DNA from: a virus | Virus record (IMG/VR): IMGVR_UViG_3300027708_001637 | DNA: 64,000 bases | Reading direction: 5' to 3' (one strand) | Shown: in pieces, positions 1-64,000 of the stretch | Position numbering within the stretch: the first letter of the stretch is position 1 | Layout: each line of letters opens with the position of its first letter | Program-made: the position numbers and the translations under genes | Notes under the pieces: model-generated | What the model saw: only the letters and a program-made list of their open reading frames with translations | Database searches by the model: none | What the model was told of the DNA's origin: nothing

Positions 1-190
1 ATACTTCCTTGTGCACCAATACTTCCTTGTGCACCAATACTTCCTTGTGCACCAATACTTCCTTGTGCACCAATACTTCCTTGTGCACCAATACTTCCTT
101 GTGCACCAATACTTCCTTGTGCACCCGTTGATCCCTGTACACCTTGTGCACCAATACTTCCTTGTGCCCCCACACTACCTTGCGGTCCAA
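1..190. repeat. 18-bp tandem repeat ATACTTCCTTGTGCACCA encoding collagen-like GAQGSI on the minus strand
   Basis: About 6.5 exact copies at 1-124, then degenerate copies to ~190. Confidence 0.95.
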
Positions 191-1553
191 CTGCACCATT
201 TACACTAATAGTGCCAGAGTTATTAATTTGAATAGTAGTTCCGTCAATTTTTACTCCGCCCAACGTCGAAGTGCTTGCCGTTGGTATATTTGTAATTACT
301 GATGATCCGTTAACAACTATGCTATCCGCATATACTGTGCGCCACTGACTTGAAGTGGAGCCTAAATCATAAGATAGATCTGTTGTGGGCAATACATTAC
401 CATCAAATGTTGCACTTTTATCTAACTTATTCAAAAACAGCGTAGCAGTACTTTGAGCCCCGTTATTATGTTCTGAGTAAAATGCTAGATTCTGACGACT
501 ACCGATATGCATAGTTTCACCAGATCCTTCTGCATAGAAGAATACTTCACTAGCTAATACGTTGCCGTTAGCAGTATTAGTCCCGTTAATACCAAATTGA
601 AAATAACTGTTGTTGTCATTCAATCCTTGGAATATAGATTGTGCGCCGCTACCAGTGCTAATATTCTGACTGGTAAACACTAAAGGGCCGTCTTTGGCCA
701 CGCTCACAAGCACTTGCCTATTAAATTGCCAACCGTATTGGTCTAAATATCCCACGCTATCATAACTATTAGATCCTCCGGCATGGAAAGTTAAACGAGT
801 GCCTGTACTTTGTGTTCCAATGAATAAATCTGCATTGTTGGCAAACATATATGCAGAACCGGGGGTGTGTATTCCGTAAGCTTCTGCCTCACTGTATCGA
901 CTATTATTAATACCTATGTCTAATAAATGTGCTCCTGCATTAGCATCACCTAGATCATTTAAGATCATGATGTCGCTTGTTGCAGTAGTTGAGGAACTAT
1001 AATTCTTAATTATTTGTTGTGTATATCCAGGATAATTACTGTCGATTCTAAATGTGGTTCCTGGTACAGTTAAATTATCATAAGCAATACCTTGATAGAT
1101 AGTATTTGGAACTTTTAATGTGCTAGGTACAGTCAATGTACCAGTATTATCTAATATTGCTGAATAAGTTCTATTGGGAGAAATTAATCTATCAACTACA
1201 GGAGCAAATGCGCTGATGGTACCAGTATTGCTAATTTGAATCGTAGTACCATCAATACGTACACCGCCCAATGTTGCTGTGCTGGCCACAGGCAATTGGT
1301 ATTGTATACTAGGGTTTGAATCTACCCAACCACCATCATAAAATATATAACTTTTTCCAGTGACTGTATCAAACCATACTGTAGTTGTTGTGGCAGGCAC
1401 AGGTGGTCGATCACTTTGCACCAAATGGATAGCATTGTTTAGTTGGGTGGTAAAATTAGTAAAATTAGTATTGACTTTGCTAAATGCTGTACGTAGGCTG
1501 TCGCCATCTCCGGCATTTGCGCCGCTACCTGTGTTTATATACAGTGTTGTCAT
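1..1553 (-). CDS. Tail fibre/baseplate-anchored virion protein with collagen-like repeats (partial, runs off left edge; absent from the ORF track)
   Basis: Hand translation from ATG 1553: MTTLYINTGSGANAGDGDSLRTAFSKVNTNF resembles the T4 gp9/gp10-type N-terminal motif. The frame is consistent down to GPQ-GSV-GAQ-GSI-GAQ Gly-X-Y repeats at the edge. Confidence 0.85.
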   Translation of the reverse strand, partial: MTTLYINTGSGANAGDGDSLRTAFSKVNTNFTNFTTQLNNAIHLVQSDRPPVPATTTTVWFDTVTGKSYIFYDGGWVDSNPSIQYQLPVASTATLGGVRIDGTTIQISNTGTISAFAPVVDRLISPNRTYSAILDNTGTLTVPSTLKVPNTIYQGIAYDNLTVPGTTFRIDSNYPGYTQQIIKNYSSSTTATSDIMILNDLGDANAGAHLLDIGINNSRYSEAEAYGIHTPGSAYMFANNADLFIGTQSTGTRLTFHAGGSNSYDSVGYLDQYGWQFNRQVLVSVAKDGPLVFTSQNISTGSGAQSIFQGLNDNNSYFQFGINGTNTANGNVLASEVFFYAEGSGETMHIGSRQNLAFYSEHNNGAQSTATLFLNKLDKSATFDGNVLPTTDLSYDLGSTSSQWRTVYADSIVVNGSSVITNIPTASTSTLGGVKIDGTTIQINNSGTISVNGAVGPQGSVGAQGSIGAQGVQGSTGAQGSIGAQGSIGAQGSIGAQGSIGAQGSIGAQGSIGAQGS

Positions 1554-1629
1554 CTTTAAATCCTTGGCAGTTGACTTGTGTTCATCCAGTATTTAGTGGT
1601 AGATTCTATAAACCAAATGTAAATAATCA

Positions 1630-1917
1630 ATGTTCATCAAAATTAAAAAAGTTCTAACTGAATATACAAGACTCAGCAAGAGTGGCAAGGAGCATACTTA
1701 CACCAGATCGAAGTCCTATGTTGAATTAGAATGTGACTCTTGTAATAGTCAATTTGAACGGGCGCTGAGTCTAATGGATCACAGACGTTTGGATAACCAA
1801 TATCACCACGTTTGTCCAAACTGCGATTCCAAACGCTTTGCTCAAAAGAAAGGCGTGGAACGTAGAAAATTATGGGACACACCAGTTGACAGCGATTTGA
1901 ATATTGGTAGACTTTGA
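1630..1917 (+). CDS. Small Zn-ribbon (CxxC...CxxC) phage protein
   Basis: CDSC and CPNC pairs; TAAATA at 1620-1625 just upstream of the ATG. Confidence 0.7.
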   Translation: MFIKIKKVLTEYTRLSKSGKEHTYTRSKSYVELECDSCNSQFERALSLMDHRRLDNQYHHVCPNCDSKRFAQKKGVERRKLWDTPVDSDLNIGRL

Positions 1918-1986
1918 CATTAAACTATGTTATAATAAAACAGTAATTTTTACATAGATAAATATTAGTATGATAGAAAGTAGAAA

Positions 1987-2499
1987 ATGAGTGCGACCCT
2001 AATATTAAATGCCGACGCAAGTCCAGTTAGCCTACTACCACTCAGCACAATCAGTTGGGAGGAAGCAATCCGCTACCTTGTCACTGACAAGGCCATAGTG
2101 TTAGAGTGGTACGACAATTGGACAGTTCATAGCGAAAAGTGGAGTACACTGGTGCCTGCCGTTATGATTTTGAAAGAATACCAAAAGAAGAAAACTGCGG
2201 TACGCTTTTCAAAACACAACGTATTCCTTCGTGACGGTTACGAATGCCAATACTGCGGTGAAGATGTAAGCCGCAAGACTGCTACCTTGGACCACGTGTT
2301 GCCAGTAAGTCACGGCGGCAAGACTACTTTTGAAAATACTGTATGTGCCTGTGCAAACTGTAATGCCAACAAGGGCAACGACAAGAAGATTGTGCCCAAG
2401 GTCAAACCCTTAAAACCTACATACTTTCAATTGGCTGACAAGAGAAAGAAGATGAAGTGGGAGTTAGGTCATCCAAGTTGGGCACCTTACTTGGAATAA
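1987..2499 (+). CDS. HNH endonuclease (McrA/HNH_5-like)
   Basis: RDGYECQYCG...TLDHVLPVSHGG...NTVCACANCNANKG. Confidence 0.92.
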   Translation: MSATLILNADASPVSLLPLSTISWEEAIRYLVTDKAIVLEWYDNWTVHSEKWSTLVPAVMILKEYQKKKTAVRFSKHNVFLRDGYECQYCGEDVSRKTATLDHVLPVSHGGKTTFENTVCACANCNANKGNDKKIVPKVKPLKPTYFQLADKRKKMKWELGHPSWAPYLE

Positions 2500-2503
2500 T
2501 AAG

Positions 2504-2526
2504 AAAGCCCCGTAAGGGGCTTTTTT
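2504..2526. terminator. Bidirectional intrinsic terminator between convergent HNH and infA
   Basis: AAAGCCCC-GTAA-GGGGCTTT followed by a T run. Confidence 0.85.
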
Positions 2527-2547
2527 ATTGGCCTTGTTTTAGGGCCA

Positions 2548-2766
2548 TTAGCGTTCTCTATAAACTATTCTACATTTGGATAAGTCATAGGGTGACATTT
2601 CAATCTTGACCCTATCGCCTGCTAAGATCTGTATCTTATTTTGACGCATTTTGCCGCTGATGTGTCCCAGTATAACAGGACCTTGCGACATCTTTACCCT
2701 GAACATTGCGTTGGGTAATACTTCCTCTACCACTCCATCAGAAGTGATTAAATCTTCTTTTGCCAC
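2548..2766 (-). CDS. infA: Translation initiation factor IF-1
   Basis: MAKEDLI...[15 protein letters not shown]...[36 protein letters not shown]; 72 aa. Confidence 0.97.
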
Positions 2767-3009
2767 TTAGACTTTCTCTCCTTTTAAACCTTTGATTACC
2801 ATATCTTTAGCCCTTTGATCTAAATCTTTTTCTTCGGTTGCATATATAAGTACAGACATCGATTGCATGAATTGTTTCAATGCAACTTCACCCTCTTCTG
2901 TAAATCGACAGTAATCTTGTCCGATTGGGCTGTATCGATAATATTTACTATTATGGATCAGTTCGCTAACCCCGCCGTAGAGTACGTCCTTTAATGCGGA
3001 TTTTTCCAT
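2767..3009 (-). CDS. Hypothetical protein (80 aa, start MEKSALKD)
   Basis: Packed between ligase and infA; the ATG at 3009 avoids overlap with ligase. Confidence 0.7.
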   Translation of the reverse strand: MEKSALKDVLYGGVSELIHNSKYYRYSPIGQDYCRFTEEGEVALKQFMQSMSVLIYATEEKDLDQRAKDMVIKGLKGEKV

Positions 3010-3010
3010 A

Positions 3011-4312
3011 TTAAATCTTCTCACCAGCCGCAAAGCCACGGAAACGGAGGAAACGCGGAAAGCGCAACGAATAAGTACCATCTTGATTTTGTGTAATTGC
3101 ATCCGCTCTCACTTCGACAACTTGTCCATCTACTCGGCAATTCCAAAAGTCATCACGGTCCTGGTCACTAAAACCACTACCAACATTGACCTTAATCATT
3201 TTGCCATCATCAACACCTTCACATACCAATGCACCCATCTTACCTGCATTGCGGCCAGTGCCTTCTTCAGTTTCCTTAACAGTAAGGCTAACTTCAATAA
3301 ATGGCTTCATCTTGAGCCAACTGCGGCTACGTTTGCATTCGTAAATGGCATCAACATCTTTAATCATAATGCCTTCAAAACCTGCCTCAATAGCATCTTT
3401 GTTGTACTGCTTAAATTCCAGTTCACCAACATAACTATCAAGATCCACCTCAATTTGTGGAATGACATCAATGCTGCCAACTGTGTCAAAGATTGCCTTC
3501 ATACCGCGTAGTTGAGCACTACGTTGTTTCTGTCCCATATTGCTGGCACCTGCTTGGAACTCTGCAACAGACAAGACATCAAATAGCATTAGACGAGCGT
3601 CGTCGCTTTGCACATCGCTCTTACGATGCACTTGCTTCATCAATGCTTGGAAACTGCTACTGACCATTTCACCATCGAGTACTAAGCTACGCTTGAATAA
3701 ACTAATATTGGCCTCGATAGAGTTTGTAATATGGCTGAAGTTTTCTAACAATTTGCCATTACGGCTGTACATAGTGGCTGTCTTATTTTCAACATTGACC
3801 ACTGTAATAACACGGACACCGTCTAATTTGGGTTCAAGCAATTTCTTGCCTACAATCTTTGATTCGTGTTTGGCACCATCGTGTGCCAACATACATTCAA
3901 ACAGTGGAACTTCATATACAGTTTTGCCTGCCTTAGCAACCATTTTGTTGACAGTTGTTTCGCTGAAACCTGCTCGCATATCTTTGATAAGGATACGACG
4001 ATACCAGCCGTTCCATTGTGCCTCTGTGCTTGCACTCAACGCTAATTCAATTGCATCACGTGCATCGTGGCCAGTTAGTTCACGTTTGGCTAGACTGGTT
4101 GCCAATGCTTTAAATGCAACCCAAGGTAGGCCTTGTCCATCTGGACCGCTAAATGTAGGAACTTTTTTGACTCCGAATGTAATCATCGGGTCATAGCACA
4201 TACGCAAACCTTCAAACAACTCCGAGTTGTCTGCTTCTGCTTCGCGCAGTACGATTGCTTCTTTGTAAAGTCGACTGTTGTCGGCTTCAATTTCTTGAAT
4301 AATTTGATGCAT
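3011..4312 (-). CDS. ATP-dependent DNA ligase
   Basis: EPKLDGVR (KxDG), LDGE, EGIMIKD, WLKMK and the C-terminal OB-fold LRFPRF. Confidence 0.95.
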   Translation of the reverse strand: MHQIIQEIEADNSRLYKEAIVLREAEADNSELFEGLRMCYDPMITFGVKKVPTFSGPDGQGLPWVAFKALATSLAKRELTGHDARDAIELALSASTEAQWNGWYRRILIKDMRAGFSETTVNKMVAKAGKTVYEVPLFECMLAHDGAKHESKIVGKKLLEPKLDGVRVITVVNVENKTATMYSRNGKLLENFSHITNSIEANISLFKRSLVLDGEMVSSSFQALMKQVHRKSDVQSDDARLMLFDVLSVAEFQAGASNMGQKQRSAQLRGMKAIFDTVGSIDVIPQIEVDLDSYVGELEFKQYNKDAIEAGFEGIMIKDVDAIYECKRSRSWLKMKPFIEVSLTVKETEEGTGRNAGKMGALVCEGVDDGKMIKVNVGSGFSDQDRDDFWNCRVDGQVVEVRADAITQNQDGTYSLRFPRFLRFRGFAAGEKI

Positions 4313-4344
4313 TAGAAACGCCTGTGTGTGTTGAACATATGCTT

Positions 4345-4373
4345 ATTATACAGTAACTTTGAGTATTTGTCAA
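4345..4373 (-). promoter_or_regulatory. sigma70-type promoter for ligase
   Basis: Minus strand TTGACA (4373-4368), 17 bp, TATAAT (4350-4345). Confidence 0.8.
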
Positions 4374-5818
4374 GATCTAATCTTTGAATTGATATATTTA
4401 AAAATATGAGTTTGCATCGATTGTCGAATCATTGTAACATACGAACCTTCATCAGCGTCAGTATCCATTAATTCATCTAAAGGTATATACGGTAGTAACG
4501 GCCACATACCAAACCCGCCTATCTTAAATTTAAAATTAAATTCTTCAAGAATTAATTTCCTAACTTCAAATATATTAGTGTAATCATTTTCCCAAGTTAT
4601 TTGATTATCGCTCAGTAGTGTGGATTTATCTCTAGTCACTTGTTCAGTGTTGATCATTTCCCTATAACCATATTTGGAAAAATCTTTACCTAAGGCAGAT
4701 AATGTTCCTATTCCATTTGTGGAACTTGTAATTTGCAACGCATACCAATATGCAAGTTGATCACTCCAGTTTTCTTCTAACCATTTTTGACTTGCCCGCA
4801 TACTATCTAATGATTCATATGGAAGACCTGCAATCATTGATATTGTTCCCCTATATAATCCCAAATTCTTTTGAAAATATTCACGCACTGTTAATAAAGT
4901 TTCTTTTACTACATCTGGATTTTGACCTTTACCAATAGATTTACCTGCTGTTCTATTAAAAGTTTCAATACCATAAAATTGTCCCCATACCCGAGATTCT
5001 GCCAATAATTCTATATGTTCGGGATGACTTTTTAATAAATCTGCCCTAACAAAACCAGTTAGATTAGGTTTAAAGTCCAATCGTTGAATAACGTTTTTTA
5101 TTTTTATTAATTTATCTGTTCTATCATTAAGTGTTTCGTCAGTAATATAATAATTTTCAGTACCCCATTTTTGGTAATTTTCCATTAGTTCACGGTATAA
5201 TATTTCTTCAGAACTAGAAGTATCTTCTTTAATACCAATGAATGGGAATGTGCAAAAATCACATTTAAATTTACAACCTCGACTGAAAGCGATAGTTAAT
5301 ATATCTTTGTTAGTGATAAAATCAGTGTCTTGAAATCTAATAGAGTAATCTTTAAGATCGTGAGATGGGTAATTTTTAGATGCATCTATATATTTGCCAC
5401 TAAACAATTTAGTATAGAAAGGGGGAATGCCGTTGCCGAACTCGTAATCCAATACTTTAAGTGTGGCATATTCAGCATACCCAAATATGTAGTAATCGGC
5501 TCCCAAATCGTGATAGTAAGGACTTTGTCCGCCAATTATAATTAGTAATTCTGGTTTTATTCTTTTGACAAGTCTGATTAGTTCAATTATTTTTTCAGAT
5601 TTCTCAGTCATCCAAGTATATGAAAAACCGACCCATTTTGTATTTGATGTTATTTTACGTGTTAAATATTTTTCTAAATAATTGATGTTCCACTGTTCTG
5701 AATAGTCGACAATATCGCATTCCCAACTATAATCCCTCAAGAAAGTTGCCATTCGATAAGAACCGGCGTTTCTTGCTAAATTACTGAAACTTAGTATAAT
5801 ACAATGATTGTTGTTCAT
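4370..5818 (-). CDS. B12-binding-domain radical SAM protein
   Basis: SRGCKFKCDFC (CxxxCxxC), N-terminal B12-binding-like region (IIIGG, GYAE), YGIETFN, IAGLPYES. Confidence 0.85.
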   Translation of the reverse strand: MNNNHCIILSFSNLARNAGSYRMATFLRDYSWECDIVDYSEQWNINYLEKYLTRKITSNTKWVGFSYTWMTEKSEKIIELIRLVKRIKPELLIIIGGQSPYYHDLGADYYIFGYAEYATLKVLDYEFGNGIPPFYTKLFSGKYIDASKNYPSHDLKDYSIRFQDTDFITNKDILTIAFSRGCKFKCDFCTFPFIGIKEDTSSSEEILYRELMENYQKWGTENYYITDETLNDRTDKLIKIKNVIQRLDFKPNLTGFVRADLLKSHPEHIELLAESRVWGQFYGIETFNRTAGKSIGKGQNPDVVKETLLTVREYFQKNLGLYRGTISMIAGLPYESLDSMRASQKWLEENWSDQLAYWYALQITSSTNGIGTLSALGKDFSKYGYREMINTEQVTRDKSTLLSDNQITWENDYTNIFEVRKLILEEFNFKFKIGGFGMWPLLPYIPLDELMDTDADEGSYVTMIRQSMQTHIFKYINSKIRS

Positions 5819-5857
5819 TAATTAGTATAACAAAAAATATTTACAATAGTCAACCAG

Positions 5858-6181
5858 TTATACACTAAATGAACTTCCGCATCCGCAGGTACTGACAGCA
5901 TTGGGATTGATGATTACAAACTCGCTGGCCATTAGGGTTTCTTTGTAGTCAATGGTAGAACCTTGCAGATATTGCATACTCATAGAGTCCACCAACACTT
6001 TGAAAGTGTCCAAATCAATTACCCAATCATCTTCGTTCTGTTCAGAATCCAATGTGAATCCGTATGAAAAGCCGCTGCATCCGCCGCCTTGAACAAATGT
6101 TCTAAGTGCAACTGACTTGTCTTTTTCATCAATTAGAATGTCTATTATACGGGAACGTGCACTATCAGTGATTGTGATCAT
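5858..6181 (-). CDS. erpA: A-type Fe-S carrier (ErpA/IscA/HesB)
   Basis: GGGCSGFSYG, VDSMSMQYLQGSTIDY, NPNAVSTCGCGSSF. Confidence 0.92.
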   Translation of the reverse strand: MITITDSARSRIIDILIDEKDKSVALRTFVQGGGCSGFSYGFTLDSEQNEDDWVIDLDTFKVLVDSMSMQYLQGSTIDYKETLMASEFVIINPNAVSTCGCGSSFSV

Positions 6182-6435
6182 TCTCTACTGCCAGGCCAAT
6201 ATTTGTTTGGTCCACCATATTTACTACTTTTGATTTTACGTCCACGTTGTGGTTTACCGCTGCCTTTAACACCTTGCTTACCAGTACCATCGGTGTGGTC
6301 ACTATCGTGCTTTAACATTCCCATTCCCACGCATTGTGCATATCTTACATTTGATAAGCGAGCGTGCCCAACAGAGCATTGACTCTGTGTGGGCGCAGGT
6401 AATTTCTTTTCAGCAAGCAATTCAGTAATTTTCAT
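6178..6435 (-). CDS. Basic hypothetical late protein
   Basis: ORF with TAAATA 5 nt upstream; N-terminus MKITELLAE. Confidence 0.7.
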   Translation of the reverse strand: MKITELLAEKKLPAPTQSQCSVGHARLSNVRYAQCVGMGMLKHDSDHTDGTGKQGVKGSGKPQRGRKIKSSKYGGPNKYWPGSRE

Positions 6436-6450
6436 ACTGATATTTATGCA

Positions 6451-6786
6451 TCATTTAAAAAGAATAAGACCCATTAAGAGTGTTTGTGCTACAAATCCAA
6501 GAGCAATGGTTGTAATATACAATCGATCCTTTTCTAGGATAGCCTTGACAAACAATGTAGTCAATGCACTCCAAATAAAGATCATAAGATCAATGTTTGG
6601 CAGTTTGTCGCTTTGTCCAATAATTACAGCCCACAATGTAGGGATGCTGGAAAAGTGTAGCATTATGATAGCAATCCATCCCAATGCGTGTGCCGATATA
6701 TTAATCAAATGCTGTGCAATGAAACGATAAATGTCCATTGCACCTGAAACGGAAAGTGCGTATACAAATCTGATAAAGTTTTTCAT
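6451..6786 (-). CDS. Small multi-pass membrane protein
   Basis: Three or four hydrophobic segments; true start may be MDIYRF at 6738. Confidence 0.7.
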   Translation of the reverse strand: MKNFIRFVYALSVSGAMDIYRFIAQHLINISAHALGWIAIIMLHFSSIPTLWAVIIGQSDKLPNIDLMIFIWSALTTLFVKAILEKDRLYITTIALGFVAQTLLMGLILFK

Positions 6787-6794
6787 AGTTGTCC

Positions 6795-7373
6795 TTAGTT
6801 ATAAAAGATGTGATGTCCAATGTGTGCGACAGGTTTCTTACCCCAATGCGGATCAATATAATCTGCGTGGTAATATAATGCTTTGTCCAAACTTGGTAAC
6901 TTATAATTTTCCATTAGAACTTTTTGAGCCGCGATCATACTTTCATCATAGTTTGCTTTGTTTAATGGACGAAATGCAGTGACACGGTCACAAGTCCAAC
7001 TAAATTGGCAAACAACTTTTTCATAAAAGATATTCTTTTGGTAAATTGTCTTACAGACATCTCCGGGAAATTGTCCACTGTTGGTTCGGTTTAATGTTAC
7101 TATCGCAACAGCGGCCTTGCCCTCGAATGGTTCACTACCAGCCTCGTGGTAGATATTTTTAGCCAAACATCCCAATTGATGTTCTCTAAATTCAGCAGTA
7201 ATGTTACTAGTTTCAGCAACAGTTGTATGGGCAAGTTTAGTGTCTATGGCCCAGTCTAGTAAGTGTATAGTTGCCCACAGAAATATGGACATAAAAACTA
7301 GAGATATAAATGTGAGAATCGAACGTGGTATCTCAACCTTGTCCATTCCTCGCTCGTTCGCAATCGTAGTCAT
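6795..7373 (-). CDS. Cell wall hydrolase, SleB/Hydrolase_2 family, with N-terminal TM anchor
   Basis: CLAKNIYHEAGSEPFEGKAAVAIVTLNR...QFSW...ALYYHADYIDPHW...IGHHIFY. Confidence 0.92.
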   Translation of the reverse strand: MTTIANERGMDKVEIPRSILTFISLVFMSIFLWATIHLLDWAIDTKLAHTTVAETSNITAEFREHQLGCLAKNIYHEAGSEPFEGKAAVAIVTLNRTNSGQFPGDVCKTIYQKNIFYEKVVCQFSWTCDRVTAFRPLNKANYDESMIAAQKVLMENYKLPSLDKALYYHADYIDPHWGKKPVAHIGHHIFYN

Positions 7374-7483
7374 AATTGACCTCCTTTTGTTTAGTGGCGA
7401 TAAGAATAGTTATCTTCAAGTCGTAAGTATACGGCGTTAGACCATAATAGTCAAGATCCTATGGCAGAATTATAGGAATATTC

Positions 7484-10400
7484 CTATAATTCACCGGTCA
7501 AACGTTTAATAATCTTTAGATATAACTGGTTAATAAATTTAAAATTTAGTTTTGATGTTATTTTATTCAGAGAATACCAAATTTTCAATGTAGTTCCGCC
7601 GGTATCGTGAAAATAATGTAGAATAGATATTGCTTTCTGTTTGGTTATCAATCCCTGATTCACGCATTGAATCAGTGTGCCGCCGTCTCCAAAAACTGAT
7701 GTTGTGCCAAATCCATTTACATTATATGTGCCATCACCGTCAACTAACAAGTTATAAACCATAATGCACTTAGCATCTGTATTAGATGCACTAGTTAATG
7801 GCGCACATTCTCCTAACCAACTTGCATTTGAATTGATATATTGGGGAATATAACTAACTAATTTTTCATCTATTATTAACGGGTGATGCAATGACCCAAA
7901 TGGTTCGACAGATATATCTGGACTATGCAATTGCCCTGTATAGTGTGTAGTAACAATAAAATTTACTGTGTTAATTTTAGTCCGGTTATGATTGAACACT
8001 GTATCACCAATATTGATTTCATTGATAAATTTTGTAGTACCGTCAGACATTTCAATTTTAGTATTAGATGAGAAACACATTCCACAAGTGGCTTCAGCAA
8101 TAATAGCAGCGCCTTCAAGCAATGTTGCGCCTTCAGCAACTCCCTCTGCCACTACAACGCCAGTGGCAACAACATCTGCCGCTTCACCAACAGTAACAAT
8201 GGCTGCAATGTCGCCGCCGACTGCTACAATTGCGGTGTCAGTTAAAACCGTAGTTTCTGCCTCAAGTAAAAACAATTCCGCAGCGGTCTCGGCCTCACTG
8301 ACCAGTAATACCTCTTCAGTAACGGCGGGTAATACTGCGGTACCCAACTCATAATCAATCGCAAGGCAACTCTCCGCAGTACCCAGGGCCGTATCAAGTA
8401 CAGCTGGGGTAGTCCAAAAATCAAGACCAGCTTCTACTAATAGATTTTCAACATACCCTATAGCAGCTTGGAACAAACCTGCAACAGTATAACTTCCAAA
8501 TAATCCCAGCACATAATTGGCCAACGTATATAGTAAGTATCCCAATAGTAATTTTTGCCAGAATGGTATTTGAGCATCACCGCCACCACCGGCAACTTGA
8601 TAGTGGCGTTGGATTATAGCAGGAGGAGGAGCAATATATCCAGGCGATAAAACAGTTTTATATGTTACTTTTCCAGTAGGATCAAAACCAGTAAAATATC
8701 TAGTATACTGACCTCCTTTTTGGATATTATTATATCTAGAATTATTTGGAATTTGATTTTCAGCATTAGAGAAATAGTAGAAAAGATACGGATAGTTTAA
8801 AAGTGTTCCATCAGTAATAATCCATCCTGACAGATCAACTAACGCATTTTGACTAATTGATAATTGTCCTAGACCGTTGTCTTTAACAGTGACTAAACTG
8901 TCATTGGCAAAAAAACTTGAATAAGATGTGCCTGTAGCCAAGTTCCTAGACCAAGTATTTGGAACCATTTGGTATGTATGTGGTTTTCCATCATCTTGTA
9001 AATAGATACGCCCAATTTCTGCCCAATTAGGAATCATAACATCTAAGGTAGACCAAACAACATATCCAGCCTCATTCATAATAGTTACACCAACAGACCC
9101 AAATTTGCCTGCTTGTGTAGCATCTACTTTTATAGTATGTAATCCAGGTGTTAGAGCAATATCCCCACTGGAAATGACATTATCTGAATCTTTTGGCACT
9201 GTAAACACAATTGGTGTTCCGTTATCTATAATAACAGTTGCTGTGGACGTGGCGTATATATACGGGTCACCACTCATAACACCATTAGTAATGGTAAAAG
9301 CATTACGCACATTAGTCGATGTTGATACAATGGAGCCTACACTAATGTTATATGTATAAATCCCTGCATCCCTGGCTAAGAATGTTGCAGTAGGAATTGA
9401 TAAACTGGTATTCCTAGAATCGCGACCATCCCAAACTCCGTAAGTTTGTAAAAATGCGTTGCTTGTTGCTGTAGATTTTGGAATCGTATTATGTATATAA
9501 TTATCAAATGATCCTACAATGTTTCCATTTTCGTATGGCCTAATGATGGTTTTATCCCAAACAGCTAGTCCAGTTGAAACAATTATTGCACTTGATGTAT
9601 TTTGATTTATAGAAGTTTGAAATTTCCTACCTAAATGTGACATTGCATATAGACTAAAGTTGGGATATGCTCCTGCCCAAACTTCTGGAGAACTACCACT
9701 ACCCATACCAAATCCAACTGTCAAACAGCGTTGGCCATTGATCATATCATAACTAAACCCAACTACACCGTTAAATGCATTTTGTGGACTCAACCAACTA
9801 CCGATATTATAATCTTGTACGTCTATTAATACTTCTACATCCACTAAACTCGTAGCAACATTTGACAAATTATTTTTTTCTATTGCAGTCAATATAACCT
9901 GCGTAGATGTATTCAAATTTGGAACACTAGCAACGTCGACTACAAGTACAGGGTTTGGAAATGGCGAGCGATATGATGCATTTTTATTAGGGATTCGATT
10001 TCCCGAAAGATAGAAGTTAGATAGCAACAAGCCCATAGTCTGTTGGCTCGGTGTTGAAAGATTAAATGTTGTATTTGAACCTATTGATACAGGTTCATTT
10101 ATTCCAGGGTTAATCAATGCAAAACCAGATGCTTGATTAGTTAAAGTTCCCTTGTAACTAGTGTAAGTACCTGCATAAGAGACAACATTAAATGTAGATG
10201 TAGTAGGTCCAAATATTGCCTTGGCAATTGGATTTGGGATATTATCAATTCCAAATTTAGTTATAATTGGAGAAGGCACATTTAGTATAGGATTAACCCC
10301 ATCTGAAATTAATTGAATAGTATTATTGTACAATCCTGCAGATTTTTCAAATGATACATTTTGAAAACTAATACTCAACGGTGTTGTTCCAGGTACATTG

Positions 10401-13400
10401 TCTATTTGAGCGGGTACTATAAAAGGAAAACCTGTATTAATTTTGGTCTTTAATGGGTCAAAATTTATATCATCTATTATATTAATTTTAGTTACTGTAA
10501 TATCATTTGGCGAAGTATTTTTTACTGTGAATATGTAAGTGTTAATAGTATTACCCAATAACTGAATATACTGGTTCACCGGATCAACACTAAGCTGTCC
10601 CTGTGCTAACGGAGCATCAACAATAGTTGGAATTTGTCCAGCTATTCCGCCAGTGGAATCAGTTGATACATAAACTTTTACTGTACCAGTAGCTAACGCG
10701 GTATTTCCAGGTGTTGGGGCGATAACAGTGTCAATTGTTGCAGTATTTCCATTAATTCCTTGCACATACATTTTGGATATTGCAGTCCCCCCTGGGATAG
10801 GCAAACTAAAACTACTCAAACCACTTATATAATCTGTTAAAGTAAAGTATCCCTTTTGAGTTCCTAAAAAAGGATTGTTAAAACTAACTTCTATTTGGCC
10901 ACCCAAATTAAAGAAGTTACGTGCAGAATTTGGGAAATCGGTACTAGTAGTCCAATAATAAGTTCTGCTGTATAAATCGTAGATATTATTAGTAGACGTA
11001 TCAATGTTTAACACATTGGGCGCAACTACAAGTTGTTGGGGAGCAACTTTGTCAAAGTTATCTATCAAATTATTAACTAAGACAGTTAACTCATTAGCTT
11101 CCTGAGCAGTTACTCTAGTGCCAGTACTAAGATTTAAATATTTGGGAGGACTATTATTTTGATGTATATATGCAGAGCTAATATCTTTATATAAATCAAT
11201 CCAAGAGGTAGCAGTTACGGTTGCAGATGTTATTTGACTGGCACTATCAGGAAACTGACCATATACATCATGTACCAAATATTTGACTCTATTTTGAATT
11301 CGATCAAAATCATCAGCATAGATAATATTTGCCGATGTCAGTGAAGGAGCCGATACTACATTTGTATTCAATGTAAACTTATGGTTGGTTGATAGGAAAT
11401 AGAATCGATATACATACTTGCCTGAATTAGTCAATGCAAATGTTCGAATGGTCGCAGAGCCTGTGTTATCAAGTCGACCACTACCTATTTCTGACCCCGA
11501 ATATGTAAAATAAGAATTTGGGCTACCATTAGTAATAACAATATCAAAATTTTGACCCAGTGCCACTGAAGTAACAGTTGAATTGTGTGCAGAAACAACA
11601 ATATTTTCGTTATAATCAGGAAATACTGAATGTAATATTAAATTATTAGCACCATTTAAATCGGCATTTACCCCGTAGCCCTGTAGACTAATAGTCAACT
11701 GATCAGCGACTGCATATTGAGTCACAGTGGTTAACGCATCGGCGGGCAATAATGTGGGATTAGTTTGGAGTAAACACGCAATATATCCAGCTACATTGGC
11801 GGCTGCATACGCAGTTCCAGAATCTTTGCCAACATAATAATTTTTATTTCGTACATCTTGAACAGTGGGAGTATATGTGTTTAACTTATTGTTAAAAATT
11901 CCTAAAGGACTATTAATTGCAGTAATTTGATCACTGCCTGGCGCAAATAGGTCCACCCTAGGCCCATTACCACTATACGGAGCCTTGTGTTGATTAACTT
12001 CAGAATCCAATGCACCTACACAAATTACTCCAGATACTGCACCAGGACTAGCACCCTGATGATAGTAGTATGGAGTGCCCCCTGACACAAAATAATTGTT
12101 CCAATTACTATCACTGCTATCCTTAGCACAGTATGCAGAAGTGTCGCCAGGAATACTGACAACAGTTATACCAAGTGAATTAACTGCAAAATCAACTGCA
12201 TTATCCAAATCAATATTACGAACATTTAGATAAAAATTATTATCGCCTAAGTTGGAGTATGGCGCAAATAAACCAAACTGTGTTAATTGAGCAGGAGTTG
12301 GTGATGCATAAGTTGTTCCCTGATAGACAACACTTCCGTTTGGAGATAGACTAACAGTTGTTGCCCAACCTGCAATAATAATTGTAGGATTTTTGTATCC
12401 AGTTTTTGGATTAATTGTCTTGGATATATGGAATTGATTTACAAGATCAAATGCTTTAGCGGTTTGATTATTTGTTGACAACAACGTATAATTTATTGAA
12501 TATATATTTGCTGCCCTTGCCCAACCGTATGTATTACCTGCTGCAATGCCGGCAATGGCTGTTACACGATTGGCATTAGATGTATTATAACCATCAATCG
12601 TAGGATACCCTACACCAGTCCAATCATAATACTTGACTCTACTACCACCAGTGCCATCAGAATATAATGCAAACTCGGGATGATTTGGGTCAATACTACC
12701 CGAATCAAGGATGACAATATCGACATTTAAACCAGCATACGGGATTGATATAGATCCGTCAGTATTATTTTTAACACTGTCGGATCCCCAATTCAATGTG
12801 TTAGTAGTGGTTGAGCTTCGTAATAGTCCCCAATTTAACCAATCATTATTTGGGGGAATATAGCTATATGTTTTATTCCACAGCTTACCTGTTTGAGTGT
12901 AGGATGATATAATGTCGTTTGCATCGTGCGCTATGACTTCAACAGATAAAGATACTCGATTAGTTGTATTAGCAAAATAGAAGTCGTAAGTCTTGATGCC
13001 CGGGGTTGTGAAAACTTGATTAGTTAGTGTAAAGTTTCCAGTAAAATTATTATTAATTGTGCCTTGACCTAAAATTTGGGTACCTATTAATTCATTTTTG
13101 TTATTGAAATAAAACGCACTATTTGAAACACCGCTAGAAATACTAATAGAAAATGGTTGATTAGTGGCAACTGCTGGCAAACTACTAATTACTGTTTCTT
13201 CATTGTTGGGAAATTTTCCAAAAAAGTAGAGATTATTAATGGGAGGTGAAATGGTAGGTACTGAACTTACTATTAAATTTGAAGAAGTTTCAAATATGTG
13301 ATTGCCATAACTGTCCTGCACCACAATACCAAATGATCCCTGATAGGTATTGTTAACAATATTGGCCAGGCCGGAATAACCACCAGTTTGTCCATTGTTG

Positions 13401-16120
13401 TAATTAAATGCAATGCATTTTAGTGTGTTAATACCCTGGTTCAATGTAACAGTGGTAGACGCACTACCTGCGCCATAATATGAATTTACAGTGGTTATAG
13501 CAGCGGTTGCACTACCATTCAAGTAAACCCTTAACTCGTTATCAGCAGCTACAACAAGGGTATATGTGCCAGAAACTGGAGACGTGAAAAATAAAGTTAC
13601 CTCAGTGGGTACGCTGTTAATTGGACTTATTAAATCAGGATTTGGCCAAACTCCATATGTTTGCAAAAAACTCGCATAAAATGACTGGCTGGATTTGTAC
13701 AACTGAACCGATGTTCCAGCTTTATATGAGTTGCTATTAGTAGCAGACGATAACTGATTGATGCCCGCATTGTTAATCAAATAATTTAGTGCAGAATTTT
13801 GCGTGATATCAGGCTTAACTTGTGCAAGACAGGCTAAGAATCCTGCTACCTGTGCTGCGGCATACGCAGTGCCAGATACTTTACCAATTGAGTATCGTTC
13901 ATTCCTAAAATCTGGTATTGCCGTTGGTGTACCTTCATATAAATTTTTAACACCCCTATCCCCGTTAAATGCAACCATAAGATTACTACCAGGCGAGTAT
14001 ATATTAACACCCGGTCCTTTAGCAGAGTAATCAGCAATCTGTTCAATAGCAGTAGCATCAGCAGCACCTACACAAATACCTGCATTACTTGGACTTGCTC
14101 CTTGGTTGTAATTTATTACACCATTGAGATTTGGTGAAGAAACAGTTAATGTATCATTATAATCTAGGCCTGTACTGCTATCTATATAACCTTTGTAATC
14201 ACCGGCACCCCCAACAAATATAAGTCCAACAAGATTAGTACAACGTTTGACTGCGGTAGTAACTGCTGTATTATTTAGATATACTCTAATATCTTTTTGA
14301 TATGGTATGTCCTTAGATAAATCTTTAAATGGTGTGTCAATATAATATGTTGCTAATGTAGCAGTGGAAAATGGACCAGTTTGTACCGACCCTTTGAATT
14401 GAACACTGGTGATATTAGTTGCAGTAAATGCAGGTTGTGTCAGTGTTTGATTGCAAATAACAATTGTAGGATTTTGCAATCCAGTTACAGGGTTTCCAGG
14501 TTTGGTTGAGTGAAAATCATAAACAGCGTTAAATGCTGTGATCAGTTGCAATGACAAATCTTGTGATTCGGTCATCAATGTCAAATCTAGTGTATAAATG
14601 TTTGCATTTCTGGCCCAGCCGTATGTGTTACCAGCAACAATACTTGTGACTGCTGCTGCTGCATTAGCATCTGTACTATGATATCCTTTATCAATGTATT
14701 TTGTTCCAGGTCTTTTAAACCAATCATAATATTTGATTCTACTGCCGCCAGTGCCATCAGGATTAACTGCAAATTCTGGATGTCCAGGATCGGCACTACC
14801 TGATGCAATAACTACTACATCGACATTGGTACCGCTATAAGGAATATCAACAGTACCAACAGTGTTTTGAATACTATCACTTCCCCATTGAAGAACTGTA
14901 GATCCAATATAAGATCTAAATAGTCCCCATTGATCCCATTCATTTCTAGGAGTAATATTCAAGGGTGTCTTGTTCCAATTTTGGCTAGTCTTAGAATATT
15001 TGGATGAAGGCTGTGTGTTAACTAAACTAACTACATCACCTAAAGGCAACACATTTATCGAGTAATTGGTAACGGTACTAAATGGTGTTGGGGTACTACT
15101 ATCAATGGTAGCAATAGAAAAATTAAAGTTACCATTGGTGGTGGGCGTGCCAACAATCGTATCCGATATCAAAGCCATCCCTGCTGGCAAGTTTCCATTA
15201 GAAAGAATGAAATAATAAGGACCAAAGCCACCGGTGGCACCAAATTTTACTGGATTAAATGGTATGGATGTAATACCACGGCCCAATGATCCAGATTTTA
15301 TAATTGGAAATATTTCTACATTCGTAGAGTCAATGGTGATAGATACGGTAGATATATTAGATGTTCCACCGTATCCAGATGCAGTATATGTAAAGCTGTC
15401 AGATCCGCGTCGACCTTTTGTCGGTGTGTAATAAAGCGCTGTACCAACTATAGATACATTACCATTGGTAGGCGGCGACACAACTGCAATACTGGTATAT
15501 TGGTATTGTATTGATAAAGATATTTGCGTTGCAGCACTATTATAAGGTATTGTTACACTAGCAGGTGATGAAACAGGAACATGAAATGATATAGTTATTG
15601 TGACCTGTTTACTACTTGTTTGTCCTGACAAGTCAGTTACAGTTATAGTATACAGCACATTAGAAGATATACTTGTATTACCTGTTATTTGTCCAGTTGT
15701 TGTGTTAAAACTCAATCCAGATGGCAATGCTGGTGATATTGCGAATCTAGCTGACCCATCACCGCCATTTGTAGTTACGGGAGTAATTGGAGAAGTAATG
15801 GTTTGCCCAACATATATCAACACTGGATCAACTGCTACCGCCGTAGTAAGCAATGTATTATAAACGGGAATATTATAATTAAAAGTTCCATCACCAGAAA
15901 ATACCAGTTGTACCACGTGAACACCAATTGAGCCAGATGGGGTAAATGGAACAGTTCCGCTAGTTCCACTATATGCAACTGCACCAGAATCGTATCCACT
16001 TGTTAAATCACGAATGCGCACAGTTCCATTTAGTTGTAGTGCGCCAGAAAAACTTATAGCTGGAGATACTGTGGTTCCTAGTCTGATAGAAGATGGAATA
16101 TTTGATATACTGATGGACAT
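7484..16120 (-). CDS. Giant virion-type protein (2878 aa): Ig-like repeats, two degenerate subtilase (S8) modules, PA14-like domains, hydrophobic segment, C-terminal Hint domain
   Basis: PALPSGLSFNTTTGQITG and GNLPAGMAL (Ig-like); two S8 motif sets; CFSSNTKIEMSDG...VYNLLVDGDGTYNVNG (Hint); TAAATA at 16142-16147. Confidence 0.8.
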   Translation of the reverse strand: MSISISNIPSSIRLGTTVSPAISFSGALQLNGTVRIRDLTSGYDSGAVAYSGTSGTVPFTPSGSIGVHVVQLVFSGDGTFNYNIPVYNTLLTTAVAVDPVLIYVGQTITSPITPVTTNGGDGSARFAISPALPSGLSFNTTTGQITGNTSISSNVLYTITVTDLSGQTSSKQVTITISFHVPVSSPASVTIPYNSAATQISLSIQYQYTSIAVVSPPTNGNVSIVGTALYYTPTKGRRGSDSFTYTASGYGGTSNISTVSITIDSTNVEIFPIIKSGSLGRGITSIPFNPVKFGATGGFGPYYFILSNGNLPAGMALISDTIVGTPTTNGNFNFSIATIDSSTPTPFSTVTNYSINVLPLGDVVSLVNTQPSSKYSKTSQNWNKTPLNITPRNEWDQWGLFRSYIGSTVLQWGSDSIQNTVGTVDIPYSGTNVDVVVIASGSADPGHPEFAVNPDGTGGSRIKYYDWFKRPGTKYIDKGYHSTDANAAAAVTSIVAGNTYGWARNANIYTLDLTLMTESQDLSLQLITAFNAVYDFHSTKPGNPVTGLQNPTIVICNQTLTQPAFTATNITSVQFKGSVQTGPFSTATLATYYIDTPFKDLSKDIPYQKDIRVYLNNTAVTTAVKRCTNLVGLIFVGGAGDYKGYIDSSTGLDYNDTLTVSSPNLNGVINYNQGASPSNAGICVGAADATAIEQIADYSAKGPGVNIYSPGSNLMVAFNGDRGVKNLYEGTPTAIPDFRNERYSIGKVSGTAYAAAQVAGFLACLAQVKPDITQNSALNYLINNAGINQLSSATNSNSYKAGTSVQLYKSSQSFYASFLQTYGVWPNPDLISPINSVPTEVTLFFTSPVSGTYTLVVAADNELRVYLNGSATAAITTVNSYYGAGSASTTVTLNQGINTLKCIAFNYNNGQTGGYSGLANIVNNTYQGSFGIVVQDSYGNHIFETSSNLIVSSVPTISPPINNLYFFGKFPNNEETVISSLPAVATNQPFSISISSGVSNSAFYFNNKNELIGTQILGQGTINNNFTGNFTLTNQVFTTPGIKTYDFYFANTTNRVSLSVEVIAHDANDIISSYTQTGKLWNKTYSYIPPNNDWLNWGLLRSSTTTNTLNWGSDSVKNNTDGSISIPYAGLNVDIVILDSGSIDPNHPEFALYSDGTGGSRVKYYDWTGVGYPTIDGYNTSNANRVTAIAGIAAGNTYGWARAANIYSINYTLLSTNNQTAKAFDLVNQFHISKTINPKTGYKNPTIIIAGWATTVSLSPNGSVVYQGTTYASPTPAQLTQFGLFAPYSNLGDNNFYLNVRNIDLDNAVDFAVNSLGITVVSIPGDTSAYCAKDSSDSNWNNYFVSGGTPYYYHQGASPGAVSGVICVGALDSEVNQHKAPYSGNGPRVDLFAPGSDQITAINSPLGIFNNKLNTYTPTVQDVRNKNYYVGKDSGTAYAAANVAGYIACLLQTNPTLLPADALTTVTQYAVADQLTISLQGYGVNADLNGANNLILHSVFPDYNENIVVSAHNSTVTSVALGQNFDIVITNGSPNSYFTYSGSEIGSGRLDNTGSATIRTFALTNSGKYVYRFYFLSTNHKFTLNTNVVSAPSLTSANIIYADDFDRIQNRVKYLVHDVYGQFPDSASQITSATVTATSWIDLYKDISSAYIHQNNSPPKYLNLSTGTRVTAQEANELTVLVNNLIDNFDKVAPQQLVVAPNVLNIDTSTNNIYDLYSRTYYWTTSTDFPNSARNFFNLGGQIEVSFNNPFLGTQKGYFTLTDYISGLSSFSLPIPGGTAISKMYVQGINGNTATIDTVIAPTPGNTALATGTVKVYVSTDSTGGIAGQIPTIVDAPLAQGQLSVDPVNQYIQLLGNTINTYIFTVKNTSPNDITVTKINIIDDINFDPLKTKINTGFPFIVPAQIDNVPGTTPLSISFQNVSFEKSAGLYNNTIQLISDGVNPILNVPSPIITKFGIDNIPNPIAKAIFGPTTSTFNVVSYAGTYTSYKGTLTNQASGFALINPGINEPVSIGSNTTFNLSTPSQQTMGLLLSNFYLSGNRIPNKNASYRSPFPNPVLVVDVASVPNLNTSTQVILTAIEKNNLSNVATSLVDVEVLIDVQDYNIGSWLSPQNAFNGVVGFSYDMINGQRCLTVGFGMGSGSSPEVWAGAYPNFSLYAMSHLGRKFQTSINQNTSSAIIVSTGLAVWDKTIIRPYENGNIVGSFDNYIHNTIPKSTATSNAFLQTYGVWDGRDSRNTSLSIPTATFLARDAGIYTYNISVGSIVSTSTNVRNAFTITNGVMSGDPYIYATSTATVIIDNGTPIVFTVPKDSDNVISSGDIALTPGLHTIKVDATQAGKFGSVGVTIMNEAGYVVWSTLDVMIPNWAEIGRIYLQDDGKPHTYQMVPNTWSRNLATGTSYSSFFANDSLVTVKDNGLGQLSISQNALVDLSGWIITDGTLLNYPYLFYYFSNAENQIPNNSRYNNIQKGGQYTRYFTGFDPTGKVTYKTVLSPGYIAPPPAIIQRHYQVAGGGGDAQIPFWQKLLLGYLLYTLANYVLGLFGSYTVAGLFQAAIGYVENLLVEAGLDFWTTPAVLDTALGTAESCLAIDYELGTAVLPAVTEEVLLVSEAETAAELFLLEAETTVLTDTAIVAVGGDIAAIVTVGEAADVVATGVVVAEGVAEGATLLEGAAIIAEATCGMCFSSNTKIEMSDGTTKFINEINIGDTVFNHNRTKINTVNFIVTTHYTGQLHSPDISVEPFGSLHHPLIIDEKLVSYIPQYINSNASWLGECAPLTSASNTDAKCIMVYNLLVDGDGTYNVNGFGTTSVFGDGGTLIQCVNQGLITKQKAISILHYFHDTGGTTLKIWYSLNKITSKLNFKFINQLYLKIIKRLTGEL

Positions 16121-16204
16121 TTTAGTTTTGGGCCTTTTTAATATTTAGTCAAGATTTTATAGCAGGCTTGATCATATCTTTAAATATGTATATAATTAAT
16201 TACT

Positions 16205-16981
16205 ATGACAAAAACTTTTAAACACAGCGGTACATTGGGCGATATCGTATATGGCTTGGCCATAATGAAACATTTGGGCGGCGGCGAATTTTATCTACAT
16301 CTTAATCAAGTAGATTGGATTACTAAACATTACTATGGTGGTGCACCCAATCCATTTCATCAAGGGCGTATGACTCAAAAAGATTTTGAGTTTATGCAGG
16401 GCTTTATGATGGTCCAAGATTACATTACTGGGTTTGATATACTTGACCCAAAGACTCAAGAAATTACTCATAACTTAGATAGATTTAGGACGTTATTTGT
16501 TGGACATCCTGCCAATTATATTACAACCTACTGTATGGCATTTAGCATCACCGATCCCTCTACTCAAATTGCAGTCAGCGACGGTCCTTGGTTAAGTGTT
16601 CCTAATCCGCGACCTATTGAAGGTAAGCCTTTTGTAGTTAATCGAACTGCGAGAGGATTCACTCCGCCTGGTTGTAATCCCACGTGGACACAGTGGCGTG
16701 AGGAAGGTGTTGATAAACAAAGCGTGTTTATTGGACTACCCGATGAATACACGGCCTTTAAAGAATTAACAGGTTGGGATATCGAATATTATCCAACTAA
16801 AACATTGTTAGAAGTTGCCGAAGTAATTGCAGGATGCGAACAGTTTTTGGGAAATCAAAGTGTGGCATTGAGTATTGCACAGGGTCTTAGGGTACCCTAT
16901 GCTTACGAAACACGAGTGGATTTGCCAATGGATCGTAACGAATCTTTCTTCCCAAATCACGAAAACGGCAACTATTTCTGA
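16205..16981 (+). CDS. GT-B glycosyltransferase, GT9/heptosyltransferase-like
   Basis: FKHSGTLGDIVY; LLEVAEVIAGCEQFLGNQSVALSIAQGL; promoter TTGATC(16168)-17-TATAAT(16191). Confidence 0.65.
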   Translation: MTKTFKHSGTLGDIVYGLAIMKHLGGGEFYLHLNQVDWITKHYYGGAPNPFHQGRMTQKDFEFMQGFMMVQDYITGFDILDPKTQEITHNLDRFRTLFVGHPANYITTYCMAFSITDPSTQIAVSDGPWLSVPNPRPIEGKPFVVNRTARGFTPPGCNPTWTQWREEGVDKQSVFIGLPDEYTAFKELTGWDIEYYPTKTLLEVAEVIAGCEQFLGNQSVALSIAQGLRVPYAYETRVDLPMDRNESFFPNHENGNYF

Positions 16982-16982
16982 T

Positions 16983-17041
16983 TTGACAAAAAAATATTAG
17001 TGTGTTATAATAATGACTTATTAACACACTTAGGATACAAT
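16983..17041 (+). promoter_or_regulatory. Early-type promoter and leader cassette outside the early region
   Basis: TTGACA 16983, 17 bp, TATAAT 17006, then leader ACTTATTAACACACTTAGGA. Confidence 0.85.
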
Positions 17042-17194
17042 ATGAATCTCTATGAAATTTGGGTTTGCATTAACGGTCGTCAAGTAACTACTCACGTCCA
17101 GCTTCGTGCATCAGACTTCATCACTGCACAGCAAATTGCAGAGGCACAATACGGTGCAGGGAATGTTTTAAATGTGAGACAACTTAGTGACTAA
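17042..17194 (+). CDS. Small hypothetical protein (50 aa)
   Basis: ATG after the AGGA SD; its stop overlaps the GTG start of the next gene. Confidence 0.75.
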   Translation: MNLYEIWVCINGRQVTTHVQLRASDFITAQQIAEAQYGAGNVLNVRQLSD

Positions 17195-17939
17195 AAAGAA
17201 ACTTGGTATAATTCAAACCAGGGGCCTAGGCGATATTATGATTGCCCTGCCCATCGCAAAGTACTATCACGATCAAGACTGGCAAATACATTGGCCAGTC
17301 GTTGATTCTTGGGTAGAACAATTAGAGCACCATGTGCCTTGGATTAAATGGATTCCTATCAAAGCCGATAGTGGACCATTCTTCTACGATATTCCGTTGG
17401 AACGTTTAAAAAACTTTAAATGTGACGAAATACTGTGCCTATACCAATCACTATCGGGTCAATCATTTGACAAAGAACCCTACTTTCAACATACTAGTTT
17501 TGATCAATACAAATACATCCGAGCAGGTGTGCCATTTTTAAACAAATGGAAGCTGGCTGAATGTATTACACGCGATGCAGATCGTGAACAGGCCCTATAC
17601 GACAAATTGATTGCTAACAAACATTATGTAGTGACACATTTAACTGCCAGTTGGACCACAGCTGGGTTTGATCCTAGTGTCATTCCAGAAGATTGGCAAA
17701 TTATTCCCATTACTCAAGAAGGTTATATCTTTGATTGGCTTAAGATCATTGAAGGTGCCGAAAGTGTCATTATGACTGACAGTGTTATGAGCAACGTTGT
17801 AGATCAATTAAACATTGGAACAGATCGTTATTTTATACCATTAAACCATATTCAACTGACACCAGTTTTTGGAAATGATTGGACTTGGTTAGATAATCCT
17901 ACCATCAGTCCCAACGTTAAGATTTTTAGGAGTAGTTAA
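17187..17939 (+). CDS. GT-B glycosyltransferase, GT9/heptosyltransferase-like
   Basis: IIQTRGLGDIMIALPIAKYY; IFDWLKIIEGAESVIMTDS. Confidence 0.65.
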   Translation: MTKKKLGIIQTRGLGDIMIALPIAKYYHDQDWQIHWPVVDSWVEQLEHHVPWIKWIPIKADSGPFFYDIPLERLKNFKCDEILCLYQSLSGQSFDKEPYFQHTSFDQYKYIRAGVPFLNKWKLAECITRDADREQALYDKLIANKHYVVTHLTASWTTAGFDPSVIPEDWQIIPITQEGYIFDWLKIIEGAESVIMTDSVMSNVVDQLNIGTDRYFIPLNHIQLTPVFGNDWTWLDNPTISPNVKIFRSS

Positions 17940-17940
17940 T

Positions 17941-18318
17941 ATGATAGTAACAGCACCTATATCAGTTGGCGAACTAATTGATAAGATTACCATACTACGG
18001 ATTAAAACGCACTTACTAACTGATACCAACAAACTGAAGAATGTAGAATCAGAATTGCAACTATTAGAAGAACTCAGGGATGAGTTACCAATTCCCATTG
18101 AAGTTAATGACTTAGAAAACTTATTGTACAAAGTCAACAAAGAACTGTGGGATATTGAAAACTACAAACGCGCCTGCGAACAAGATCAAAACTTTGGTGA
18201 CGGTTTCGTTAATGCAGCACGTCAAGTTTACTTAAAGAATGATGATCGAGCTAGAATCAAACGTGAGATTAACGTTCTCTGCGGCAGTGCAATTGTAGAA
18301 GAAAAAAGCTACAAATAA
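17941..18318 (+). CDS. DUF6165-like coiled-coil protein
   Basis: APISVGELIDKITILRIK...LWDIE...ARQVYLKNDDRARIKREIN...IVEEKSY. Confidence 0.75.
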   Translation: MIVTAPISVGELIDKITILRIKTHLLTDTNKLKNVESELQLLEELRDELPIPIEVNDLENLLYKVNKELWDIENYKRACEQDQNFGDGFVNAARQVYLKNDDRARIKREINVLCGSAIVEEKSYK

Positions 18319-18337
18319 AAATAGTTTTGACTAATTT

Positions 18338-19078
18338 TTATTCAGAAGGTGGGGGTGGTGGCCAAGAACCTGTATGGGCCACACTTCCACCTAAAGGTGG
18401 CAAATGCTGTATTTCAGGTGGCCGAGGGTCTAACCCCATGATAACATACTCCTGTTGAGAGTCAACATTGGACAAATGGGTTACTAGGAGACCTGTGAAA
18501 TCCAAATCTTCTAATCTAAAATCTGCACTTTTAGTATCATCTAATAATACTGTAGTTGTATTCCTAAGCGAGCTATCTATGAAATTTCCATTAGGATCAA
18601 ATCTCAATCTATATTCTGAATGAGTTTGGTTGTTGCTCCAATAGGTCTTATATTGAGTTACTTGGTTGGTTGTGGGATCGAGATAAAATCCCACAAGATC
18701 TAGATTATATCCATTGGTCAGTGAACCAGCCTGTGTGGATGGGTAGTTTTTGGTTAACCAGTCCCTGTTAGAATCTCGTACCATTAGATAAAAACGCCAC
18801 GGACCATCAGCTGTCAAATAGTCCAAATCTATTACTACTCCTCGATCTGCGTGTCCAATAATCTCTTGAAATTTTGCGCAGGCAGATAATTCAAAACAGT
18901 CAAGTAGTGCAGGAATGTTGTCGTTCACTATAAAAACAGTAATGGTAACTGTACCACTTCGACGAGCCACAAAAATAAATTCTCCGTATTCTGATACGCT
19001 TAGTAGGTCGTTAGGCACTTTGGCTAAAGATGGAAAACGAGTTTTTAATACGTTGGTAATTGTTGAAATATTGTTCAT
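18338..19078 (-). CDS. Hypothetical protein
   Basis: 246-aa ORF co-oriented with the upstream fibre gene. Confidence 0.65.
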   Translation of the reverse strand: MNNISTITNVLKTRFPSLAKVPNDLLSVSEYGEFIFVARRSGTVTITVFIVNDNIPALLDCFELSACAKFQEIIGHADRGVVIDLDYLTADGPWRFYLMVRDSNRDWLTKNYPSTQAGSLTNGYNLDLVGFYLDPTTNQVTQYKTYWSNNQTHSEYRLRFDPNGNFIDSSLRNTTTVLLDDTKSADFRLEDLDFTGLLVTHLSNVDSQQEYVIMGLDPRPPEIQHLPPLGGSVAHTGSWPPPPPSE

Positions 19079-19081
19079 AAA

Positions 19082-20617
19082 TTAAAGAGATGTTCCTGTA
19101 ACTGTAAATGTAGGTGTTGAACCGTTAGACCATCCATAACTGGCGTCGCCATAGCCAATATTACTAGTTCTATAAAAATCAGAAATGTAATACATATAAT
19201 AGGTATGACCAGGTATCACAGATACTGTGCCTGCGCCTATATAAACGTAGCCACCAAAGGTAGTGCTGTTGCTGCTGCCCACTTGAGTGGCATTACGAAT
19301 GTACTGAGAAGTGCCCGTTGTACCATCATATATTTGTATCCCATAATTTCTCATATAATCATAATAATAGGTGTAGGAACGATTGCCATATGCGTCATCC
19401 CTATACGTATAAGCATAACCCATACTAAGATACAAAGACCAAGTACTTATAGTAAGGTAAGCAGTAGATAAGTTGCTTGGAATATAAACACTGCCATAAT
19501 AATTATTAGAGTTTCGAGTAACCCATCCAGCACCGTTGGGAATTTCTCCTCCAAAATAATCATTATCAGCATTGACATTGCCACTATATAGTCCACCTAT
19601 AGAGCCGCCAAATCCATTAAAGGGACTTCTTGCTCCGTAAAAATTACTTAAACTAATTGGTCCTGATGAAGGAATTTGGGTTTCTACACCAAGTGGGTAT
19701 CCCACTGATCCAGTAGGTACTATACCATTGCCAGCATAGTAATCATGTAGACTATATGGACCCCCACTATAATTGAATAGTGCAGGAAGATCGCTTATTG
19801 ATATGGGTGTGTTTTCAAAATAGAATACAATTTGCACGTTCCCAGTGGCACCGTCTTGTCCTGGGTAAAACTGTTCAGGGCAGCAGCAGCCGGGTGGAAG
19901 CCAATTGCCACCGCCGCCACCGCTGCCAGAATTAGCATACGTCCCGTATTGCGCTCCACTATACCCTGCCCCAGAACCCCCACCGTAGCCGCCGCCACCA
20001 CCTGCTGCTCCATAGGGCTGGGCGAAGACGCCGCCGCCCCCGCCTGCACCATAATAGCCCCATCGGACGTTTGGAAATACTGAAAAAGTGTAATAGTAGT
20101 AAGGGACACCACCACCGGCGGTAGCTTCTCTGCCGCCGCCGTCATAGCCGTCACCGCCCTGCCCCCCTGAAGCACCTGTATAGCTATATGTAGCACCGTA
20201 TGTCTGATACTGGTTAGTGGGCGACGCATAAGTTCCGCCGCCAGCGCCGCCCGGACTAGGATTTCCATAGTACACGCTACCGCCGCCCGCGCCGCCATAG
20301 GCTTGAAAATCAAGACTACCTTGAGTGGCACCAATTATTCTTACGCGACTTTGAGCCCCGGTGGAACCAGCTTCGCCACGTCCAGCACCTTTGCCACCTG
20401 CGCCCACTGTTACATATATGGGTGTGCCTTGGGTAATTGGTATATCTGTGGCAGCAAATACACCACCCCCGCCACCACCACCACCGCCATTAACATAGCC
20501 GCTGCCGCCACCCCCGCCACCACCTACTAAAAATACAGCCATTCGGGTAGCACCCTTGGGCGCCACAAAACTGTTGTTGGTGGCAGTGAAAAAATAAACG
20601 TGACTTGAGTAGGCCAT
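19082..20617 (-). CDS. Glycine-rich tail fibre/adhesin-like virion protein
   Basis: LVGGGGGGG glycine-rich domain followed by the SLHDYYAG...IPSSGPISLSNFYG fibre motif. Confidence 0.75.
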   Translation of the reverse strand: MAYSSHVYFFTATNNSFVAPKGATRMAVFLVGGGGGGGSGYVNGGGGGGGGGVFAATDIPITQGTPIYVTVGAGGKGAGRGEAGSTGAQSRVRIIGATQGSLDFQAYGGAGGGSVYYGNPSPGGAGGGTYASPTNQYQTYGATYSYTGASGGQGGDGYDGGGREATAGGGVPYYYYTFSVFPNVRWGYYGAGGGGGVFAQPYGAAGGGGGYGGGSGAGYSGAQYGTYANSGSGGGGGNWLPPGCCCPEQFYPGQDGATGNVQIVFYFENTPISISDLPALFNYSGGPYSLHDYYAGNGIVPTGSVGYPLGVETQIPSSGPISLSNFYGARSPFNGFGGSIGGLYSGNVNADNDYFGGEIPNGAGWVTRNSNNYYGSVYIPSNLSTAYLTISTWSLYLSMGYAYTYRDDAYGNRSYTYYYDYMRNYGIQIYDGTTGTSQYIRNATQVGSSNSTTFGGYVYIGAGTVSVIPGHTYYMYYISDFYRTSNIGYGDASYGWSNGSTPTFTVTGTSL

Positions 20618-20624
20618 ATAACTA

Positions 20625-20936
20625 TTATTCCGTCAAAGCAGGCACAAGTATTTTGCTGTTATCAGTAAACATATTGACAAATACTGTATTGTCTTTTAGT
20701 GCCGTAACTTCGTGCCAACGGTCTCGTGGCAACAATATAGGAGGATCGCCCTCGCATAAATTAATCAAACCCTCGCGATCCTGTATTCGAACTTGACAGT
20801 GGCCCGCAAGGCACAGGGTCAAATGCTCAAAATTATGTTGGTGAGGAATTAGACCCTCGCCCTTGTTGACCCTATAAATGTCTGTTCGAACAAGGTCAAA
20901 TACAAAGGTTTGACAGGGTTTAACAGGCATGGTCAT
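20625..20936 (-). CDS. Cupin-fold protein
   Basis: PHQHNFEH...LLPRDRWHEVTALKDNTVF. Confidence 0.75.
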   Translation of the reverse strand: MTMPVKPCQTFVFDLVRTDIYRVNKGEGLIPHQHNFEHLTLCLAGHCQVRIQDREGLINLCEGDPPILLPRDRWHEVTALKDNTVFVNMFTDNSKILVPALTE

Positions 20937-21250
20937 ATGGTGGTAACACCTTCTGTGGCCACTGTGCCAGTATTGATCATGTAACCTGGGCGTATGGGTG
21001 GGCTGGGAAAGGGTGTGGGTACACCATCACTTACTAGAACCGCTATTTGATCCCACCCAGTGGCAGTGCTGACTGTGTCCCAACGATTTTGGGGATTTAG
21101 GCCCTGCACCCACCCCTCAAAGAGGTCACCAGTTAAAAATTGCCCATCTACACAGGGTACTGATATATTATAGGGATGTTGATATTCAAATTGAATAGTT
21201 ACAGTGCCATTGTCTTCATTGGCAGCAAGAATTTTATATGATAGAGACAT
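20933..21250 (-). CDS. Hypothetical protein, possible fibre-associated chaperone
   Basis: Overlaps the cupin start; lies upstream of the fibre gene. Confidence 0.6.
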   Translation of the reverse strand: MSLSYKILAANEDNGTVTIQFEYQHPYNISVPCVDGQFLTGDLFEGWVQGLNPQNRWDTVSTATGWDQIAVLVSDGVPTPFPSPPIRPGYMINTGTVATEGVTTI

Positions 21251-21478
21251 TGAATGAGATACCTTATAATCGCGTGTATAGCATATTTAGCAGCCGTTAT
21301 AATATGGCCTAATATTCCTCAAAGTTCTGTACAAGTATTTCCCGTGTAGGTCATAGGGTATTCTTTCTCTTGTATATGGATATTTATCACACCCCACCAC
21401 ATACTGTTGACAAGGCCCTCTTTAGATATTATAATACACACACGTATATAGATAAACCCCCACACATACAAACCCATT

Positions 21479-22057
21479 ATGGCCTACTATACTATCAAAG
21501 ATCTCAACCAACTCAATCACAAGGATGCTAAACGCATAGCCCAACGTCAAGGCACCCAGCGTCAAAGACACAGGTCTTATAGCGAAATTAAAAAACATCC
21601 CCTGTGCAGTACCAAAAATTGCGGCAATACCAGAACTGTAATGGACTATCATTGGACCAGTGGTGCACCCATTTATCGTCCAGTTTGTGCCCAATGTCAT
21701 CAAAACAATACAGTGATGAGATATCGAGCAAAAACAAAAGTCACTTGGATTGATACTATTGGCGACATCATGGCACATAAAGCTGGCTTTGACAACCTCA
21801 ATGACTACTTGAACAGTAAACACACTTATAGAAAATATCGAAAAGACTACTGTGAAAATAGGGATGCTAGATTGGGATTTACCTGTACAACTACTATAGT
21901 TTGGAAAGGTATGCTGGACACTGATCATATAGATGGTGATCCCAGTAATGATGATGCCAGTAATATGCAGACTCTTTGCAAGTGCTGTCACAGTTATAAG
22001 ACTCATGTCAATGAAGACTATGCTTCACAGGGAAGAAAAGCATTGGGAATTAGGTAA
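21479..22057 (+). CDS. HNH-type (His-Me finger) endonuclease
   Basis: LDTDHIDGDPSNDDASNMQTLCKCCHSYKT; promoter TTGACA(21407)-17-TATAAT(21430). Confidence 0.8.
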   Translation: MAYYTIKDLNQLNHKDAKRIAQRQGTQRQRHRSYSEIKKHPLCSTKNCGNTRTVMDYHWTSGAPIYRPVCAQCHQNNTVMRYRAKTKVTWIDTIGDIMAHKAGFDNLNDYLNSKHTYRKYRKDYCENRDARLGFTCTTTIVWKGMLDTDHIDGDPSNDDASNMQTLCKCCHSYKTHVNEDYASQGRKALGIR

Positions 22058-22115
22058 AGTATAATGAAACACTTGATAACCCTTTTGGTATATTTTCCTT
22101 ATGGTATTAGGGACT

Positions 22116-22290
22116 ATAAAACCCCGCTGTAAGGTAGTGCTATATACACACTCGATACACTGGATAAAACCCCGCTGTAAGGTAGTGTAGGGTTACACTA
22201 TCAGGAGTAGTTGATACCCTGTCCGGAGGACCCCTGAAGGGGAATAACCCGCTGTAACCCTAGGGCATATATGCAAAAACCCCGCTGCAC
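22116..22290 (+). repeat. Iteron-like direct repeats
   Basis: ATAAAACCCCGCTGTAAGGTAGTG exact at 22116 and 22164; partial AACCC(C)GCTG copies at ~22246 and ~22275. Confidence 0.85.
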
Positions 22291-22633
22291 AGGTGGGCGG
22301 AGGACCAAAGAAAATACTTAGATGCGCTGTAGAGTATTTGGCGATAGCCTGTCTACGGTGTCAACCATTCTGTCGCACTATAGCAACGATTTTCTACGAT
22401 TTTCCGCCCTAGATTAGACAATTTTTGCGCATTCTGGGGCCAAAATCCCTCTGAAATGGTGTCAAATACTACCAAAACCTGCTCAAAAACCTGGTGATTC
22501 TGTGGTGAAATAGCAACGGCGTCAACAACTCTTGATTGCTCTAACCGTGCCTACCGTGTATAATAAGTACATAGTGTAGAGACAGTGTGTCGAGTATATA
22601 GTATAATATATAGTGTGTTGAGTGACTCTACGC

Positions 22634-22669
22634 TATATAGTGTATATAGTGTATATAGTGTATATAGTA
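22634..22669. repeat. AT-rich 9-bp tandem repeat (TATATAGTG)x4
   Basis: Three exact copies and one variant directly upstream of the tRNA. Confidence 0.85.
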
Positions 22670-22682
22670 GTGTGTATACAGT

Positions 22683-22759
<77 letters not shown>

Positions 22760-22789
22760 TTGATCAACCTTTCACTACGTAAGACCGAC

Positions 22790-22980
22790 TTGTCCACAGG
22801 TTATTCAACCTTTCACTGCACAGGATCGACTTATTCACAAGTTATCCACAGGGTTTCTGGTTATCCACAGCTTATTCACAAGTTGTCCACAAGTTATCCA
22901 CAGGGCAGAGTTATTCACAAGTTGTCCACAGCTTATCCACAATTTTCTGTTATCCACAGGATACTCACAGCTTATCCACA
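22790..22980 (+). promoter_or_regulatory. Array of 12 co-oriented DnaA boxes phased at 11 bp
   Basis: TTATCCACA at 22842, 22861, 22894, 22933, 22950, 22972; TTATTCACA at 22831, 22872, 22911; TTGTCCACA at 22790, 22883, 22922. Confidence 0.88.
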
Positions 22981-23244
22981 GCCTGCTTCAACGACCAAGT
23001 ACTGCGCAGAGTGCATTGTACTGCTCAAACCTTACAGGCTCCTTACGACCACACGACCATTGTGGTCATTAAAGACTCGCGCACCCTCCACGTCCACCCC
23101 AGGCCTGCTTTCGAATATGAGTGTATTATAGCAGGGTTTCCTTACAGGAACCTTACAACCCTGAAGGCAGTGTGGGATTAGAAAGCGGTTGACAGTGAGT
23201 GCAAACGGCCTTATAATAACAGCTTACACACACTAGGAGCACGT

Positions 23245-23406
23245 ATGCAAGTAAAACAGGAAATTTTAGCACTACTGATGCAGGTTGAGCAATTGCTGCT
23301 GGAAGCACAGTGCGATGGCAAACAGTTTGCAGAGCTGGACTGTTTTGAAGAAGCAGACCTGGCAGTAGCACACTTAACACAAGTGGTTGACTATTACGTA
23401 GATTAA
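23245..23406 (+). CDS. Early cassette ORF (53 aa, not in track)
   Basis: Promoter and AGGAG leader; MQVKQEILALL...VDYYVD. Confidence 0.8.
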   Translation: MQVKQEILALLMQVEQLLLEAQCDGKQFAELDCFEEADLAVAHLTQVVDYYVD

Positions 23407-23442
23407 TGTTATAATACAGTTTTAACACACTAAGGAGCACTT

Positions 23443-23829
23443 ATGCAAGTTTTTACTACACTGCACACAGACGGTGGCGGTTACTGGTCGCGCACTGCAA
23501 AGTCCGTAGACATTACTAAACTGGACCTGCAGTACTGCACAGCGGAGCGGGATTTTGGCGAGCTGTGCGTATACTTTACAGGGGACACTTGGGACTGTGC
23601 TAAAATGGGTCTAATTTACACAGACCGGCAGTTTATGCGGGAATTGCAAGCATACCTGCAGACTTTGGGCTTTAGTGAAGCTGAAGCTAAAGATGTAAGT
23701 TACAGCGAGCAGGGTATGCAAACAGGCCGCTATGTGAGTTGTGATGTAGGGTCTACATTTATTGCAGGCCTTGCACGTTTGGACCCTGTGCACGTGGCCG
23801 CTGTAGTTGCTGAGTGCTGGGACATTTAA
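23443..23829 (+). CDS. Early cassette hypothetical protein
   Basis: Own promoter and AAGGAG SD. Confidence 0.85.
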   Translation: MQVFTTLHTDGGGYWSRTAKSVDITKLDLQYCTAERDFGELCVYFTGDTWDCAKMGLIYTDRQFMRELQAYLQTLGFSEAEAKDVSYSEQGMQTGRYVSCDVGSTFIAGLARLDPVHVAAVVAECWDI

Positions 23830-23910
23830 AGACCCTACAGGGAGCAGGGTCATTAGTTGACACTGTTCCCGTTCTGTTGTATAATAACGGCTTACACACA
23901 CTAGGAGTTG

Positions 23911-24027
23911 ATGATGCGTACACTGATAGACATACTGATTGATTTGAAAAATGCTATTGCAGTAGCAGACATAGAAACAGCAGAAGATTTAGCAAACGAA
24001 GCACTAGATTTTGCTACACAGGAATAA
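23911..24027 (+). CDS. Early cassette ORF (38 aa, not in track)
   Basis: Own promoter and SD; MMRTLIDILIDLKNAI. Confidence 0.7.
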   Translation: MMRTLIDILIDLKNAIAVADIETAEDLANEALDFATQE

Positions 24028-24106
24028 CCCTACAGTGCACAGGGTCTTTGGTTGACGCTGTGCACTTTTGGCATTATAATGTATGCTTACACACTAAGGA
24101 GCGCTT

Positions 24107-24370
24107 ATGTTAACAGTTGATCAAACTACACGTTCGTACACAGGTCGTCCAGGATGTATGTGCGGCTGCATGGGCACGTACAATGAGAGCCTGCGTGCCC
24201 GCAAAATGGCCATTACGGCCTTGCTTAAAAATCCAGCAGTTCGTTACGACACGTGGTGTGGTGGTACAGAGGGCGCCCTGTTTGTAGTTACTGCGACCCG
24301 CAACCGTGTACTGTACTTGACAGAGGCGGGCGTGAAAACTGTGCAGGCACTGGGCGTAAAGTCCGAGTAA
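24107..24370 (+). CDS. Early cassette hypothetical protein
   Basis: Own promoter and SD; GCMCGC motif. Confidence 0.85.
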   Translation: MLTVDQTTRSYTGRPGCMCGCMGTYNESLRARKMAITALLKNPAVRYDTWCGGTEGALFVVTATRNRVLYLTEAGVKTVQALGVKSE

Positions 24371-24442
24371 ACTGTAGGGGCAAGGGTTGACAGCCTTGCC
24401 CTAAGGCGTTATAATAACAGCTTACACACACTAGGAGTAGAT

Positions 24443-24727
24443 ATGTTCACTACAGACAACCAAGTAGCACTCAAAGCAGAGTTGGATCAGATGTACGCAG
24501 ATCAGGGCGCTGCGTTCACCTCAGGTTACCTGAACAGCATGGCACAGGAAATGCTGAACCTTATGCCCAAGCGCCAGCAGAAGGCATTTATCAAACAGGT
24601 TGCTACCTTCAACGGTCGCCAGCTGGTCACTGTGAAAAACTGTTTGACTGGTGCAGACGTTGAGATCCGCAGGGAAGACAGGGGCACGGTAAACGATCCT
24701 AGCATGGAACGATTCCACTCAATGTGA
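24443..24727 (+). CDS. Early cassette hypothetical protein
   Basis: Own promoter and SD. Confidence 0.85.
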   Translation: MFTTDNQVALKAELDQMYADQGAAFTSGYLNSMAQEMLNLMPKRQQKAFIKQVATFNGRQLVTVKNCLTGADVEIRREDRGTVNDPSMERFHSM

Positions 24728-24786
24728 GGTTGACAGGGACTGGGTTCCCTGTCATAATAACGGCTTACACACACTAAGGAGCAGAG

Positions 24787-24981
24787 ATGGCAAGAGCAGA
24801 TCAAATCCATACCGCACTGGACGAGCTGGAAGCAGCCGCACAAGTCTTCATTGAAGCCATTGCAGAGTTCAAGCGCACATACACACCCAACACGGTGGAT
24901 CTCTTGGCTTGGCAAGCGGGCATTGAAGACGTCGTGTACGAGATCCAGGAAGACATTGAAGTAGAGTTGGAAAGCCGTTGA
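24787..24981 (+). CDS. Early cassette hypothetical protein
   Basis: Own promoter and SD; stop lies inside the next -35. Confidence 0.85.
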   Translation: MARADQIHTALDELEAAAQVFIEAIAEFKRTYTPNTVDLLAWQAGIEDVVYEIQEDIEVELESR

Positions 24982-25034
24982 CAGTTTGAGCAAACGGTTG
25001 TATAATACAGACTTACACACACTAAGGAGCTGAT

Positions 25035-25250
25035 ATGACACGTGAAGCAACTACTAGACTGCTGTCTATGATGGATGAGGGTCTCATCTCTGCAGAGGCA
25101 GTGGCTGAGATGGCCCTTGCTTATATGAGTGAGGATGAGGTGGCAGACATGATGCGAAGCAACGACATCCTGGATGAGGATGAGGAAGACGAGTATGATG
25201 GCCAGCCCGACGAAGCCCAAGAGTGGGCAGACTTTGATCCTGAATGCTAA
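25035..25250 (+). CDS. Early cassette acidic hypothetical protein
   Basis: Own promoter and SD; D/E-rich C-terminus. Confidence 0.85.
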   Translation: MTREATTRLLSMMDEGLISAEAVAEMALAYMSEDEVADMMRSNDILDEDEEDEYDGQPDEAQEWADFDPEC

Positions 25251-25260
25251 GGAGTAAGAC

Positions 25261-25464
25261 ATGAGCGGTGCATTCTTCTTCATTGAATACCAAGATGGTC
25301 ATGTAACTGAGATCGAGTTTAAAGATCCAGCAAAGGCTCGAAAGGCCTATAAGAACTATGCAAAGCAACCTGAGGACACGGCTAAGAGTTGGGGATGGGA
25401 CACCAAATACGAAGCGCCCACCTTGACTCAGCAGATTCGTGCAAAAAAGGCATTGACAGTCTAG
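25261..25464 (+). CDS. Early hypothetical protein
   Basis: AAGGAG SD, no separate promoter. Confidence 0.8.
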   Translation: MSGAFFFIEYQDGHVTEIEFKDPAKARKAYKNYAKQPEDTAKSWGWDTKYEAPTLTQQIRAKKALTV

Positions 25465-25513
25465 GCAAATGATCGTATAATACATACTTCAACAACGCAC
25501 TTAGGAGAACACT

Positions 25514-25804
25514 ATGTCCATTCAAACTATCAACGCAGAAATCCTCGCAGGTAACTTTACCAATGACCAACTGTCCCTCATCATTGACGCTGTCAAGTTC
25601 GCTCGTGCACGACTGATGGAAGTAAACAAGCGCAGTCTGCAGATTGGCGACAATGTCAACTTTACGTCCAGCAAGACAGGGCAGAACATTACGGGCGTGG
25701 TGATGAAGATTGCTATCAAGTTCGTCACTGTTAAAACGGTGCAGGGTCTGTGGCGTGTTCCAGCTAATATGCTGTCAAAGGTTGAAGACCGAGAATTTGC
25801 ATAA
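25514..25804 (+). CDS. Early cassette hypothetical protein (SH3-like C-terminus possible)
   Basis: Own promoter and SD; IGDNVNF...TGVVMKI...WRVPANML. Confidence 0.85.
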   Translation: MSIQTINAEILAGNFTNDQLSLIIDAVKFARARLMEVNKRSLQIGDNVNFTSSKTGQNITGVVMKIAIKFVTVKTVQGLWRVPANMLSKVEDREFA

Positions 25805-25868
25805 AAGGCTTGACAGGGGAACGAGCCCCTGTTATAATAACGACTTACACAGCAACTAAGGAGCAGAG

Positions 25869-26126
25869 ATGAAAGCATTGCAAGCATACGTGGATCAGAA
25901 GAACCGTTGGAACGCGATCTTCAACGGCAAACAATATGAGATCGTGAGCAAGTTTGGTCGCCAGGAAGTGGCTGGTATGTTGGACGCAGACTTGAGTCCA
26001 GAGAACTTGACCTGCGATGGCGAACTGCCCCGTGCAGAAGTCAATCGTCGCTATCGGGAACTGACTGGTGCCGCACGGGACTTGATCAAGTTGGATCCCA
26101 CTGTTAAGATGTACGAATTTGCCTAA
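25869..26126 (+). CDS. Early cassette hypothetical protein
   Basis: Own promoter and SD; LSPENLTCDGEL. Confidence 0.85.
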   Translation: MKALQAYVDQKNRWNAIFNGKQYEIVSKFGRQEVAGMLDADLSPENLTCDGELPRAEVNRRYRELTGAARDLIKLDPTVKMYEFA

Positions 26127-26186
26127 GGTGTTGACACAGGAGCGATCCTGTGTTACAATACACACTTACACACTAAGGAGCACACG

Positions 26187-26369
26187 ATGACTTGGGAAGA
26201 CTTGAAAGACATGATCAAAGACTTCACTGAAGAACAGCTGAAGCAGACAGTGACTATCTATGTAAGCGGCGTGGGCGAATACTACGCTCCCGTAGGCGAC
26301 TATCCCCTAGTTGAAAGCGACGACACCTGTGACGTGTTGGACCCTGGTCACAAATACCTTGTAATCTAA
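26187..26369 (+). CDS. Early cassette hypothetical protein
   Basis: Own promoter and SD. Confidence 0.8.
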   Translation: MTWEDLKDMIKDFTEEQLKQTVTIYVSGVGEYYAPVGDYPLVESDDTCDVLDPGHKYLVI

Positions 26370-26378
26370 GGAGCTGAT

Positions 26379-26561
26379 ATGGATAGAGACGAAATGATTG
26401 ACTACTTGATCAACGGCGACTTCCAGTACATCATGGAATGCGCCAATGGTCCTGAACTGTTGGACAGTTACCTGGGCTATGGCTTCAAAGGTTACCGCAA
26501 TTTTACCGACGCAGAACTCACAGCTGAATACGAACAACGCAAGGAGATGGAAAATGCCTAA
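26379..26561 (+). CDS. Early hypothetical protein
   Basis: AAGGAG SD. Confidence 0.8.
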   Translation: MDRDEMIDYLINGDFQYIMECANGPELLDSYLGYGFKGYRNFTDAELTAEYEQRKEMENA

Positions 26562-27156
26562 TTGGTGCTCGAATGGTTTGACCTTGACCCACAAGGATCC
26601 CGCAATGATTGACCGTGTGATCAAAGGCAAGGAGGGCCTATTGCAAGAGTTCATCCCTTGCCCACAGGACTTGACGGATACAGTGAGTGGCTATGTAGGT
26701 GACGAACAGGAGGCCTTAGAGGCTAAACAGGCGGCCAACCGTGAGAAATACGGCTATGCCACTTGGTATGACCACAATGTGGCTGAGTGGGGCACCAAGT
26801 GGGATGTCAGTGCAGACAGCATTGAGCGAGTGGATGCCAACACCGTGCAGATGAGCTTTGACAGTGCGTGGGCTCCTCCAACCAATGCCTATGAGAAGTT
26901 GATGGCTTTGGGCTTTGAAGTTGAAGCAACCTACTACGAGCCTGGTATGGCATTCTGCGGTCGTTGGGACAATGGCCACGATGACTACTTCGAGTATGGC
27001 GGTATGACTGCTGATGAGATCGAAGCCACCTTGCCCAAAGAATTGGATGAAGAATACGGCATCAGTCAAGCGGTAAGTGAGTGGGAGCAGGAGCAGGCCG
27101 GCGAAGAAAATGTTGACATTGAGTTGAACGGTGGTATTGACAGCATCAACGAATGA
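26554..27156 (+). CDS. DUF1281/YubB-like ferredoxin-fold protein
   Basis: Start MPNWCSN after AAGGAG; WYDHNVAEWGTKWD; FDSAWAPP; YYEPGMAFCG. Confidence 0.75.
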   Translation: MPNWCSNGLTLTHKDPAMIDRVIKGKEGLLQEFIPCPQDLTDTVSGYVGDEQEALEAKQAANREKYGYATWYDHNVAEWGTKWDVSADSIERVDANTVQMSFDSAWAPPTNAYEKLMALGFEVEATYYEPGMAFCGRWDNGHDDYFEYGGMTADEIEATLPKELDEEYGISQAVSEWEQEQAGEENVDIELNGGIDSINE

Positions 27157-27191
27157 TTGTATAATACATACTTACACACACTAAGGAGCAG

Positions 27192-27569
27192 ATGATGCAA
27201 CGCTATTACGACGAACTGGCCACTTATGAACGCGATGGCTTTACTGTAATTGTAGACAAGACCTATGAAGACCTTCACCCCCGCGATTGCTTTGAAGCAG
27301 ACGACATTGACGAGATCTGCCGTAAGATTGACAACGGCACCTACGATTGGTTTATGCTCCGTGTCCGCGTTATGGTTGAAGGACTCGAACTTGGTTCGTC
27401 CTACGTGGGCGGATGCTTATACAGTGACGCCCGAGAAGTCCTTACTGACGGGCTTGCCGAGGACTTCATTTGGGAGGCTTTGAAAGAAGCCAAGCCTAAG
27501 GTCTATGCATTGAAGCAGAAGTTCGCTGAGTTGAGCGATATGGTTGACCGTGAGGCTGTGACCTCATGA
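27192..27569 (+). CDS. Early cassette hypothetical protein
   Basis: Own promoter and SD. Confidence 0.85.
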   Translation: MMQRYYDELATYERDGFTVIVDKTYEDLHPRDCFEADDIDEICRKIDNGTYDWFMLRVRVMVEGLELGSSYVGGCLYSDAREVLTDGLAEDFIWEALKEAKPKVYALKQKFAELSDMVDREAVTS

Positions 27570-27793
27570 ATGTGAATCAAGTACTACAGTGGGCAGGCAC
27601 TGCCTGCTTCTTGGCGATGTATACACTGATGAGCTTCTTTCCCGAACAGTATCCTTGGAACATTGTGGCAGGTGCTCTTGGCGGTGGGCTCTACTTGATA
27701 TGGAGTCTACGAGTGCGCAACAAACCACAGACGGTGACTAATATTATCGGCCTGCTGGTGTGCACTGCTGGATTAATACGTGCGTGGGCTTGA
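27566..27793 (+). CDS. Small early membrane protein
   Basis: ATGA overlap; three hydrophobic segments. Confidence 0.8.
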   Translation: MNVNQVLQWAGTACFLAMYTLMSFFPEQYPWNIVAGALGGGLYLIWSLRVRNKPQTVTNIIGLLVCTAGLIRAWA

Positions 27794-27841
27794 CAGCTAC
27801 TGCTTTTGAATATATACTTAGATAACACTACAAGGAATCAT

Positions 27842-28018
27842 ATGGCAGGCAAAGCAAAATCGGTCTACTTGACCATTCTCCCCAAGGGTCAACTCCGTCC
27901 CACTATTCTTCACAAGGTCTTCTTTGATGCCAAAGGCTACAATGAATTCGTCAACACGGAGGAATTCAAGGCCAAGTATCCCAAAGAAGAGTTTGACATT
28001 GTCAAAGAAACCTATTGA
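27842..28018 (+). CDS. Early cassette hypothetical protein
   Basis: Start MAGKAKS after AAGGA. Confidence 0.8.
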   Translation: MAGKAKSVYLTILPKGQLRPTILHKVFFDAKGYNEFVNTEEFKAKYPKEEFDIVKETY

Positions 28019-28069
28019 CACTTGACTGTTTTGGTTGTATAATACATACATCGCAACAAGGAGTGAAGA

Positions 28070-28258
28070 ATGAAAACAGAAATTGAACGCATCCAGGAAC
28101 TGCTGCCCACAGAGTTGTTTGCGGGTAGCAAGGACTGGCGTGAAGGCAGCACTGCTGAGCGAGTCGAGTGGTTACTATCCATGTATGCCAGCGCCCAGCA
28201 GGAAGTTGAGCGTTTGGAGGTTTCGGTTTATCAATTGACCGCCGATGAGAGTTATTAA
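28070..28258 (+). CDS. Early cassette hypothetical protein
   Basis: Own promoter and SD. Confidence 0.8.
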   Translation: MKTEIERIQELLPTELFAGSKDWREGSTAERVEWLLSMYASAQQEVERLEVSVYQLTADESY

Positions 28259-28322
28259 CCCTACTGGTTGACAGGTTGCCAATTTGGTGGTATAATACAT
28301 ACATCGCAACAAGGAGCACACT

Positions 28323-28544
28323 ATGGGCTACAAGGTTATCGCTGGTAAGGATGAGATGGACTTGATGCGTGTCAAGTACGGCCCGCGTAAGGGCTTGGAA
28401 GGTCCGTTCAACTTTGGTGGCTGGGTCCTGTACTATGATCCAGTTGAAGGCGCCTACTATGACCCCACTACGGACTTCTATGTGAGCCGTGAGGAGATGG
28501 ATGCTATCAACAACAGGCTCATGGCCACACTGGCCAAGGCTTGA
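28323..28544 (+). CDS. Early cassette hypothetical protein
   Basis: Own promoter and SD; LEGPF...LYYDPVEGAYYDPTTDFY. Confidence 0.85.
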   Translation: MGYKVIAGKDEMDLMRVKYGPRKGLEGPFNFGGWVLYYDPVEGAYYDPTTDFYVSREEMDAINNRLMATLAKA

Positions 28545-28587
28545 CAATAAGGCCAAATGGCCTTATAATACACACTAAGGAGCACTT

Positions 28588-28824
28588 ATGATCACAGCAG
28601 ACAAACTCAAACTGCTCACCAATATGCCAGCGGCTATGCTTACAATGGGCATCCAGCAGGCAGGCTACAAGGGCGACGTCTTCAAGACGGCCCGGTTCCT
28701 GGGCATCACCAATGCAGGCCAGTTCTGCTACACCACTACCTACGAGGAAGATGGTGAGGAACACACCGTCAAGGCGTTTGTTGACTATGATCCCATTGCT
28801 GATCAAGTCACTGTCGGCTACTGA
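28588..28824 (+). CDS. Early cassette hypothetical protein
   Basis: Own promoter and SD. Confidence 0.85.
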   Translation: MITADKLKLLTNMPAAMLTMGIQQAGYKGDVFKTARFLGITNAGQFCYTTTYEEDGEEHTVKAFVDYDPIADQVTVGY

Positions 28825-28882
28825 AAAAGTCTTGACAATAGCATCAAACGGTGCTATAATACTGACACACTAAGGAACAGAG

Positions 28883-29089
28883 ATGAATGAAGAATTGAAC
28901 ACACTAAAAGAACTGTTGGCCCGACACGATTGGACCTACAACTACAGCGATGACTATACGGCTTGGTCTCGTGGTCGTAATGAGAGTCGTGCTATCCAAG
29001 CAGAGAAGAATCGTCTGGCCCGTGAGTGCTTGGCCACGCAAGAAGAAATAGTTGCACTTGATGCCCTATATAGGCCAAAAAACATTTGA
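28883..29089 (+). CDS. Early cassette hypothetical protein
   Basis: Own promoter and SD; HDWTYNYSDD. Confidence 0.85.
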   Translation: MNEELNTLKELLARHDWTYNYSDDYTAWSRGRNESRAIQAEKNRLARECLATQEEIVALDALYRPKNI

Positions 29090-29141
29090 CAAGAGTGCAG
29101 TTTGGCGTTATAATTTAGACTTACACACACTAGGAGCTGAT

Positions 29142-29381
29142 ATGAACGTTCGAGAACTCATTGAGCAGTTGCAAGTCCTGGACCAGGATGCTGAAGTGCA
29201 CTTCAGCTACAACTATGGCGACCACTGGCACACACAGGTTGCTCCCACCGTAGACGAGGTGTTTGAAGGCCTAGTCAAGCGCAGTGAATATCACCGTATG
29301 GATAAACTGATGGATGAGAATGATATGTATGAAGAAGAAGGCGACTACGAAGGCACACGCCGCGTGGTTGTGCTGGGTTAA
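29142..29381 (+). CDS. Early cassette hypothetical protein
   Basis: Start MNVRELIEQL after AGGAG. Confidence 0.85.
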   Translation: MNVRELIEQLQVLDQDAEVHFSYNYGDHWHTQVAPTVDEVFEGLVKRSEYHRMDKLMDENDMYEEEGDYEGTRRVVVLG

Positions 29382-29458
29382 TAGCCCCTACAAGCCCCGC
29401 GAGGCTGGCAGTGAATGCTAGTGTAGCGGGGCAGATAGACCCCTGCTGTAGGGGCTAT
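29381..29458 (+). ncRNA. Candidate structured RNA or DNA element (branched hairpin)
   Basis: 12-bp perfect outer stem ATAGCCCCTACA/TGTAGGGGCTAT with nested GCCCCGC/GCGGGGC; no U-tail. Confidence 0.45.
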
Positions 29459-29534
29459 AAAAAGATTCAAAAAAGAGTTGACAAAGATTGTTTTTGGCCT
29501 TATAATATACACTTACACACACTAGGAGTTGAAA

Positions 29535-29987
29535 ATGGGAACACGAAGCACTATTGCACTTGAGTACGCAGACAGCACAGTTCATCAAGTCTACTGTCAC
29601 TGGGACGGCTACTTGGATCACAATGGTCGGATCCTGTTTGAGCATTACAAAGATCCCTTCAAACTGCGCGACTTGATGGACTTGGGTAGTGTCAGTTCGT
29701 TGGGTCGAGAGATTGGCGAGCAGCATCCCTTCAGCCCGCACACTAGCAAAGAAGATGAAGCGGCGTACAATGCGGCACAGGAAGCAGGCTGGTGTACAAT
29801 TTACGCTCGCGATCGCGGCGAGACAGGTGTGCAGGCTAAGAAGTTTAAAGACTTTGAGGACTATGTTGCCAATCACCAATATGAAGAATACGAGTACATC
29901 TTGCGCACAGACGGCAAGTGGTACGTGTCTACAGACAACGGTGTTTACACAGAATTGGAAACTTTACTTTTGAAGGAAACAGCATGA
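29535..29987 (+). CDS. Early cassette hypothetical protein
   Basis: MGTRSTIA...YCHWDGY; own promoter and SD. Confidence 0.85.
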   Translation: MGTRSTIALEYADSTVHQVYCHWDGYLDHNGRILFEHYKDPFKLRDLMDLGSVSSLGREIGEQHPFSPHTSKEDEAAYNAAQEAGWCTIYARDRGETGVQAKKFKDFEDYVANHQYEEYEYILRTDGKWYVSTDNGVYTELETLLLKETA

Positions 29988-30151
29988 AAGAACTAGCATA
30001 CGACATTGAACAACTGTACATCGAGGGCTATAGTCCCCGGACTATCTCGGTGATGTTGGAGTGCCCCATTGACATCGTTTACGGATGGATTGAAGGGCAG
30101 AGCCTAGAAGTAGGGGAGGAATTTGATCCGTTCGAAACAATCAATTCTTAA
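29984..30151 (+). CDS. Small HTH-like protein
   Basis: ATGA overlap; GYSPRTISVMLECPIDIVYGWI. Confidence 0.65.
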   Translation: MKELAYDIEQLYIEGYSPRTISVMLECPIDIVYGWIEGQSLEVGEEFDPFETINS

Positions 30152-30249
30152 GAAAACGGTTGACAGCCAACCCAAATGGTTGTATAATTAATACATAGGG
30201 CAGTAAGGTGCTGCGCTATATTTTACACAGACACATTGAAAGGTATTTT

Positions 30250-30636
30250 ATGACTAAAGTTTTTTCCCACGCTGGCGTTTCTCGTTTGGATGGTGTTTTG
30301 AAGGCTCGTTTTGCCAATGACGCTCTCCGTGTTAAGGTGCTTGCCAAAGGCGGCCACACTGACATCGATCTCGTTGAGTTCCTGGAACCCCTTACCAAAG
30401 AAGCCGCAGTGCTTAAACTGATTGAGATGGGCTTTGGCAAAGGCAACGCAGAAGTTGAGCAAGTCCTGGCTGCTGAGCTGGACAAGCGAGCTCCTGTTGT
30501 CAAAGCAGAGAAGGCTCCCAAAGCGCCTAAGGCTCCTAAAGCAAAGGCAATTACCATTGACACCATTAAGGCTAAGGCTCCCAAGGCCAAGGCTGCTCCT
30601 AAGGTCGACGCTGACCTCGAAGACGCTCCGTTCTAA
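30250..30636 (+). CDS. Early protein with Lys/Ala/Pro-rich histone-like tail
   Basis: KAEKAPKAPKAPKAKA...KAKAPKAKAAPK. Confidence 0.8.
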   Translation: MTKVFSHAGVSRLDGVLKARFANDALRVKVLAKGGHTDIDLVEFLEPLTKEAAVLKLIEMGFGKGNAEVEQVLAAELDKRAPVVKAEKAPKAPKAPKAKAITIDTIKAKAPKAKAAPKVDADLEDAPF

Positions 30637-30706
30637 AAGATCCCTGCGGTGTGCGTAGAGGCAAGGCCAATAAGTCCTCTTCGATAAACAATTTTTTGGA
30701 GTATAT

Positions 30707-30886
30707 ATGAAAACAGTCTTCCTTATTGCACTAATCATCTTCCTGGTGGTAATGGGACCGTTCCTGAGCATTTGGGCACTGAACACCTTGTTCCCCACAT
30801 TGGCAATCCCTTACACCTTTGACACTTGGTGTGCGGCAATCCTGATCAAAGGCTTCCTCACTGTCAGCGTGTCCAAGAAGGACTGA
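30707..30886 (+). CDS. Small membrane protein (59 aa, not in track)
   Basis: GGAG SD; MKTVFLIALIIFLVVMGPFLSIWALNTLF. Confidence 0.75.
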   Translation: MKTVFLIALIIFLVVMGPFLSIWALNTLFPTLAIPYTFDTWCAAILIKGFLTVSVSKKD

Positions 30887-30887
30887 T

Positions 30888-31106
30888 ATGAGTCGCTTGT
30901 CCTTTATCGGCCGGCCCTGGGTAGCATTTGATGAAACCAACAAACAACATCGTCAATGGTTCCGAGAGTTCCAAACATTGGGCACCTGGGGCCGTTGTCC
31001 AGTTCGTTTTATCGTAAGCGATGACCACGGCGACTTGTTGACTATGATCCAGCGTAGGTTGATTACTTATTACACCAGCAAGGAATTTGGTAAGATTAGT
31101 GCTTGA
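30888..31106 (+). CDS. Hypothetical protein
   Basis: Adjacent to the upstream stop; its own stop lies in the next -35. Confidence 0.75.
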   Translation: MSRLSFIGRPWVAFDETNKQHRQWFREFQTLGTWGRCPVRFIVSDDHGDLLTMIQRRLITYYTSKEFGKISA

Positions 31107-31174
31107 CCTTGGCAGTCTATTCCTGTAATATTGTTGTAACTGTTGAACACAGTACAATTACAAGGAATAGAAAA

Positions 31175-31447
31175 ATGATTAAGAAGATGAATAAAGAAAC
31201 TAAGACATACAAGTTGTTCCAAGCATTGCAAGCAGGTGACCGTATCACCCCCGCGCAAGCCCACAAGCGATTTGGTATCAAGAACATGAGTGCTGAAGTC
31301 AGCCGTGTTCGTCAGTCAGGTTTTGCAGTGTATCGTAAGAATCGTGTAGCTGGCAACCACGTGGAAGTCACCGAGTACGTAATGGGTACTCCAAGCCGTG
31401 AAATCGTGGCAGCTGGTTACAAGGCTATGGCCCTGGGCCTAGTCTAA
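31175..31447 (+). CDS. Winged-helix-like DNA-binding protein
   Basis: LFQALQAGDRITPAQAHKRFGIKNMSAEVSRVRQSGFAV. Confidence 0.6.
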   Translation: MIKKMNKETKTYKLFQALQAGDRITPAQAHKRFGIKNMSAEVSRVRQSGFAVYRKNRVAGNHVEVTEYVMGTPSREIVAAGYKAMALGLV

Positions 31448-31451
31448 AGAA

Positions 31452-31596
31452 TTCGGGGATAGTAGTGTGTCCCCGAAACGATGAGGAGGTAGTGTGCCTC
31501 ATCGAATGAAATCCAACAACGCTCCGTTGGATTGATGTTAGTGCCAGGGGTAGTGTCCTGGCAGGAAAGGGCAACGTCGGGAGATGTGGCCCTTTC
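31452..31596 (+). ncRNA. Five tandem hairpins, three with GTAGTG loops (candidate regulatory RNA)
   Basis: 8-bp stems at 31452, 31479, 31510, 31542 and 31565. Confidence 0.6.
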
Positions 31597-31666
31597 ATTT
31601 TGACTTGACAATCTGCTCAAATGGCCTTATAATACAAGCATAGACAGCAACACACTGGAGCACAAG

Positions 31667-32026
31667 ATGGCACGTAAGACAAAGGCAGAACTGGTAGCAG
31701 AGAACGAAGCGTTCATGGCCCAACGATTGGCAGAAGAAGTTGCTGCCTTCCCCGCCCTGTTGATGGCGCAGTTGGAACGGGCAACGAACAGTCCCAACTG
31801 GTTTGAACTCCGAGTGCGCGATAGCCAGTTCGTCTTAATCGAAGATCGTGAGACTTGGAAGTTACCTATGGTCCACTCTATGGAAGCTCAGATAGTCCTG
31901 GACAGCCTGATGTGGGACTTGGATCAGCTGGATGAGGATCGTCGTGTGGCGGCAGAGCGTGAAGAGATGCGTCAAACGGCCTTGTCCAAGTTGACAGACT
32001 TTGAACGTAAATTGTTGAATCTATAG
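31667..32026 (+). CDS. Early cassette hypothetical protein
   Basis: Own promoter and GGAG SD. Confidence 0.85.
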   Translation: MARKTKAELVAENEAFMAQRLAEEVAAFPALLMAQLERATNSPNWFELRVRDSQFVLIEDRETWKLPMVHSMEAQIVLDSLMWDLDQLDEDRRVAAEREEMRQTALSKLTDFERKLLNL

Positions 32027-32090
32027 GGTTGACAGGCCTATCAAAAGGCCTTATAATACACACATGAACAGCAACACACAGGAGCAGGAA

Positions 32091-32477
32091 ATGGCGTACA
32101 CAGATTGGAATTCGCAGGTAGACATCAAGAACATGGTGGGCAAGGTGTTCACTCGCGTCTCGGGCGGAGTGGGCAGCGGCGAGCTGGTGTTTGAAAACGA
32201 CACTGAGCGATTCGTGTTCTTCCACTACCAGGACTGCTGCGAGTGCGTGGATATCAACGACATTGTGGGCGACTTGCAGGATTTGGTAGGTGAGCCACTC
32301 CTGATCGCTGAAGAAGTGTCAGGTGCTACTGAGCCAGACGAAGAGCACTACGAGAGCTATACCTATACCTTCTACAAGTTCGCTACCCGTCGAGGCTATG
32401 TGGACGTTCGCTGGTTGGGTGAGAGCAACGGCTACTACAGCGAAGGCGTGAGCCTGGGACACGAACTGCGGGCTTGA
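32091..32477 (+). CDS. Early cassette conserved phage protein
   Basis: HYQDCCECV...WLGESNGYYSE; own promoter and SD. Confidence 0.85.
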   Translation: MAYTDWNSQVDIKNMVGKVFTRVSGGVGSGELVFENDTERFVFFHYQDCCECVDINDIVGDLQDLVGEPLLIAEEVSGATEPDEEHYESYTYTFYKFATRRGYVDVRWLGESNGYYSEGVSLGHELRA

Positions 32478-32531
32478 CAGACAGGCCCTACGGCCTTATA
32501 ATTGACGCTTACACACACTAAGGAGCTGACC

Positions 32532-32813
32532 ATGCGAGTTGAAGTATTAAAGCCCACCAATGATGACTGGTGCGGATCATATCAAATTGACGGCTACCAC
32601 AAGGGTGTTAAGAATCCCATGTTGGTTCAAGTCTTCTTCAACGGCTGGATTGGTGATGGCGTATGGCGTACCTCAGTCTGGGGCAATGATGATTTGGGTA
32701 TGGAATTTGACTGCTCTACAGAAGCCGAATGCTGGAACAAGTTCCTCCAAGTGATTGGCATGGAGTACGTGGATGTAGTGGCCCTGCGTGAACTTGGTTT
32801 TGTTTCAGCCTAA
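32532..32813 (+). CDS. Early cassette hypothetical protein
   Basis: Start MRVEVLK after AAGGAG. Confidence 0.85.
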   Translation: MRVEVLKPTNDDWCGSYQIDGYHKGVKNPMLVQVFFNGWIGDGVWRTSVWGNDDLGMEFDCSTEAECWNKFLQVIGMEYVDVVALRELGFVSA

Positions 32814-32871
32814 ACGGGTTGACAAGGAATGGGTTTGGGCTTATAATACACGCATACACTAGGAGCACACT

Positions 32872-33150
32872 ATGCAATGGAACTTAGAAGGCAAACGAAT
32901 CAATGGCATCTACCTAGGACTGTTTGTCTACAGTGGCTTGGTTCTGGAAAGCCGTGTCAAATACGGTGGACAGGTCCAGCACACTGTATTGGTAGACGAG
33001 CCCTTCAAAGTCTACGGCGAAGTGCGCGAGCATATCCTTGTGGAGTCAGGCACGGGCGAGATCAATCGCATCCTGGATGAGCGTGATGCGGAGTACGAGG
33101 CACAGAAGACCAACGACACTTGGTACGACGATCAATACGAAATTGAATAA
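32872..33150 (+). CDS. Early cassette hypothetical protein
   Basis: Own promoter and SD. Confidence 0.85.
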   Translation: MQWNLEGKRINGIYLGLFVYSGLVLESRVKYGGQVQHTVLVDEPFKVYGEVREHILVESGTGEINRILDERDAEYEAQKTNDTWYDDQYEIE

Positions 33151-33221
33151 TCCATTTGGTTGACAGGTCTTTCAAAAGGCCGTATAATACATACATCGCG
33201 CAACACACTAAGGAGCACACT

Positions 33222-33596
33222 ATGTTGGAATTGAAAAGCTGGGATGAGATGTCCACCCTGGAGCAGATGCAAGCCCAGTACTGGGATATGTACAAGGACG
33301 CATACGGCATCCGTCCACGTCATATGAACCTCGAGGCTATGACTGAGGCAGACTTTCTAGCAGAGTTCAAAATCCTGGGTGAGGCGATTGAGCGCGAAGC
33401 GGCCATTCGCAAAGAGAACGAGCACAAGGCCGAAGTGGACTTTGAAATGCGGGTGCAGAACCTGCTGGTAACGGGCGCACGGGATCGTGCTATGGCACTC
33501 CGTTGGATACACGAGGCAGAAGGTAGCAACGGTGACGACGAGTTCCTGTGCTACTTGGTGGGCCTGCCCTATGGATATTTCCGTAAACGGGCTTGA
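33222..33596 (+). CDS. Early cassette conserved phage protein
   Basis: YWDMYKDAYGIRPR; own promoter and SD. Confidence 0.85.
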   Translation: MLELKSWDEMSTLEQMQAQYWDMYKDAYGIRPRHMNLEAMTEADFLAEFKILGEAIEREAAIRKENEHKAEVDFEMRVQNLLVTGARDRAMALRWIHEAEGSNGDDEFLCYLVGLPYGYFRKRA

Positions 33597-33648
33597 CAAC
33601 TAGGCCAAATGGCCTTATAATACATACATCGCAACAAAGGAGCAAGAG

Positions 33649-33738
33649 ATGGACACTGCACTCGTAAACCTCATCATCATATTGGCACCCATTTGGATTA
33701 TGGGCATTGCCGTTATGTTACACGAAATCTTTAACTAA
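33649..33738 (+). CDS. 29-aa single-pass membrane peptide (not in track)
   Basis: Own promoter and SD; MDTALVNLIIILAPIWIMGIAVMLHEIFN. Confidence 0.7.
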   Translation: MDTALVNLIIILAPIWIMGIAVMLHEIFN

Positions 33739-33748
33739 GGAGCCAACC

Positions 33749-33991
33749 ATGAGCGTAGAATTTACCATTGTGGGACTGAACGAGAAACAACGAGTCCTGG
33801 CTGATATCATGTGGGGCTTGGATGGACTTGATCAGGTCAACGCATTCATTGCCACACTGCCTAAACGGGATCAAACGGAATGCCGCTCTATCATTGAACT
33901 GATGAAGATGGCCCTTGTGGAACAATGCTACGATGGCATCAGCGAGATGGATCAAGCGAAATCAGTGCTTGACAAGATTGCCAAACGATAG
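33749..33991 (+). CDS. Early hypothetical protein
   Basis: AAGGAG SD; MSVEFTIVGL. Confidence 0.8.
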   Translation: MSVEFTIVGLNEKQRVLADIMWGLDGLDQVNAFIATLPKRDQTECRSIIELMKMALVEQCYDGISEMDQAKSVLDKIAKR

Positions 33992-34021
33992 TACAATACA
34001 CACTCAACTAAGGAGCAAGAG

Positions 34022-34243
34022 ATGGACAGATATCACGTCGTATACGAAACCCGTCATGGTAGCCCATACGATCGCGGCTCAGCAGATAGCTATTACCGCA
34101 GGGAATATAATCCCCACTACTACCGGGGAGCCACAGGCACTACTGATCGGGTCACCCTTAAGGACATGACACCCGATGAGATCGTGGCCTATACCGCAGG
34201 CTATGAAGACAACGAAGACGAAGGTCTTCACAAAGAGTGGTAA
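34022..34243 (+). CDS. Early cassette conserved phage protein
   Basis: HGSPYDRGSADSYYRR. Confidence 0.85.
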   Translation: MDRYHVVYETRHGSPYDRGSADSYYRREYNPHYYRGATGTTDRVTLKDMTPDEIVAYTAGYEDNEDEGLHKEW

Positions 34244-34303
34244 AACCCTCTTGACAATGAGGCCGCAAGGCCTTATAATCAACACTCAACTAAGGAACAC
34301 GCA

Positions 34304-34450
34304 ATGATCAAATCCATCCCAAGCTCCACTGGCGGTGTCATTACTCCTCTCATCGAAAAGGGTGTCCAGGTTGGCATCCGACACACCGCTGGCAAGGCCT
34401 ACACTGGCAAGATTGCCCAGCAGGAAGCCCGACAAAAGAAGGTCAAATAA
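34304..34450 (+). CDS. Early cassette ORF (48 aa, not in track)
   Basis: Own promoter and SD; MIKSIPSSTGG...KKVK. Confidence 0.75.
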   Translation: MIKSIPSSTGGVITPLIEKGVQVGIRHTAGKAYTGKIAQQEARQKKVK

Positions 34451-34523
34451 ATTACCTAAAGGCTTGACGAACACTACGAACGGCCTTATAATACTAGCAT
34501 TGCAACACACTAAGGAGCACACT

Positions 34524-35348
34524 ATGCCAAGAGGTTACAGAAACGATGGTCAACCCCGCCAACGTCGAGATGGTTCTGGTCCACTAACTGCAAAGGTCAC
34601 TATGCCCGTAAGCCAAGTCGTTCCCTCACGCTTTTCCATTAACCAACGCTTTGGCTTTGTCACTGACATGGTCAATATGGTGGCACAGGGCACCCAAGCA
34701 AGTGTAGTTATTTGCGGCCCTGGCGGACTAGGCAAGAGTCATACTGTTATGACCGCACTGAAAAACAAGGGCTTCCAGGACATTACACTGGCAGATAATA
34801 ATACCCGCGCAAACAAGAGTTATACTGTGGTCAAAGGCTATAGTACTGCAAAAGGCCTGTTCCGTTTACTGTGGGAAAACAAAGACGGCGTACTGGTATT
34901 TGACGACTGCGATTCAGTATTAAAAGATCCAGTTAGTCTCTCGCTATTGAAAAGCGCATTGGACAGTTATAGCCGCCGTGTTATTACTTGGCGCGCAGAC
35001 TTTAAAGACGACGATATTCCCAACAGTTTCCTGTTTACTGGTCGTGTAGTATTCATTTCCAATATGAACACGCAACAGTTAGACCAAGCGGTGGTAACTC
35101 GTAGTTTGTGCGTGGACTTGAGTATGACCACACTGCAAAAGGTCGAGCGTATGCAACACTTATTGACCAACGCAGACTTTATGCCCGAGTATGAAATGAA
35201 TCATAAACGGGATGCCATGCAGTTAATTGCCCGTGTGCAAGACAGCGTTAAAGAGCTGAGCCTGCGTACACTGATCCAATGCGTTAAGATCCGCACTGCT
35301 AATACCCGTAACTGGGAAGAACTGGCAGAGTACGCGATCTGCGGCTAA
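34524..35348 (+). CDS. AAA+-type P-loop ATPase
   Basis: Walker A GPGGLGKS, Walker B LVFDDCD, sensor FISN; start MPRGY after the cassette leader. Confidence 0.88.
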   Translation: MPRGYRNDGQPRQRRDGSGPLTAKVTMPVSQVVPSRFSINQRFGFVTDMVNMVAQGTQASVVICGPGGLGKSHTVMTALKNKGFQDITLADNNTRANKSYTVVKGYSTAKGLFRLLWENKDGVLVFDDCDSVLKDPVSLSLLKSALDSYSRRVITWRADFKDDDIPNSFLFTGRVVFISNMNTQQLDQAVVTRSLCVDLSMTTLQKVERMQHLLTNADFMPEYEMNHKRDAMQLIARVQDSVKELSLRTLIQCVKIRTANTRNWEELAEYAICG

Positions 35349-35419
35349 GCCTACAAAGGGGGTTGACAGCCCCCGCCATTGACACTATAATTATGGCTTA
35401 CACACACTAAGGAGCTAGT

Positions 35420-35599
35420 ATGCAGAACCCCATCCCCCACAGTAATATGTTCGTTACTGAGTCCCTGAAGGCAGTGTTTGAACGCATTGAGCGCTTGAGC
35501 AACCGACAGGAACGAGCACTGGCCTATCAAATTGCAATGACCGTGCTAAACGCTTGCCATGAGGCAGTGCAAAAAGAGCTTGACGCTGAGACTGTTTGA
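35420..35599 (+). CDS. Early cassette ORF (59 aa, not in track)
   Basis: Own promoter and SD; MQNPIPHSNMF...LDAETV. Confidence 0.75.
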   Translation: MQNPIPHSNMFVTESLKAVFERIERLSNRQERALAYQIAMTVLNACHEAVQKELDAETV

Positions 35600-35636
35600 T
35601 CGTATAATATAGACTTACACACACTAGGAGCTGACT

Positions 35637-35984
35637 ATGGAACTTACCCAACAACAAGTAGAGCAGATCGTTAACGATGCAATGACCACTGCACACCAAG
35701 CGGCCCAGCGAGCACTGGCTGAACACGGCGACAGAGACTGCTGTGGCTTTGCTTGGGTTAACATTTGGGAACACAACGGCAAGAAGATCCGTGCCAACAG
35801 TAAGCTGGGCAAGGCACTTGCAGCCGCAGGTGTACGCAAGGACTGGCAAGGCGCATACTGCCTGTGGAACCCTAGCAAACTAGGCGTGCAGAGTATGGGC
35901 ATACTGGAAGCAGGTGCGTATGCGGCTGCTGAAGTGTTCAAACTGCACGGCTTTAAGGCCTACGCTGGCTCGCGTATGGACTAA
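35637..35984 (+). CDS. Early cassette conserved phage protein
   Basis: CCGFAWVNI; own promoter and SD. Confidence 0.85.
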   Translation: MELTQQQVEQIVNDAMTTAHQAAQRALAEHGDRDCCGFAWVNIWEHNGKKIRANSKLGKALAAAGVRKDWQGAYCLWNPSKLGVQSMGILEAGAYAAAEVFKLHGFKAYAGSRMD

Positions 35985-36053
35985 CTGATTGCTCCGGACG
36001 GGGCTGGGGGGTAGTGCCCCTAGTAACAGGCCCCGTCCACATATAAAAGGATT

Positions 36054-36077
36054 GGACCGTAATGGTCCTTTCTTTTT
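36054..36077 (+). terminator. Intrinsic terminator closing the early region
   Basis: GGACC-GTAAT-GGTCC then TTTCTTTTT. Confidence 0.7.
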
Positions 36078-36394
36078 GACCTGAGTGGTTGGTGGGTGGG
36101 GCGGTGGTCGTACAAAACGAAAACTGTTGTACAAAAGCAACAACTTGCTTGCCAAAAATTCTATCAAATCTTTCTATCAAAAAAATCCTAAATTCCACTC
36201 TTTAAAAAACCCGAGTTATAGTAGAACCACTCAGATCTAAATCTCCAGGTCTTTTTATTATTTTTTCACAGGTTTTGGGCTAGTATATAGGTCGGTGTCC
36301 CCAGCACCTTAGAAACTCTGACTAAATCTAAAGATGCCACTCAAAAATTTTTACGCGCCAAATTTTTGCTAGTGTATATAGACCTGGACTGCCA

Positions 36395-36712
36395 CTATGA
36401 CCCAAACTTCAGCAAGTATAGTAAGTATCTAGCATCGTCCACTACAGTGTATTCATCAGTAATCATACTGTTGTTATCCAGTATAACCTTCAATCCCCAC
36501 TGTTGTTCTAGCCATACGTGATATGTATTGGGAGTGGGGCAGTGTGTTCTTGCTCTTTTTAAACGTGCCCAATGTTGATCGCGTTTGATGCGCAGTTGAG
36601 TCAGTTCACTACTAACTGCCAGTATCTGTTCATTAACGTCTTCCATGTTATAACTAGGGTTATTGAGTTCGTCGTCCATAGTGTATATAGTGTGAGTAGA
36701 ATCAAGAGCCAC
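36395..36712 (-). CDS. Hypothetical protein
   Basis: ORF; likely start MDDELNN at 36679. Confidence 0.55.
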   Translation of the reverse strand: MALDSTHTIYTMDDELNNPSYNMEDVNEQILAVSSELTQLRIKRDQHWARLKRARTHCPTPNTYHVWLEQQWGLKVILDNNSMITDEYTVVDDARYLLYLLKFGS

Positions 36713-36772
36713 TCATAATATTGAGTATTAACTATGTAGATAATAGAGTATAAAAATCTTGCTTTGATGCTT

Positions 36773-37717
36773 TCAGCGCTTCGCGCTTCGCGCAGGGACG
36801 TCAGCTAACGTCCTAGCCAATCCTTGACTTAATGTGTATTGGGGATGCCAGTACAGTTCTTTTTGGATTTTGGTACAGTCAATACTGTATCTTCTATCGT
36901 GGCCCTTACGATCTTCCACGTGATCTATTAAGCTATAGGGCTTGTCCAGTAAGTCACATATCATCTTTACCAGCTCAATATTGGTAATTTCTTGGTGATC
37001 TGCTTGTCCAATGTTATATACTTGGCCTGGCTGGCCTTTATCTGCCACTTGTGTCAATGCTAGGCAGTGATCCCGTACATAGAGCCAATCTCTTATTTGT
37101 AAGCCATCTCCATACACGGGTACTGGTTTATTCGCTTGTAAACTGCGGATGATAGTGGGAATCATCTTTTCTTGGTGCTGTCTCGGACCATAGTTGTTGG
37201 AGCAGTGGGTAATTATGGCAGGTAGATTATAAGTATGGTGCCAAGCTGTAACTAGATGGTCAGAGGCAGCTTTGGTAGCACTGTAGGGATTACGAGTGTG
37301 GTATGGGGTCAATTCGTTGGTACTGCCCTGGGCCACGTGTCCATATACTTCATCAGTGCTTATGTGTATAAAGCGTTCCACTGGGTATTTGACCACAGCA
37401 TTGAGCAAGTTTGCAGTGCCAATAATGTTACTTTGAATAAAAGGGGCAACATCTAGTATACTGTTGTCCACGTGAGTTTCGGCAGCTAGATGATAAACTA
37501 GGGAGATATCATACTTGCGAAATATGTATTCCAGTGGTATGTTGTCAGTGAGATCCACTATTTCTGTGGGGATATTTCTCGCCTTTAAAGAATCGTAATA
37601 GGCAGCATTGGCCGCATAGCCCAAGTTATCTAAAGCCACTACAGACTGCCCTTGTTCTTCCAGTAGATCAACTAGGTGGCTACCAATAAAACCCAGTGCA
37701 CCAGTTACCAGTATCAT
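36773..37717 (-). CDS. rmlB: dTDP-glucose 4,6-dehydratase
   Basis: TGALGFIGS, HLAAETHVDNSI, HISTDEVYG, YSATK, NNYGPRQHQEK, RKGHDRRY. Confidence 0.95.
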   Translation of the reverse strand: MILVTGALGFIGSHLVDLLEEQGQSVVALDNLGYAANAAYYDSLKARNIPTEIVDLTDNIPLEYIFRKYDISLVYHLAAETHVDNSILDVAPFIQSNIIGTANLLNAVVKYPVERFIHISTDEVYGHVAQGSTNELTPYHTRNPYSATKAASDHLVTAWHHTYNLPAIITHCSNNYGPRQHQEKMIPTIIRSLQANKPVPVYGDGLQIRDWLYVRDHCLALTQVADKGQPGQVYNIGQADHQEITNIELVKMICDLLDKPYSLIDHVEDRKGHDRRYSIDCTKIQKELYWHPQYTLSQGLARTLADVPARSAKR

Positions 37718-38235
37718 AGCACTTGCCTGTCAAATATACACTGTAGTTCGTCCAGTGCTAGTTGATAGTTCTGTGTCACGTGAATAGCCGTGCCGCCTCG
37801 AGCACGCCATTCCTGTATATTGCTCACTCTATCATCCACCAGTATGTCACCAGGACGGCAGTGATGTTGCTTGTCTTGACTGTAGGGGCCAAAGTTTACA
37901 CGTATGCCTGGAAAGTATTGGTTCATCCAATCAATCTTATCCTGAAACACATCCGGAAAGTCATTGTCCCGGGGAATGGCAGTGAGCATACGCAGGTTAT
38001 AGCCCAGTTCTGATTCATAGCGGCGTGCCAGTGTGACCAGTTCGTGTGCGCGGGGCATGGGTGGTAGATCCCTGAAAAATCGGGGATAGTCCAGGATTCT
38101 GCGCCACTTGTCATCGGGATAGCGGCCGTCAAGTACAGCTTGATTTAGTTCTTCGGGGGTCAGCTGCATTAGGGTTTTGGCATGGGCGTCAAAGTCGGCA
38201 ACGACCCCATCCATGTCTAAGTATAAAGTATTCAT
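37714..38235 (-). CDS. HAD-family 5'(3')-deoxyribonucleotidase-like protein
   Basis: LYLDMDGVVADF; ILVDDRVSNIQEW. Confidence 0.88.
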   Translation of the reverse strand: MNTLYLDMDGVVADFDAHAKTLMQLTPEELNQAVLDGRYPDDKWRRILDYPRFFRDLPPMPRAHELVTLARRYESELGYNLRMLTAIPRDNDFPDVFQDKIDWMNQYFPGIRVNFGPYSQDKQHHCRPGDILVDDRVSNIQEWRARGGTAIHVTQNYQLALDELQCIFDRQVL

Positions 38236-38242
38236 ACTACTA

Positions 38243-38944
38243 TTATATACTAAGGCTACGGTTGTGAGCAATATCTAATAGTTGTTGTAGTTTACCAATC
38301 GAGTCGTCGTTACGTAGACTTTTGAATACCAAATTGGGTATGGAAAATTCACCTTTTGGGGTTTTCAATCCCAATTTACGATAATGGCGCAGCAGCTTCA
38401 TTGTATGTTGGGCAGCGGCGATATTTTTATTCTTGGTAGCGTGTTTAATAACTGTATGCCAATGACCAACTTTTTCTTTTACATCTTGCTCGTCATAGTC
38501 AGCAAATTCAGGAGGCTGTGGCTTTTTGACCCAGGCCTTGTCAAGTACGCTGTAACAGCCGCCACTCACAGCTGGCATATCCGCATCTTCCACGTATAGT
38601 TCTACTGGGATCTTGTGCACGTTGATATTGCGAGTTTTCTTGTAAAGTAAGCGTTTGGTATCTAATAGTTCGTGTATTTCTCTATCGCACTTGACTTGAC
38701 TGAGATCTGCAATAATGTGCAGGTCAATGTCACTGTGGCTGGTGTAGGTATAATTTGCGTTACCGCCAGTGATCACAATGTCTTTGATATCCAAATCTAT
38801 ATCTAGAAAGTCTATAAAATCTTCGGCAATGCGTAGTAGTGCTCCGTGAACCGCGCCTTGCAGTGTGCCTCGGGCTTCCCAAATTTTGGGATTAAGAGTA
38901 AGGTGTTGCCCGATAGGCGGTTCAAATAGTTCCAGCAAGTTCAT
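38243..38944 (-). CDS. Pol-beta-superfamily nucleotidyltransferase
   Basis: ITGGNANYTYTSHSDIDLHI, VELYVED; TATAAATA 6 nt upstream. Confidence 0.75.
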   Translation of the reverse strand: MNLLELFEPPIGQHLTLNPKIWEARGTLQGAVHGALLRIAEDFIDFLDIDLDIKDIVITGGNANYTYTSHSDIDLHIIADLSQVKCDREIHELLDTKRLLYKKTRNINVHKIPVELYVEDADMPAVSGGCYSVLDKAWVKKPQPPEFADYDEQDVKEKVGHWHTVIKHATKNKNIAAAQHTMKLLRHYRKLGLKTPKGEFSIPNLVFKSLRNDDSIGKLQQLLDIAHNRSLSI

Positions 38945-38976
38945 AAGTAATATTTATATAGAGTAAATATATCTAT

Positions 38977-39555
38977 ATGAGTACACAGTTATCTAATTTT
39001 TATTCAGGGCAGTTATTAGTGGCCAACCCCAATAATCCACGGGATGAGTTATCAAAAAGTGTAAGTTTAATTGTCAGCCATAATCGCCATTTGGCCCTAG
39101 CATTACAGTTAAACAATAGCCTGGTTCATATGACACTACACGAAGTGGCTGAAAACACTGGACTTGATACCAGTAGTTCTGCCAGCAGATTAGGCGTGCC
39201 TTTGTACTATGGTGGTGTTCATAATATACATAGGGTCCAAATAATCCACACGCCAGATTGGCGTGGACCCACTACTACCGTACTAAACAAAGAAATTGCC
39301 ATTACCAGCGACCTCAGTATATTGCAAGCATTGAGTCAAGGATATGGTCCCAAATTATTTAGAGCATGTGCAGGCTACTGGAGTTGGGAAGATGGCAAAC
39401 TGGATAATCAATTGGACAACAGTAACCAAGATGAAACGCATCGCTGGGAAATTGCCGACGCCAATATTGAAACCGTATTTAAAATAGACAGCGATCAACA
39501 ATGGCAACTTGGTCTAATCAATGCTGCACATATAACCACTGCCCAATGGCTTTAA
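38977..39555 (+). CDS. YqgE/AlgH-family protein
   Basis: LLVANP...SVSLIVSH...LQLN...LYYGGVH...AGYWSW...L. Confidence 0.8.
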   Translation: MSTQLSNFYSGQLLVANPNNPRDELSKSVSLIVSHNRHLALALQLNNSLVHMTLHEVAENTGLDTSSSASRLGVPLYYGGVHNIHRVQIIHTPDWRGPTTTVLNKEIAITSDLSILQALSQGYGPKLFRACAGYWSWEDGKLDNQLDNSNQDETHRWEIADANIETVFKIDSDQQWQLGLINAAHITTAQWL

Positions 39556-41021
39556 TCCTTTTCAGGATTTAAGTTATCCAGCATACTTCTAATCTTGGGT
39601 GCTTGACCTGTAGACTTTGATTGCAGTTTAGTAAAGTCAAACCCTTCCTTAGCCTTGGGCTTTTCCCAATTATCAACTGTACTAGTACTTACTACACTGG
39701 TACGTTTTAAGCCTTCCATTACACTGGACGTTCCGCCGCCGCCTTGCCTAAAACCTGGTTGTTGCTGTTCTTCTTCATCAATGTCAGTAATACGCAATGT
39801 ATCAATATTAAATTCCAAATCACATTTCTGACCAACACCACTACTACTACGTGTCTTCATAAACTGGATTTGATAGCGCCCACGTTCCTTCATAGCACGA
39901 CTGGTAAAGATACCAATTACGTTATCTGCTGTCATAATCTTACTTAGGCCACCCGAGATATGACTGTGGTCAAATTCAATTTCTTCAACAGCACTACGAT
40001 TCAACTGACTGGCAGTAACAGTCACACATTGTGTTTCCATTGCTAAGTTTCTGATCTCTTCAGCCACGTATTTGTCCTTAACAAACAAATCACTGGGACT
40101 TACCTTCACACTTAAAGGCATCATTAAATCAAGGTAATCTATAAGCAAAACGTCTGGTTTCACGCCTGTTTTAACCTGATATTCCTTTAAATAGGCTCGA
40201 ATATCGTTACAGTTTTTTCCTGAAGGCATATACTTAACTTGCATATGTCCACTACGTTTTCCCAACATTTTAACTTTGAGTTCAACGTCATCCAAGTTGC
40301 GGAAGATCTCTCTAGTACCAATGCCAGTTGTCATACTGTCCAATCGCATTGACACCAAACCTTCACTCAACTCAAATGTTAGATAGATAACGTTCAAACC
40401 CATCAGTGCCCAGTTCACGCCCAAGTTAGCCAAGAACAAACTCTTACCACCACCCGATCCTGCACAGAAGATATTCAACTCACCACGATTGAATCCTCCA
40501 TACAGCTTCTTATCAACACCTGGCCATCCTGTACTAATCTGTCCATTGTTGTCTTTAAGTTTTGCCAAACGGGCACGGGGATCAGCAAAGTAATCAGTGC
40601 CCATATCTTTGTTAAGACTAATTTGAATAGCGTTCTTAATTAGTAATTCAACTGGACCATAGTCGCCCGCTTCCAGCAAATCACTGGATTCAATAATAGC
40701 ACGTTCAAGTCCTTTATGTCGACTAAAATTTTCAAACTCATTCATTAGCCATTCGTAGTTTTCTTTGGGAATTTGAATTGCTTCAAACTCACTGCGAGTG
40801 GCTGCATTGACAATATTTGTCTCGGGCATTACCTTATAGTCATCAACATACTTGTTAATAAATTCGGCCGATGTCTGTAGTCTTTGATCAAAGTTTAATG
40901 GATCAAAAATATTTTGGCAGCGTATAAAAGTTTCAGCATCACTTAGAAACATTTCCAAGTAAAGTTTTTGCATCGCATAATCGTAATTGGGTTTTGGCGT
41001 ATCTTTTTTATTCTTTGACAT
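39552..41021 (-). CDS. Replicative DnaB/gp41-like helicase
   Basis: AGSGGGKS, LLIDYLDL, TASQLNRS, MKTRSS. Confidence 0.93.
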   Translation of the reverse strand: MSKNKKDTPKPNYDYAMQKLYLEMFLSDAETFIRCQNIFDPLNFDQRLQTSAEFINKYVDDYKVMPETNIVNAATRSEFEAIQIPKENYEWLMNEFENFSRHKGLERAIIESSDLLEAGDYGPVELLIKNAIQISLNKDMGTDYFADPRARLAKLKDNNGQISTGWPGVDKKLYGGFNRGELNIFCAGSGGGKSLFLANLGVNWALMGLNVIYLTFELSEGLVSMRLDSMTTGIGTREIFRNLDDVELKVKMLGKRSGHMQVKYMPSGKNCNDIRAYLKEYQVKTGVKPDVLLIDYLDLMMPLSVKVSPSDLFVKDKYVAEEIRNLAMETQCVTVTASQLNRSAVEEIEFDHSHISGGLSKIMTADNVIGIFTSRAMKERGRYQIQFMKTRSSSGVGQKCDLEFNIDTLRITDIDEEEQQQPGFRQGGGGTSSVMEGLKRTSVVSTSTVDNWEKPKAKEGFDFTKLQSKSTGQAPKIRSMLDNLNPEKD

Positions 41022-42006
41022 TTAGTAGTTTCTTTTCTAATAGGTGTAAATTTATCTCGCCCTGTACTCGATAGTGTAGGATAGTAGTTAGCACGTACAG
41101 ACGACCGTATCGTTTAACTGCATCTGCCACATCTTTTATATCATCCTCCCACGGTGGCAAACTGGCACTCCATTTATTTTTTATGGCAGCGCCGACAAGT
41201 TTTGCACCAGGTTTATCTTTATCTGGAACAACAATGACTTCTCTACCTAGCGAGTTCAGTCGTGTACATTGAGTTTCATTTGGATCGTTATGCATTACAG
41301 CACAACCATCTATCGCTATGGCATCAAATTGGCCTTCTACAACGATGACGTATTTACGGTCGAATGTCTGTGCATCCAAATTAAACACATAACCTGGTTG
41401 TGCGTCCGTTAGATATTTTGGCTTACCTTCTTTGATCTTGCGTCCAGTGTAACCTACGATTTTCCCGTCGTGATAAAATGGCAGTATGACTCGATCTCGG
41501 TATCCATCAGCCGCACTCCAATGCCAGTTGTACCAATCCCACCCCATCTTACGAGTGGTTACAACATATTCGATTACTGCCAACAATTCTGGATCGTGGC
41601 ATCCTTCCTCTATCCAAGTATCGATTGGCAAGCAATCATCAGGTAGGGGTTTTTCCTGTAAAGTAAAGTTTAGCGGCTTCTTAAGTACAGGTTGGTCGTC
41701 TACTACCTTCAATGCCACTAGGTTTAATTTGCCAATGTCTATTTCACTAAGCCCCATCCATTTGAATAGGCTTCTAGTATTCTTGCTGAGTAGTTTGCCC
41801 GGAGTCCATCCTGCTTTGAATCCGCAGTTGAAGCAGTGGTAAACAAATCCGTCTTTGTCGATTCTTATTCCACCACGAGCCCGTGTATCCATACTATCAC
41901 CATTATGATGACAGCATACCGCGTTGAAGCTGGTCCATCCACTTGGAGAGGATTTACGCTTTGGAGGCAATAGTGCTAACAGGGTATCCTGTATTTCATT
42001 CATCAA
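41008..42006 (-). CDS. DNA primase (Zn finger and TOPRIM)
   Basis: CCHH...YHCFNCG; VVEGQFDAI; PDKD; KDVAD. Confidence 0.85.
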   Translation of the reverse strand: MMNEIQDTLLALLPPKRKSSPSGWTSFNAVCCHHNGDSMDTRARGGIRIDKDGFVYHCFNCGFKAGWTPGKLLSKNTRSLFKWMGLSEIDIGKLNLVALKVVDDQPVLKKPLNFTLQEKPLPDDCLPIDTWIEEGCHDPELLAVIEYVVTTRKMGWDWYNWHWSAADGYRDRVILPFYHDGKIVGYTGRKIKEGKPKYLTDAQPGYVFNLDAQTFDRKYVIVVEGQFDAIAIDGCAVMHNDPNETQCTRLNSLGREVIVVPDKDKPGAKLVGAAIKNKWSASLPPWEDDIKDVADAVKRYGRLYVLTTILHYRVQGEINLHLLEKKLLNVKE

Positions 42007-42049
42007 CTATTGTAACGTAACTGTATTACTAAGTCAACAAGCGTGATGT

Positions 42050-42904
42050 TCAACTTCTATATAAGACTCGGTCAAACGAACCGTAATAAGCAGGGTCGTC
42101 GTTGGTATTGGTGGCAGGATTATCTGCAGGGATGAATTGAACACGGACATAACTGTATATACCGTTAAAGTTGACATAGTCAACGCCGCTAAATCCATCA
42201 TAAGTCAACGACTGTACATTGAAATAGTAGCCAGTTGAGTCTGGTTGATTATTCATTGTGGCCTGTATGTTTACCGTACCTTTGAAGTCAGTCATATACA
42301 GGGCCATTGTGTGTAATGCCGTGTTGCTTTTATATTCTGGATAGGCATAGACATTGCCGCTAGTGTGTTCGTATTTGCCCAGGCCGCCGTGGAGGCTGCT
42401 GTTGAATCTACGAATAAATGCAGTAATTTCTTGACTGGGCTGTAGTGCAGGGTAAATGTCCTCTGCCAAAGTCAGTGTACCGTTGATGCCATAGTAGGTA
42501 TTTGAATAAGCTGGCAAATAAGTTCCGTCAGCAGGATCTTGGTAAGTGATGGAGAAAGTGTAACTGCTAACATCCAAGTCTACTGTATCACTTTCGGTAA
42601 GTGTCAATTGTGCTAGTCCACGGAGGGCTAAGGTAGACCCATCGTCAATAACTGTCAATTGTTTTTGTAACAATTGTCTTTTCTCAAGTGCGTCAAACAT
42701 AGTAAACACAAAAGTTGAACTGTTGCTGATAGGTATACGTTTTTGGTCGCTATTCTTAAATTGAATTTGAACCTTGTTTTTGACACCCTTTTGTATTTTT
42801 AGATCACGTTGATACATAACTCGATTGACTCCTCGCACAGTTGAATCCAGGTCTAATATAACTGGATAAATATTTGGATATAAATAGACTGGTAAACTTA
42901 ACAT
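42050..42904 (-). CDS. Hypothetical late protein, probably structural
   Basis: TAAATA 5 nt upstream; beta-rich sequence. Confidence 0.65.
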   Translation of the reverse strand: MLSLPVYLYPNIYPVILDLDSTVRGVNRVMYQRDLKIQKGVKNKVQIQFKNSDQKRIPISNSSTFVFTMFDALEKRQLLQKQLTVIDDGSTLALRGLAQLTLTESDTVDLDVSSYTFSITYQDPADGTYLPAYSNTYYGINGTLTLAEDIYPALQPSQEITAFIRRFNSSLHGGLGKYEHTSGNVYAYPEYKSNTALHTMALYMTDFKGTVNIQATMNNQPDSTGYYFNVQSLTYDGFSGVDYVNFNGIYSYVRVQFIPADNPATNTNDDPAYYGSFDRVLYRS

Positions 42905-42924
42905 ATGAGTATTTATTGATTACA

Positions 42925-43308
42925 ATGTCATCTTCCGAAACCTTCCAAGAACTCCACCCCTTTGTCTCCTGCGTAAAATCGAACAATATCGAATACGTGG
43001 GCATTGTTATCAATTTTGATGACTACGTTACTAGCATATATGATATTAGTATGATAATTACAGACGAGGCACGTCGTAAATTTTTAGAATTGGGTGAAGT
43101 TTGGTGGTGGGAATCTAATAGAAAGATTCCCATTAGCATTTTTCTAAAGAAGGAAATGCAGGCATTTAGATATGCTATCAAAACATTTAATAGCAAAGAT
43201 ATCGAATTAGTATTTGGGCCCAGTGTAAATCTAAGTGAGATCGCCGAAAAGCGTATCAAACGCAAAAGTATTCAACTAGTACGTGTTCCTAAGAATACCC
43301 GTAACTGA
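42925..43308 (+). CDS. Hypothetical protein
   Basis: Start MSSSETFQELHPF. Confidence 0.7.
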   Translation: MSSSETFQELHPFVSCVKSNNIEYVGIVINFDDYVTSIYDISMIITDEARRKFLELGEVWWWESNRKIPISIFLKKEMQAFRYAIKTFNSKDIELVFGPSVNLSEIAEKRIKRKSIQLVRVPKNTRN

Positions 43309-43867
43309 TCTTTTCACAAATCAAATTCAATTGCACTACAATAACACTTGCATAGGAAATTGAATGACTCTTCTTAAAGAAATAGGTATCGTCAGTCTTA
43401 GTCCAAATTTCATCTTGGATCGCTTGGAAGCCCTGCTCCTTGCATATTGGAACGAGATGTTTCTTCCCAGGTCGCATCATAGCCAAGACCATAGCTAACT
43501 CAGTTACACTTTTTGGCGCAAGACTGGCTACCAATGTATGATATCCATTAATATGGAATAATTGATCGCACACTTCTTTCTCGCCTAGCAATTCCCAAAG
43601 TGGTTCAGTATTCAGCAATTGAACTAAATGGTCTTCATCTCTAACACCTTGATAAGCACTGACATTCAAAAAGTCAATCTTAAAATATCCTCTTGATTCA
43701 GCAGTCTTATAATCAATACTGGCTTGCCCAGTCAGTGGATTAACGGGAATAGGTTGACAATAAACACCTGTGTTATGTTTGCGTCCATCTTCCAAAGTGG
43801 CAGGAATATGTTTAATGATGTCTAACACACCATTACGATTTGCAAAGTCTAAATCAATATCCGGCAA
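43289..43867 (-). CDS. Miniature DNA polymerase III alpha (DnaE) catalytic-core homologue
   Basis: MPDIDLDF, GYFKIDFL, AMMRPG, FKKSHSISYA in only 192 aa. Confidence 0.85.
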   Translation of the reverse strand: MPDIDLDFANRNGVLDIIKHIPATLEDGRKHNTGVYCQPIPVNPLTGQASIDYKTAESRGYFKIDFLNVSAYQGVRDEDHLVQLLNTEPLWELLGEKEVCDQLFHINGYHTLVASLAPKSVTELAMVLAMMRPGKKHLVPICKEQGFQAIQDEIWTKTDDTYFFKKSHSISYASVIVVQLNLICEKISYGYS

Positions 43868-44648
43868 TTCTTATCTCATCATAGGTTGGTGCATAATTAC
43901 CGCGGTGTTGAACTGTTATGCTTGCAGCGGTGTTAGCAAACATTATAGCAATTTTTATGTTTCCTGTCAATAGGTATTGATAAGTTAGCGCTGCCAAAAA
44001 AGTATCCCCTGCACCGCACACATCTGCTACTTCAACTTTAGTTGTTCGATATGTTTTGCCTTTATATTGAGCACCTTTGTCTCCTAACGTAACAATAACA
44101 TTGTCGCCAAGTGTTTTGGCATTCTTAAATTCAAGTTCGTTAATTTTGATATAAACGTGGGGTGACTGGAATGGGCGGGCGATGTCTGCTAATCTAGTTT
44201 TCTTTGTATCAATAAAGACTGGACACGAAACTTGTCTAACGAGGTCTTCTATTTCATCATAACGTAAAAAACCCTTATCATAATCTGATATCACAATGGC
44301 ATCATAACTTGTAATAGGGTCCGATGTTTTGCCACTCCAGTGAACAATTTTGGGTTCATCATCCACTCTTAGTAAATGTTGTCCTGATCGTTTATCAATA
44401 TATCTAGTCTTTTTAATGACGGCATCGTTAGTAATGAACTCTGCATCAATGCCTAACTGTTTAAGATTATTATATACGTTAGCAGCCATACCAGGCACTG
44501 TTGTAGTTTCAACATCCTTGATAACTGGCACTGGTGCTTCTGGACTCAGTCTATCAACTGTTCCAATCTTATATTCATCAATGCAACTATCACCGATCAG
44601 TAATACTTTGAATAATTTTTGTGCTGGAGTATTCTTCAATTCTGTCAT
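43854..44648 (-). CDS. rfaE: Heptose-7-phosphate kinase (HldE/RfaE domain I, PfkB family)
   Basis: IGDSCIDEY..GTVDRLSPEAPVPV, ISDYDKG, DVCGAGDTF. Confidence 0.9.
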   Translation of the reverse strand: MTELKNTPAQKLFKVLLIGDSCIDEYKIGTVDRLSPEAPVPVIKDVETTTVPGMAANVYNNLKQLGIDAEFITNDAVIKKTRYIDKRSGQHLLRVDDEPKIVHWSGKTSDPITSYDAIVISDYDKGFLRYDEIEDLVRQVSCPVFIDTKKTRLADIARPFQSPHVYIKINELEFKNAKTLGDNVIVTLGDKGAQYKGKTYRTTKVEVADVCGAGDTFLAALTYQYLLTGNIKIAIMFANTAASITVQHRGNYAPTYDEIRIAGY

Positions 44649-44988
44649 ACCAATGTATCTTTTTAACGTATTGTTCTGCTACTACGCTTTTGCCTCGCCA
44701 ATCACTACCCTTAACCATAATGTCTGGCTGGTAAAGTTTAAGTAATCTAATAAGGTCTTCTTGACTGTCAAATAGTTCTACAATATCTACAGCCTTTAAA
44801 TTTTGTAGCATTATTCTGCGAAAGTTTTGATCGTTGATAGGTCGCTTATCGCCCTTAAGTTCTTTAACACGGCTGTCAGTATCGATACATACAACAAGGT
44901 AGTCACCTAAACTACGGGCCGTGTTTAGCATAGCAATATGCCCCGGATGGAGAATATCGAATGTACCATTTACAATCACTGTAGTCAT
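44590..44988 (-). CDS. Heptose-1-phosphate nucleotidyltransferase (HldE/RfaE domain II)
   Basis: NGTFDILHPGH, DSRVKELKGDKRPIN, VKGSDW, YSSTKII. Confidence 0.9.
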   Translation of the reverse strand: MTTVIVNGTFDILHPGHIAMLNTARSLGDYLVVCIDTDSRVKELKGDKRPINDQNFRRIMLQNLKAVDIVELFDSQEDLIRLLKLYQPDIMVKGSDWRGKSVVAEQYVKKIHWYDRIEEYSSTKIIQSITDR

Positions 44989-45752
44989 GGATAATGCTTT
45001 CTTAACTTGGTCACGTCTGCACAAGTATATTTTTGATACTGTGTTTTAAGGTCATCTGGCATTGGGATATATTCAATCTTTGCTTCTAGACCTTCAGCAA
45101 TAGTTTCTGCAATATGTTGGAATGACTGTGGCTTGCCTGTTCCCACATTCCATATACCAGACTCTTGTACATTAAAGAATTTCTTGTGTACATTGATTAC
45201 TTCGCTGACTGGAACAAAATCACGTAGGAATTGGTCACTACCTTCAAACAATTTAATAACACCAGTCTCTTCTGCTTGCTTAGTAAACTTATGATGTGGA
45301 CTAGGTTGATCTTTATGATCTTCGTGAGGGCCGTAAACATTGAAGTAACGGAAACCTTGTACACGAATGTCCTTAAAGTTTTGCGACATCACACTTCTAT
45401 CAAATAGGTATTTGCTCCAAGCATAGGGACTTGCAGGATTTGGCGGGGTATTTTCACTAAAATTATTAGTCAGCCCGTATACGCTGGCACTGCTGGCATA
45501 TTGCAAGTTAACACCATTTTCTATGCAGGCTAACAGTGTTAGACAACTAAAGTCATGATTTTGTCTCATAACTTTTTCTACATCTCGTTCGTTAGTGCTA
45601 CTAATTGCACCTAAGTGAATACACCAATCTAAACCAGCAAAGTTTGGAGGAGCATCACCCCAGTTGTAAAAAGAAAGTTCGTGGTCGTCTTTAAGTGCAT
45701 TGACCATATTTTGGCCAATAAAACCTTTATGACCCGTAATTAAGATTTTCAT
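44985..45752 (-). CDS. hldD: ADP-L-glycero-D-manno-heptose 6-epimerase-like SDR
   Basis: HLGAISSTNERD, YASSASVYG, YAWSK, GFRYFNVYGPHEDHK, YQKYTCAD. Confidence 0.88.
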   Translation of the reverse strand: MKILITGHKGFIGQNMVNALKDDHELSFYNWGDAPPNFAGLDWCIHLGAISSTNERDVEKVMRQNHDFSCLTLLACIENGVNLQYASSASVYGLTNNFSENTPPNPASPYAWSKYLFDRSVMSQNFKDIRVQGFRYFNVYGPHEDHKDQPSPHHKFTKQAEETGVIKLFEGSDQFLRDFVPVSEVINVHKKFFNVQESGIWNVGTGKPQSFQHIAETIAEGLEAKIEYIPMPDDLKTQYQKYTCADVTKLRKHYP

Positions 45753-46108
45753 TTCTGACTATCGCCTTTTCCTACACGGTAATTATCTGCTATACTATCA
45801 GGCATACTAACTTCAATAATTGTTCCTTCTTCAATACATATCAATTGATGAGGTAACAGCGGAACATTATGCCAAGTATCTCCCACATTTAATTCATGGG
45901 CTTGTACATCTGCTGTTTTAGTATCGATAATCTTAACAATAAACTTTCCACTTAGTACATACCAAGATTCTTCTTTCTCAGAATGAAAGTGCATACTAAA
46001 TTTTGCGCCTGTATTAAAATTCATTAACTTGCCGCAGTACTTGTCAGTGGTGGCCCAAATTAATTCGCTGCCCCAACCCTTTTTTACAAAGCCTTCTAAT
46101 CTTATCAT
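45749..46108 (-). CDS. Cupin sugar isomerase-like protein
   Basis: KGWGSELIW...SMHFHSEKEESW...PHQL. Confidence 0.75.
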   Translation of the reverse strand: MIRLEGFVKKGWGSELIWATTDKYCGKLMNFNTGAKFSMHFHSEKEESWYVLSGKFIVKIIDTKTADVQAHELNVGDTWHNVPLLPHQLICIEEGTIIEVSMPDSIADNYRVGKGDSQK

Positions 46109-46287
46109 TCTGGTATCTCCGTAAATCTCAATAGGAAACTTTCCATATAACAACTATATTCAGTACCAGTATCTTGCTCTCGATAATAGATCCACGTATG
46201 ATCTTCGATTTCCTTTGTGTATATTACACAGAATATTTTACGGCTATCCGCGCCGCACCACTTGCTTCCATCTTTTGGTATTTTCAT
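46105..46287 (-). CDS. Hypothetical protein
   Basis: ATGA-coupled to the cupin gene. Confidence 0.65.
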   Translation of the reverse strand: MKIPKDGSKWCGADSRKIFCVIYTKEIEDHTWIYYREQDTGTEYSCYMESFLLRFTEIPE

Positions 46288-46311
46288 AAAATTCCTTTAC
46301 TAATTTTACAT

Positions 46312-46788
46312 TTAATTTTGCGGATCGTCAACTTCTAACCAAGTATGATCGCCCATATATTTTACTGGTGTTATGTATTCATAATCTTCTGGAGGACTGG
46401 CTGACCACCCTTTTGGGCCATTGTGTACTAACAATGTTTTCATTTTTCTCTTATCCCAAACTAGATAATATACCTGCCCCATTACTGCTTTAAACTGATA
46501 CTCGGCAGCGTGTACGGCATCTGTAACTTCTAATCTACGTTTAATTTGTTCTGCTTGTTTTTGTAACACATTAACTAATTCTATAATTCGATCATATTCT
46601 TGCTGGGCATACATCCTAGCGTGATTGATCATTATGTCTTTTTGCCGAGTGACTGGGATTAGATCAAATTTTACAGCGCCTGCTTCAGTGGGGTACTCAG
46701 ATACATTCCTATTAAAGAATGGAATCAAAGATCCAGTTGATGTGGAATCGTAACTTGTTCTACCTTTGGCAGAATTTGGTTGTGTCAC
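46312..46788 (-). CDS. DUF2452-like protein
   Basis: QQEYDRIIELVNVLQKQA...AEYQFKAVMGQVYYL. Confidence 0.7.
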   Translation of the reverse strand: MTQPNSAKGRTSYDSTSTGSLIPFFNRNVSEYPTEAGAVKFDLIPVTRQKDIMINHARMYAQQEYDRIIELVNVLQKQAEQIKRRLEVTDAVHAAEYQFKAVMGQVYYLVWDKRKMKTLLVHNGPKGWSASPPEDYEYITPVKYMGDHTWLEVDDPQN

Positions 46789-47168
46789 AGTTCTCCACTT
46801 TCTGATAATTTTAACATTAGGCTATATTGTTCGTATGCTTTTTTCACTGCTGGATATTTGTCCCTCAAATATCGTTCACGTTCTTTTTGTTCCATTAATG
46901 TTTCAAACATTCTGTAATGCCCTTGCTTCTTCATGTTATTAAACACTTCTGATTCAAAGTTTGCAACTCGTTCTAATTCACTTTCTGCAATCTCTACAGT
47001 ATACAAGGGTTCGCTATCGAACACAATATCTTCATAAACACGATTAAAATCCAAGGGATCATGAAAGTAATTTATATTGACTTTATGATAACGGCTTGCT
47101 CTTTTGTTAGTGTCAAGAATATTAATTCTGTGGTGTTGACAAAACTCTTTCACTATATCAGTGGTCAT
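46785..47168 (-). CDS. Hypothetical protein
   Basis: Coupled ORF in operon. Confidence 0.7.
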   Translation of the reverse strand: MTTDIVKEFCQHHRINILDTNKRASRYHKVNINYFHDPLDFNRVYEDIVFDSEPLYTVEIAESELERVANFESEVFNNMKKQGHYRMFETLMEQKERERYLRDKYPAVKKAYEQYSLMLKLSESGEL

Positions 47169-47860
47169 TTTATTCCGACTTCTTCTAAAATTTCTTTCAC
47201 TAATGCAACATCAGCTGGCAGTTCCTTAAAACGTTTACGCCAGTGTGGCACATCAAAAGCAGGTGCAATCATATTCAATTGATCGTCGCTCATATTACGA
47301 ACCATTGCTTTTCCATCTTCGCAATTTAAAATCACCCAGCAACTGATCTTACCATTTACAATATCGTTAACTGCACGATTTAGTGTGGCATATAAAAAGT
47401 AATGATTAAACTCTGCACTATGTTCGTCGCCCCATTCCATCATTGTTTGTAGGGTTCGTTGTACTGCTGATTCTACTGGTTCTGTTTTCAGCATTTCATA
47501 AAGATACTTTTCATACAAACTATCTTTACACCAGTTATCTAATTTAGCACCACTTTTAATCACGTAGTCAATAAACTTGTCTGGGTACAATGGGTTAGCG
47601 TTATTAATAAAACTACCAAATTTTACAAAGGCGTTATAATAACTGCTGTCTGCAAAGTTGTCATAAGTCTTGGGCTTTTTGGCATTTTGTGTTAATTGCC
47701 AAAAACGATTATAGGCCATAAAACCTGCCTGCACTCTTTTCTCATCCTTTTGTAGTGCGCGGCGCTTTCGCTCGCACATATGTGCCACAAGAGTTTTTTC
47801 TTGCATAAAACTCTTGTTACAATGCACACAACTATAAGGTTGATTAACCAATGCTATCAC
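47165..47860 (-). CDS. Conserved phage protein with N-terminal Zn finger
   Basis: CVHCNKSF...HMC. Confidence 0.75.
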   Translation of the reverse strand: MIALVNQPYSCVHCNKSFMQEKTLVAHMCERKRRALQKDEKRVQAGFMAYNRFWQLTQNAKKPKTYDNFADSSYYNAFVKFGSFINNANPLYPDKFIDYVIKSGAKLDNWCKDSLYEKYLYEMLKTEPVESAVQRTLQTMMEWGDEHSAEFNHYFLYATLNRAVNDIVNGKISCWVILNCEDGKAMVRNMSDDQLNMIAPAFDVPHWRKRFKELPADVALVKEILEEVGIK

Positions 47861-48069
47861 GCGGCCTTCCTAAATTTACTCAATAAATTATTGGCTAATG
47901 TAAGATCATCTATCAAGATTTCATTATGTATGGGAGTCATTTTAATTAAAAATTTTCCAGGCGAATTCGGGTCGTGCGATACTGTAACATTATGAGTGGT
48001 AGAATTCCAAGCTGAATTATTAAAATTAAGGTTTAAATTTACAATATTGCTATAATCAAATTTATTCAT
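47857..48069 (-). CDS. Hypothetical protein
   Basis: Start MNKFDY; coupled to both neighbours. Confidence 0.55.
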   Translation of the reverse strand: MNKFDYSNIVNLNLNFNNSAWNSTTHNVTVSHDPNSPGKFLIKMTPIHNEILIDDLTLANNLLSKFRKAA

Positions 48070-48544
48070 ATTCTTTCCTTTGTTTCTTATCAAATCCCAT
48101 TGCATCAAATAACTCTGCACGTTCGTCATCTGTCATTAATTTAGCTAATAATTTAATCTCATCATTTTTCATTGTGGGATTCAGTTCCTCAATCAACTTT
48201 TCAAATTTGTCAAGACTGCCCTTTAACATAGGCATAAAAGTGTGATCAACTTGTATACCTGCGCCCACACCGGCATACAACTGCCACAATAAACCTTCGT
48301 GATTTTTACTCAACGCCCAATGATGTTTATTAACATTTTCATTAGTTTGTGTAATATACCATTCCTTAATATCTCTGTCAGGATGTGGCGTATTAGAAAT
48401 AAATCGCATCAGCACATAGGGGCTAAACTCTTTAAGTTCGGCTTCAGACAGTGATGAATAAAAATCATAGTTTTTATTATCAACTGCCTTAAGTACTCGA
48501 CCCAGGTCTAATGCTTTAGGTTTTTTAGGTTTTGCTGTTGCCAT
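48062..48544 (-). CDS. Clamp-loader small subunit (gp62)-like protein
   Basis: FSPYVLMRFIS and helical profile; position in the replication module. Confidence 0.5.
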   Translation of the reverse strand: MATAKPKKPKALDLGRVLKAVDNKNYDFYSSLSEAELKEFSPYVLMRFISNTPHPDRDIKEWYITQTNENVNKHHWALSKNHEGLLWQLYAGVGAGIQVDHTFMPMLKGSLDKFEKLIEELNPTMKNDEIKLLAKLMTDDERAELFDAMGFDKKQRKEYE

Positions 48545-48573
48545 AATTATACTGGATGATAGGGAACGGTTTG

Positions 48574-48846
48574 TTAAGTAGGATTGCTTAGATGATATAA
48601 TATTATACATTGCTCCAGTGCTTTTTGCAAGGCAGGATTAGTCTTTGCTGCTCGACGAATTTCGTTCCACAGCTTGTCTTCTCGAATATGATCAATTAAA
48701 GGCCTGCCATCACTGGTACGAGTATCTACAGGTTTTTTATATTGATAACCAACTAAATTCCTATCTAATTGACCCGCTTCTCTGGTGTAAATTTCTTCAC
48801 CACTGCGTTCGTAAATTAAGGTTGCCCCTGGTGTAAGATTTCCCAT
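48574..48846 (-). CDS. Hypothetical protein
   Basis: ORF in operon. Confidence 0.7.
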   Translation of the reverse strand: MGNLTPGATLIYERSGEEIYTREAGQLDRNLVGYQYKKPVDTRTSDGRPLIDHIREDKLWNEIRRAAKTNPALQKALEQCIILYHLSNPT

Positions 48847-48849
48847 AAA

Positions 48850-49353
48850 TCACCAGCATTTAGTAAAATCTACCAATTCACTTTGGCGACTGACTTCTTT
48901 TACAAAGTATGCGCATCGAGGTGAAGGTCCAGGTTCTAATGGAGTGCATAACAATTGACCAGGACGCATTTTAGGAAAGTACCATTTAACATCTTGATAA
49001 ACATCAATAATATCAATATCTAAAAATTCTGGTCTAAAACTGCTGCGTGGATTGAAACAAAATGTTCTAAATCCTCGGTCGTTCAAACTTGTTAAAGGCA
49101 ACACTTCCATGTCAGGGCCCTCAGGATCGCCTACAATAGTACACCAATCCAACGGCATAGTAACTTCATGTGGGCCTATTTGTAATACCACTGCTGGACC
49201 TGTAAAACTTTCTAAAAAGATTAAAGGAATAAAGAAATGATCAGGGTTTGAACTATCGCTATTATCTAACACAGCAAACCTCAAATCGTCTTCTATTTCA
49301 TTAGGCAAGTCGTTAAGGTAATATGTTTGATTTTCTAATGTAAGTATCTGCAG
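48850..49353 (-). CDS. Conserved hypothetical protein with probable non-canonical CTG start
   Basis: GGAG-7 nt-CTG CAG ATA CTT ACA TTA GAA, in frame with the track ORF. Confidence 0.6.
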   Translation of the reverse strand: MQILTLENQTYYLNDLPNEIEDDLRFAVLDNSDSSNPDHFFIPLIFLESFTGPAVVLQIGPHEVTMPLDWCTIVGDPEGPDMEVLPLTSLNDRGFRTFCFNPRSSFRPEFLDIDIIDVYQDVKWYFPKMRPGQLLCTPLEPGPSPRCAYFVKEVSRQSELVDFTKCW

Positions 49354-49410
49354 AATAATTCTCCAATTTGTTATTATTAGTTTACACGCCTGACATTAAG
49401 ATGTCAATCG

Positions 49411-50868
49411 TTAATACTTTGTTTTTTCGATTGAGAACGGGTATTTGGCATCTTTGTAAAACTTTTTACGTTCGGTAAGGTGCCTTTTGGCATATTTCGA
49501 CGCCGCTGTGATATCCCAAATTTGTACAAAGTCCTTGTCATCTGCTTTTCTAATGCCACGTCCAATGCTTTGGATAACGCGGACAAAGCTCTTTCCGGGC
49601 TCAAGAAGAACCAGATTAAAAATCCTTGGAATATTAATACCCACAGCGGCCACACCGTAAGTCGCCACAATAATCTTGTTAGTAGCAGTTTTAATTTCAT
49701 CATATTCTTCTTTGCGATCTTTTGTTTTTACTTCGCCTGATACAAATACGGCATCAGGAAGTCTTTCAATAATTCCTTTTCCAGAATCAATTCTATTAAC
49801 CAATACTAATGTGTTTCCTGTTTGAGAAATCTCTTTAATTAACTTGCTGACATAGGTCATCCTGCTATCATCAGTTACTAGATATTTTAATTCTTCTGCA
49901 TAACTACCAAATTCTTTCCACTCGGCAGTTTGAATAATATTTACGTGACAAGTGCTCAATACACCTGCTTCTTGCAAAGTATGTGCAGCAACTCGGTTTA
50001 CTACTTCACCCAAACTTGCGCGAATACTTTGAAATTCATGCTCTGCTTTAGGTATAGTCCCAGTCAATCCCCAACGTATAGGTGCGTTGGCAAGATTTCT
50101 AGTCAGCAAATTTTTAAGTACATCTGCCTTGGCCATATGCACCTCGTCCACCATAACACACTGTACATTGTCCAGCAACATTTCCAATCTAGCACAGGCA
50201 GCTTCGTCCCAATTTTTGCTATTTTTGTCCAAAATATTCAAACTTTGCCAAGTGCAAATTGTGTGAGTTTTATCAAGGTCTTTTCTGTCGCCATAGTACA
50301 CACCCACATCCAATTTACAATTAATAAAATCTTCTTCAGTTTGTTCAACAAGACTTTTGTTAGGAACGATGGTTATTGTTCGACCGTATTTTTCACATAT
50401 TTTGCTCAGTGTTGCGGTGGTAATAGTTTTACCAAAACCGGTGGCAATTTCTTGTATGCATTGTGGATTTTTTAAGAATATGTTGACTGCATCAACTTGA
50501 TCTTCACGTAATCGAATTTTTTCACCAGCAAACCTATGTCCTTCCGGCCACGTTTGATCGCCCCAAAAATCCGCCGAAATTTCAGGAAATTCTAAGGTCG
50601 TAGGTCGACGGTGATCTTCAACTTCAACGTAGAAGTTTTTACTTTCAAGATACTCTAATACAGTTGGTAACATACTAAGGTATGTAGTTCCGCCTAGACC
50701 AAAAAAACTGATAGAACCGTCCCATCGACCCAATTTATAACTGGGTCTAAAGCGGGCACTAGGGTCTTCGTACTTGAATTTTTTAACTAACGCTTTTCGA
50801 GTATCAAGATCTAAATTTTCAAATTTGACATTAACCTCGTCTTTAATAATAACTTTACAAGTTGCCAA
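49411..50868 (-). CDS. uvsW: UvsW-like SF2 helicase
   Basis: ATGFGKT, MVDEVH, GLTGT, GINIPRI, QSIGRG. Confidence 0.93.
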   Translation of the reverse strand: MATCKVIIKDEVNVKFENLDLDTRKALVKKFKYEDPSARFRPSYKLGRWDGSISFFGLGGTTYLSMLPTVLEYLESKNFYVEVEDHRRPTTLEFPEISADFWGDQTWPEGHRFAGEKIRLREDQVDAVNIFLKNPQCIQEIATGFGKTITTATLSKICEKYGRTITIVPNKSLVEQTEEDFINCKLDVGVYYGDRKDLDKTHTICTWQSLNILDKNSKNWDEAACARLEMLLDNVQCVMVDEVHMAKADVLKNLLTRNLANAPIRWGLTGTIPKAEHEFQSIRASLGEVVNRVAAHTLQEAGVLSTCHVNIIQTAEWKEFGSYAEELKYLVTDDSRMTYVSKLIKEISQTGNTLVLVNRIDSGKGIIERLPDAVFVSGEVKTKDRKEEYDEIKTATNKIIVATYGVAAVGINIPRIFNLVLLEPGKSFVRVIQSIGRGIRKADDKDFVQIWDITAASKYAKRHLTERKKFYKDAKYPFSIEKTKY

Positions 50869-52030
50869 AATTAAGTCCTTTTTGATTTTTGTTCACGTCA
50901 AAATATACCAAATTTTGGTGATTTTTCACGAAAGATTTCAGTGTGTAATGTGCGCTATCAAATCCTAAATTAATAATAGAGTTGAATCTGATTCCAGATT
51001 TAACTAGTGGTTTAGGCAGTTTGCCACTGATAAACACCACTTTTGTTTCAGTGTCAATTGGCCCATTTATTCCCATTTTTTTGACAAAATCATTGAAATT
51101 TTTACCACTTTCTGTCGGTAATCTGAATAAAACGCTCATATTTTTTTCTGCCACTCCAATGCCCTTAAGAATGCCAAATGCACGTTCAAGTTTTTCTAAT
51201 TCCGATCCGCCAGGTACAATGAACAAAGTTGGTCCCATATTTTTTAGTATGATTTCCAAGCATTTTACGTCATTTTCGCTGTTGGAAAGTTTGATTGGAT
51301 TGCCATTGTCAGAAGTTAGGAACTGTTTAATCTTGGCATCAATTTGATCACTATTCAAATACCTATCAATGTCGTCAGAGTATAATGAGACACCATATTG
51401 CCTTGCTTGGCAGACTGCACCTACTACATCAGTGGCGGTAATTTCTGGCATATTTTTGGGAGAATTCACTATTTTTAAGGTTCCGTCAACTGACGTTAAT
51501 ATGGGTGCATACTTTTCCATATTTTGAATAATGTCAGCAGTTTGATTAGCATAATGCTTAAATTGATCGTCGTAATCAAAATCAATGTCACTGCATAAGT
51601 TGGACAAAAATTGTATATTGTCTTCCCTTAACTGAAAATTCCAAGAAGTATTGTCCTTATCCCATATAATATTATTTGTAGGGTCGCTAGTTCTGTATTT
51701 TTTAATTTCTGTAATAAAATATTCGTCATACGGAAACCGTGCTTCGATAATTTTATTATCAATAATTTTGATGGAACGATCAGTCACGGTTTTTCTAATT
51801 TTAAATCTAAATTGCGGGTTTTCTAAGAACGGGCGAATATCTTTCTTCAATTCTGTAGATAATCTCTCTGCATATCTAGTAATAATTTTTACTGCCAGTA
51901 CACTTTGTTTTTCAGTGAAGCCAGTCCCGTTCATAATTTGATTTGTAAAACTATCAATAATTTTAGAATCAAATCTGTTGGGTTTGACTTGGCCAAACAT
52001 AAACTCGTTGATTAAGTCTTCAATATACAT
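50855..52030 (-). CDS. Conserved hypothetical protein
   Basis: 391-aa ORF between uvsY and uvsW. Confidence 0.75.
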   Translation of the reverse strand: MYIEDLINEFMFGQVKPNRFDSKIIDSFTNQIMNGTGFTEKQSVLAVKIITRYAERLSTELKKDIRPFLENPQFRFKIRKTVTDRSIKIIDNKIIEARFPYDEYFITEIKKYRTSDPTNNIIWDKDNTSWNFQLREDNIQFLSNLCSDIDFDYDDQFKHYANQTADIIQNMEKYAPILTSVDGTLKIVNSPKNMPEITATDVVGAVCQARQYGVSLYSDDIDRYLNSDQIDAKIKQFLTSDNGNPIKLSNSENDVKCLEIILKNMGPTLFIVPGGSELEKLERAFGILKGIGVAEKNMSVLFRLPTESGKNFNDFVKKMGINGPIDTETKVVFISGKLPKPLVKSGIRFNSIINLGFDSAHYTLKSFVKNHQNLVYFDVNKNQKGLNFGNL

Positions 52031-52045
52031 AACAGTATTATACAC

Positions 52046-52501
52046 TTATAGTGAAATATCTTCAAGCCCTGCGGCACGTAATTTAATAATATTGCTTAAT
52101 TGCCATTGTTTAATGTCCAAACCCTTAACAATGCCTAGCCACTGATTCCGCAACATAGCAAATTCATTAATGACTTTTTCCATATCCACGACATCAGATT
52201 CGCCGTCAACATATTTTTCAACATCCCTGCTACTAAGGGCACGTTGATAGTTTTCCAGATATTTTCTAAATGTTTTACTTCGAATTCTACGTAATTCAAT
52301 ATTTAGATATTCCAGTACCGCTTCAATTTCCTGAAGTTGATTAAATCTATGCTCCACAATGCCAGGCAAGCTCGCAGAGGCTTTTTCTACGCTGCCGTAG
52401 ATTTTAACCTCTTTGCGGGCCTGCTCTAGTTCACTATAAAAATAGTCTAAACAACCTGGTAAATGCGATATGTCAGATGAGACCTTAGCATACCAAGACA
52501 T
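52046..52501 (-). CDS. uvsY: Recombination mediator UvsY-like protein
   Basis: YLENYQRALSSRDVEKYVDGE...KGLDIKQWQLSNIIKLRAAGLED; next to uvsX. Confidence 0.75.
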   Translation of the reverse strand: MSWYAKVSSDISHLPGCLDYFYSELEQARKEVKIYGSVEKASASLPGIVEHRFNQLQEIEAVLEYLNIELRRIRSKTFRKYLENYQRALSSRDVEKYVDGESDVVDMEKVINEFAMLRNQWLGIVKGLDIKQWQLSNIIKLRAAGLEDISL

Positions 52502-52504
52502 GGA

Positions 52505-52753
52505 TTAATCCTCGTCTTGGTATAGGTCCCAATCATCCTCGTCAACTTCTGTATCAACATCTTCGTCGCCAGCGACTAATTCGATAGCATCGTCGAGTGC
52601 TGAATCATAACCAACAAGTGCTTTTAATGTGGAAGTTTCTACATCTTTACCAAGTAAGAAATCTACAAAATGATTTGCAGCAATTTCTTTATTTTTATCA
52701 GATATATACTCTTTAAAAACATCCCAAATTTCAATAATTAGATCTTCTTCCAT
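52505..52753 (-). CDS. Small acidic protein
   Basis: ORF between uvsX and uvsY. Confidence 0.75.
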   Translation of the reverse strand: MEEDLIIEIWDVFKEYISDKNKEIAANHFVDFLLGKDVETSTLKALVGYDSALDDAIELVAGDEDVDTEVDEDDWDLYQDED

Positions 52754-52755
52754 TT

Positions 52756-53814
52756 TTATTCCTCAGTTTCTTCTATAGTTGCGGAAATACTATTACTTGT
52801 ATCTTTCCATTCAGACATCATAATAGTCAATCCATCTTTTTCGTTACGTTCCCAAGCCTTGCGGAATTGTTTGATAATTTCGCCATCTTTAGTAGTGTAG
52901 ACAAGACTATTGCCTTCTTTCTTCAATGCACCCTTACCTTCAAACAAGTCAACTAATCCACTAAACGGACTCATACCTGTTGAGTATGGAATCTCTACTT
53001 GTACACTTTCGAAAGGCTTAGAATAACGAGTTTTCATAATCTTACAAGCACTACGAATACCGTGCACTTCAGATGTTTTATTACCGTCAGCATCAGTCTT
53101 CAGTTTTAATTTACGCATAGCAACAACGATAGAACTTGCGTAAATGAATCCTTGACCGCCACTAATTTTGTCATCTGGGTCAAACATATCTTGACTTGCA
53201 TATGTGTGATTAGTACAAACCAAACCAACATTCCACGACCCAAACATATTAACGCAGTTACGAACTAGACTAGTAAGTGCCTTAGGTTTACGACCCATAT
53301 CACCCTTCATCTCGCCTGCTTCAAACTGATTAACGTCAGTTGGAGTCAACAACATACCCAACGAGTCAACTACAAACAATACTTTTGGACGCGACTCTTC
53401 AGGCATAAGTTTATACTCTTTCATAAACTCGGAGATAGTTTTTGCCACATCGTCAATCATAGCCATATTAAGTTTTAACAACTTTTCATCGCTTGTATTG
53501 ACACCTAAGTCAATTAACCATTTTTCATCAAGTGCGTTTTCGCTATCAACTAGGATAACGTAAATGCCCTGTTCCTGTGCTGCCTTAATAATATTGCCCG
53601 AGCAAATATAACTTTTCCCTGCACCACTTTCTCCAGCAAATACTGTTACCTTACCCAAAGGGACTCCTTTGAAGAAGTCCCCCGAGATAAGATAGTTTAG
53701 AGCATAATTGCCAGTGCTGATCCAGTCAGTAGGATCATTAAAACCGATTCCCAAACCATCAATACTCTTAGTGATAGATTTGCGGAATTTCGAGATATCG
53801 AAACTCTTTGACAT
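52756..53814 (-). CDS. uvsX: RecA-like recombinase UvsX
   Basis: GESGAGKS, VDSENA, VVDSLG, SGGQGFIYASS. Confidence 0.93.
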   Translation of the reverse strand: MSKSFDISKFRKSITKSIDGLGIGFNDPTDWISTGNYALNYLISGDFFKGVPLGKVTVFAGESGAGKSYICSGNIIKAAQEQGIYVILVDSENALDEKWLIDLGVNTSDEKLLKLNMAMIDDVAKTISEFMKEYKLMPEESRPKVLFVVDSLGMLLTPTDVNQFEAGEMKGDMGRKPKALTSLVRNCVNMFGSWNVGLVCTNHTYASQDMFDPDDKISGGQGFIYASSIVVAMRKLKLKTDADGNKTSEVHGIRSACKIMKTRYSKPFESVQVEIPYSTGMSPFSGLVDLFEGKGALKKEGNSLVYTTKDGEIIKQFRKAWERNEKDGLTIMMSEWKDTSNSISATIEETEE

Positions 53815-53828
53815 AATCTATCTCCTAA

Positions 53829-54848
53829 TTAGGTGCTTTGACGATTACGAATCATTGCAATGATATCTGCTGCTCGGCTACCTGCACCACTTGCTGGTTC
53901 AGTCTTTGGAGGAGTGTTAAACGATGCTTCTGCACCTGCAACATCATCTTCCCAAGGTGGATTAGATTCAACTGCATCTTCTACAACAGGTGCTGGACGA
54001 GCCGCAGGTGCGGGACGACTTGCTGCCTGAGTTGGTGGCAAAGAAGTAGTAGTTGTGTAATTGCTACGAAGACCATCTGGCTTGTAGTAAGCACCCCAAC
54101 GCTCCATATCAAATGCTTCGCCGTCAACGGACGCTTCAAACATTTCTTTCATTACGCGAAGTTCAACATCAGTTGGTTTCTTAGGAAGGAATGTCTTCAA
54201 ATCAAACAAACCAAATTGTTTAATTGCTGCGTTTTCTGCTTCGCTCAAAGCACGTTCACGACGACTCCAATTACTGGTTGTGTAGTCAGCATAACCACCT
54301 TTACTAGTTTTAGCAATCTTGAAATCCAAGCCACGGACATAGTCTGTTGGCAATTCTTCAATTTCACTATCCATTAATGCATTCTTAACAATGTTAAAAA
54401 TTTGGCTGCTCATAATGAAACGACGAATTGGATTTTCAGGAACCTTGTCTTCTTGTAGTTTGCTATCAACTACCAAACCTTGGAACAAGTAAGACTTCTT
54501 TTTCCAGTACTTACGACCCATTTCTTCCAAAGATTTATCTTTGAACCAAGGACGAACTTCAGTAAGAATTGGGCAAGTTTCACCCCACATTTCCATACAA
54601 GGAACTTGTACAGTAACTGGTTTACTTGCTGTATCACCTTTAATACCGGCGAATGGCAATTTGATCATTGCACGTTCGATCCAGAAAAAAGTGTTGTTTG
54701 GGTCTGCGTCAGGAAGGAATCTGACTGTTGCTGTTTGACCTTCTTGGATATTCCAATGCGCATAGATTGCATTGTCGCCTCCGCCTTGGCTTGAATTTTG
54801 TTGGGATGAAGCTTGGAGCTTCGCGCGGATTTCTGCTAAAGTTGCCAT
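53829..54848 (-). CDS. gp32-like single-stranded DNA-binding protein
   Basis: ATVRFLPD, CMEMWGETCP, FKIAKTSKGGYADY, acidic tail. Confidence 0.9.
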   Translation of the reverse strand: MATLAEIRAKLQASSQQNSSQGGGDNAIYAHWNIQEGQTATVRFLPDADPNNTFFWIERAMIKLPFAGIKGDTASKPVTVQVPCMEMWGETCPILTEVRPWFKDKSLEEMGRKYWKKKSYLFQGLVVDSKLQEDKVPENPIRRFIMSSQIFNIVKNALMDSEIEELPTDYVRGLDFKIAKTSKGGYADYTTSNWSRRERALSEAENAAIKQFGLFDLKTFLPKKPTDVELRVMKEMFEASVDGEAFDMERWGAYYKPDGLRSNYTTTTSLPPTQAASRPAPAARPAPVVEDAVESNPPWEDDVAGAEASFNTPPKTEPASGAGSRAADIIAMIRNRQST

Positions 54849-54904
54849 AATGTTTTGCCTTTATAAAATGTATTATGCCTCTTCTTTAAAGCCAACTGAC
54901 TAAA

Positions 54905-54945
54905 AAGAAAAATGTGTGCATACGATTAAGTATACACACATCTAT
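54905..54945 (-). terminator. Terminator-like hairpin upstream of the SSB gene
   Basis: Minus strand ATGTGTGTATAC-TTAATC-GTATGCACACAT then TTTTCTTTTT. Confidence 0.6.
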
Positions 54946-54993
54946 TTATCTCCACAACCTAAATGGTAGTAGAAACTGGTATTTTTTTACCAA

Positions 54994-56898
54994 TTATTTT
55001 TTAAAATCAAGCAGTCTTTTCATTGCCGAAAATTCAGATTCTGCTACATTTTCTTCTGCTGACATAATGTTATTGCCAGGTGCATGTCCATTAACTGTAA
55101 TATCTCCGCCCATTTCTTCTACTTTTGCTTTAACATTGCCTAACAATTCTTTCAAACGAGATAAGCCGTCATCCTCAATTGGACCGTGTTTCTGTTCGTA
55201 TTTTTGAGTTAATTTTTCCATAAACTCTAATGCCAGTTGTTCGCATTGATCACCAACTTCATCTCCAAACATTTCTGCGCATTTCTTTTTAATGTCTAAA
55301 GCAATGTTTGGAACACCGTTAAATGGTCCCACTGCCGGGTTGTCTTCATTAAATCGACTCTTAACTAGTTTGGCAACTTCCTTAACAACTGCTTCACGAG
55401 TTGGCATTGTCTTGTTAGGCATACCACCCTGTTCTTCATTTTCAGCAGTTGGTTCTTCAGCACCTGCTTCTGGTTCAGGCTCGGCCTGTGGAGTTCCTGT
55501 ACCGCTCATTCCTAACGCTACTGCTAGTTCAGGATAGTCTTGTTGTGCCCAGACTTTGAAAACTTCAACTGCATTTGTTTCTGGATCAACATTGGCAGCA
55601 TCTTTAAATTTATCTTCTAGATCTTCATCTTCAAGACCTAGTTCGCTAAAGAATTGCCAAGCAGTAGTTCCATCTGGACCCAATTCTAATTCAGGGCCAG
55701 TTTGGTCTTTAGGCAATGAATCTAATGCTTGTTTAAGTTCTGCGATTTGATCATCAGTTAATTTATTTTGTTCGGTAGCATCTGCCCAATCTTCAAATTC
55801 TTGTTCAGGACCTGCTTTACCGTGACTAGCAGCACCCATACCAATATCAAATGCCTCGTCAGCATCTTCTTCAGATTCATTAACAAACTCTTCTAAGTCT
55901 ACAATATTATCTTCGCTCATAATTCTATGTAGTAGCGGGAAAAATGCGCTTAGTTCTTCTTGGAAAGTAGATTGAGTAAATTTCTGTTTATACTGTTCCA
56001 TTGTGACGTCATCTAAACCGTCATCCATCATACTGGGTTCTTGGAAAGATTCCATCCAACGCTCGTAGTGTTGACGCTTGCCTAAACATTCCACCTGTGC
56101 TTTTAGTTCTTGTAAACGGCCTATGGCTCTTTCTGTAATTCCTGTTGCGTCATCGTGCAAGGTGGCTCTGTGTACTTTACGTTGAAATTCTTGTAGTTGA
56201 GCAATTTGTTCGCTCATATTGATAATTGCCTTGCCTGCTGGATCGTGCGGAATGCCGCCGTGGTCCACGTGTTGTGCCATTGCAAATGCGCCTGCTGGGT
56301 GAATGAATGGATACTTAAAACGTTCACCGTCTTGGTTTTGAATAAAAATTGCCTTGATGTTTTTCTTTTGACTGCGGGAGCCCGAGTATTCTTCATCTAC
56401 TGGTCTAGCGTGACGTACAATAACTTCTGTTTTACCAGCAACTGCACGGCTAGTTTTCTTTGTGCTTTTATTGTTCCAGCGTGATTCGTTCATAGTTGTC
56501 ATATCTTGTTGTTCCTTAGGGCCCTGGGTCGTGGCCAAATGTTGAAAATCGTTTTTATCAAGGTTTGTTTTGGCAATATCTCTAGTGTCAAAACGTAATA
56601 GTCTACGCATAGCAAAGAAACGCATTTCTTTTAAGAATTTGAACCACTCATTTTTGACTGGATCATCGTGATTTTCTGTAATGCCTTGACTGTAATAAAC
56701 TTTTAAACTACCCAAATCACCAAGGCTAATGCTAACACGGCCTAAGTTGTTGCCTTCGAAAACAAAGTCGAAATCAAAGAATACTGCTTCAGCAGGATCA
56801 ATAGTCACTGCACCAGTTTCGTCGCCCATTTCTAAATTGGAGAAACGGCTGCGAACTTTGTCAAAAAGGTCTTGGGATATTATTTGAATAGGTTTCAT
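54994..56898 (-). CDS. Large acidic late (head-related) protein
   Basis: 634 aa, TAAATA 5 nt upstream, next to terL. Confidence 0.7.
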   Translation of the reverse strand: MKPIQIISQDLFDKVRSRFSNLEMGDETGAVTIDPAEAVFFDFDFVFEGNNLGRVSISLGDLGSLKVYYSQGITENHDDPVKNEWFKFLKEMRFFAMRRLLRFDTRDIAKTNLDKNDFQHLATTQGPKEQQDMTTMNESRWNNKSTKKTSRAVAGKTEVIVRHARPVDEEYSGSRSQKKNIKAIFIQNQDGERFKYPFIHPAGAFAMAQHVDHGGIPHDPAGKAIINMSEQIAQLQEFQRKVHRATLHDDATGITERAIGRLQELKAQVECLGKRQHYERWMESFQEPSMMDDGLDDVTMEQYKQKFTQSTFQEELSAFFPLLHRIMSEDNIVDLEEFVNESEEDADEAFDIGMGAASHGKAGPEQEFEDWADATEQNKLTDDQIAELKQALDSLPKDQTGPELELGPDGTTAWQFFSELGLEDEDLEDKFKDAANVDPETNAVEVFKVWAQQDYPELAVALGMSGTGTPQAEPEPEAGAEEPTAENEEQGGMPNKTMPTREAVVKEVAKLVKSRFNEDNPAVGPFNGVPNIALDIKKKCAEMFGDEVGDQCEQLALEFMEKLTQKYEQKHGPIEDDGLSRLKELLGNVKAKVEEMGGDITVNGHAPGNNIMSAEENVAESEFSAMKRLLDFKK

Positions 56899-56906
56899 AT
56901 CTATAT

Positions 56907-58496
56907 TTAGTATGTGCTAATGTAAATGGGCATAGGTAAATCGTGTTCTTCAAGCCCGTCTTGATCCCGCATTTTGTCATAAATCAACGGATCCCATTCT
57001 TGAAGTGTCATAATCATACGAATGTTTAGCAATACACTTGATACTAGGTCATCGTGCTGCCCACCTTTGCCTTTGAATGTCACACCCTCTGCTACAAACG
57101 TTTTTAGTTCACTAATAAGCGACTTACTATAAACCTTCATTTTGTTAGTTTCAATCAACTGCTTTAATTTAGCACAGGCTGATATTTTACTATTGTGCGT
57201 AGTATTAAATCCCTTACGGAATCTACGAACATGACCACGCTTGACTGGTTCACTTAAGAATAACCCCGGGAAAGTTTCTTCACCCAATGCTTCGATAGCA
57301 ATGAGTGCGGCTTCGCCTAAAGTGTTATTTTCCACACTATAATAAATGCTAGGCGTAACACCCGCTCGTGTGCATTTTTCTTCAATGTGTTTCAACATAT
57401 CCCGCATAATACGAACTTGGCTTTGTATAGGTGTCAAGTTATGATGCCACTCTGCAACTTGTTCCATACTAGGAATTTCAAATATTTCAATAGCGCCAAA
57501 ATCCCCACCTGTTCCTAAACTAGGATCTAAACTAACAAGGTATGTAAACTTGGGATTGATCTTTTTATACCAACGGGCTTGACCCATTTTCATTTTAGGT
57601 TCAACACCTTCTAATGTAGTCAAGCACATACTGCTAATTAATGTTTCGTCAAAGATCAAAAATTTACATTCGTGTTCACGTTCAAACTGTTCGTCACCCA
57701 ACTGAGCACGCATTTCTTTGGCCCATTTTTCATCACGGTCTGGATGTTGATTCCAAATGGCCATATATGGATAGTAGCCATTTTTGCCTAGTAGTGTAGT
57801 ATTGCCAAATTCGTCAGTACGATTGTTTGCTTCATTCCAAATCAACGCAAACTGATCTTCGTCGCTGTTTGGAGTACTGGTAATAATAGCCTTACCGCCT
57901 GTTGCTAGTGTAGGAGCAATGGAAGTCCAGAACTCAGTGGCAATGTTTGGTGGAACGTATGCAAACTCGTCGCAGTATAGAAGCGATATAGACATACCAC
58001 GACCAGTTGTTTCAGTTGTTGTCTGCGCTACGATACGTGAGCCGTTTTCAAATTCAATACTTTGCTTGTTATAGCTGGTAACACCTGCACGAACAAAGTC
58101 GGGACAGGTTTCATATGCGTAACGCAAACGCTGCATAATTTCTTGTGCGCCCGAATACTTGTGAGCACAGATTAAAATGGTACTGTCTGGAACAAACATT
58201 GCGTACCATAGCAAGTATCCAACAGCAGTGGTTGTCTTTCCCATCTGTCGTCCCAACATATTAACGCTGAAACGATTTGTATGATAACTGTATAATAATT
58301 CGTCTTGGTAATCAAATGCATCGTATTTGATTTTACCTTTTTTGGCGTGTTGGATAAAGAAGAAATTCTTTAAGAAATACTTAGGCCCATCTACAGGATC
58401 CATACACGCGGCCATATGTGCCAGATCTTCATCTGTCCATCGTTGTGTTGTGTTTGCCTTTTTTATTAAGACGCCATCTAAATTTTTTGATCCCAT
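56907..58496 (-). CDS. terL: Terminase large subunit
   Basis: GRQMGKT, LYCDEFA, TSTPN, SLDPSLG, HDDLV. Confidence 0.95.
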   Translation of the reverse strand: MGSKNLDGVLIKKANTTQRWTDEDLAHMAACMDPVDGPKYFLKNFFFIQHAKKGKIKYDAFDYQDELLYSYHTNRFSVNMLGRQMGKTTTAVGYLLWYAMFVPDSTILICAHKYSGAQEIMQRLRYAYETCPDFVRAGVTSYNKQSIEFENGSRIVAQTTTETTGRGMSISLLYCDEFAYVPPNIATEFWTSIAPTLATGGKAIITSTPNSDEDQFALIWNEANNRTDEFGNTTLLGKNGYYPYMAIWNQHPDRDEKWAKEMRAQLGDEQFEREHECKFLIFDETLISSMCLTTLEGVEPKMKMGQARWYKKINPKFTYLVSLDPSLGTGGDFGAIEIFEIPSMEQVAEWHHNLTPIQSQVRIMRDMLKHIEEKCTRAGVTPSIYYSVENNTLGEAALIAIEALGEETFPGLFLSEPVKRGHVRRFRKGFNTTHNSKISACAKLKQLIETNKMKVYSKSLISELKTFVAEGVTFKGKGGQHDDLVSSVLLNIRMIMTLQEWDPLIYDKMRDQDGLEEHDLPMPIYISTY

Positions 58497-58509
58497 AATG
58501 TTATTTACT

Positions 58510-58538
58510 GAAAAAAATAGCCTCCGAAGAGGCTATTT
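58510..58538. terminator. Intrinsic terminator
   Basis: AAAAAAATAGCCTC-CGAA-GAGGCTATTT. Confidence 0.8.
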
Positions 58539-58555
58539 GGTTTGATTGTATATGA

Positions 58556-59548
58556 TTATCTTTCCATAGCGGCTCTACGGTCATTTCTCATACGCTCTTT
58601 CTTATCGTGTAATGCTTGCAAATGCTTTTTAGCAGATTCGTCACCTGTACCGGCTCGTTTCTTTAAATCATCTTCGTGTGATTTTTCTAAACTACGACGA
58701 TGTTCTGCATCAACACTGTTAGGGTTATATGCTTCGCTGGCATTTTCATCTACACCTAAGTAATCAGCTAGGTTTTGTCCAATGTACTCGCTAGCATCTG
58801 CATCATAGTTTATAATATCACCATTGTTGAAATGATAATCCCATAGTGCTGATTCTAAGTCATAATCTAATTCGCCACCATCTTTAAAGTCTTGGACCTG
58901 TTGAGGAAAACGACGTAATACATCCTCATACGAAGATTCGTTAAGTGTACTCTCAGAAATAAACTGTTTGTACTGGGCCATCAACTGTTGCTCCATTGTC
59001 ATGTCTGCTTTCTTTTCTTCCTCGTGTTTTGATGGATCACCGTGAGGATTGTTCTTTGTAGCACGACCGTGGGCACTTCCACTATTTGGACGATATGCAT
59101 ATTGATTGGTGTCAACTGCTGGTGGCTTTGTAGGATCGTTTGGTGTAGTGTCTACGCCAGGAATGCCATATTCGTCGGCACTTTCATCAGTTTCTGCTTC
59201 ATCTCCCATATCGTGCATTTTATCTAATACACTACGCATACTATCACGTTCTGCATCAGCGCCCATTGTAGGCTCAGCAGTCATTGTTGCTACTGGAGGT
59301 TCAGCACCCAAATGCTCTGGCTCAACTTTATGAACACCTGCCAATTGCATAAGTGCGGCCAACATACTACCTAGTTCTTCGCCACTGCCTGCTGTAACGC
59401 TTAGACTAGCAGGAGTACTTGGAGCGGTAGACATACCATCCATCATTCCCATTGGTCCGCATTCTGCTACTTCAGTTGACTCTTTAATAACATTAGGGTT
59501 TTTAGCATCTAGCTCAGCTAGTCGTTTTAGTACATTGATCATTTGCAT
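58556..59548 (-). CDS. Acidic low-complexity late protein (scaffold/core-like)
   Basis: ORF in the head module. Confidence 0.65.
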   Translation of the reverse strand: MQMINVLKRLAELDAKNPNVIKESTEVAECGPMGMMDGMSTAPSTPASLSVTAGSGEELGSMLAALMQLAGVHKVEPEHLGAEPPVATMTAEPTMGADAERDSMRSVLDKMHDMGDEAETDESADEYGIPGVDTTPNDPTKPPAVDTNQYAYRPNSGSAHGRATKNNPHGDPSKHEEEKKADMTMEQQLMAQYKQFISESTLNESSYEDVLRRFPQQVQDFKDGGELDYDLESALWDYHFNNGDIINYDADASEYIGQNLADYLGVDENASEAYNPNSVDAEHRRSLEKSHEDDLKKRAGTGDESAKKHLQALHDKKERMRNDRRAAMER

Positions 59549-59549
59549 A

Positions 59550-60149
59550 TTATTTTTTCCTTGGATCAGTAGCCTGAGCTAACATAATTTTAGTATCAGC
59601 AGGAGTGTCTGTGTTAAATTTAGCAACTCCTTCTGTTGGAATCTCTTCACCTCGAGCTTTGCGCTGTAGTTTTAAGATGTCATTTAATTCTTTTACGAAC
59701 CCACTGTTATACTTGTCGCCATAGTAATCTTCAAATTGTGGACTACCGGCTTCTTTATAATCTGGATCATCAAGTAGTGCACCTTCTCGCTTTTCTACTG
59801 GAGTTTGATATTGTTCGCTAGGTTCGCCAGGGCGGACAACTACTAATTTTTCTCGACTAACGCCAAGTCCTGAGGACAAATATTCTGTTAATTCTTGCTG
59901 TGTAGTTGGATAATCTACAGTAACTTCAAAAATATGAACTTCGCAGTTTCGTACCTGAGGAAAATCAAGTGGCAAACTTTGAATTGGTGTAATACCAACT
60001 TTTTTGAATGCATCCACTTGGAATCGTTCCATCATGGTCTTTAATTTGCCTTCTTGTTCAGTGGTGAAGTCTCCAGCCACTTTAACACGGAATTGATGCT
60101 TCTTTGTGGAAACGCCTTCGGATAGATAGTCTTTGAAGTTCTTAGTCAT
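59550..60149 (-). CDS. Conserved late protein
   Basis: TAAATA upstream; N-terminus MTKNFKDYLSE. Confidence 0.7.
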   Translation of the reverse strand: MTKNFKDYLSEGVSTKKHQFRVKVAGDFTTEQEGKLKTMMERFQVDAFKKVGITPIQSLPLDFPQVRNCEVHIFEVTVDYPTTQQELTEYLSSGLGVSREKLVVVRPGEPSEQYQTPVEKREGALLDDPDYKEAGSPQFEDYYGDKYNSGFVKELNDILKLQRKARGEEIPTEGVAKFNTDTPADTKIMLAQATDPRKK

Positions 60150-60155
60150 AGTGTT

Positions 60156-60644
60156 TTATTTATTCAGATTCTTGAGTTTTTCCAGAATGCTATTACGATC
60201 TGTTAGTATATAGCCCTGTCCTTCAATAGGATCATCACCGCCACCTTTGTCGCCATTCTTACGGTCAATGGCCAACTTTTTAAGTTGCAAATCAACCATC
60301 TTTAATTTCTTATCAATCTTGTTTGTCTTGGCCTGTATTGCAGCATTCATCATCTGTGCCGCTACTTCAAACATCTTAGTACCATAACGGGCGTCTACAT
60401 TCATACCTAGATCCATTAAATCATCATATGCTTGTTCTGCTTTGTTGGCCAACGCATCTAGTTCGGCATCGCTAATATCGCCTAGACCTTTTACTCTAGG
60501 CAAGGCTGCGGAAATTTTATCAAATTCTTCTAATTTATCCTGTAGATCAATCAAAGGAGTTGGTGTAATTTCCTCTGGTTGTGGCATCATAGGAGGCTCA
60601 TTGTTTTCAGGTAAGTTGAAAAGTTCTTCAAGTTTTTTGGTCAT
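60156..60644 (-). CDS. Possible terminase small subunit-like protein
   Basis: Helical coiled coil; position near terL and gp4. Confidence 0.45.
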   Translation of the reverse strand: MTKKLEELFNLPENNEPPMMPQPEEITPTPLIDLQDKLEEFDKISAALPRVKGLGDISDAELDALANKAEQAYDDLMDLGMNVDARYGTKMFEVAAQMMNAAIQAKTNKIDKKLKMVDLQLKKLAIDRKNGDKGGGDDPIEGQGYILTDRNSILEKLKNLNK

Positions 60645-60648
60645 ACTA

Positions 60649-61098
60649 TTACTTATTTCTTTTCTTACCAGTATTGGAAAAAATATCGTGTTCGTTAATC
60701 ACACGAAACTTAATTCCTTGATTCCTGCACCAAGCACCTGCTGCTTCCCATTTGGCCATATTTTTAATATACTGTGCTTGATTATAGGGATTCTTACCCA
60801 CTTGCTCAATCATCATTTGATTTGCAGGTTTAATCTCAATCATTTCAATGTGTTTTCTATTGTTCTTATCTATGTAAGTAACTAAAAAATCAGGAACATA
60901 AACAGTTTGTTTGCCGGTCAACGGATCACGATAGGGGATTTTAAGAGGTTCACTAGCCCAAGACTCTACTGCTGGATTGTTGTCGCAAAACATACAAAAT
61001 GTAGTTTCCCAACTGCTACGGCAAAAAGGAATCTTTGACCCTACATATTTTTCAGGGTTTTTTAGTGTGTATGGCCCTTGGGCAAATTTCATACTCAT
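60649..61098 (-). CDS. Head completion nuclease (T4 gp4/TnsA-like)
   Basis: NPEKYVG...RSSWE..FC.FCD...WASE...YVPDF...IEIKP...KWEAA. Confidence 0.88.
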   Translation of the reverse strand: MSMKFAQGPYTLKNPEKYVGSKIPFCRSSWETTFCMFCDNNPAVESWASEPLKIPYRDPLTGKQTVYVPDFLVTYIDKNNRKHIEMIEIKPANQMMIEQVGKNPYNQAQYIKNMAKWEAAGAWCRNQGIKFRVINEHDIFSNTGKKRNK

Positions 61099-61478
61099 GC
61101 TAGGATGTTTCGTTGAACTTCGTGATAAGGTTTGATTGCAGAGGAATATCCCAGAAAACTACTTTTAAATCTATTGTAATTTAATATCTGTGTGGCCAGT
61201 TCACTTATTTCTAACCCATCTAAACCAGTTAGGCCATCTAGTACTGTCATTGGGTTGTATCCATCAGTTTGCGCCTGTGTTATAATAATTGCAGCAATAG
61301 CATTTGAAGTTGTGATATCAAACCCACGACTTTCAAAAAATCCTGTCATAGCATTTAATGTTCCTGCATCAAATTCAGTAGGTGCAGTATAATAACTGTT
61401 GAATGATTGTACTGTACCATTACTAGTGTATATACTGGGTGTAGGAGTGGTTGGTAAATTACTGTAGGTGGTTTTCAT
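61095..61478 (-). CDS. Hypothetical structural-module protein
   Basis: Coupled ORF. Confidence 0.7.
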   Translation of the reverse strand: MKTTYSNLPTTPTPSIYTSNGTVQSFNSYYTAPTEFDAGTLNAMTGFFESRGFDITTSNAIAAIIITQAQTDGYNPMTVLDGLTGLDGLEISELATQILNYNRFKSSFLGYSSAIKPYHEVQRNILA

Positions 61479-62551
61479 ATGTTACCGTTTTTAAATGTTC
61501 TATTTTGTTCTGGCAGAGGTTCAGTGGTAACACTGGCGGCGGCAGCAAAAACCGCATCACTAAGTGCATTAGTTAGTACATTCTTTGGATTAAAACCATA
61601 TACTTGCCAAGCCAATCTTGGATTTTCCAATAACTGTCTTGCAACACCCACAGCCCGTAATGTAGAACCTATTGCTAATAGTGATTTTGATAATTCACCA
61701 GTACTTGGTGGTTTAACTACATCCAACGGTGGTCTAAAATCAGTCTCTTCTAAAATAGATCCAGAGCGTGCACCCAAGTTTGGTGCCCCGTAAATCAATG
61801 TACTGGGAGTGTTGTCGCGATACTCGTTGGCAAGTCCAGTTAAATTTGTTAATGCTACGTTGGTTCCAATTGTGCCCTCTTGATAAAATACGTCTTCGTA
61901 CATTAGGGACATACTATTTTTTAAAAATTTGCTGCCGTTTTCCTGATCCAATGAATCATGTTCCCACGATGTTATTAGGGGATTGATCAAAGACATTTTG
62001 GTATAGTTGTTCTGATGCAATACAAAAATATCAATACTTGTAAAAAAAGATTTCTGTTTTGCATTTTGATAACCATATTGATAATCTATTGTACCAAATT
62101 TAGTATCACTCAATTCTTTGGCAGTTTCATTTTTCTTAGGAGAATAATTAGGATCGGTATAATAATATTTGAAATAGTTTTTCCAAAGCCCAGTTGTGTT
62201 TGATGCCATATCATCGTGGAATTCAAGTTTTACAGGTTCATAATTAAGTTTGGTTTGTATATTTGTTTTTCTATTATATTGGTTGATAGTTTCAGTGGCA
62301 ATTTTAAATTTGGGCAATTGAACGTTCTTTGCCAGTAATCCTGCTGCTAAGTTATCCCAACCATCTAGTTTTGCTTCTTTATTAATATTGAAATACACAT
62401 AATATAAAAATGCTGATTTAGGAGTAAGAGCTGAGTTATTTGAACTATATAACTTAGATGCGTGATTAGAACTACGCAACCACGGGCGACCGTATTCACC
62501 TGTAGTATAGGGACCGGCGGCTTCTTGACTGATGTTACTATTATTGGGCAT
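61475..62551 (-). CDS. Tail-tube-fold baseplate protein (gp54/gp48-like)
   Basis: AKNVQLPKF...QYNRK...YEPVKLEFHDD; follows the tube gene. Confidence 0.7.
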   Translation of the reverse strand: MPNNSNISQEAAGPYTTGEYGRPWLRSSNHASKLYSSNNSALTPKSAFLYYVYFNINKEAKLDGWDNLAAGLLAKNVQLPKFKIATETINQYNRKTNIQTKLNYEPVKLEFHDDMASNTTGLWKNYFKYYYTDPNYSPKKNETAKELSDTKFGTIDYQYGYQNAKQKSFFTSIDIFVLHQNNYTKMSLINPLITSWEHDSLDQENGSKFLKNSMSLMYEDVFYQEGTIGTNVALTNLTGLANEYRDNTPSTLIYGAPNLGARSGSILEETDFRPPLDVVKPPSTGELSKSLLAIGSTLRAVGVARQLLENPRLAWQVYGFNPKNVLTNALSDAVFAAAASVTTEPLPEQNRTFKNGNI

Positions 62552-62568
62552 AGTTATATTTATGTCAT

Positions 62569-62598
62569 AAAAAAACCCCAGATTTTAGCCTGGGGTTA
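62569..62598 (-). terminator. Intrinsic terminator after tail tube
   Basis: Minus strand AACCCCAG-GCTAAAAT-CTGGGGTTTTTT. Confidence 0.75.
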
Positions 62599-62613
62599 TG
62601 TATCAAATATTAA

Positions 62614-63228
62614 TTAAAGTGCGTTAATACTTACTGTACGTAATGGTGCGCCACCTGTTAATAGGCCACCTGCTGCATTGGTTTGCAATGCGTTATCGTA
62701 ACAGATTTCCATTTCAACTTCTAATGGATCTGCCTTGGAATAATCAACTGCGCTATATTGCACAGACTTTAACCAGCAGCCATCGAGTTCAAAGGATTCC
62801 AACGTGACCACTTGAGCACCGTTGCCGCCGTCTAAGATTTCAATAACCATAGAGAATTTGTAATCTTGTCCACTAGCACCGCTGGATTGATTGTAAAAGT
62901 CAAACTGTTTCTGAACTTGTTGTCCAACTACTGTTGATACAGCGTTAGTTACATCATCACGAACTTTTAACTTAAGGTTGTTCCATTTGTATTTTCCCTG
63001 TACCTTAACAACACTGTTATAACTGTGTAATTCAACTTCAGTAAAATCCGCTTTGGGACGATCAACACTCATAACTTGTTTGGTAATTTCAGTTGGGTTG
63101 CCGCCTGAAATAGCACCAAAGTTAAACAAGGTAACGCGAAAGCGATACCCTAACTTTGGCATCAACATACCTTGATTATTTGAACCGGATAACGGAACTG
63201 AAAAATTTGATAAACTTGCGATTGGCAT
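62614..63228 (-). CDS. Tail tube protein (gp19-like)
   Basis: MPKLGYRFRV...VDRP...GKYKWN...RDD...GCWLKSVQY; directly after sheath. Confidence 0.88.
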   Translation of the reverse strand: MPIASLSNFSVPLSGSNNQGMLMPKLGYRFRVTLFNFGAISGGNPTEITKQVMSVDRPKADFTEVELHSYNSVVKVQGKYKWNNLKLKVRDDVTNAVSTVVGQQVQKQFDFYNQSSGASGQDYKFSMVIEILDGGNGAQVVTLESFELDGCWLKSVQYSAVDYSKADPLEVEMEICYDNALQTNAAGGLLTGGAPLRTVSINAL

Positions 63229-63254
63229 TTATATGCTCCTTATTCTTTTACTTT

Positions 63255-64000
63255 TTACTGTCCACTACTGGTAGTGCTGTTACCACTTAATTGTGATCCA
63301 TAGTTACCAGAAGCAATAGCACCAGTATTCAACAATCTTAATGGAATGTAGATAAACTCAACACTCTTAACTGGCTCAATGGCAACGTCTACCCAAAGCT
63401 CATTGCGATCAATTCTAGTAGGTGTATTGTTAGTTTGATCACATACTACAACAAAGTCGTATAGTGCACGTTGGCTAACTAATCCAGATAATAATGATTC
63501 AATTGATGTTTTAATGCTCTTACGAGTTTGATTGTCGTTAGGTTCAAACAAGTATGGTTTAGCTAACACACCTAGTTGTCTACGTAGATAAGTTACTAAT
63601 CTAACTACGTTAACACGATCTAATGAACTTGCACCAGCAGCACGAGTATATTGTCCCATTACAGTTAAGCCAGCACTTGGTAATGTAGCAATTGGGTTAA
63701 CTTCAACAGCAGCCAACACATTGCGTAGACTTTCGTGCAACGACACAGTTTTAAATTTGCCTGTAGTGCTGTCAACATAACCTACTGAACTTGCATTATT
63801 TACAATACCCCTGCGTGTTCCTGCTGGAGCAAACCAAGGATAACTCACATTGTCGCTGCTAATAATTGTATTCAACATCATATGGCTTGGTGGAACAACA
63901 ATGCTATTACCCTTGTTGTCATTTGTATGACCACTTGGATAGTAAACTGCTGTGTAAGCATCGTAACTTACTAGACCATCATCACCGTTGTCAGTTGCTA
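63255..64000 (-). CDS. Tail sheath protein (gp18-like), C-terminal part
   Basis: PWFAPAGTRRG, LDRVNVVRL, FEPND, NNTPTRIDRNELWVDVAIEPVKSVEFIYI. Confidence 0.95.
   Translation of the reverse strand, partial: ATDNGDDGLVSYDAYTAVYYPSGHTNDNKGNSIVVPPSHMMLNTIISSDNVSYPWFAPAGTRRGIVNNASSVGYVDSTTGKFKTVSLHESLRNVLAAVEVNPIATLPSAGLTVMGQYTRAAGASSLDRVNVVRLVTYLRRQLGVLAKPYLFEPNDNQTRKSIKTSIESLLSGLVSQRALYDFVVVCDQTNNTPTRIDRNELWVDVAIEPVKSVEFIYIPLRLLNTGAIASGNYGSQLSGNSTTSSGQ

Follow-up and report, generated by a model that had tools for sequence, protein, structure and literature searches.

A helically phased array of twelve predicted DnaA boxes in the late/early control region of an uncultivated freshwater jumbo phage

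DnaA boxes on mobile DNA are understood mainly for the origins of plasmids and prophages and for phage lambda. The locus described here raises the question of why strong, helically phased arrays of DnaA boxes are retained in strictly lytic phages equipped with a replisome. It is located in a 64-kb stretch of viral DNA, the whole of which was analyzed and is termed the window. Clusters of DnaA boxes on phage and plasmid DNA are known already; what is notable here is the size of the array, with 12–13 boxes one of the largest such arrays among the matches listed, and its coupling to an undescribed small non-coding unit. The control module itself, made up of a tRNA gene, a backward-facing promoter with the small non-coding unit, and direct repeats, is conserved, and the array is an addition to it. 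A preliminary description of this DNA drew attention to the boxes. Three things escaped it: the tRNA gene, the conserved G-rich unit with its backward promoter, and how common such arrays are among other phages.

A scan of the window with the pattern TT[AG]T[CT]CACA finds 12 matches within 191 bp (positions 22790–22980), all on the + strand. This bears out the 12 co-oriented boxes of the preliminary description and its counts of the box types, which are TTATCCACA (six copies), TTATTCACA (three) and TTGTCCACA (three). About 0.006 matches to the pattern are expected in 191 bp. The boxes and two tandem duplications are as follows.

22790, 22831, 22842, 22861, 22872, 22883, 22894, 22911, 22922, 22933, 22950 and 22972, + strand: starts of the 12 boxes, from the pattern match
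22764–22845, + strand: 41-bp tandem duplication in two copies (22764–22804 and 22805–22845) that are 80% identical, containing the first three boxes, from a repeat search
22866–22942, + strand: 39-bp tandem duplication within the array, 1.9 copies with 86% matches, from a repeat search

The gaps from start to start are 41, 11, 19, 11, 11, 11, 17, 11, 11, 17 and 22 bp, and by these the 11-bp runs claimed earlier are exact. The boxes form blocks of two, four, three and three at exact 11-bp phase, with steps of 17–19 bp between blocks. About seven of the 11-bp steps lie between called boxes, and two more are made through a degenerate 13th box, ATACTCACA, at 22961. The strict consensus TTWTNCACA fits nine of the 12 boxes, and the remaining three, the TTGTCCACA copies, have one mismatch at position 3. 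Outside the array the 64-kb window has seven matches to the strict consensus, which is chance level. Across the 12 boxes variation is confined to position 3 (A/G) and position 5 (C/T); the 2-bp spacers and the linkers between blocks vary freely. The duplication that had been noted ahead of the array is real and already includes the first boxes. Both tandem duplications have built much of the array, expanding the 2–10-box cluster of related freshwater jumbo phages. An ORF of 123 aa (22760–23131) runs across the array and is rejected as a coding explanation of it, since the 11-bp period is no multiple of 3 and box number and strand differ among relatives.

The window encodes a T4-type TerL, a DnaB-like helicase, a RecA/UvsX-like protein, a UvsW-like helicase and gp32. 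The replisome with which the phage had been credited is thus present in these parts, except that the primase is only a weak match. No DnaA-family domain was found in the 81 ORFs of the window (best 25 of the 30 families examined, the others being weaker than E 1e-8), in agreement with the earlier statement that the window has no dnaA. The search for the gene elsewhere, in a complete 322-kb relative (G006), also gave no DnaA-family domain. The binder must therefore be supplied by the host, and from its sequence the array is predicted to be a docking pad for host DnaA; every functional step considered below is a prediction in the same way.

Among cultivated phages the PA5oct-like Pseudomonas jumbo phages are closest, with a TerL that is 54% identical. 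Closer relatives are found in IMG/VR and in JGI freshwater metagenomes (TerL up to 86% identical), and the CheckV completeness of these implies genomes of about 320–370 kb. Among GenBank phages there is no close DNA relative, the tRNA being the sole match. PA5oct and Phosso (TerL 50–54% identical) have no phased box pair, which limits the array feature to the closer clade. The remaining gene content of the window includes a ligase, sugar-nucleotide enzymes and a 2878-aa protein. A minus-strand block at 36.7–49 kb has two GDP-mannose dehydratase/epimerase-type enzymes, a TnsA-like endonuclease, an ATP-dependent DNA ligase, a radical SAM/B12-binding protein, a PfkB kinase, an Fe-S biogenesis protein and an AlgH-like protein. 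One window ORF has a Collagen-repeat Pfam match. Positions 1–205 consist of an 18-bp tandem repeat, with 6.9 perfect copies followed by diverged ones, inside an open-ended 517-aa minus-strand ORF.

The array lies within a non-coding gap of ~1.2 kb that separates leftward structural genes from a sigma70-driven early region. The genes on its left run leftward up to 22006 and include that of a tail-fibre-like protein, which recovered no related loci when used as search bait. The features of this region other than the boxes are as follows.

22116–22297, + strand: direct repeats with core AAAACCCCGCTG, starting at 22118, 22166, 22245 and 22278, with a weaker copy at 22442; two copies are identical 24-mers (repeat search)
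22555–22682, + strand: AT-rich stretch with promoter-like -10 elements and four copies of TATATAGTG (22634–22668), directly 5' of the tRNA (sequence and repeat search)
22683–22759, + strand: tRNA-Met (CAT) gene (ARAGORN; Rfam tRNA, 68 bits)
23082–23115, - strand: conserved G-rich block GGGGTGGACGTGGAGGGTG (23082–23100), preceded on the same strand by TTCGAA (23110–23115) (alignment and IMG/VR instances)
23125–23133, - strand: extended -10 TGCTATAAT of a promoter that faces backward, toward the G-block and the array (sequence, alignment and relatives)
23189–23217, + strand: first rightward early promoter, TTGACA-17-TATAAT, 12/12 (promoter scan)
23245–23406, + strand: first early ORF, 53 aa, followed by 33 further small + strand ORFs to about 36.3 kb (ORF list)

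The order of the composite region is CCCCGCTG repeats, AT-rich 9-mers with promoter, tRNA, boxes, backward promoter with G-rich unit, and first early promoter. The AT-rich stretch has a melting z of only +1.8 and is outside the easiest-melting sites of the window. The first box is 30 bp 3' of the end of tRNA-Met, and no + strand intrinsic terminator was found at 21900–24200, with none after the tRNA. On the other side, the extended -10 on the minus strand makes the backward-facing promoter point into the array. Its -35 is poor in the window; relatives have the consensus TTGACA-17. About 209 bp lie between the last box and the first early promoter. Promoters both converge on the array and diverge from it. 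The site is also a strand switch and a local minimum of cumulative GC skew, a minimum that is confounded by gene orientation. No parS was found beside the array.

The placement of the array at the head of the early region is confirmed by the promoter scan, which puts the first of about 26 sigma70 promoters at 23189. From there to 36300 the 34 small + strand ORFs have, nearly each, their own near-consensus TTGACA-17-TATAAT promoter. The early region has a GC content of 0.48, compared with 0.36–0.40 in the rest of the window, and the rise begins at about 19 kb. This suggests a block of distinct composition that was perhaps exchanged.

Related loci were recovered through a homologue of the early ORF at 23443–23829 and through a search with the G-block. 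In these the module order is a backward TTGACA-17-TATAAT, TTCGAAC, the near-invariant GGGGRTGGACGKSGAGGSTG, often a GTTAGTTRG/CTAACTAAC hairpin and, in a subset, boxes. The number of boxes is 3 in L224, 4–5 in L228, 5 in L238, 4 in L240, 5 in L246, 7 in L049 and 10 each in L318 and L315; L200 and L203 have the G-block unit and no boxes. The orientation patterns are rr-fff, ffff-rrrrrr, fff and rrrrrr. With a range of 0–12, neither the number of boxes nor their orientation is conserved. The comparison covers 67 distinct G-block instances with full flanks in IMG/VR contigs. At least two boxes lie within 400 nt downstream of the G-block in 12 of the 67, compared with 0/67 for the control flank (Fisher p = 3e-4), although part of this contrast may reflect the location of non-coding space, since the control flank is largely coding. 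The array in the window is the largest among the 67 copies tied to the G-block. In some relatives the boxes start 11–26 nt after the G-block, which is the position of the hairpin in others. Relatives carry a hairpin or a bidirectional terminator where the array is approached, and the window has neither.

A satellite generated by slippage, which the preliminary description had allowed for, is rejected, because the relatives keep 2–10 DnaA boxes at the homologous place, box variation is confined to positions 3 and 5, and a period of 11 bp does not fit coding; judged by this sequence comparison the array is real and maintained. The layout of the window recurs in two relatives, L315 and G006. L315 has CCCCGCTG/TATATACACA repeats, a promoter, tRNA-Met and tRNA-Leu, a terminator, four forward and six reverse boxes, the backward G-block unit and then the first early promoter. 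G006 has a phased run of six boxes (118861–118925), the outermost two of consensus type and the inner ones weak, that adjoins four CCCCGCTAGACG repeats at 53-bp spacing and a tRNA-Leu. Direct repeats with a CCCCGCT core occur in 4–5 copies within ~1 kb of the arrays in four related phages, at the following positions.

Window: 22116–22297
L315: 2301–2693
L297: 2536–2800
L213 (G006): 18664–18846, spacing exactly 53 bp

In L315 every CCCCGCT copy is attached to TATATGTATATACACA, and one of them folds into a terminator hairpin. For the CCCCGCTG repeats, iterons and remnants of promoter/terminator cassettes are both possible readings. Since the whole order of the control region recurs in relatives, the array is, in the genomes compared, no random satellite; it belongs, as an accessory, to a control region that is conserved. 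The number and orientation of its boxes vary, and in the present phage it is expanded.

The G-block unit consists of a sigma70 promoter, TTCGAA(C), an optional hairpin of 3–5 bp and the near-invariant GGGGRTGGACGKSGAGGSTG. The hairpin stems differ between copies (CAG/CUG, GGA/UCC, GAGC/GCUC, CGG/CCG and others). There are up to two units per genome, in either orientation, as listed here.

Window: 23082–23133, - strand
L265–L343
G006: about 119.65 kb (- strand) and about 133.5 kb (+ strand)

No Rfam family matches the unit. Mimicry of a host RNA is unlikely, as the G-block has three matches in 185,579 prokaryote species genomes, all in MAG contigs. Comparison by eye with tRNA-like and tmRNA-like structures and with a fixed-spacing promoter gave no matching stems and a spacer of varying length, and these possibilities were dropped. 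The unit is a candidate for a new phage small RNA or cis element. It is conceivable, though rather unlikely, that the array lies inside the transcription unit of a conserved phage small RNA and that DnaA would decide between extension, stalling and an R-loop primer. If true, a large freshwater clade of jumbo phages would share a novel type of replication start or of host-state sensor.

Searching IMG/VR for exact matches to three phased boxes finds at least 119 viral contigs, with arrays of up to 12 boxes. Among the matches listed the flanks encode terminases, portal proteins and recombinases, and none encodes DnaA or DnaN; contamination by bacterial oriC is therefore rejected as their source. 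The arrays occupy intergenic gaps whose median length is 587 bp among the matches listed. Those with at least five boxes lie between divergent genes in 13 of 29 cases and between convergent genes in 3/29 (among the matches listed). Strong sigma70-like promoters within 250 bp point away from the arrays in 27 cases and toward them in 12, against 6.3 expected for each, again among the matches listed. In the same listed matches no flank AT asymmetry is present across 52 one-orientation arrays, no tRNA lies within 500 bp (0/119), and one group has its arrays beside terS/terL. Matches were also found in Vibrio phages BD1 and BD5 and in several microviruses. In the E. coli Berlinviruses P483 (L352, 37.2–37.4 kb) and nasanit (L353), 6–8 co-oriented TTATCCACA-type boxes, mostly at 11–12 bp, lie in the space that separates the terminase gene from the first early genes, and they adjoin T7-like genome-end motifs. 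The Berlinvirus and IMG/VR arrays share with the present array co-oriented TTATCCACA-type boxes at 11–12 bp in a non-coding late/early junction; they differ in belonging to unrelated phage families with other neighbors and in being without the tRNA and the G-block unit.

The preliminary description proposed a decoy for host DnaA, a host-DnaA-driven origin or an injection checkpoint like that of T5. The boxes are genuine, lie at the head of the early region and are accompanied by no phage dnaA, but none of these three roles is established. The reading preferred here, as possible rather than probable, is a DnaA-assisted, transcription-coupled start of replication. Soon after entry, a filament of host DnaA would assemble on the pad, where two converging transcripts of host RNA polymerase are predicted to meet. 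The filament would be a host-supplied accessory of an early, origin-dependent start, helping to open the DNA or to load the helicase, and might also hinder both transcripts as a barrier. Later, recombination-dependent replication (UvsX, UvsW, gp32) would take over. Such a start would have parallels in iteron-type origins with DnaA boxes (P1 oriR, pSC101), in the DnaA boxes of the pBR322 origin, or in the transcriptional activation of ori-lambda that is stimulated by DnaA.

In E. coli oriC, co-oriented 9-mers lie exactly 2 bp apart, with DnaA on one helical face and cooperative filling (PMC4451416), and the phage array has the same spacing as the low-affinity oriC arrays R5M-tau2-I1-I2 and C3-C2-I3-C1. 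The strong-weak-strong arrangement in G006 is likewise one of weak boxes bracketed by two consensus boxes. The phage array is unlike oriC in that its boxes are nearly all of consensus strength and form four blocks with 17–19 bp steps, with no adjoining DUE and no second, opposed array. Homologous clusters in relatives, boxes tied to one side of the G-block and the absence of a phage dnaA are consistent with an origin. So are the converging and diverging promoters at a strand switch and GC-skew minimum, with the reservation already made for gene orientation. In the class as a whole, arrays among the matches listed are in long intergenic, often divergent regions near strong promoters.

The geometry argues against an origin of the oriC type. 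No AT-rich unwinding element adjoins the array 3' of TTATCCACA as at R1; the 3' flank (22981–23100) has above-average stability (z -1.5 to -1.8), and the nearest AT-rich stretch lies 5' of the array at a distance of 110 bp, opposite to the R1-DUE geometry of oriC. The missing flank AT asymmetry of the 52 one-orientation IMG/VR arrays among the matches listed has the same bearing. Box number and orientation vary, and some relatives have no boxes, so that a dosage-type role fits better than a precise unwinding machine. In addition, T4-, T5- and T7-type phages are known to grow without DnaA.

Origins of the iteron type with accessory DnaA boxes are found in P1 oriR, pSC101 and RK2, and the pBR322 origin has a dnaA box. 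Their parts, namely direct repeats, a repeated stretch rich in AT, DnaA boxes and activating transcription, all within about 1 kb, have candidate counterparts in the phage region. The iteron-type parts in the window (CCCCGCTG in 4–5 copies, the four TATATAGTG 9-mers and the array) recur in L315, L297 and G006, with the caveat that the repeats may be cassette remnants. The phage region differs from such origins in having far more boxes and an AT-rich stretch that is neither adjacent nor outstanding. Nor was a cognate initiator gene recognized beside the repeats, no Rep/initiator-type Pfam or PHROG match being found in the flanking ORFs.

A sink or decoy similar to datA is considered unlikely. 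The array would capture host DnaA and perhaps promote ATP hydrolysis, with a capacity that grows with the number of phage copies, until host initiation stops. In E. coli, the DnaA boxes of datA are clustered directly 3' of a tRNA operon, from which read-through transcription passes across them (PMC10950094); the phage array, 30 bp after tRNA-Met with no + strand terminator, has the same position, and read-through is predicted. The boxes are tightly packed and of the high-affinity type, their number has been raised by tandem duplication, and their freedom in number and orientation among relatives is expected if capacity alone matters. Arrays are also carried by many unrelated lytic phages that encode a replisome. 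However, datA has about five boxes in a mixed arrangement, is chromosomal and requires an IHF site. No perfect IHF site (WATCARNNNNTTR) is present in the phage cluster and one-mismatch matches occur at background rate, although the IHF consensus of the host may differ. Further points against a sink are that relatives have only 0–10 boxes and can do with 0–5, that the boxes are tied to one particular spot and not to any spare non-coding DNA, and that a single entering genome provides 12 sites only. Adjacency to a tRNA is not a feature of the class (0/119 among the matches listed). It is very improbable that the 9-mers are iterons for a phage protein, or a neutral expanding satellite that merely resembles DnaA boxes. 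The growth of the array by tandem duplication and an early-region ORF with a winged-helix domain (HTH_39, E 3e-7) would agree with this. Against it, at least 119 unrelated viral contigs, whose gene sets differ, have the TTATCCACA consensus, and it reappears independently in relatives that are without the duplications; the variation is confined to the positions that DnaA tolerates best, and a universal host protein is the simplest binder.

Another reading is that bound DnaA would act on transcription only, stopping or tuning the two converging transcripts, read-through from tRNA-Met and the backward small-RNA unit, and perhaps modulating the early promoters by the DnaA status of the host. This is a doubtful explanation. 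It draws on the lack of an intrinsic terminator on either approach in the window, where relatives have a hairpin or bidirectional terminator, and on those relatives whose boxes take the place of the hairpin. At asnC and datA box 2, bound DnaA is reported to make transcription pause or to attenuate it, according to work cited in PMC10950094, and arrays among the matches listed are generally near strong promoters. On the other hand, an ordinary terminator is a cheaper means, arrays rarely lie between convergent genes (the 3/29 with at least five boxes, among the matches listed), and the ~209 bp from the last box to the first early promoter are too far for direct contact. A role at the leading end of the genome is improbable. 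By analogy with T5, the array would be near the first-entering end and membrane-associated DnaA would pause, anchor or protect the incoming DNA. A literature search on phage DnaA-box arrays gave only the analysis by Davison (bioRxiv 10.1101/866236), in which T5-like phages have eight boxes in the injection-stop region of the terminal repeat, as pairs with a 3-bp spacer in two inverted-repeat units; an entry role is a proposal there too. T5 and the present phage share consensus boxes, a large untranslated repeat-rich region ahead of the first-expressed genes and a replisome of their own. The boxes of P483 and nasanit beside T7-like end motifs, the terS/terL group among the IMG/VR matches listed, and the position of the array at the junction of late and early modules point in the same direction. 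The architecture differs from that of T5, however, since here there is a single 11-bp array with all boxes co-oriented and no matching inverted repeats around it in the window sequence. In G006 about 119 kb separate the homologous region from the contig ends, although those ends may be arbitrary.

Similar arrays in E. coli Berlinviruses make the choice between sink, origin, barrier and entry approachable in a standard laboratory host.

Two minor observations concern the arrays of other phages. A protein family of ~130 aa, with no Pfam or PHROG match, is encoded in 19 contigs among the matches listed and is always transcribed away from a long array 160–600 bp upstream. These contigs (L001, L005, L006, L018, L022, L024, L025, L033, L040, L054, L057, L073, L087, L093, L098, L110, L114 and others) include several of the longest arrays, of up to 12 boxes, among the matches listed. 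No homology was found between this family and a 128-aa early protein. The array is also matched by blastn in the ssDNA microviruses MZ089785, PQ006258, PQ006958, MG945667 and MK496754, and in two of these the match is under or beside the replication initiator gene.

Follow-up and report, generated by a model that had tools for sequence, protein, structure and literature searches.

Organization of the array

The window analyzed here, 64,000 nt of an uncultured virus (IMG/VR record IMGVR_UViG_3300027708_001637), comes from a metagenomic jumbo phage whose large terminase shares 54% identity with its counterpart in Pseudomonas phage PA5oct. Adjoining the replication and packaging modules is an array of 39 plus-strand ORFs encoding proteins of 29 to 274 aa (Table 1), with a GC content of 0.48 to 0.49 compared to 0.36 to 0.40 in the flanks. 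Thirty ORFs have their own promoter, while nine (g08, g12, g13, g15, g23, g25, g26, g27, and g34) lie without one in short operons. The promoter-leader-ORF array described in the original prediction is therefore real: it comprises 30 promoters, 29 of them with a short leader, and 39 ORFs. The cassettes were also called self-contained, which is not fully the case, because terminators are missing inside the array and 12 ORF stop codons fall within the following promoter; seven of these 12 stops coincide with the TGA in the following TTGACA.

Table 1. Features of the array (fractions are matches to the TTGACA/TATAAT hexamers; deviating hexamers are given in parentheses)
Feature	Coordinates	Strand	Contents
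Whole array	23189-35984	+	30 promoters and 39 ORFs; 12.8 kb; 83% coding
C1	23189-23406	+	P1 23189-23217 (12/12); g01 23245-23406, 53 aa
C2	23387-23829	+	P2 (TTGACT, 11/12) inside g01 end; g02 23443-23829, 128 aa
C3	23857-24027	+	P3 (12/12); g03 23914-24027, 37 aa
C4	24052-24370	+	P4 (TTGACG, 11/12); g04 24107-24370, 87 aa, Cys-rich
C5	24387-24727	+	P5 (12/12), −35 in loop of 9-bp hairpin (−17.7 kcal/mol); g05 24443-24727, 94 aa
C6	24730-24981	+	P6 (CATAAT, 11/12), spacer hairpin; g06 24787-24981, 64 aa; stop is TGA of next −35
C7	24978-25464	+	P7 (12/12); g07 25035-25250, g08 25261-25464
C8	25453-25804	+	P8 (12/12); g09 25514-25804, 96 aa
C9	25810-26126	+	P9 (12/12), spacer hairpin; g10 25869-26126, 85 aa
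C10	26131-27156	+	P10 (TACAAT, 11/12); g11, g12, g13 (26187-27156)
C11	27137-27793	+	P11 (12/12); g14 27195-27569; g15 27566-27793, hydrophobic, possible membrane protein
C12	27790-28018	+	P12 (TATACT, 11/12); g16 27842-28018
C13	28015-28258	+	P13 (12/12); g17 28070-28258
C14	28268-28544	+	P14 (12/12); g18 28323-28544
C15	28541-28824	+	P15 (12/12), GGCCAAATGGCC within spacer; g19 28588-28824
C16	28832-29089	+	P16 (12/12); g20 28883-29089
C17	29086-29381	+	P17 (12/12); g21 29142-29381
C18	29478-30151	+	P18 (12/12); g22 29535-29987 (150 aa), g23; clade-conserved block begins
C19, core operon	30160-31447	+	P19 (12/12), 61-nt leader; g24, g25, g26, g27
g24 (C19)	30250-30636	+	Lys/Ala/Pro-rich tail
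g25 (C19)		+	Hydrophobic, possible membrane protein
g27 (C19)	31175-31447	+	Winged helix-turn-helix, HTH_39
Hairpin cluster	31452-31597	+	Array's only long noncoding stretch; five consecutive hairpins
C20	31605-32026	+	P20 (12/12); g28 31667-32026
C21	32029-32477	+	P21 (12/12); g29 32091-32477 (DUF7448)
C22	32474-32813	+	P22 (12/12); g30 32532-32813
C23	32819-33150	+	P23 (12/12); g31 32872-33150
C24	33160-33596	+	P24 (12/12); g32 33222-33596
C25	33593-33991	+	P25 (12/12); g33 (29 aa, hydrophobic), g34 33749-33991
C26	33969-34243	+	P26 (TACAAT, 11/12); g35 34022-34243
C27	34251-34450	+	P27 (12/12); g36 34304-34450
C28	34464-35348	+	P28 (TTGACG, 11/12); g37 34524-35348, 274 aa, weak AAA-type ATPase signal (phrog_1250)
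C29	35363-35599	+	P29 (12/12), −35 in hairpin loop; g38 35420-35599
C30	35580-35984	+	P30 (TTGACG, 11/12); g39 35637-35984
Array end	35990-36078	+	Nested hairpin, GGUAGUG loop (about 35998-36021); stem-loop 36054-36068, then T-run

Promoters, leaders, and terminators

Allowing at most one mismatch, we found 30 TTGACA-N17-TATAAT sites on the plus strand between positions 23189 and 35608, 22 of which match at 12 of 12 positions and eight at 11 of 12; the same pattern has no match on the minus strand of the array. The spacer is exactly 17 bp in all 30, so the co-orientation and invariant spacing noted earlier stand, while the number of promoters is 30 instead of 31. By our own estimate, about 0.001 perfect match is expected by chance in 12.8 kb, and the window's remaining 51 kb has only four perfect sites (+16983, +21407, −43970, and −4373). 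The 20 to 40 nt upstream of the −35 element belong largely to the end of the preceding ORF, and conservation there is limited to an A at positions −6 and −5 (19 of 30 promoters each) and the G-rich positions that come next. Within the spacer, an A/T tract and then GG recur at a fixed position; in places this element is a palindrome, for example, GGCCAAATGGCC.

Leaders measure 18 to 33 nt from −10 to ATG behind 29 promoters, the exception being P19 at 30160. As anticipated from the CA-rich leaders ahead of small ORFs, 25 of the 29 short leaders contain AGGAG (16 contain AAGGAG), 5 to 6 nt before the ATG. The short leaders are almost structure-free: the folding energy of a leader together with the first 18 nt is −0.051 kcal/mol per nt, compared with −0.191 for control segments from within coding sequence (p = 1e-8).

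Terminators are few, as had been proposed. The 16 terminator-like sites in the array are not enriched over shuffled sequence (12.7, standard deviation 3.6), and the sole convincing terminator (36054-36078) lies directly past the last gene. The hairpin cluster at 31452-31597 folds at −76 kcal/mol (z, −7.4), with GUAGUG(U) loops in three of its five hairpins.

Coding character of the array ORFs

Codon usage sets the array apart from the rest of the phage: GC3 is 0.556 versus 0.302, NNC codons are favored, and codon fractions differ for CTG (0.35 versus 0.08), AGA (0.04 versus 0.25), and ATA (0.06 versus 0.26). The split recurs in relatives (GC3 of 0.50 to 0.57 versus 0.32). Protein homologs in relatives were found for 30 of the 39 ORFs, at 29 to 94% identity, and for g05 (94% versus 85%) and g31 (91% versus 84%), protein identity exceeds DNA identity. 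By these comparisons, the array ORFs are real genes with signs of purifying selection.

As the original prediction held for nearly all of them, the small ORFs lack recognizable function: we could assign a function to none of the 39, and none matches a family of known function. Because of this, the label of host takeover and anti-defense is one that we infer from position and size; the small early proteins are presumed to be host-takeover, regulatory, or anti-defense factors.

Could the array instead be mainly a decoy that ties up host σ70 RNA polymerase, with the small ORFs secondary? It does pack 30 consensus promoters into 12.4 kb, and since it has no internal terminators, a polymerase, once started, would remain on the template for kilobases; in T5, strong early promoters win polymerase in competition with those of the host. 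However, a decoy needs neither ORFs conserved as proteins, nor optimized ribosome sites, nor an expression-type codon bias. Moreover, a rough estimate of polymerase spacing allows at most about 250 to 300 polymerases on one 12.8-kb copy, which, for a cell with a single phage genome, is a minor share of its polymerase pool. We consider a decoy very unlikely.

Gene shuffling in related arrays

The same array is present in >70 related lake contigs. At 72 metagenome loci with a g22 homolog, 544 near-consensus promoters lie on the same strand and 22 on the opposite strand, and in a complete 383-kb genome (G001), 17 of 30 perfect promoters fall inside one 10.5-kb stretch. Gene order had been predicted to vary among relatives, and it is indeed scrambled: the array has a Kendall tau of 0.40, compared with 1.00 for 24 flanking genes, and a pair of genomes keeps only 0 to 6 of 11 to 22 adjacencies. 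Orientation is conserved in every homolog except one. Since g10 and g13 are neighbors in most relatives, C10 is an insertion hotspot.

Because the window's nearest relative has only about 80% DNA identity, recent events are seen in related arrays only; the earlier interpretation is supported in part, for the array and for shuffling in its relatives. Between close pairs of relatives, both joints lie in a promoter-leader (taken as −10 to +70 of the −35 start, 16% of array bases) for 17 of 24 structural differences, and eight of 13 simple indels have junction overlaps of 14 to 78 nt inside it, which agrees with the predicted location of indel breakpoints. For instance, contig L156 carries an ORF between near-identical direct repeats of about 78 nt, where L162 has a single repeat copy; L094 carries a mosaic promoter, and in genome G002 near-identical promoters stand on both sides of single genes. 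In the window, the single gene g17 lies between P13 and P14, which share 84% of their sequence over 49 nt, and g28 lies between P20 and P21, which share 79% over 67 nt. In the window and G002, neighboring promoter-leaders resemble each other more than a random order would give; G001, G004, and G005 show no such excess.

We weighed whether promoter-leaders are only expression signals, with illegitimate or microhomology recombination and selection for joints between genes, such that the repeats are not the substrate. In this 83%-coding array, promoter-leader windows make up nearly all intergenic DNA, and therefore selection for intact genes alone would also put joints there. Three of the 24 events have neither joint at a recognizable promoter, and one further indel (L096/L094) lies at an ATGA stop/start overlap, its only overlap, and not in a promoter-leader. 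Among 621 promoters of the clade, the common positions are functional ones (GG before −35, TGn before −10, and the start region), so likeness is explicable by function alone. Against this stand the eight indels whose 14 to 78 nt of homology fall exactly on the promoter-leader, far beyond microhomology, as well as the mosaic promoters, the single genes between near-identical promoters, and the near absence of inverted orientation. We judge the pure expression-signal explanation unlikely; shuffling via promoter-leaders is supported at the clade level by these sequence comparisons. Promoter-leaders of about 55 to 80 nt form direct repeats, and by comparison with relatives, recombination across these repeats adds, removes, replaces, and relocates genes while preserving their orientation and expression.

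It appears extremely unlikely that the promoter-overlapping hairpins serve a dedicated site-specific recombinase in an integron-like system. A hairpin of at least −10 kcal/mol strength covers the −35 or spacer in 13 of 30 promoters, and the promoter mean (−8.7) is stronger than that of shuffles (−5.7; p = 1.5e-4), as such a system would lead one to expect, but differs only weakly from coding windows (p = 0.014). More than half of the promoters lack such a hairpin, and there is no enrichment in G001 or G002. Joints are scattered across the entire promoter-leader, with no single site. In the 10 flanking ORFs, to about 6 to 7 kb on each side, we found no integrase or recombinase Pfam match, in line with the proposal that the array is integrase free.

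A bolder proposal combines an integrase-free exchange platform with a spacer operator that shuts off all 30 promoters. Circles released by promoter-leader recombination would move early genes between coinfecting phages of the lake giant-phage clade, and the spacer's A/T tract-GG element (with GGCCAAATGGCC as one palindromic case) would be the operator, acted on by a phage protein, perhaps the conserved winged-helix g27. We regard this combination as a doubtful possibility.

A candidate immediate-early region

We think it likely that the array is the immediate-early region of an uncultured jumbo phage, with high protein output and with promoter-leader recombination shuffling its genes. Promoter activity and early timing are predicted from the consensus promoters, the codon regime, and RNA-Seq data for PA5oct (PMC7318152). 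Upon DNA entry, host σ70 RNA polymerase would start at the 30 consensus promoters; AGGAG leaders nearly free of structure and a codon set typical of highly expressed genes would give strong translation. Since terminators are missing inside the array, transcription would continue from cassette to cassette, and transcripts would accumulate until the hairpin cluster or the terminator at the array end. About 39 small proteins, unrelated to one another and mostly acidic, would be made in a rapid burst.

The array thus offers a compact catalog of about 39 unrelated, codon-optimized small proteins, putatively early, and a sensible hunting ground for host-takeover and anti-defense factors once the host is known. 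Its codon split (GC3 of 0.56 versus 0.30) may be a simple marker for early regions in AT-rich giant phages.

Comparison with known systems

The shuffling mechanism itself is already described in T4-like phages, where promoter-early stem-loop (PeSL) cassettes occur in RB49/phi1, PST/T4, and nt-1/KVP40 (PMC2839356; PMC4122927). Like PeSL cassettes, the array combines near-perfect TTGACA-N17-TATAAT promoters, by sequence with the 17-bp spacing in 30 of 30, with a Shine-Dalgarno sequence, an ATG, and small genes of unknown function; it is a hyperplastic region (tau of 0.40, flank 1.00), and indels and replacements have their joints within the repeated units, here in related arrays. Crossovers of RB49 PeSL minicircles map between −10 and ATG (PMC2839356), a position that fits the joints in the array's relatives. 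Unlike PeSL cassettes, the array does not consistently place a stem-loop or terminator ahead of its promoters, and its hairpins (13 of 30) overlap the −35 or spacer; its promoters lack an AT-rich upstream part because they often contain the end of the gene before them; its leaders are unstructured, it has a separate codon regime, and its phage belongs among PA5oct relatives. Promoter-repeat cassette shuffling, known from T4-type coliphages and vibriophages, thus appears to shape the early region of a large clade of uncultured lake jumbo phages as well, in a leaner PeSL-like form without the stem-loop terminator; current understanding is not overturned.

The early regions of PA5oct and CBB, both cultured jumbo phages, have host-type TTGAC/TATAAT(A) promoters before many short hypothetical early genes (PMC7318152; PMC5259590). 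PA5oct also shares related packaging genes with our phage (large terminase, 54%), but has only 29 near-consensus sites over 287 kb (a reversed-pattern control gave 14 on both strands), scattered and with no dense array. In CBB, 11 RpoD-like promoters are scattered through region CBB_390-546 (PMC5259590), and Phosso has two near-consensus sites.

Integron arrays likewise contain co-oriented, unrelated small genes that come and go as units, bounded by repeated sequences at which the exchange takes place. In our array, however, each unit brings its own promoter, exchange looks homology driven and not site specific, and we found no attC-type sites and, in the 10 flanking ORFs, no integrase. In the host-takeover module of SPO1, all or almost all of the small early genes have a ribosome site and a very strong host-type promoter of their own; the module sits in the terminal redundancy and is not described as shuffling cassettes. 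Although SPO1 differs in host type and phage lineage, its module resembles the array as a cluster of small genes with strong host-type promoters.

Architecture of the array

From position 23189 to 35608, the + strand contains 30 sites that fit TTGACA-N17-TATAAT with no more than one mismatch, 22 of them perfect and all with a 17-bp spacer; the − strand of the array has no site at the same consensus and threshold. By our own estimate, about 0.001 perfect sites would be expected by chance in 12.8 kb. An ATG lies 18 to 33 nt past the promoter in 29 of 30 cases, and the leaders are rich in A (0.38) and C (0.27), with AGGAG 5 to 6 nt upstream of the start in 25 of 29. The array is 83% coding: its 39 + strand ORFs (g01 to g39; 29 to 274 aa) comprise 30 with their own promoter and 9 downstream in short operons, and 12 stop codons fall within the next promoter, 7 of them as the TGA of its TTGACA. 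Terminator-like sites occur at chance frequency within the array, and the one convincing terminator lies past its last gene. The original prediction of co-oriented, near-consensus promoters with an invariant spacer, CA-rich leaders with AGGAG, about 39 ORFs, and few terminators is borne out, except that there are 30 promoters rather than 31 and that the units, lacking terminators of their own, are not fully self-contained. Outside the array, the promoter at 16983 precedes an array-like leader (acacttagga) and an ATG.

Features of the array and its surroundings
Feature	Position	Strand	Remarks
Perfect consensus promoters outside the array (other 51 kb, n = 4)	16983-17011; 21407-21435	+	Pattern match
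	43942-43970; 4345-4373	−	Pattern match
TATATAGTGTA repeat runs	22568-22683; 36678-36694		Both sides of array
tRNA, CAT anticodon	22683-22759		Head of array; labeled tRNA-Met
DnaA-box-like 9-mers, ~12 (TTATCCACA, TTATTCACA, TTGTCCACA)	22761-22980		Directly upstream of array; many at 11-bp period
Long antisense ORFs (174-191 aa)	24526-25050; 28002-28556; 30223-30798	−	Opposite array genes
Spacer element, examples	28547-28563; 33599-33615; 32035-32051		In promoter spacers
g27	31175-31447	+	Winged helix, HTH_39 (PHROGs/Pfam)
g29		+	DUF7448 (PHROGs/Pfam)
g37		+	Weak AAA-type ATPase signal (PHROGs/Pfam)
G/C-stem hairpins, GGUAGUG(U) loop	31452-31597		Three, after core operon
	35998-36021		One, at array end
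Terminator	36054-36078		Past last array gene

Array genes and their expression

By sequence comparison, the array ORFs are real genes, because 30 of the 39 proteins have homologs in relatives and because g05 and g31 show higher protein than DNA identity to theirs. No two of the 39 proteins are detectably related, and about 26 are acidic. PHROGs and Pfam returned only families of unknown function, save for g27, g29, and g37; g37 and g22 had no match among PDB sequences, and an Atlas search found only hypothetical viral clusters. Host-takeover or antidefense roles are proposed on the basis of position, size, and charge only. The long antisense ORFs are probably by-products of a GC3-rich coding strand; in the one case compared (g07), frame conservation was 52% for antisense versus 76% for sense.

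The leader plus first six codons is nearly free of structure and folds less stably than internal coding controls (−0.051 versus −0.191 kcal/mol per nt; P = 1e-8). GC3 is 0.556 in the array versus 0.302 in the window's other genes, with CTG, GGC, CGT, and NNC codons increased and AGA, ATA, and GGA decreased. The same split is found across the clade: GC3 is 0.50 to 0.57 in the arrays of four relatives versus 0.32 in 65 long ORFs elsewhere in G001, a complete 383-kb relative. Because some G-ending codons (GGG and CCG) drop instead, the pattern appears more consistent with selection for translation than with a uniform push toward GC. Early and late genes of phages are reported to differ in codon usage (PMC5683454).

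The promoter density had also been proposed to sequester σ70 holoenzyme. We consider it very improbable that the array acts mainly as a decoy for host σ70 RNA polymerase: ORF conservation, ribosome sites, and codon bias point to protein output as its purpose, and each array copy would occupy a few hundred polymerases at most, by rough estimate. Some competition for polymerase is plausible as a side effect.

Occurrence in related phages

The window, which is phage DNA, codes for a large terminase, two helicases (one of the DnaB type), virion proteins, and a protein of 2,878 aa. The terminase shares 54% identity with its counterpart in Pseudomonas jumbo phage PA5oct, 50% with that of Sinorhizobium phage Phosso, and up to 86% with relatives in IMG/VR. 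A Megablast search with the array gave no match among 50,697 phage records, and no cultured phage matches the array in DNA. Dense arrays are likewise absent from the cultured relatives: 29 sites are scattered over the 287 kb of PA5oct, and Phosso contains 2.

A leader motif search recovered viral contigs, 36 in all, and arrays of this kind are present in many of them. In G001, 17 of the 30 perfect promoters fall within a single 10.5-kb stretch, with none in a reversed-pattern control. Near-consensus promoters at 72 metagenome loci with a g22 homolog number 544 on the same strand versus 22 on the opposite strand. The 621 distinct promoters of the clade share a GG ahead of the −35 and a conserved start region, and about 55% have TGn ahead of the −10.

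Gene order and recombination joints

Gene order is not fixed among relatives, as cassette shuffling had led us to expect: compared with G001, the 24 flanking genes are fully collinear (tau, 1.00), whereas 17 array genes, at identity similar to that of the flank, give a tau of 0.40, and the G001 homolog of g27 lies outside its array. Among five arrays, only 0 to 6 of 11 to 22 gene adjacencies are conserved, with orientation retained in all homologs except one. The block g22-g23-g24-(g25)-g26-(g27) is usually retained and constitutes a core. The genes g10 and g13 adjoin in most relatives but are separated by two genes in the window and by five in the relative G002.

Close contig pairs (86 to 99% nucleotide identity) yielded 24 distinct structural differences inside arrays. 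Both joints lay in promoter-leader windows (−10 to +70 of the −35 start), which cover only 16% of array bases, in 17 of the 24, and at least one joint did in 21. Joint position as a sign of recombination within promoter-leaders must be weighed against selection, which would favor joints between genes anyway. In 8 of 13 simple indels, the junctions overlap by 14 to 78 nt, so that the insert lies between promoter-leader direct repeats. At locus L156, for example, an ORF sits between near-identical promoter-leaders of ∼78 nt where L162 has a single copy. L094 has a mosaic promoter that resembles one L096 promoter in its −35 and spacer and another in its leader, and G002 has single genes flanked by near-identical promoters. 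In the window, neighboring leaders are more similar than random order predicts (P = 0.0035). Counterevidence comes from one indel at an ATGA stop/start overlap and from three of the 24 events with neither joint at a recognizable promoter, so the predicted placement of breakpoints in promoter-leaders holds for most events in related arrays but not for all. All 72 g22 relatives have ≤75% protein identity, and thus recent events in the window's own phage are not visible. A first impression that the spacer moves with the upstream gene was dropped as a rule, because recent joints fall anywhere in the promoter-leader.

Genomic setting and candidate regulatory elements

The array lies between a replication module and a noncoding stretch that holds a tRNA and a DnaA-box cluster (22683 to 22980). 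Among the 10 flanking ORFs tested, none matched an integrase-like family, in agreement with the integrase-free platform originally envisaged. The tRNA, the sole Rfam match, lies at the array edge or within the array in relatives, and the tRNA-plus-box stretch (22681 to 22960) aligns at ∼70% to the closest relative (G002/G003). Among Ile codons, ATA makes up 26% in late genes but 6% in the array; because of this difference, a lysidine-type tRNA-Ile reading ATA is a candidate alternative to tRNA-Met. The window has 24 occurrences of the motif RTAGTGTR, versus 11 expected; together with the TATATAGTGTA repeats, it may act as a promoter element in later transcription by the phage itself or else as a binding site.

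Two further elements lie in or at the end of the array. Hairpins with a conserved GGUAGUG(U) loop also occur in L120, L098, L117, L132, L133, L128, and L089, following the core operon in the first three. Their outer stem pairs vary among relatives with complementarity kept. Of the distinct copies, 20 are on the same strand as the array and 8 on the opposite one; we regard the hairpin as a candidate site of protein binding or processing. A position-fixed C-(A/T)3-4-Y-GG element, palindromic in places (GGCCAAATGGCC), is present in about 20 of the 30 spacers, and relatives carry GGTAAAACC or CCAAAAGG at the same position. The element may be an operator or, alternatively, reflect a DNA shape that the promoter requires.

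Comparison with PeSL cassettes

The promoter-early stem-loop (PeSL) units of T4-type phages begin with a terminator stem-loop and an AT-rich segment, followed by a σ70-like promoter and then a Shine-Dalgarno sequence and ATG; they sit at indel joints (PMC2839356; PMC4122927), and in their minicircles the crossover points lie between −10 and ATG (PMC2839356). The array resembles them in its promoter, Shine-Dalgarno sequence and ATG, plastic setting, and joints, but not in the stem-loop: a strong hairpin is present at only 13 of 30 promoters, where it overlaps the −35 or spacer, and neither G001 nor G002 shows the promoter-hairpin signal. We therefore rejected a PeSL-type stem-loop, here partial and placed over the promoter, as a defining part of the units. 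Because the stem-loop is unmatched, we describe the array as a variant of PeSL cassettes rather than a member, yet one that appears to work as they do.
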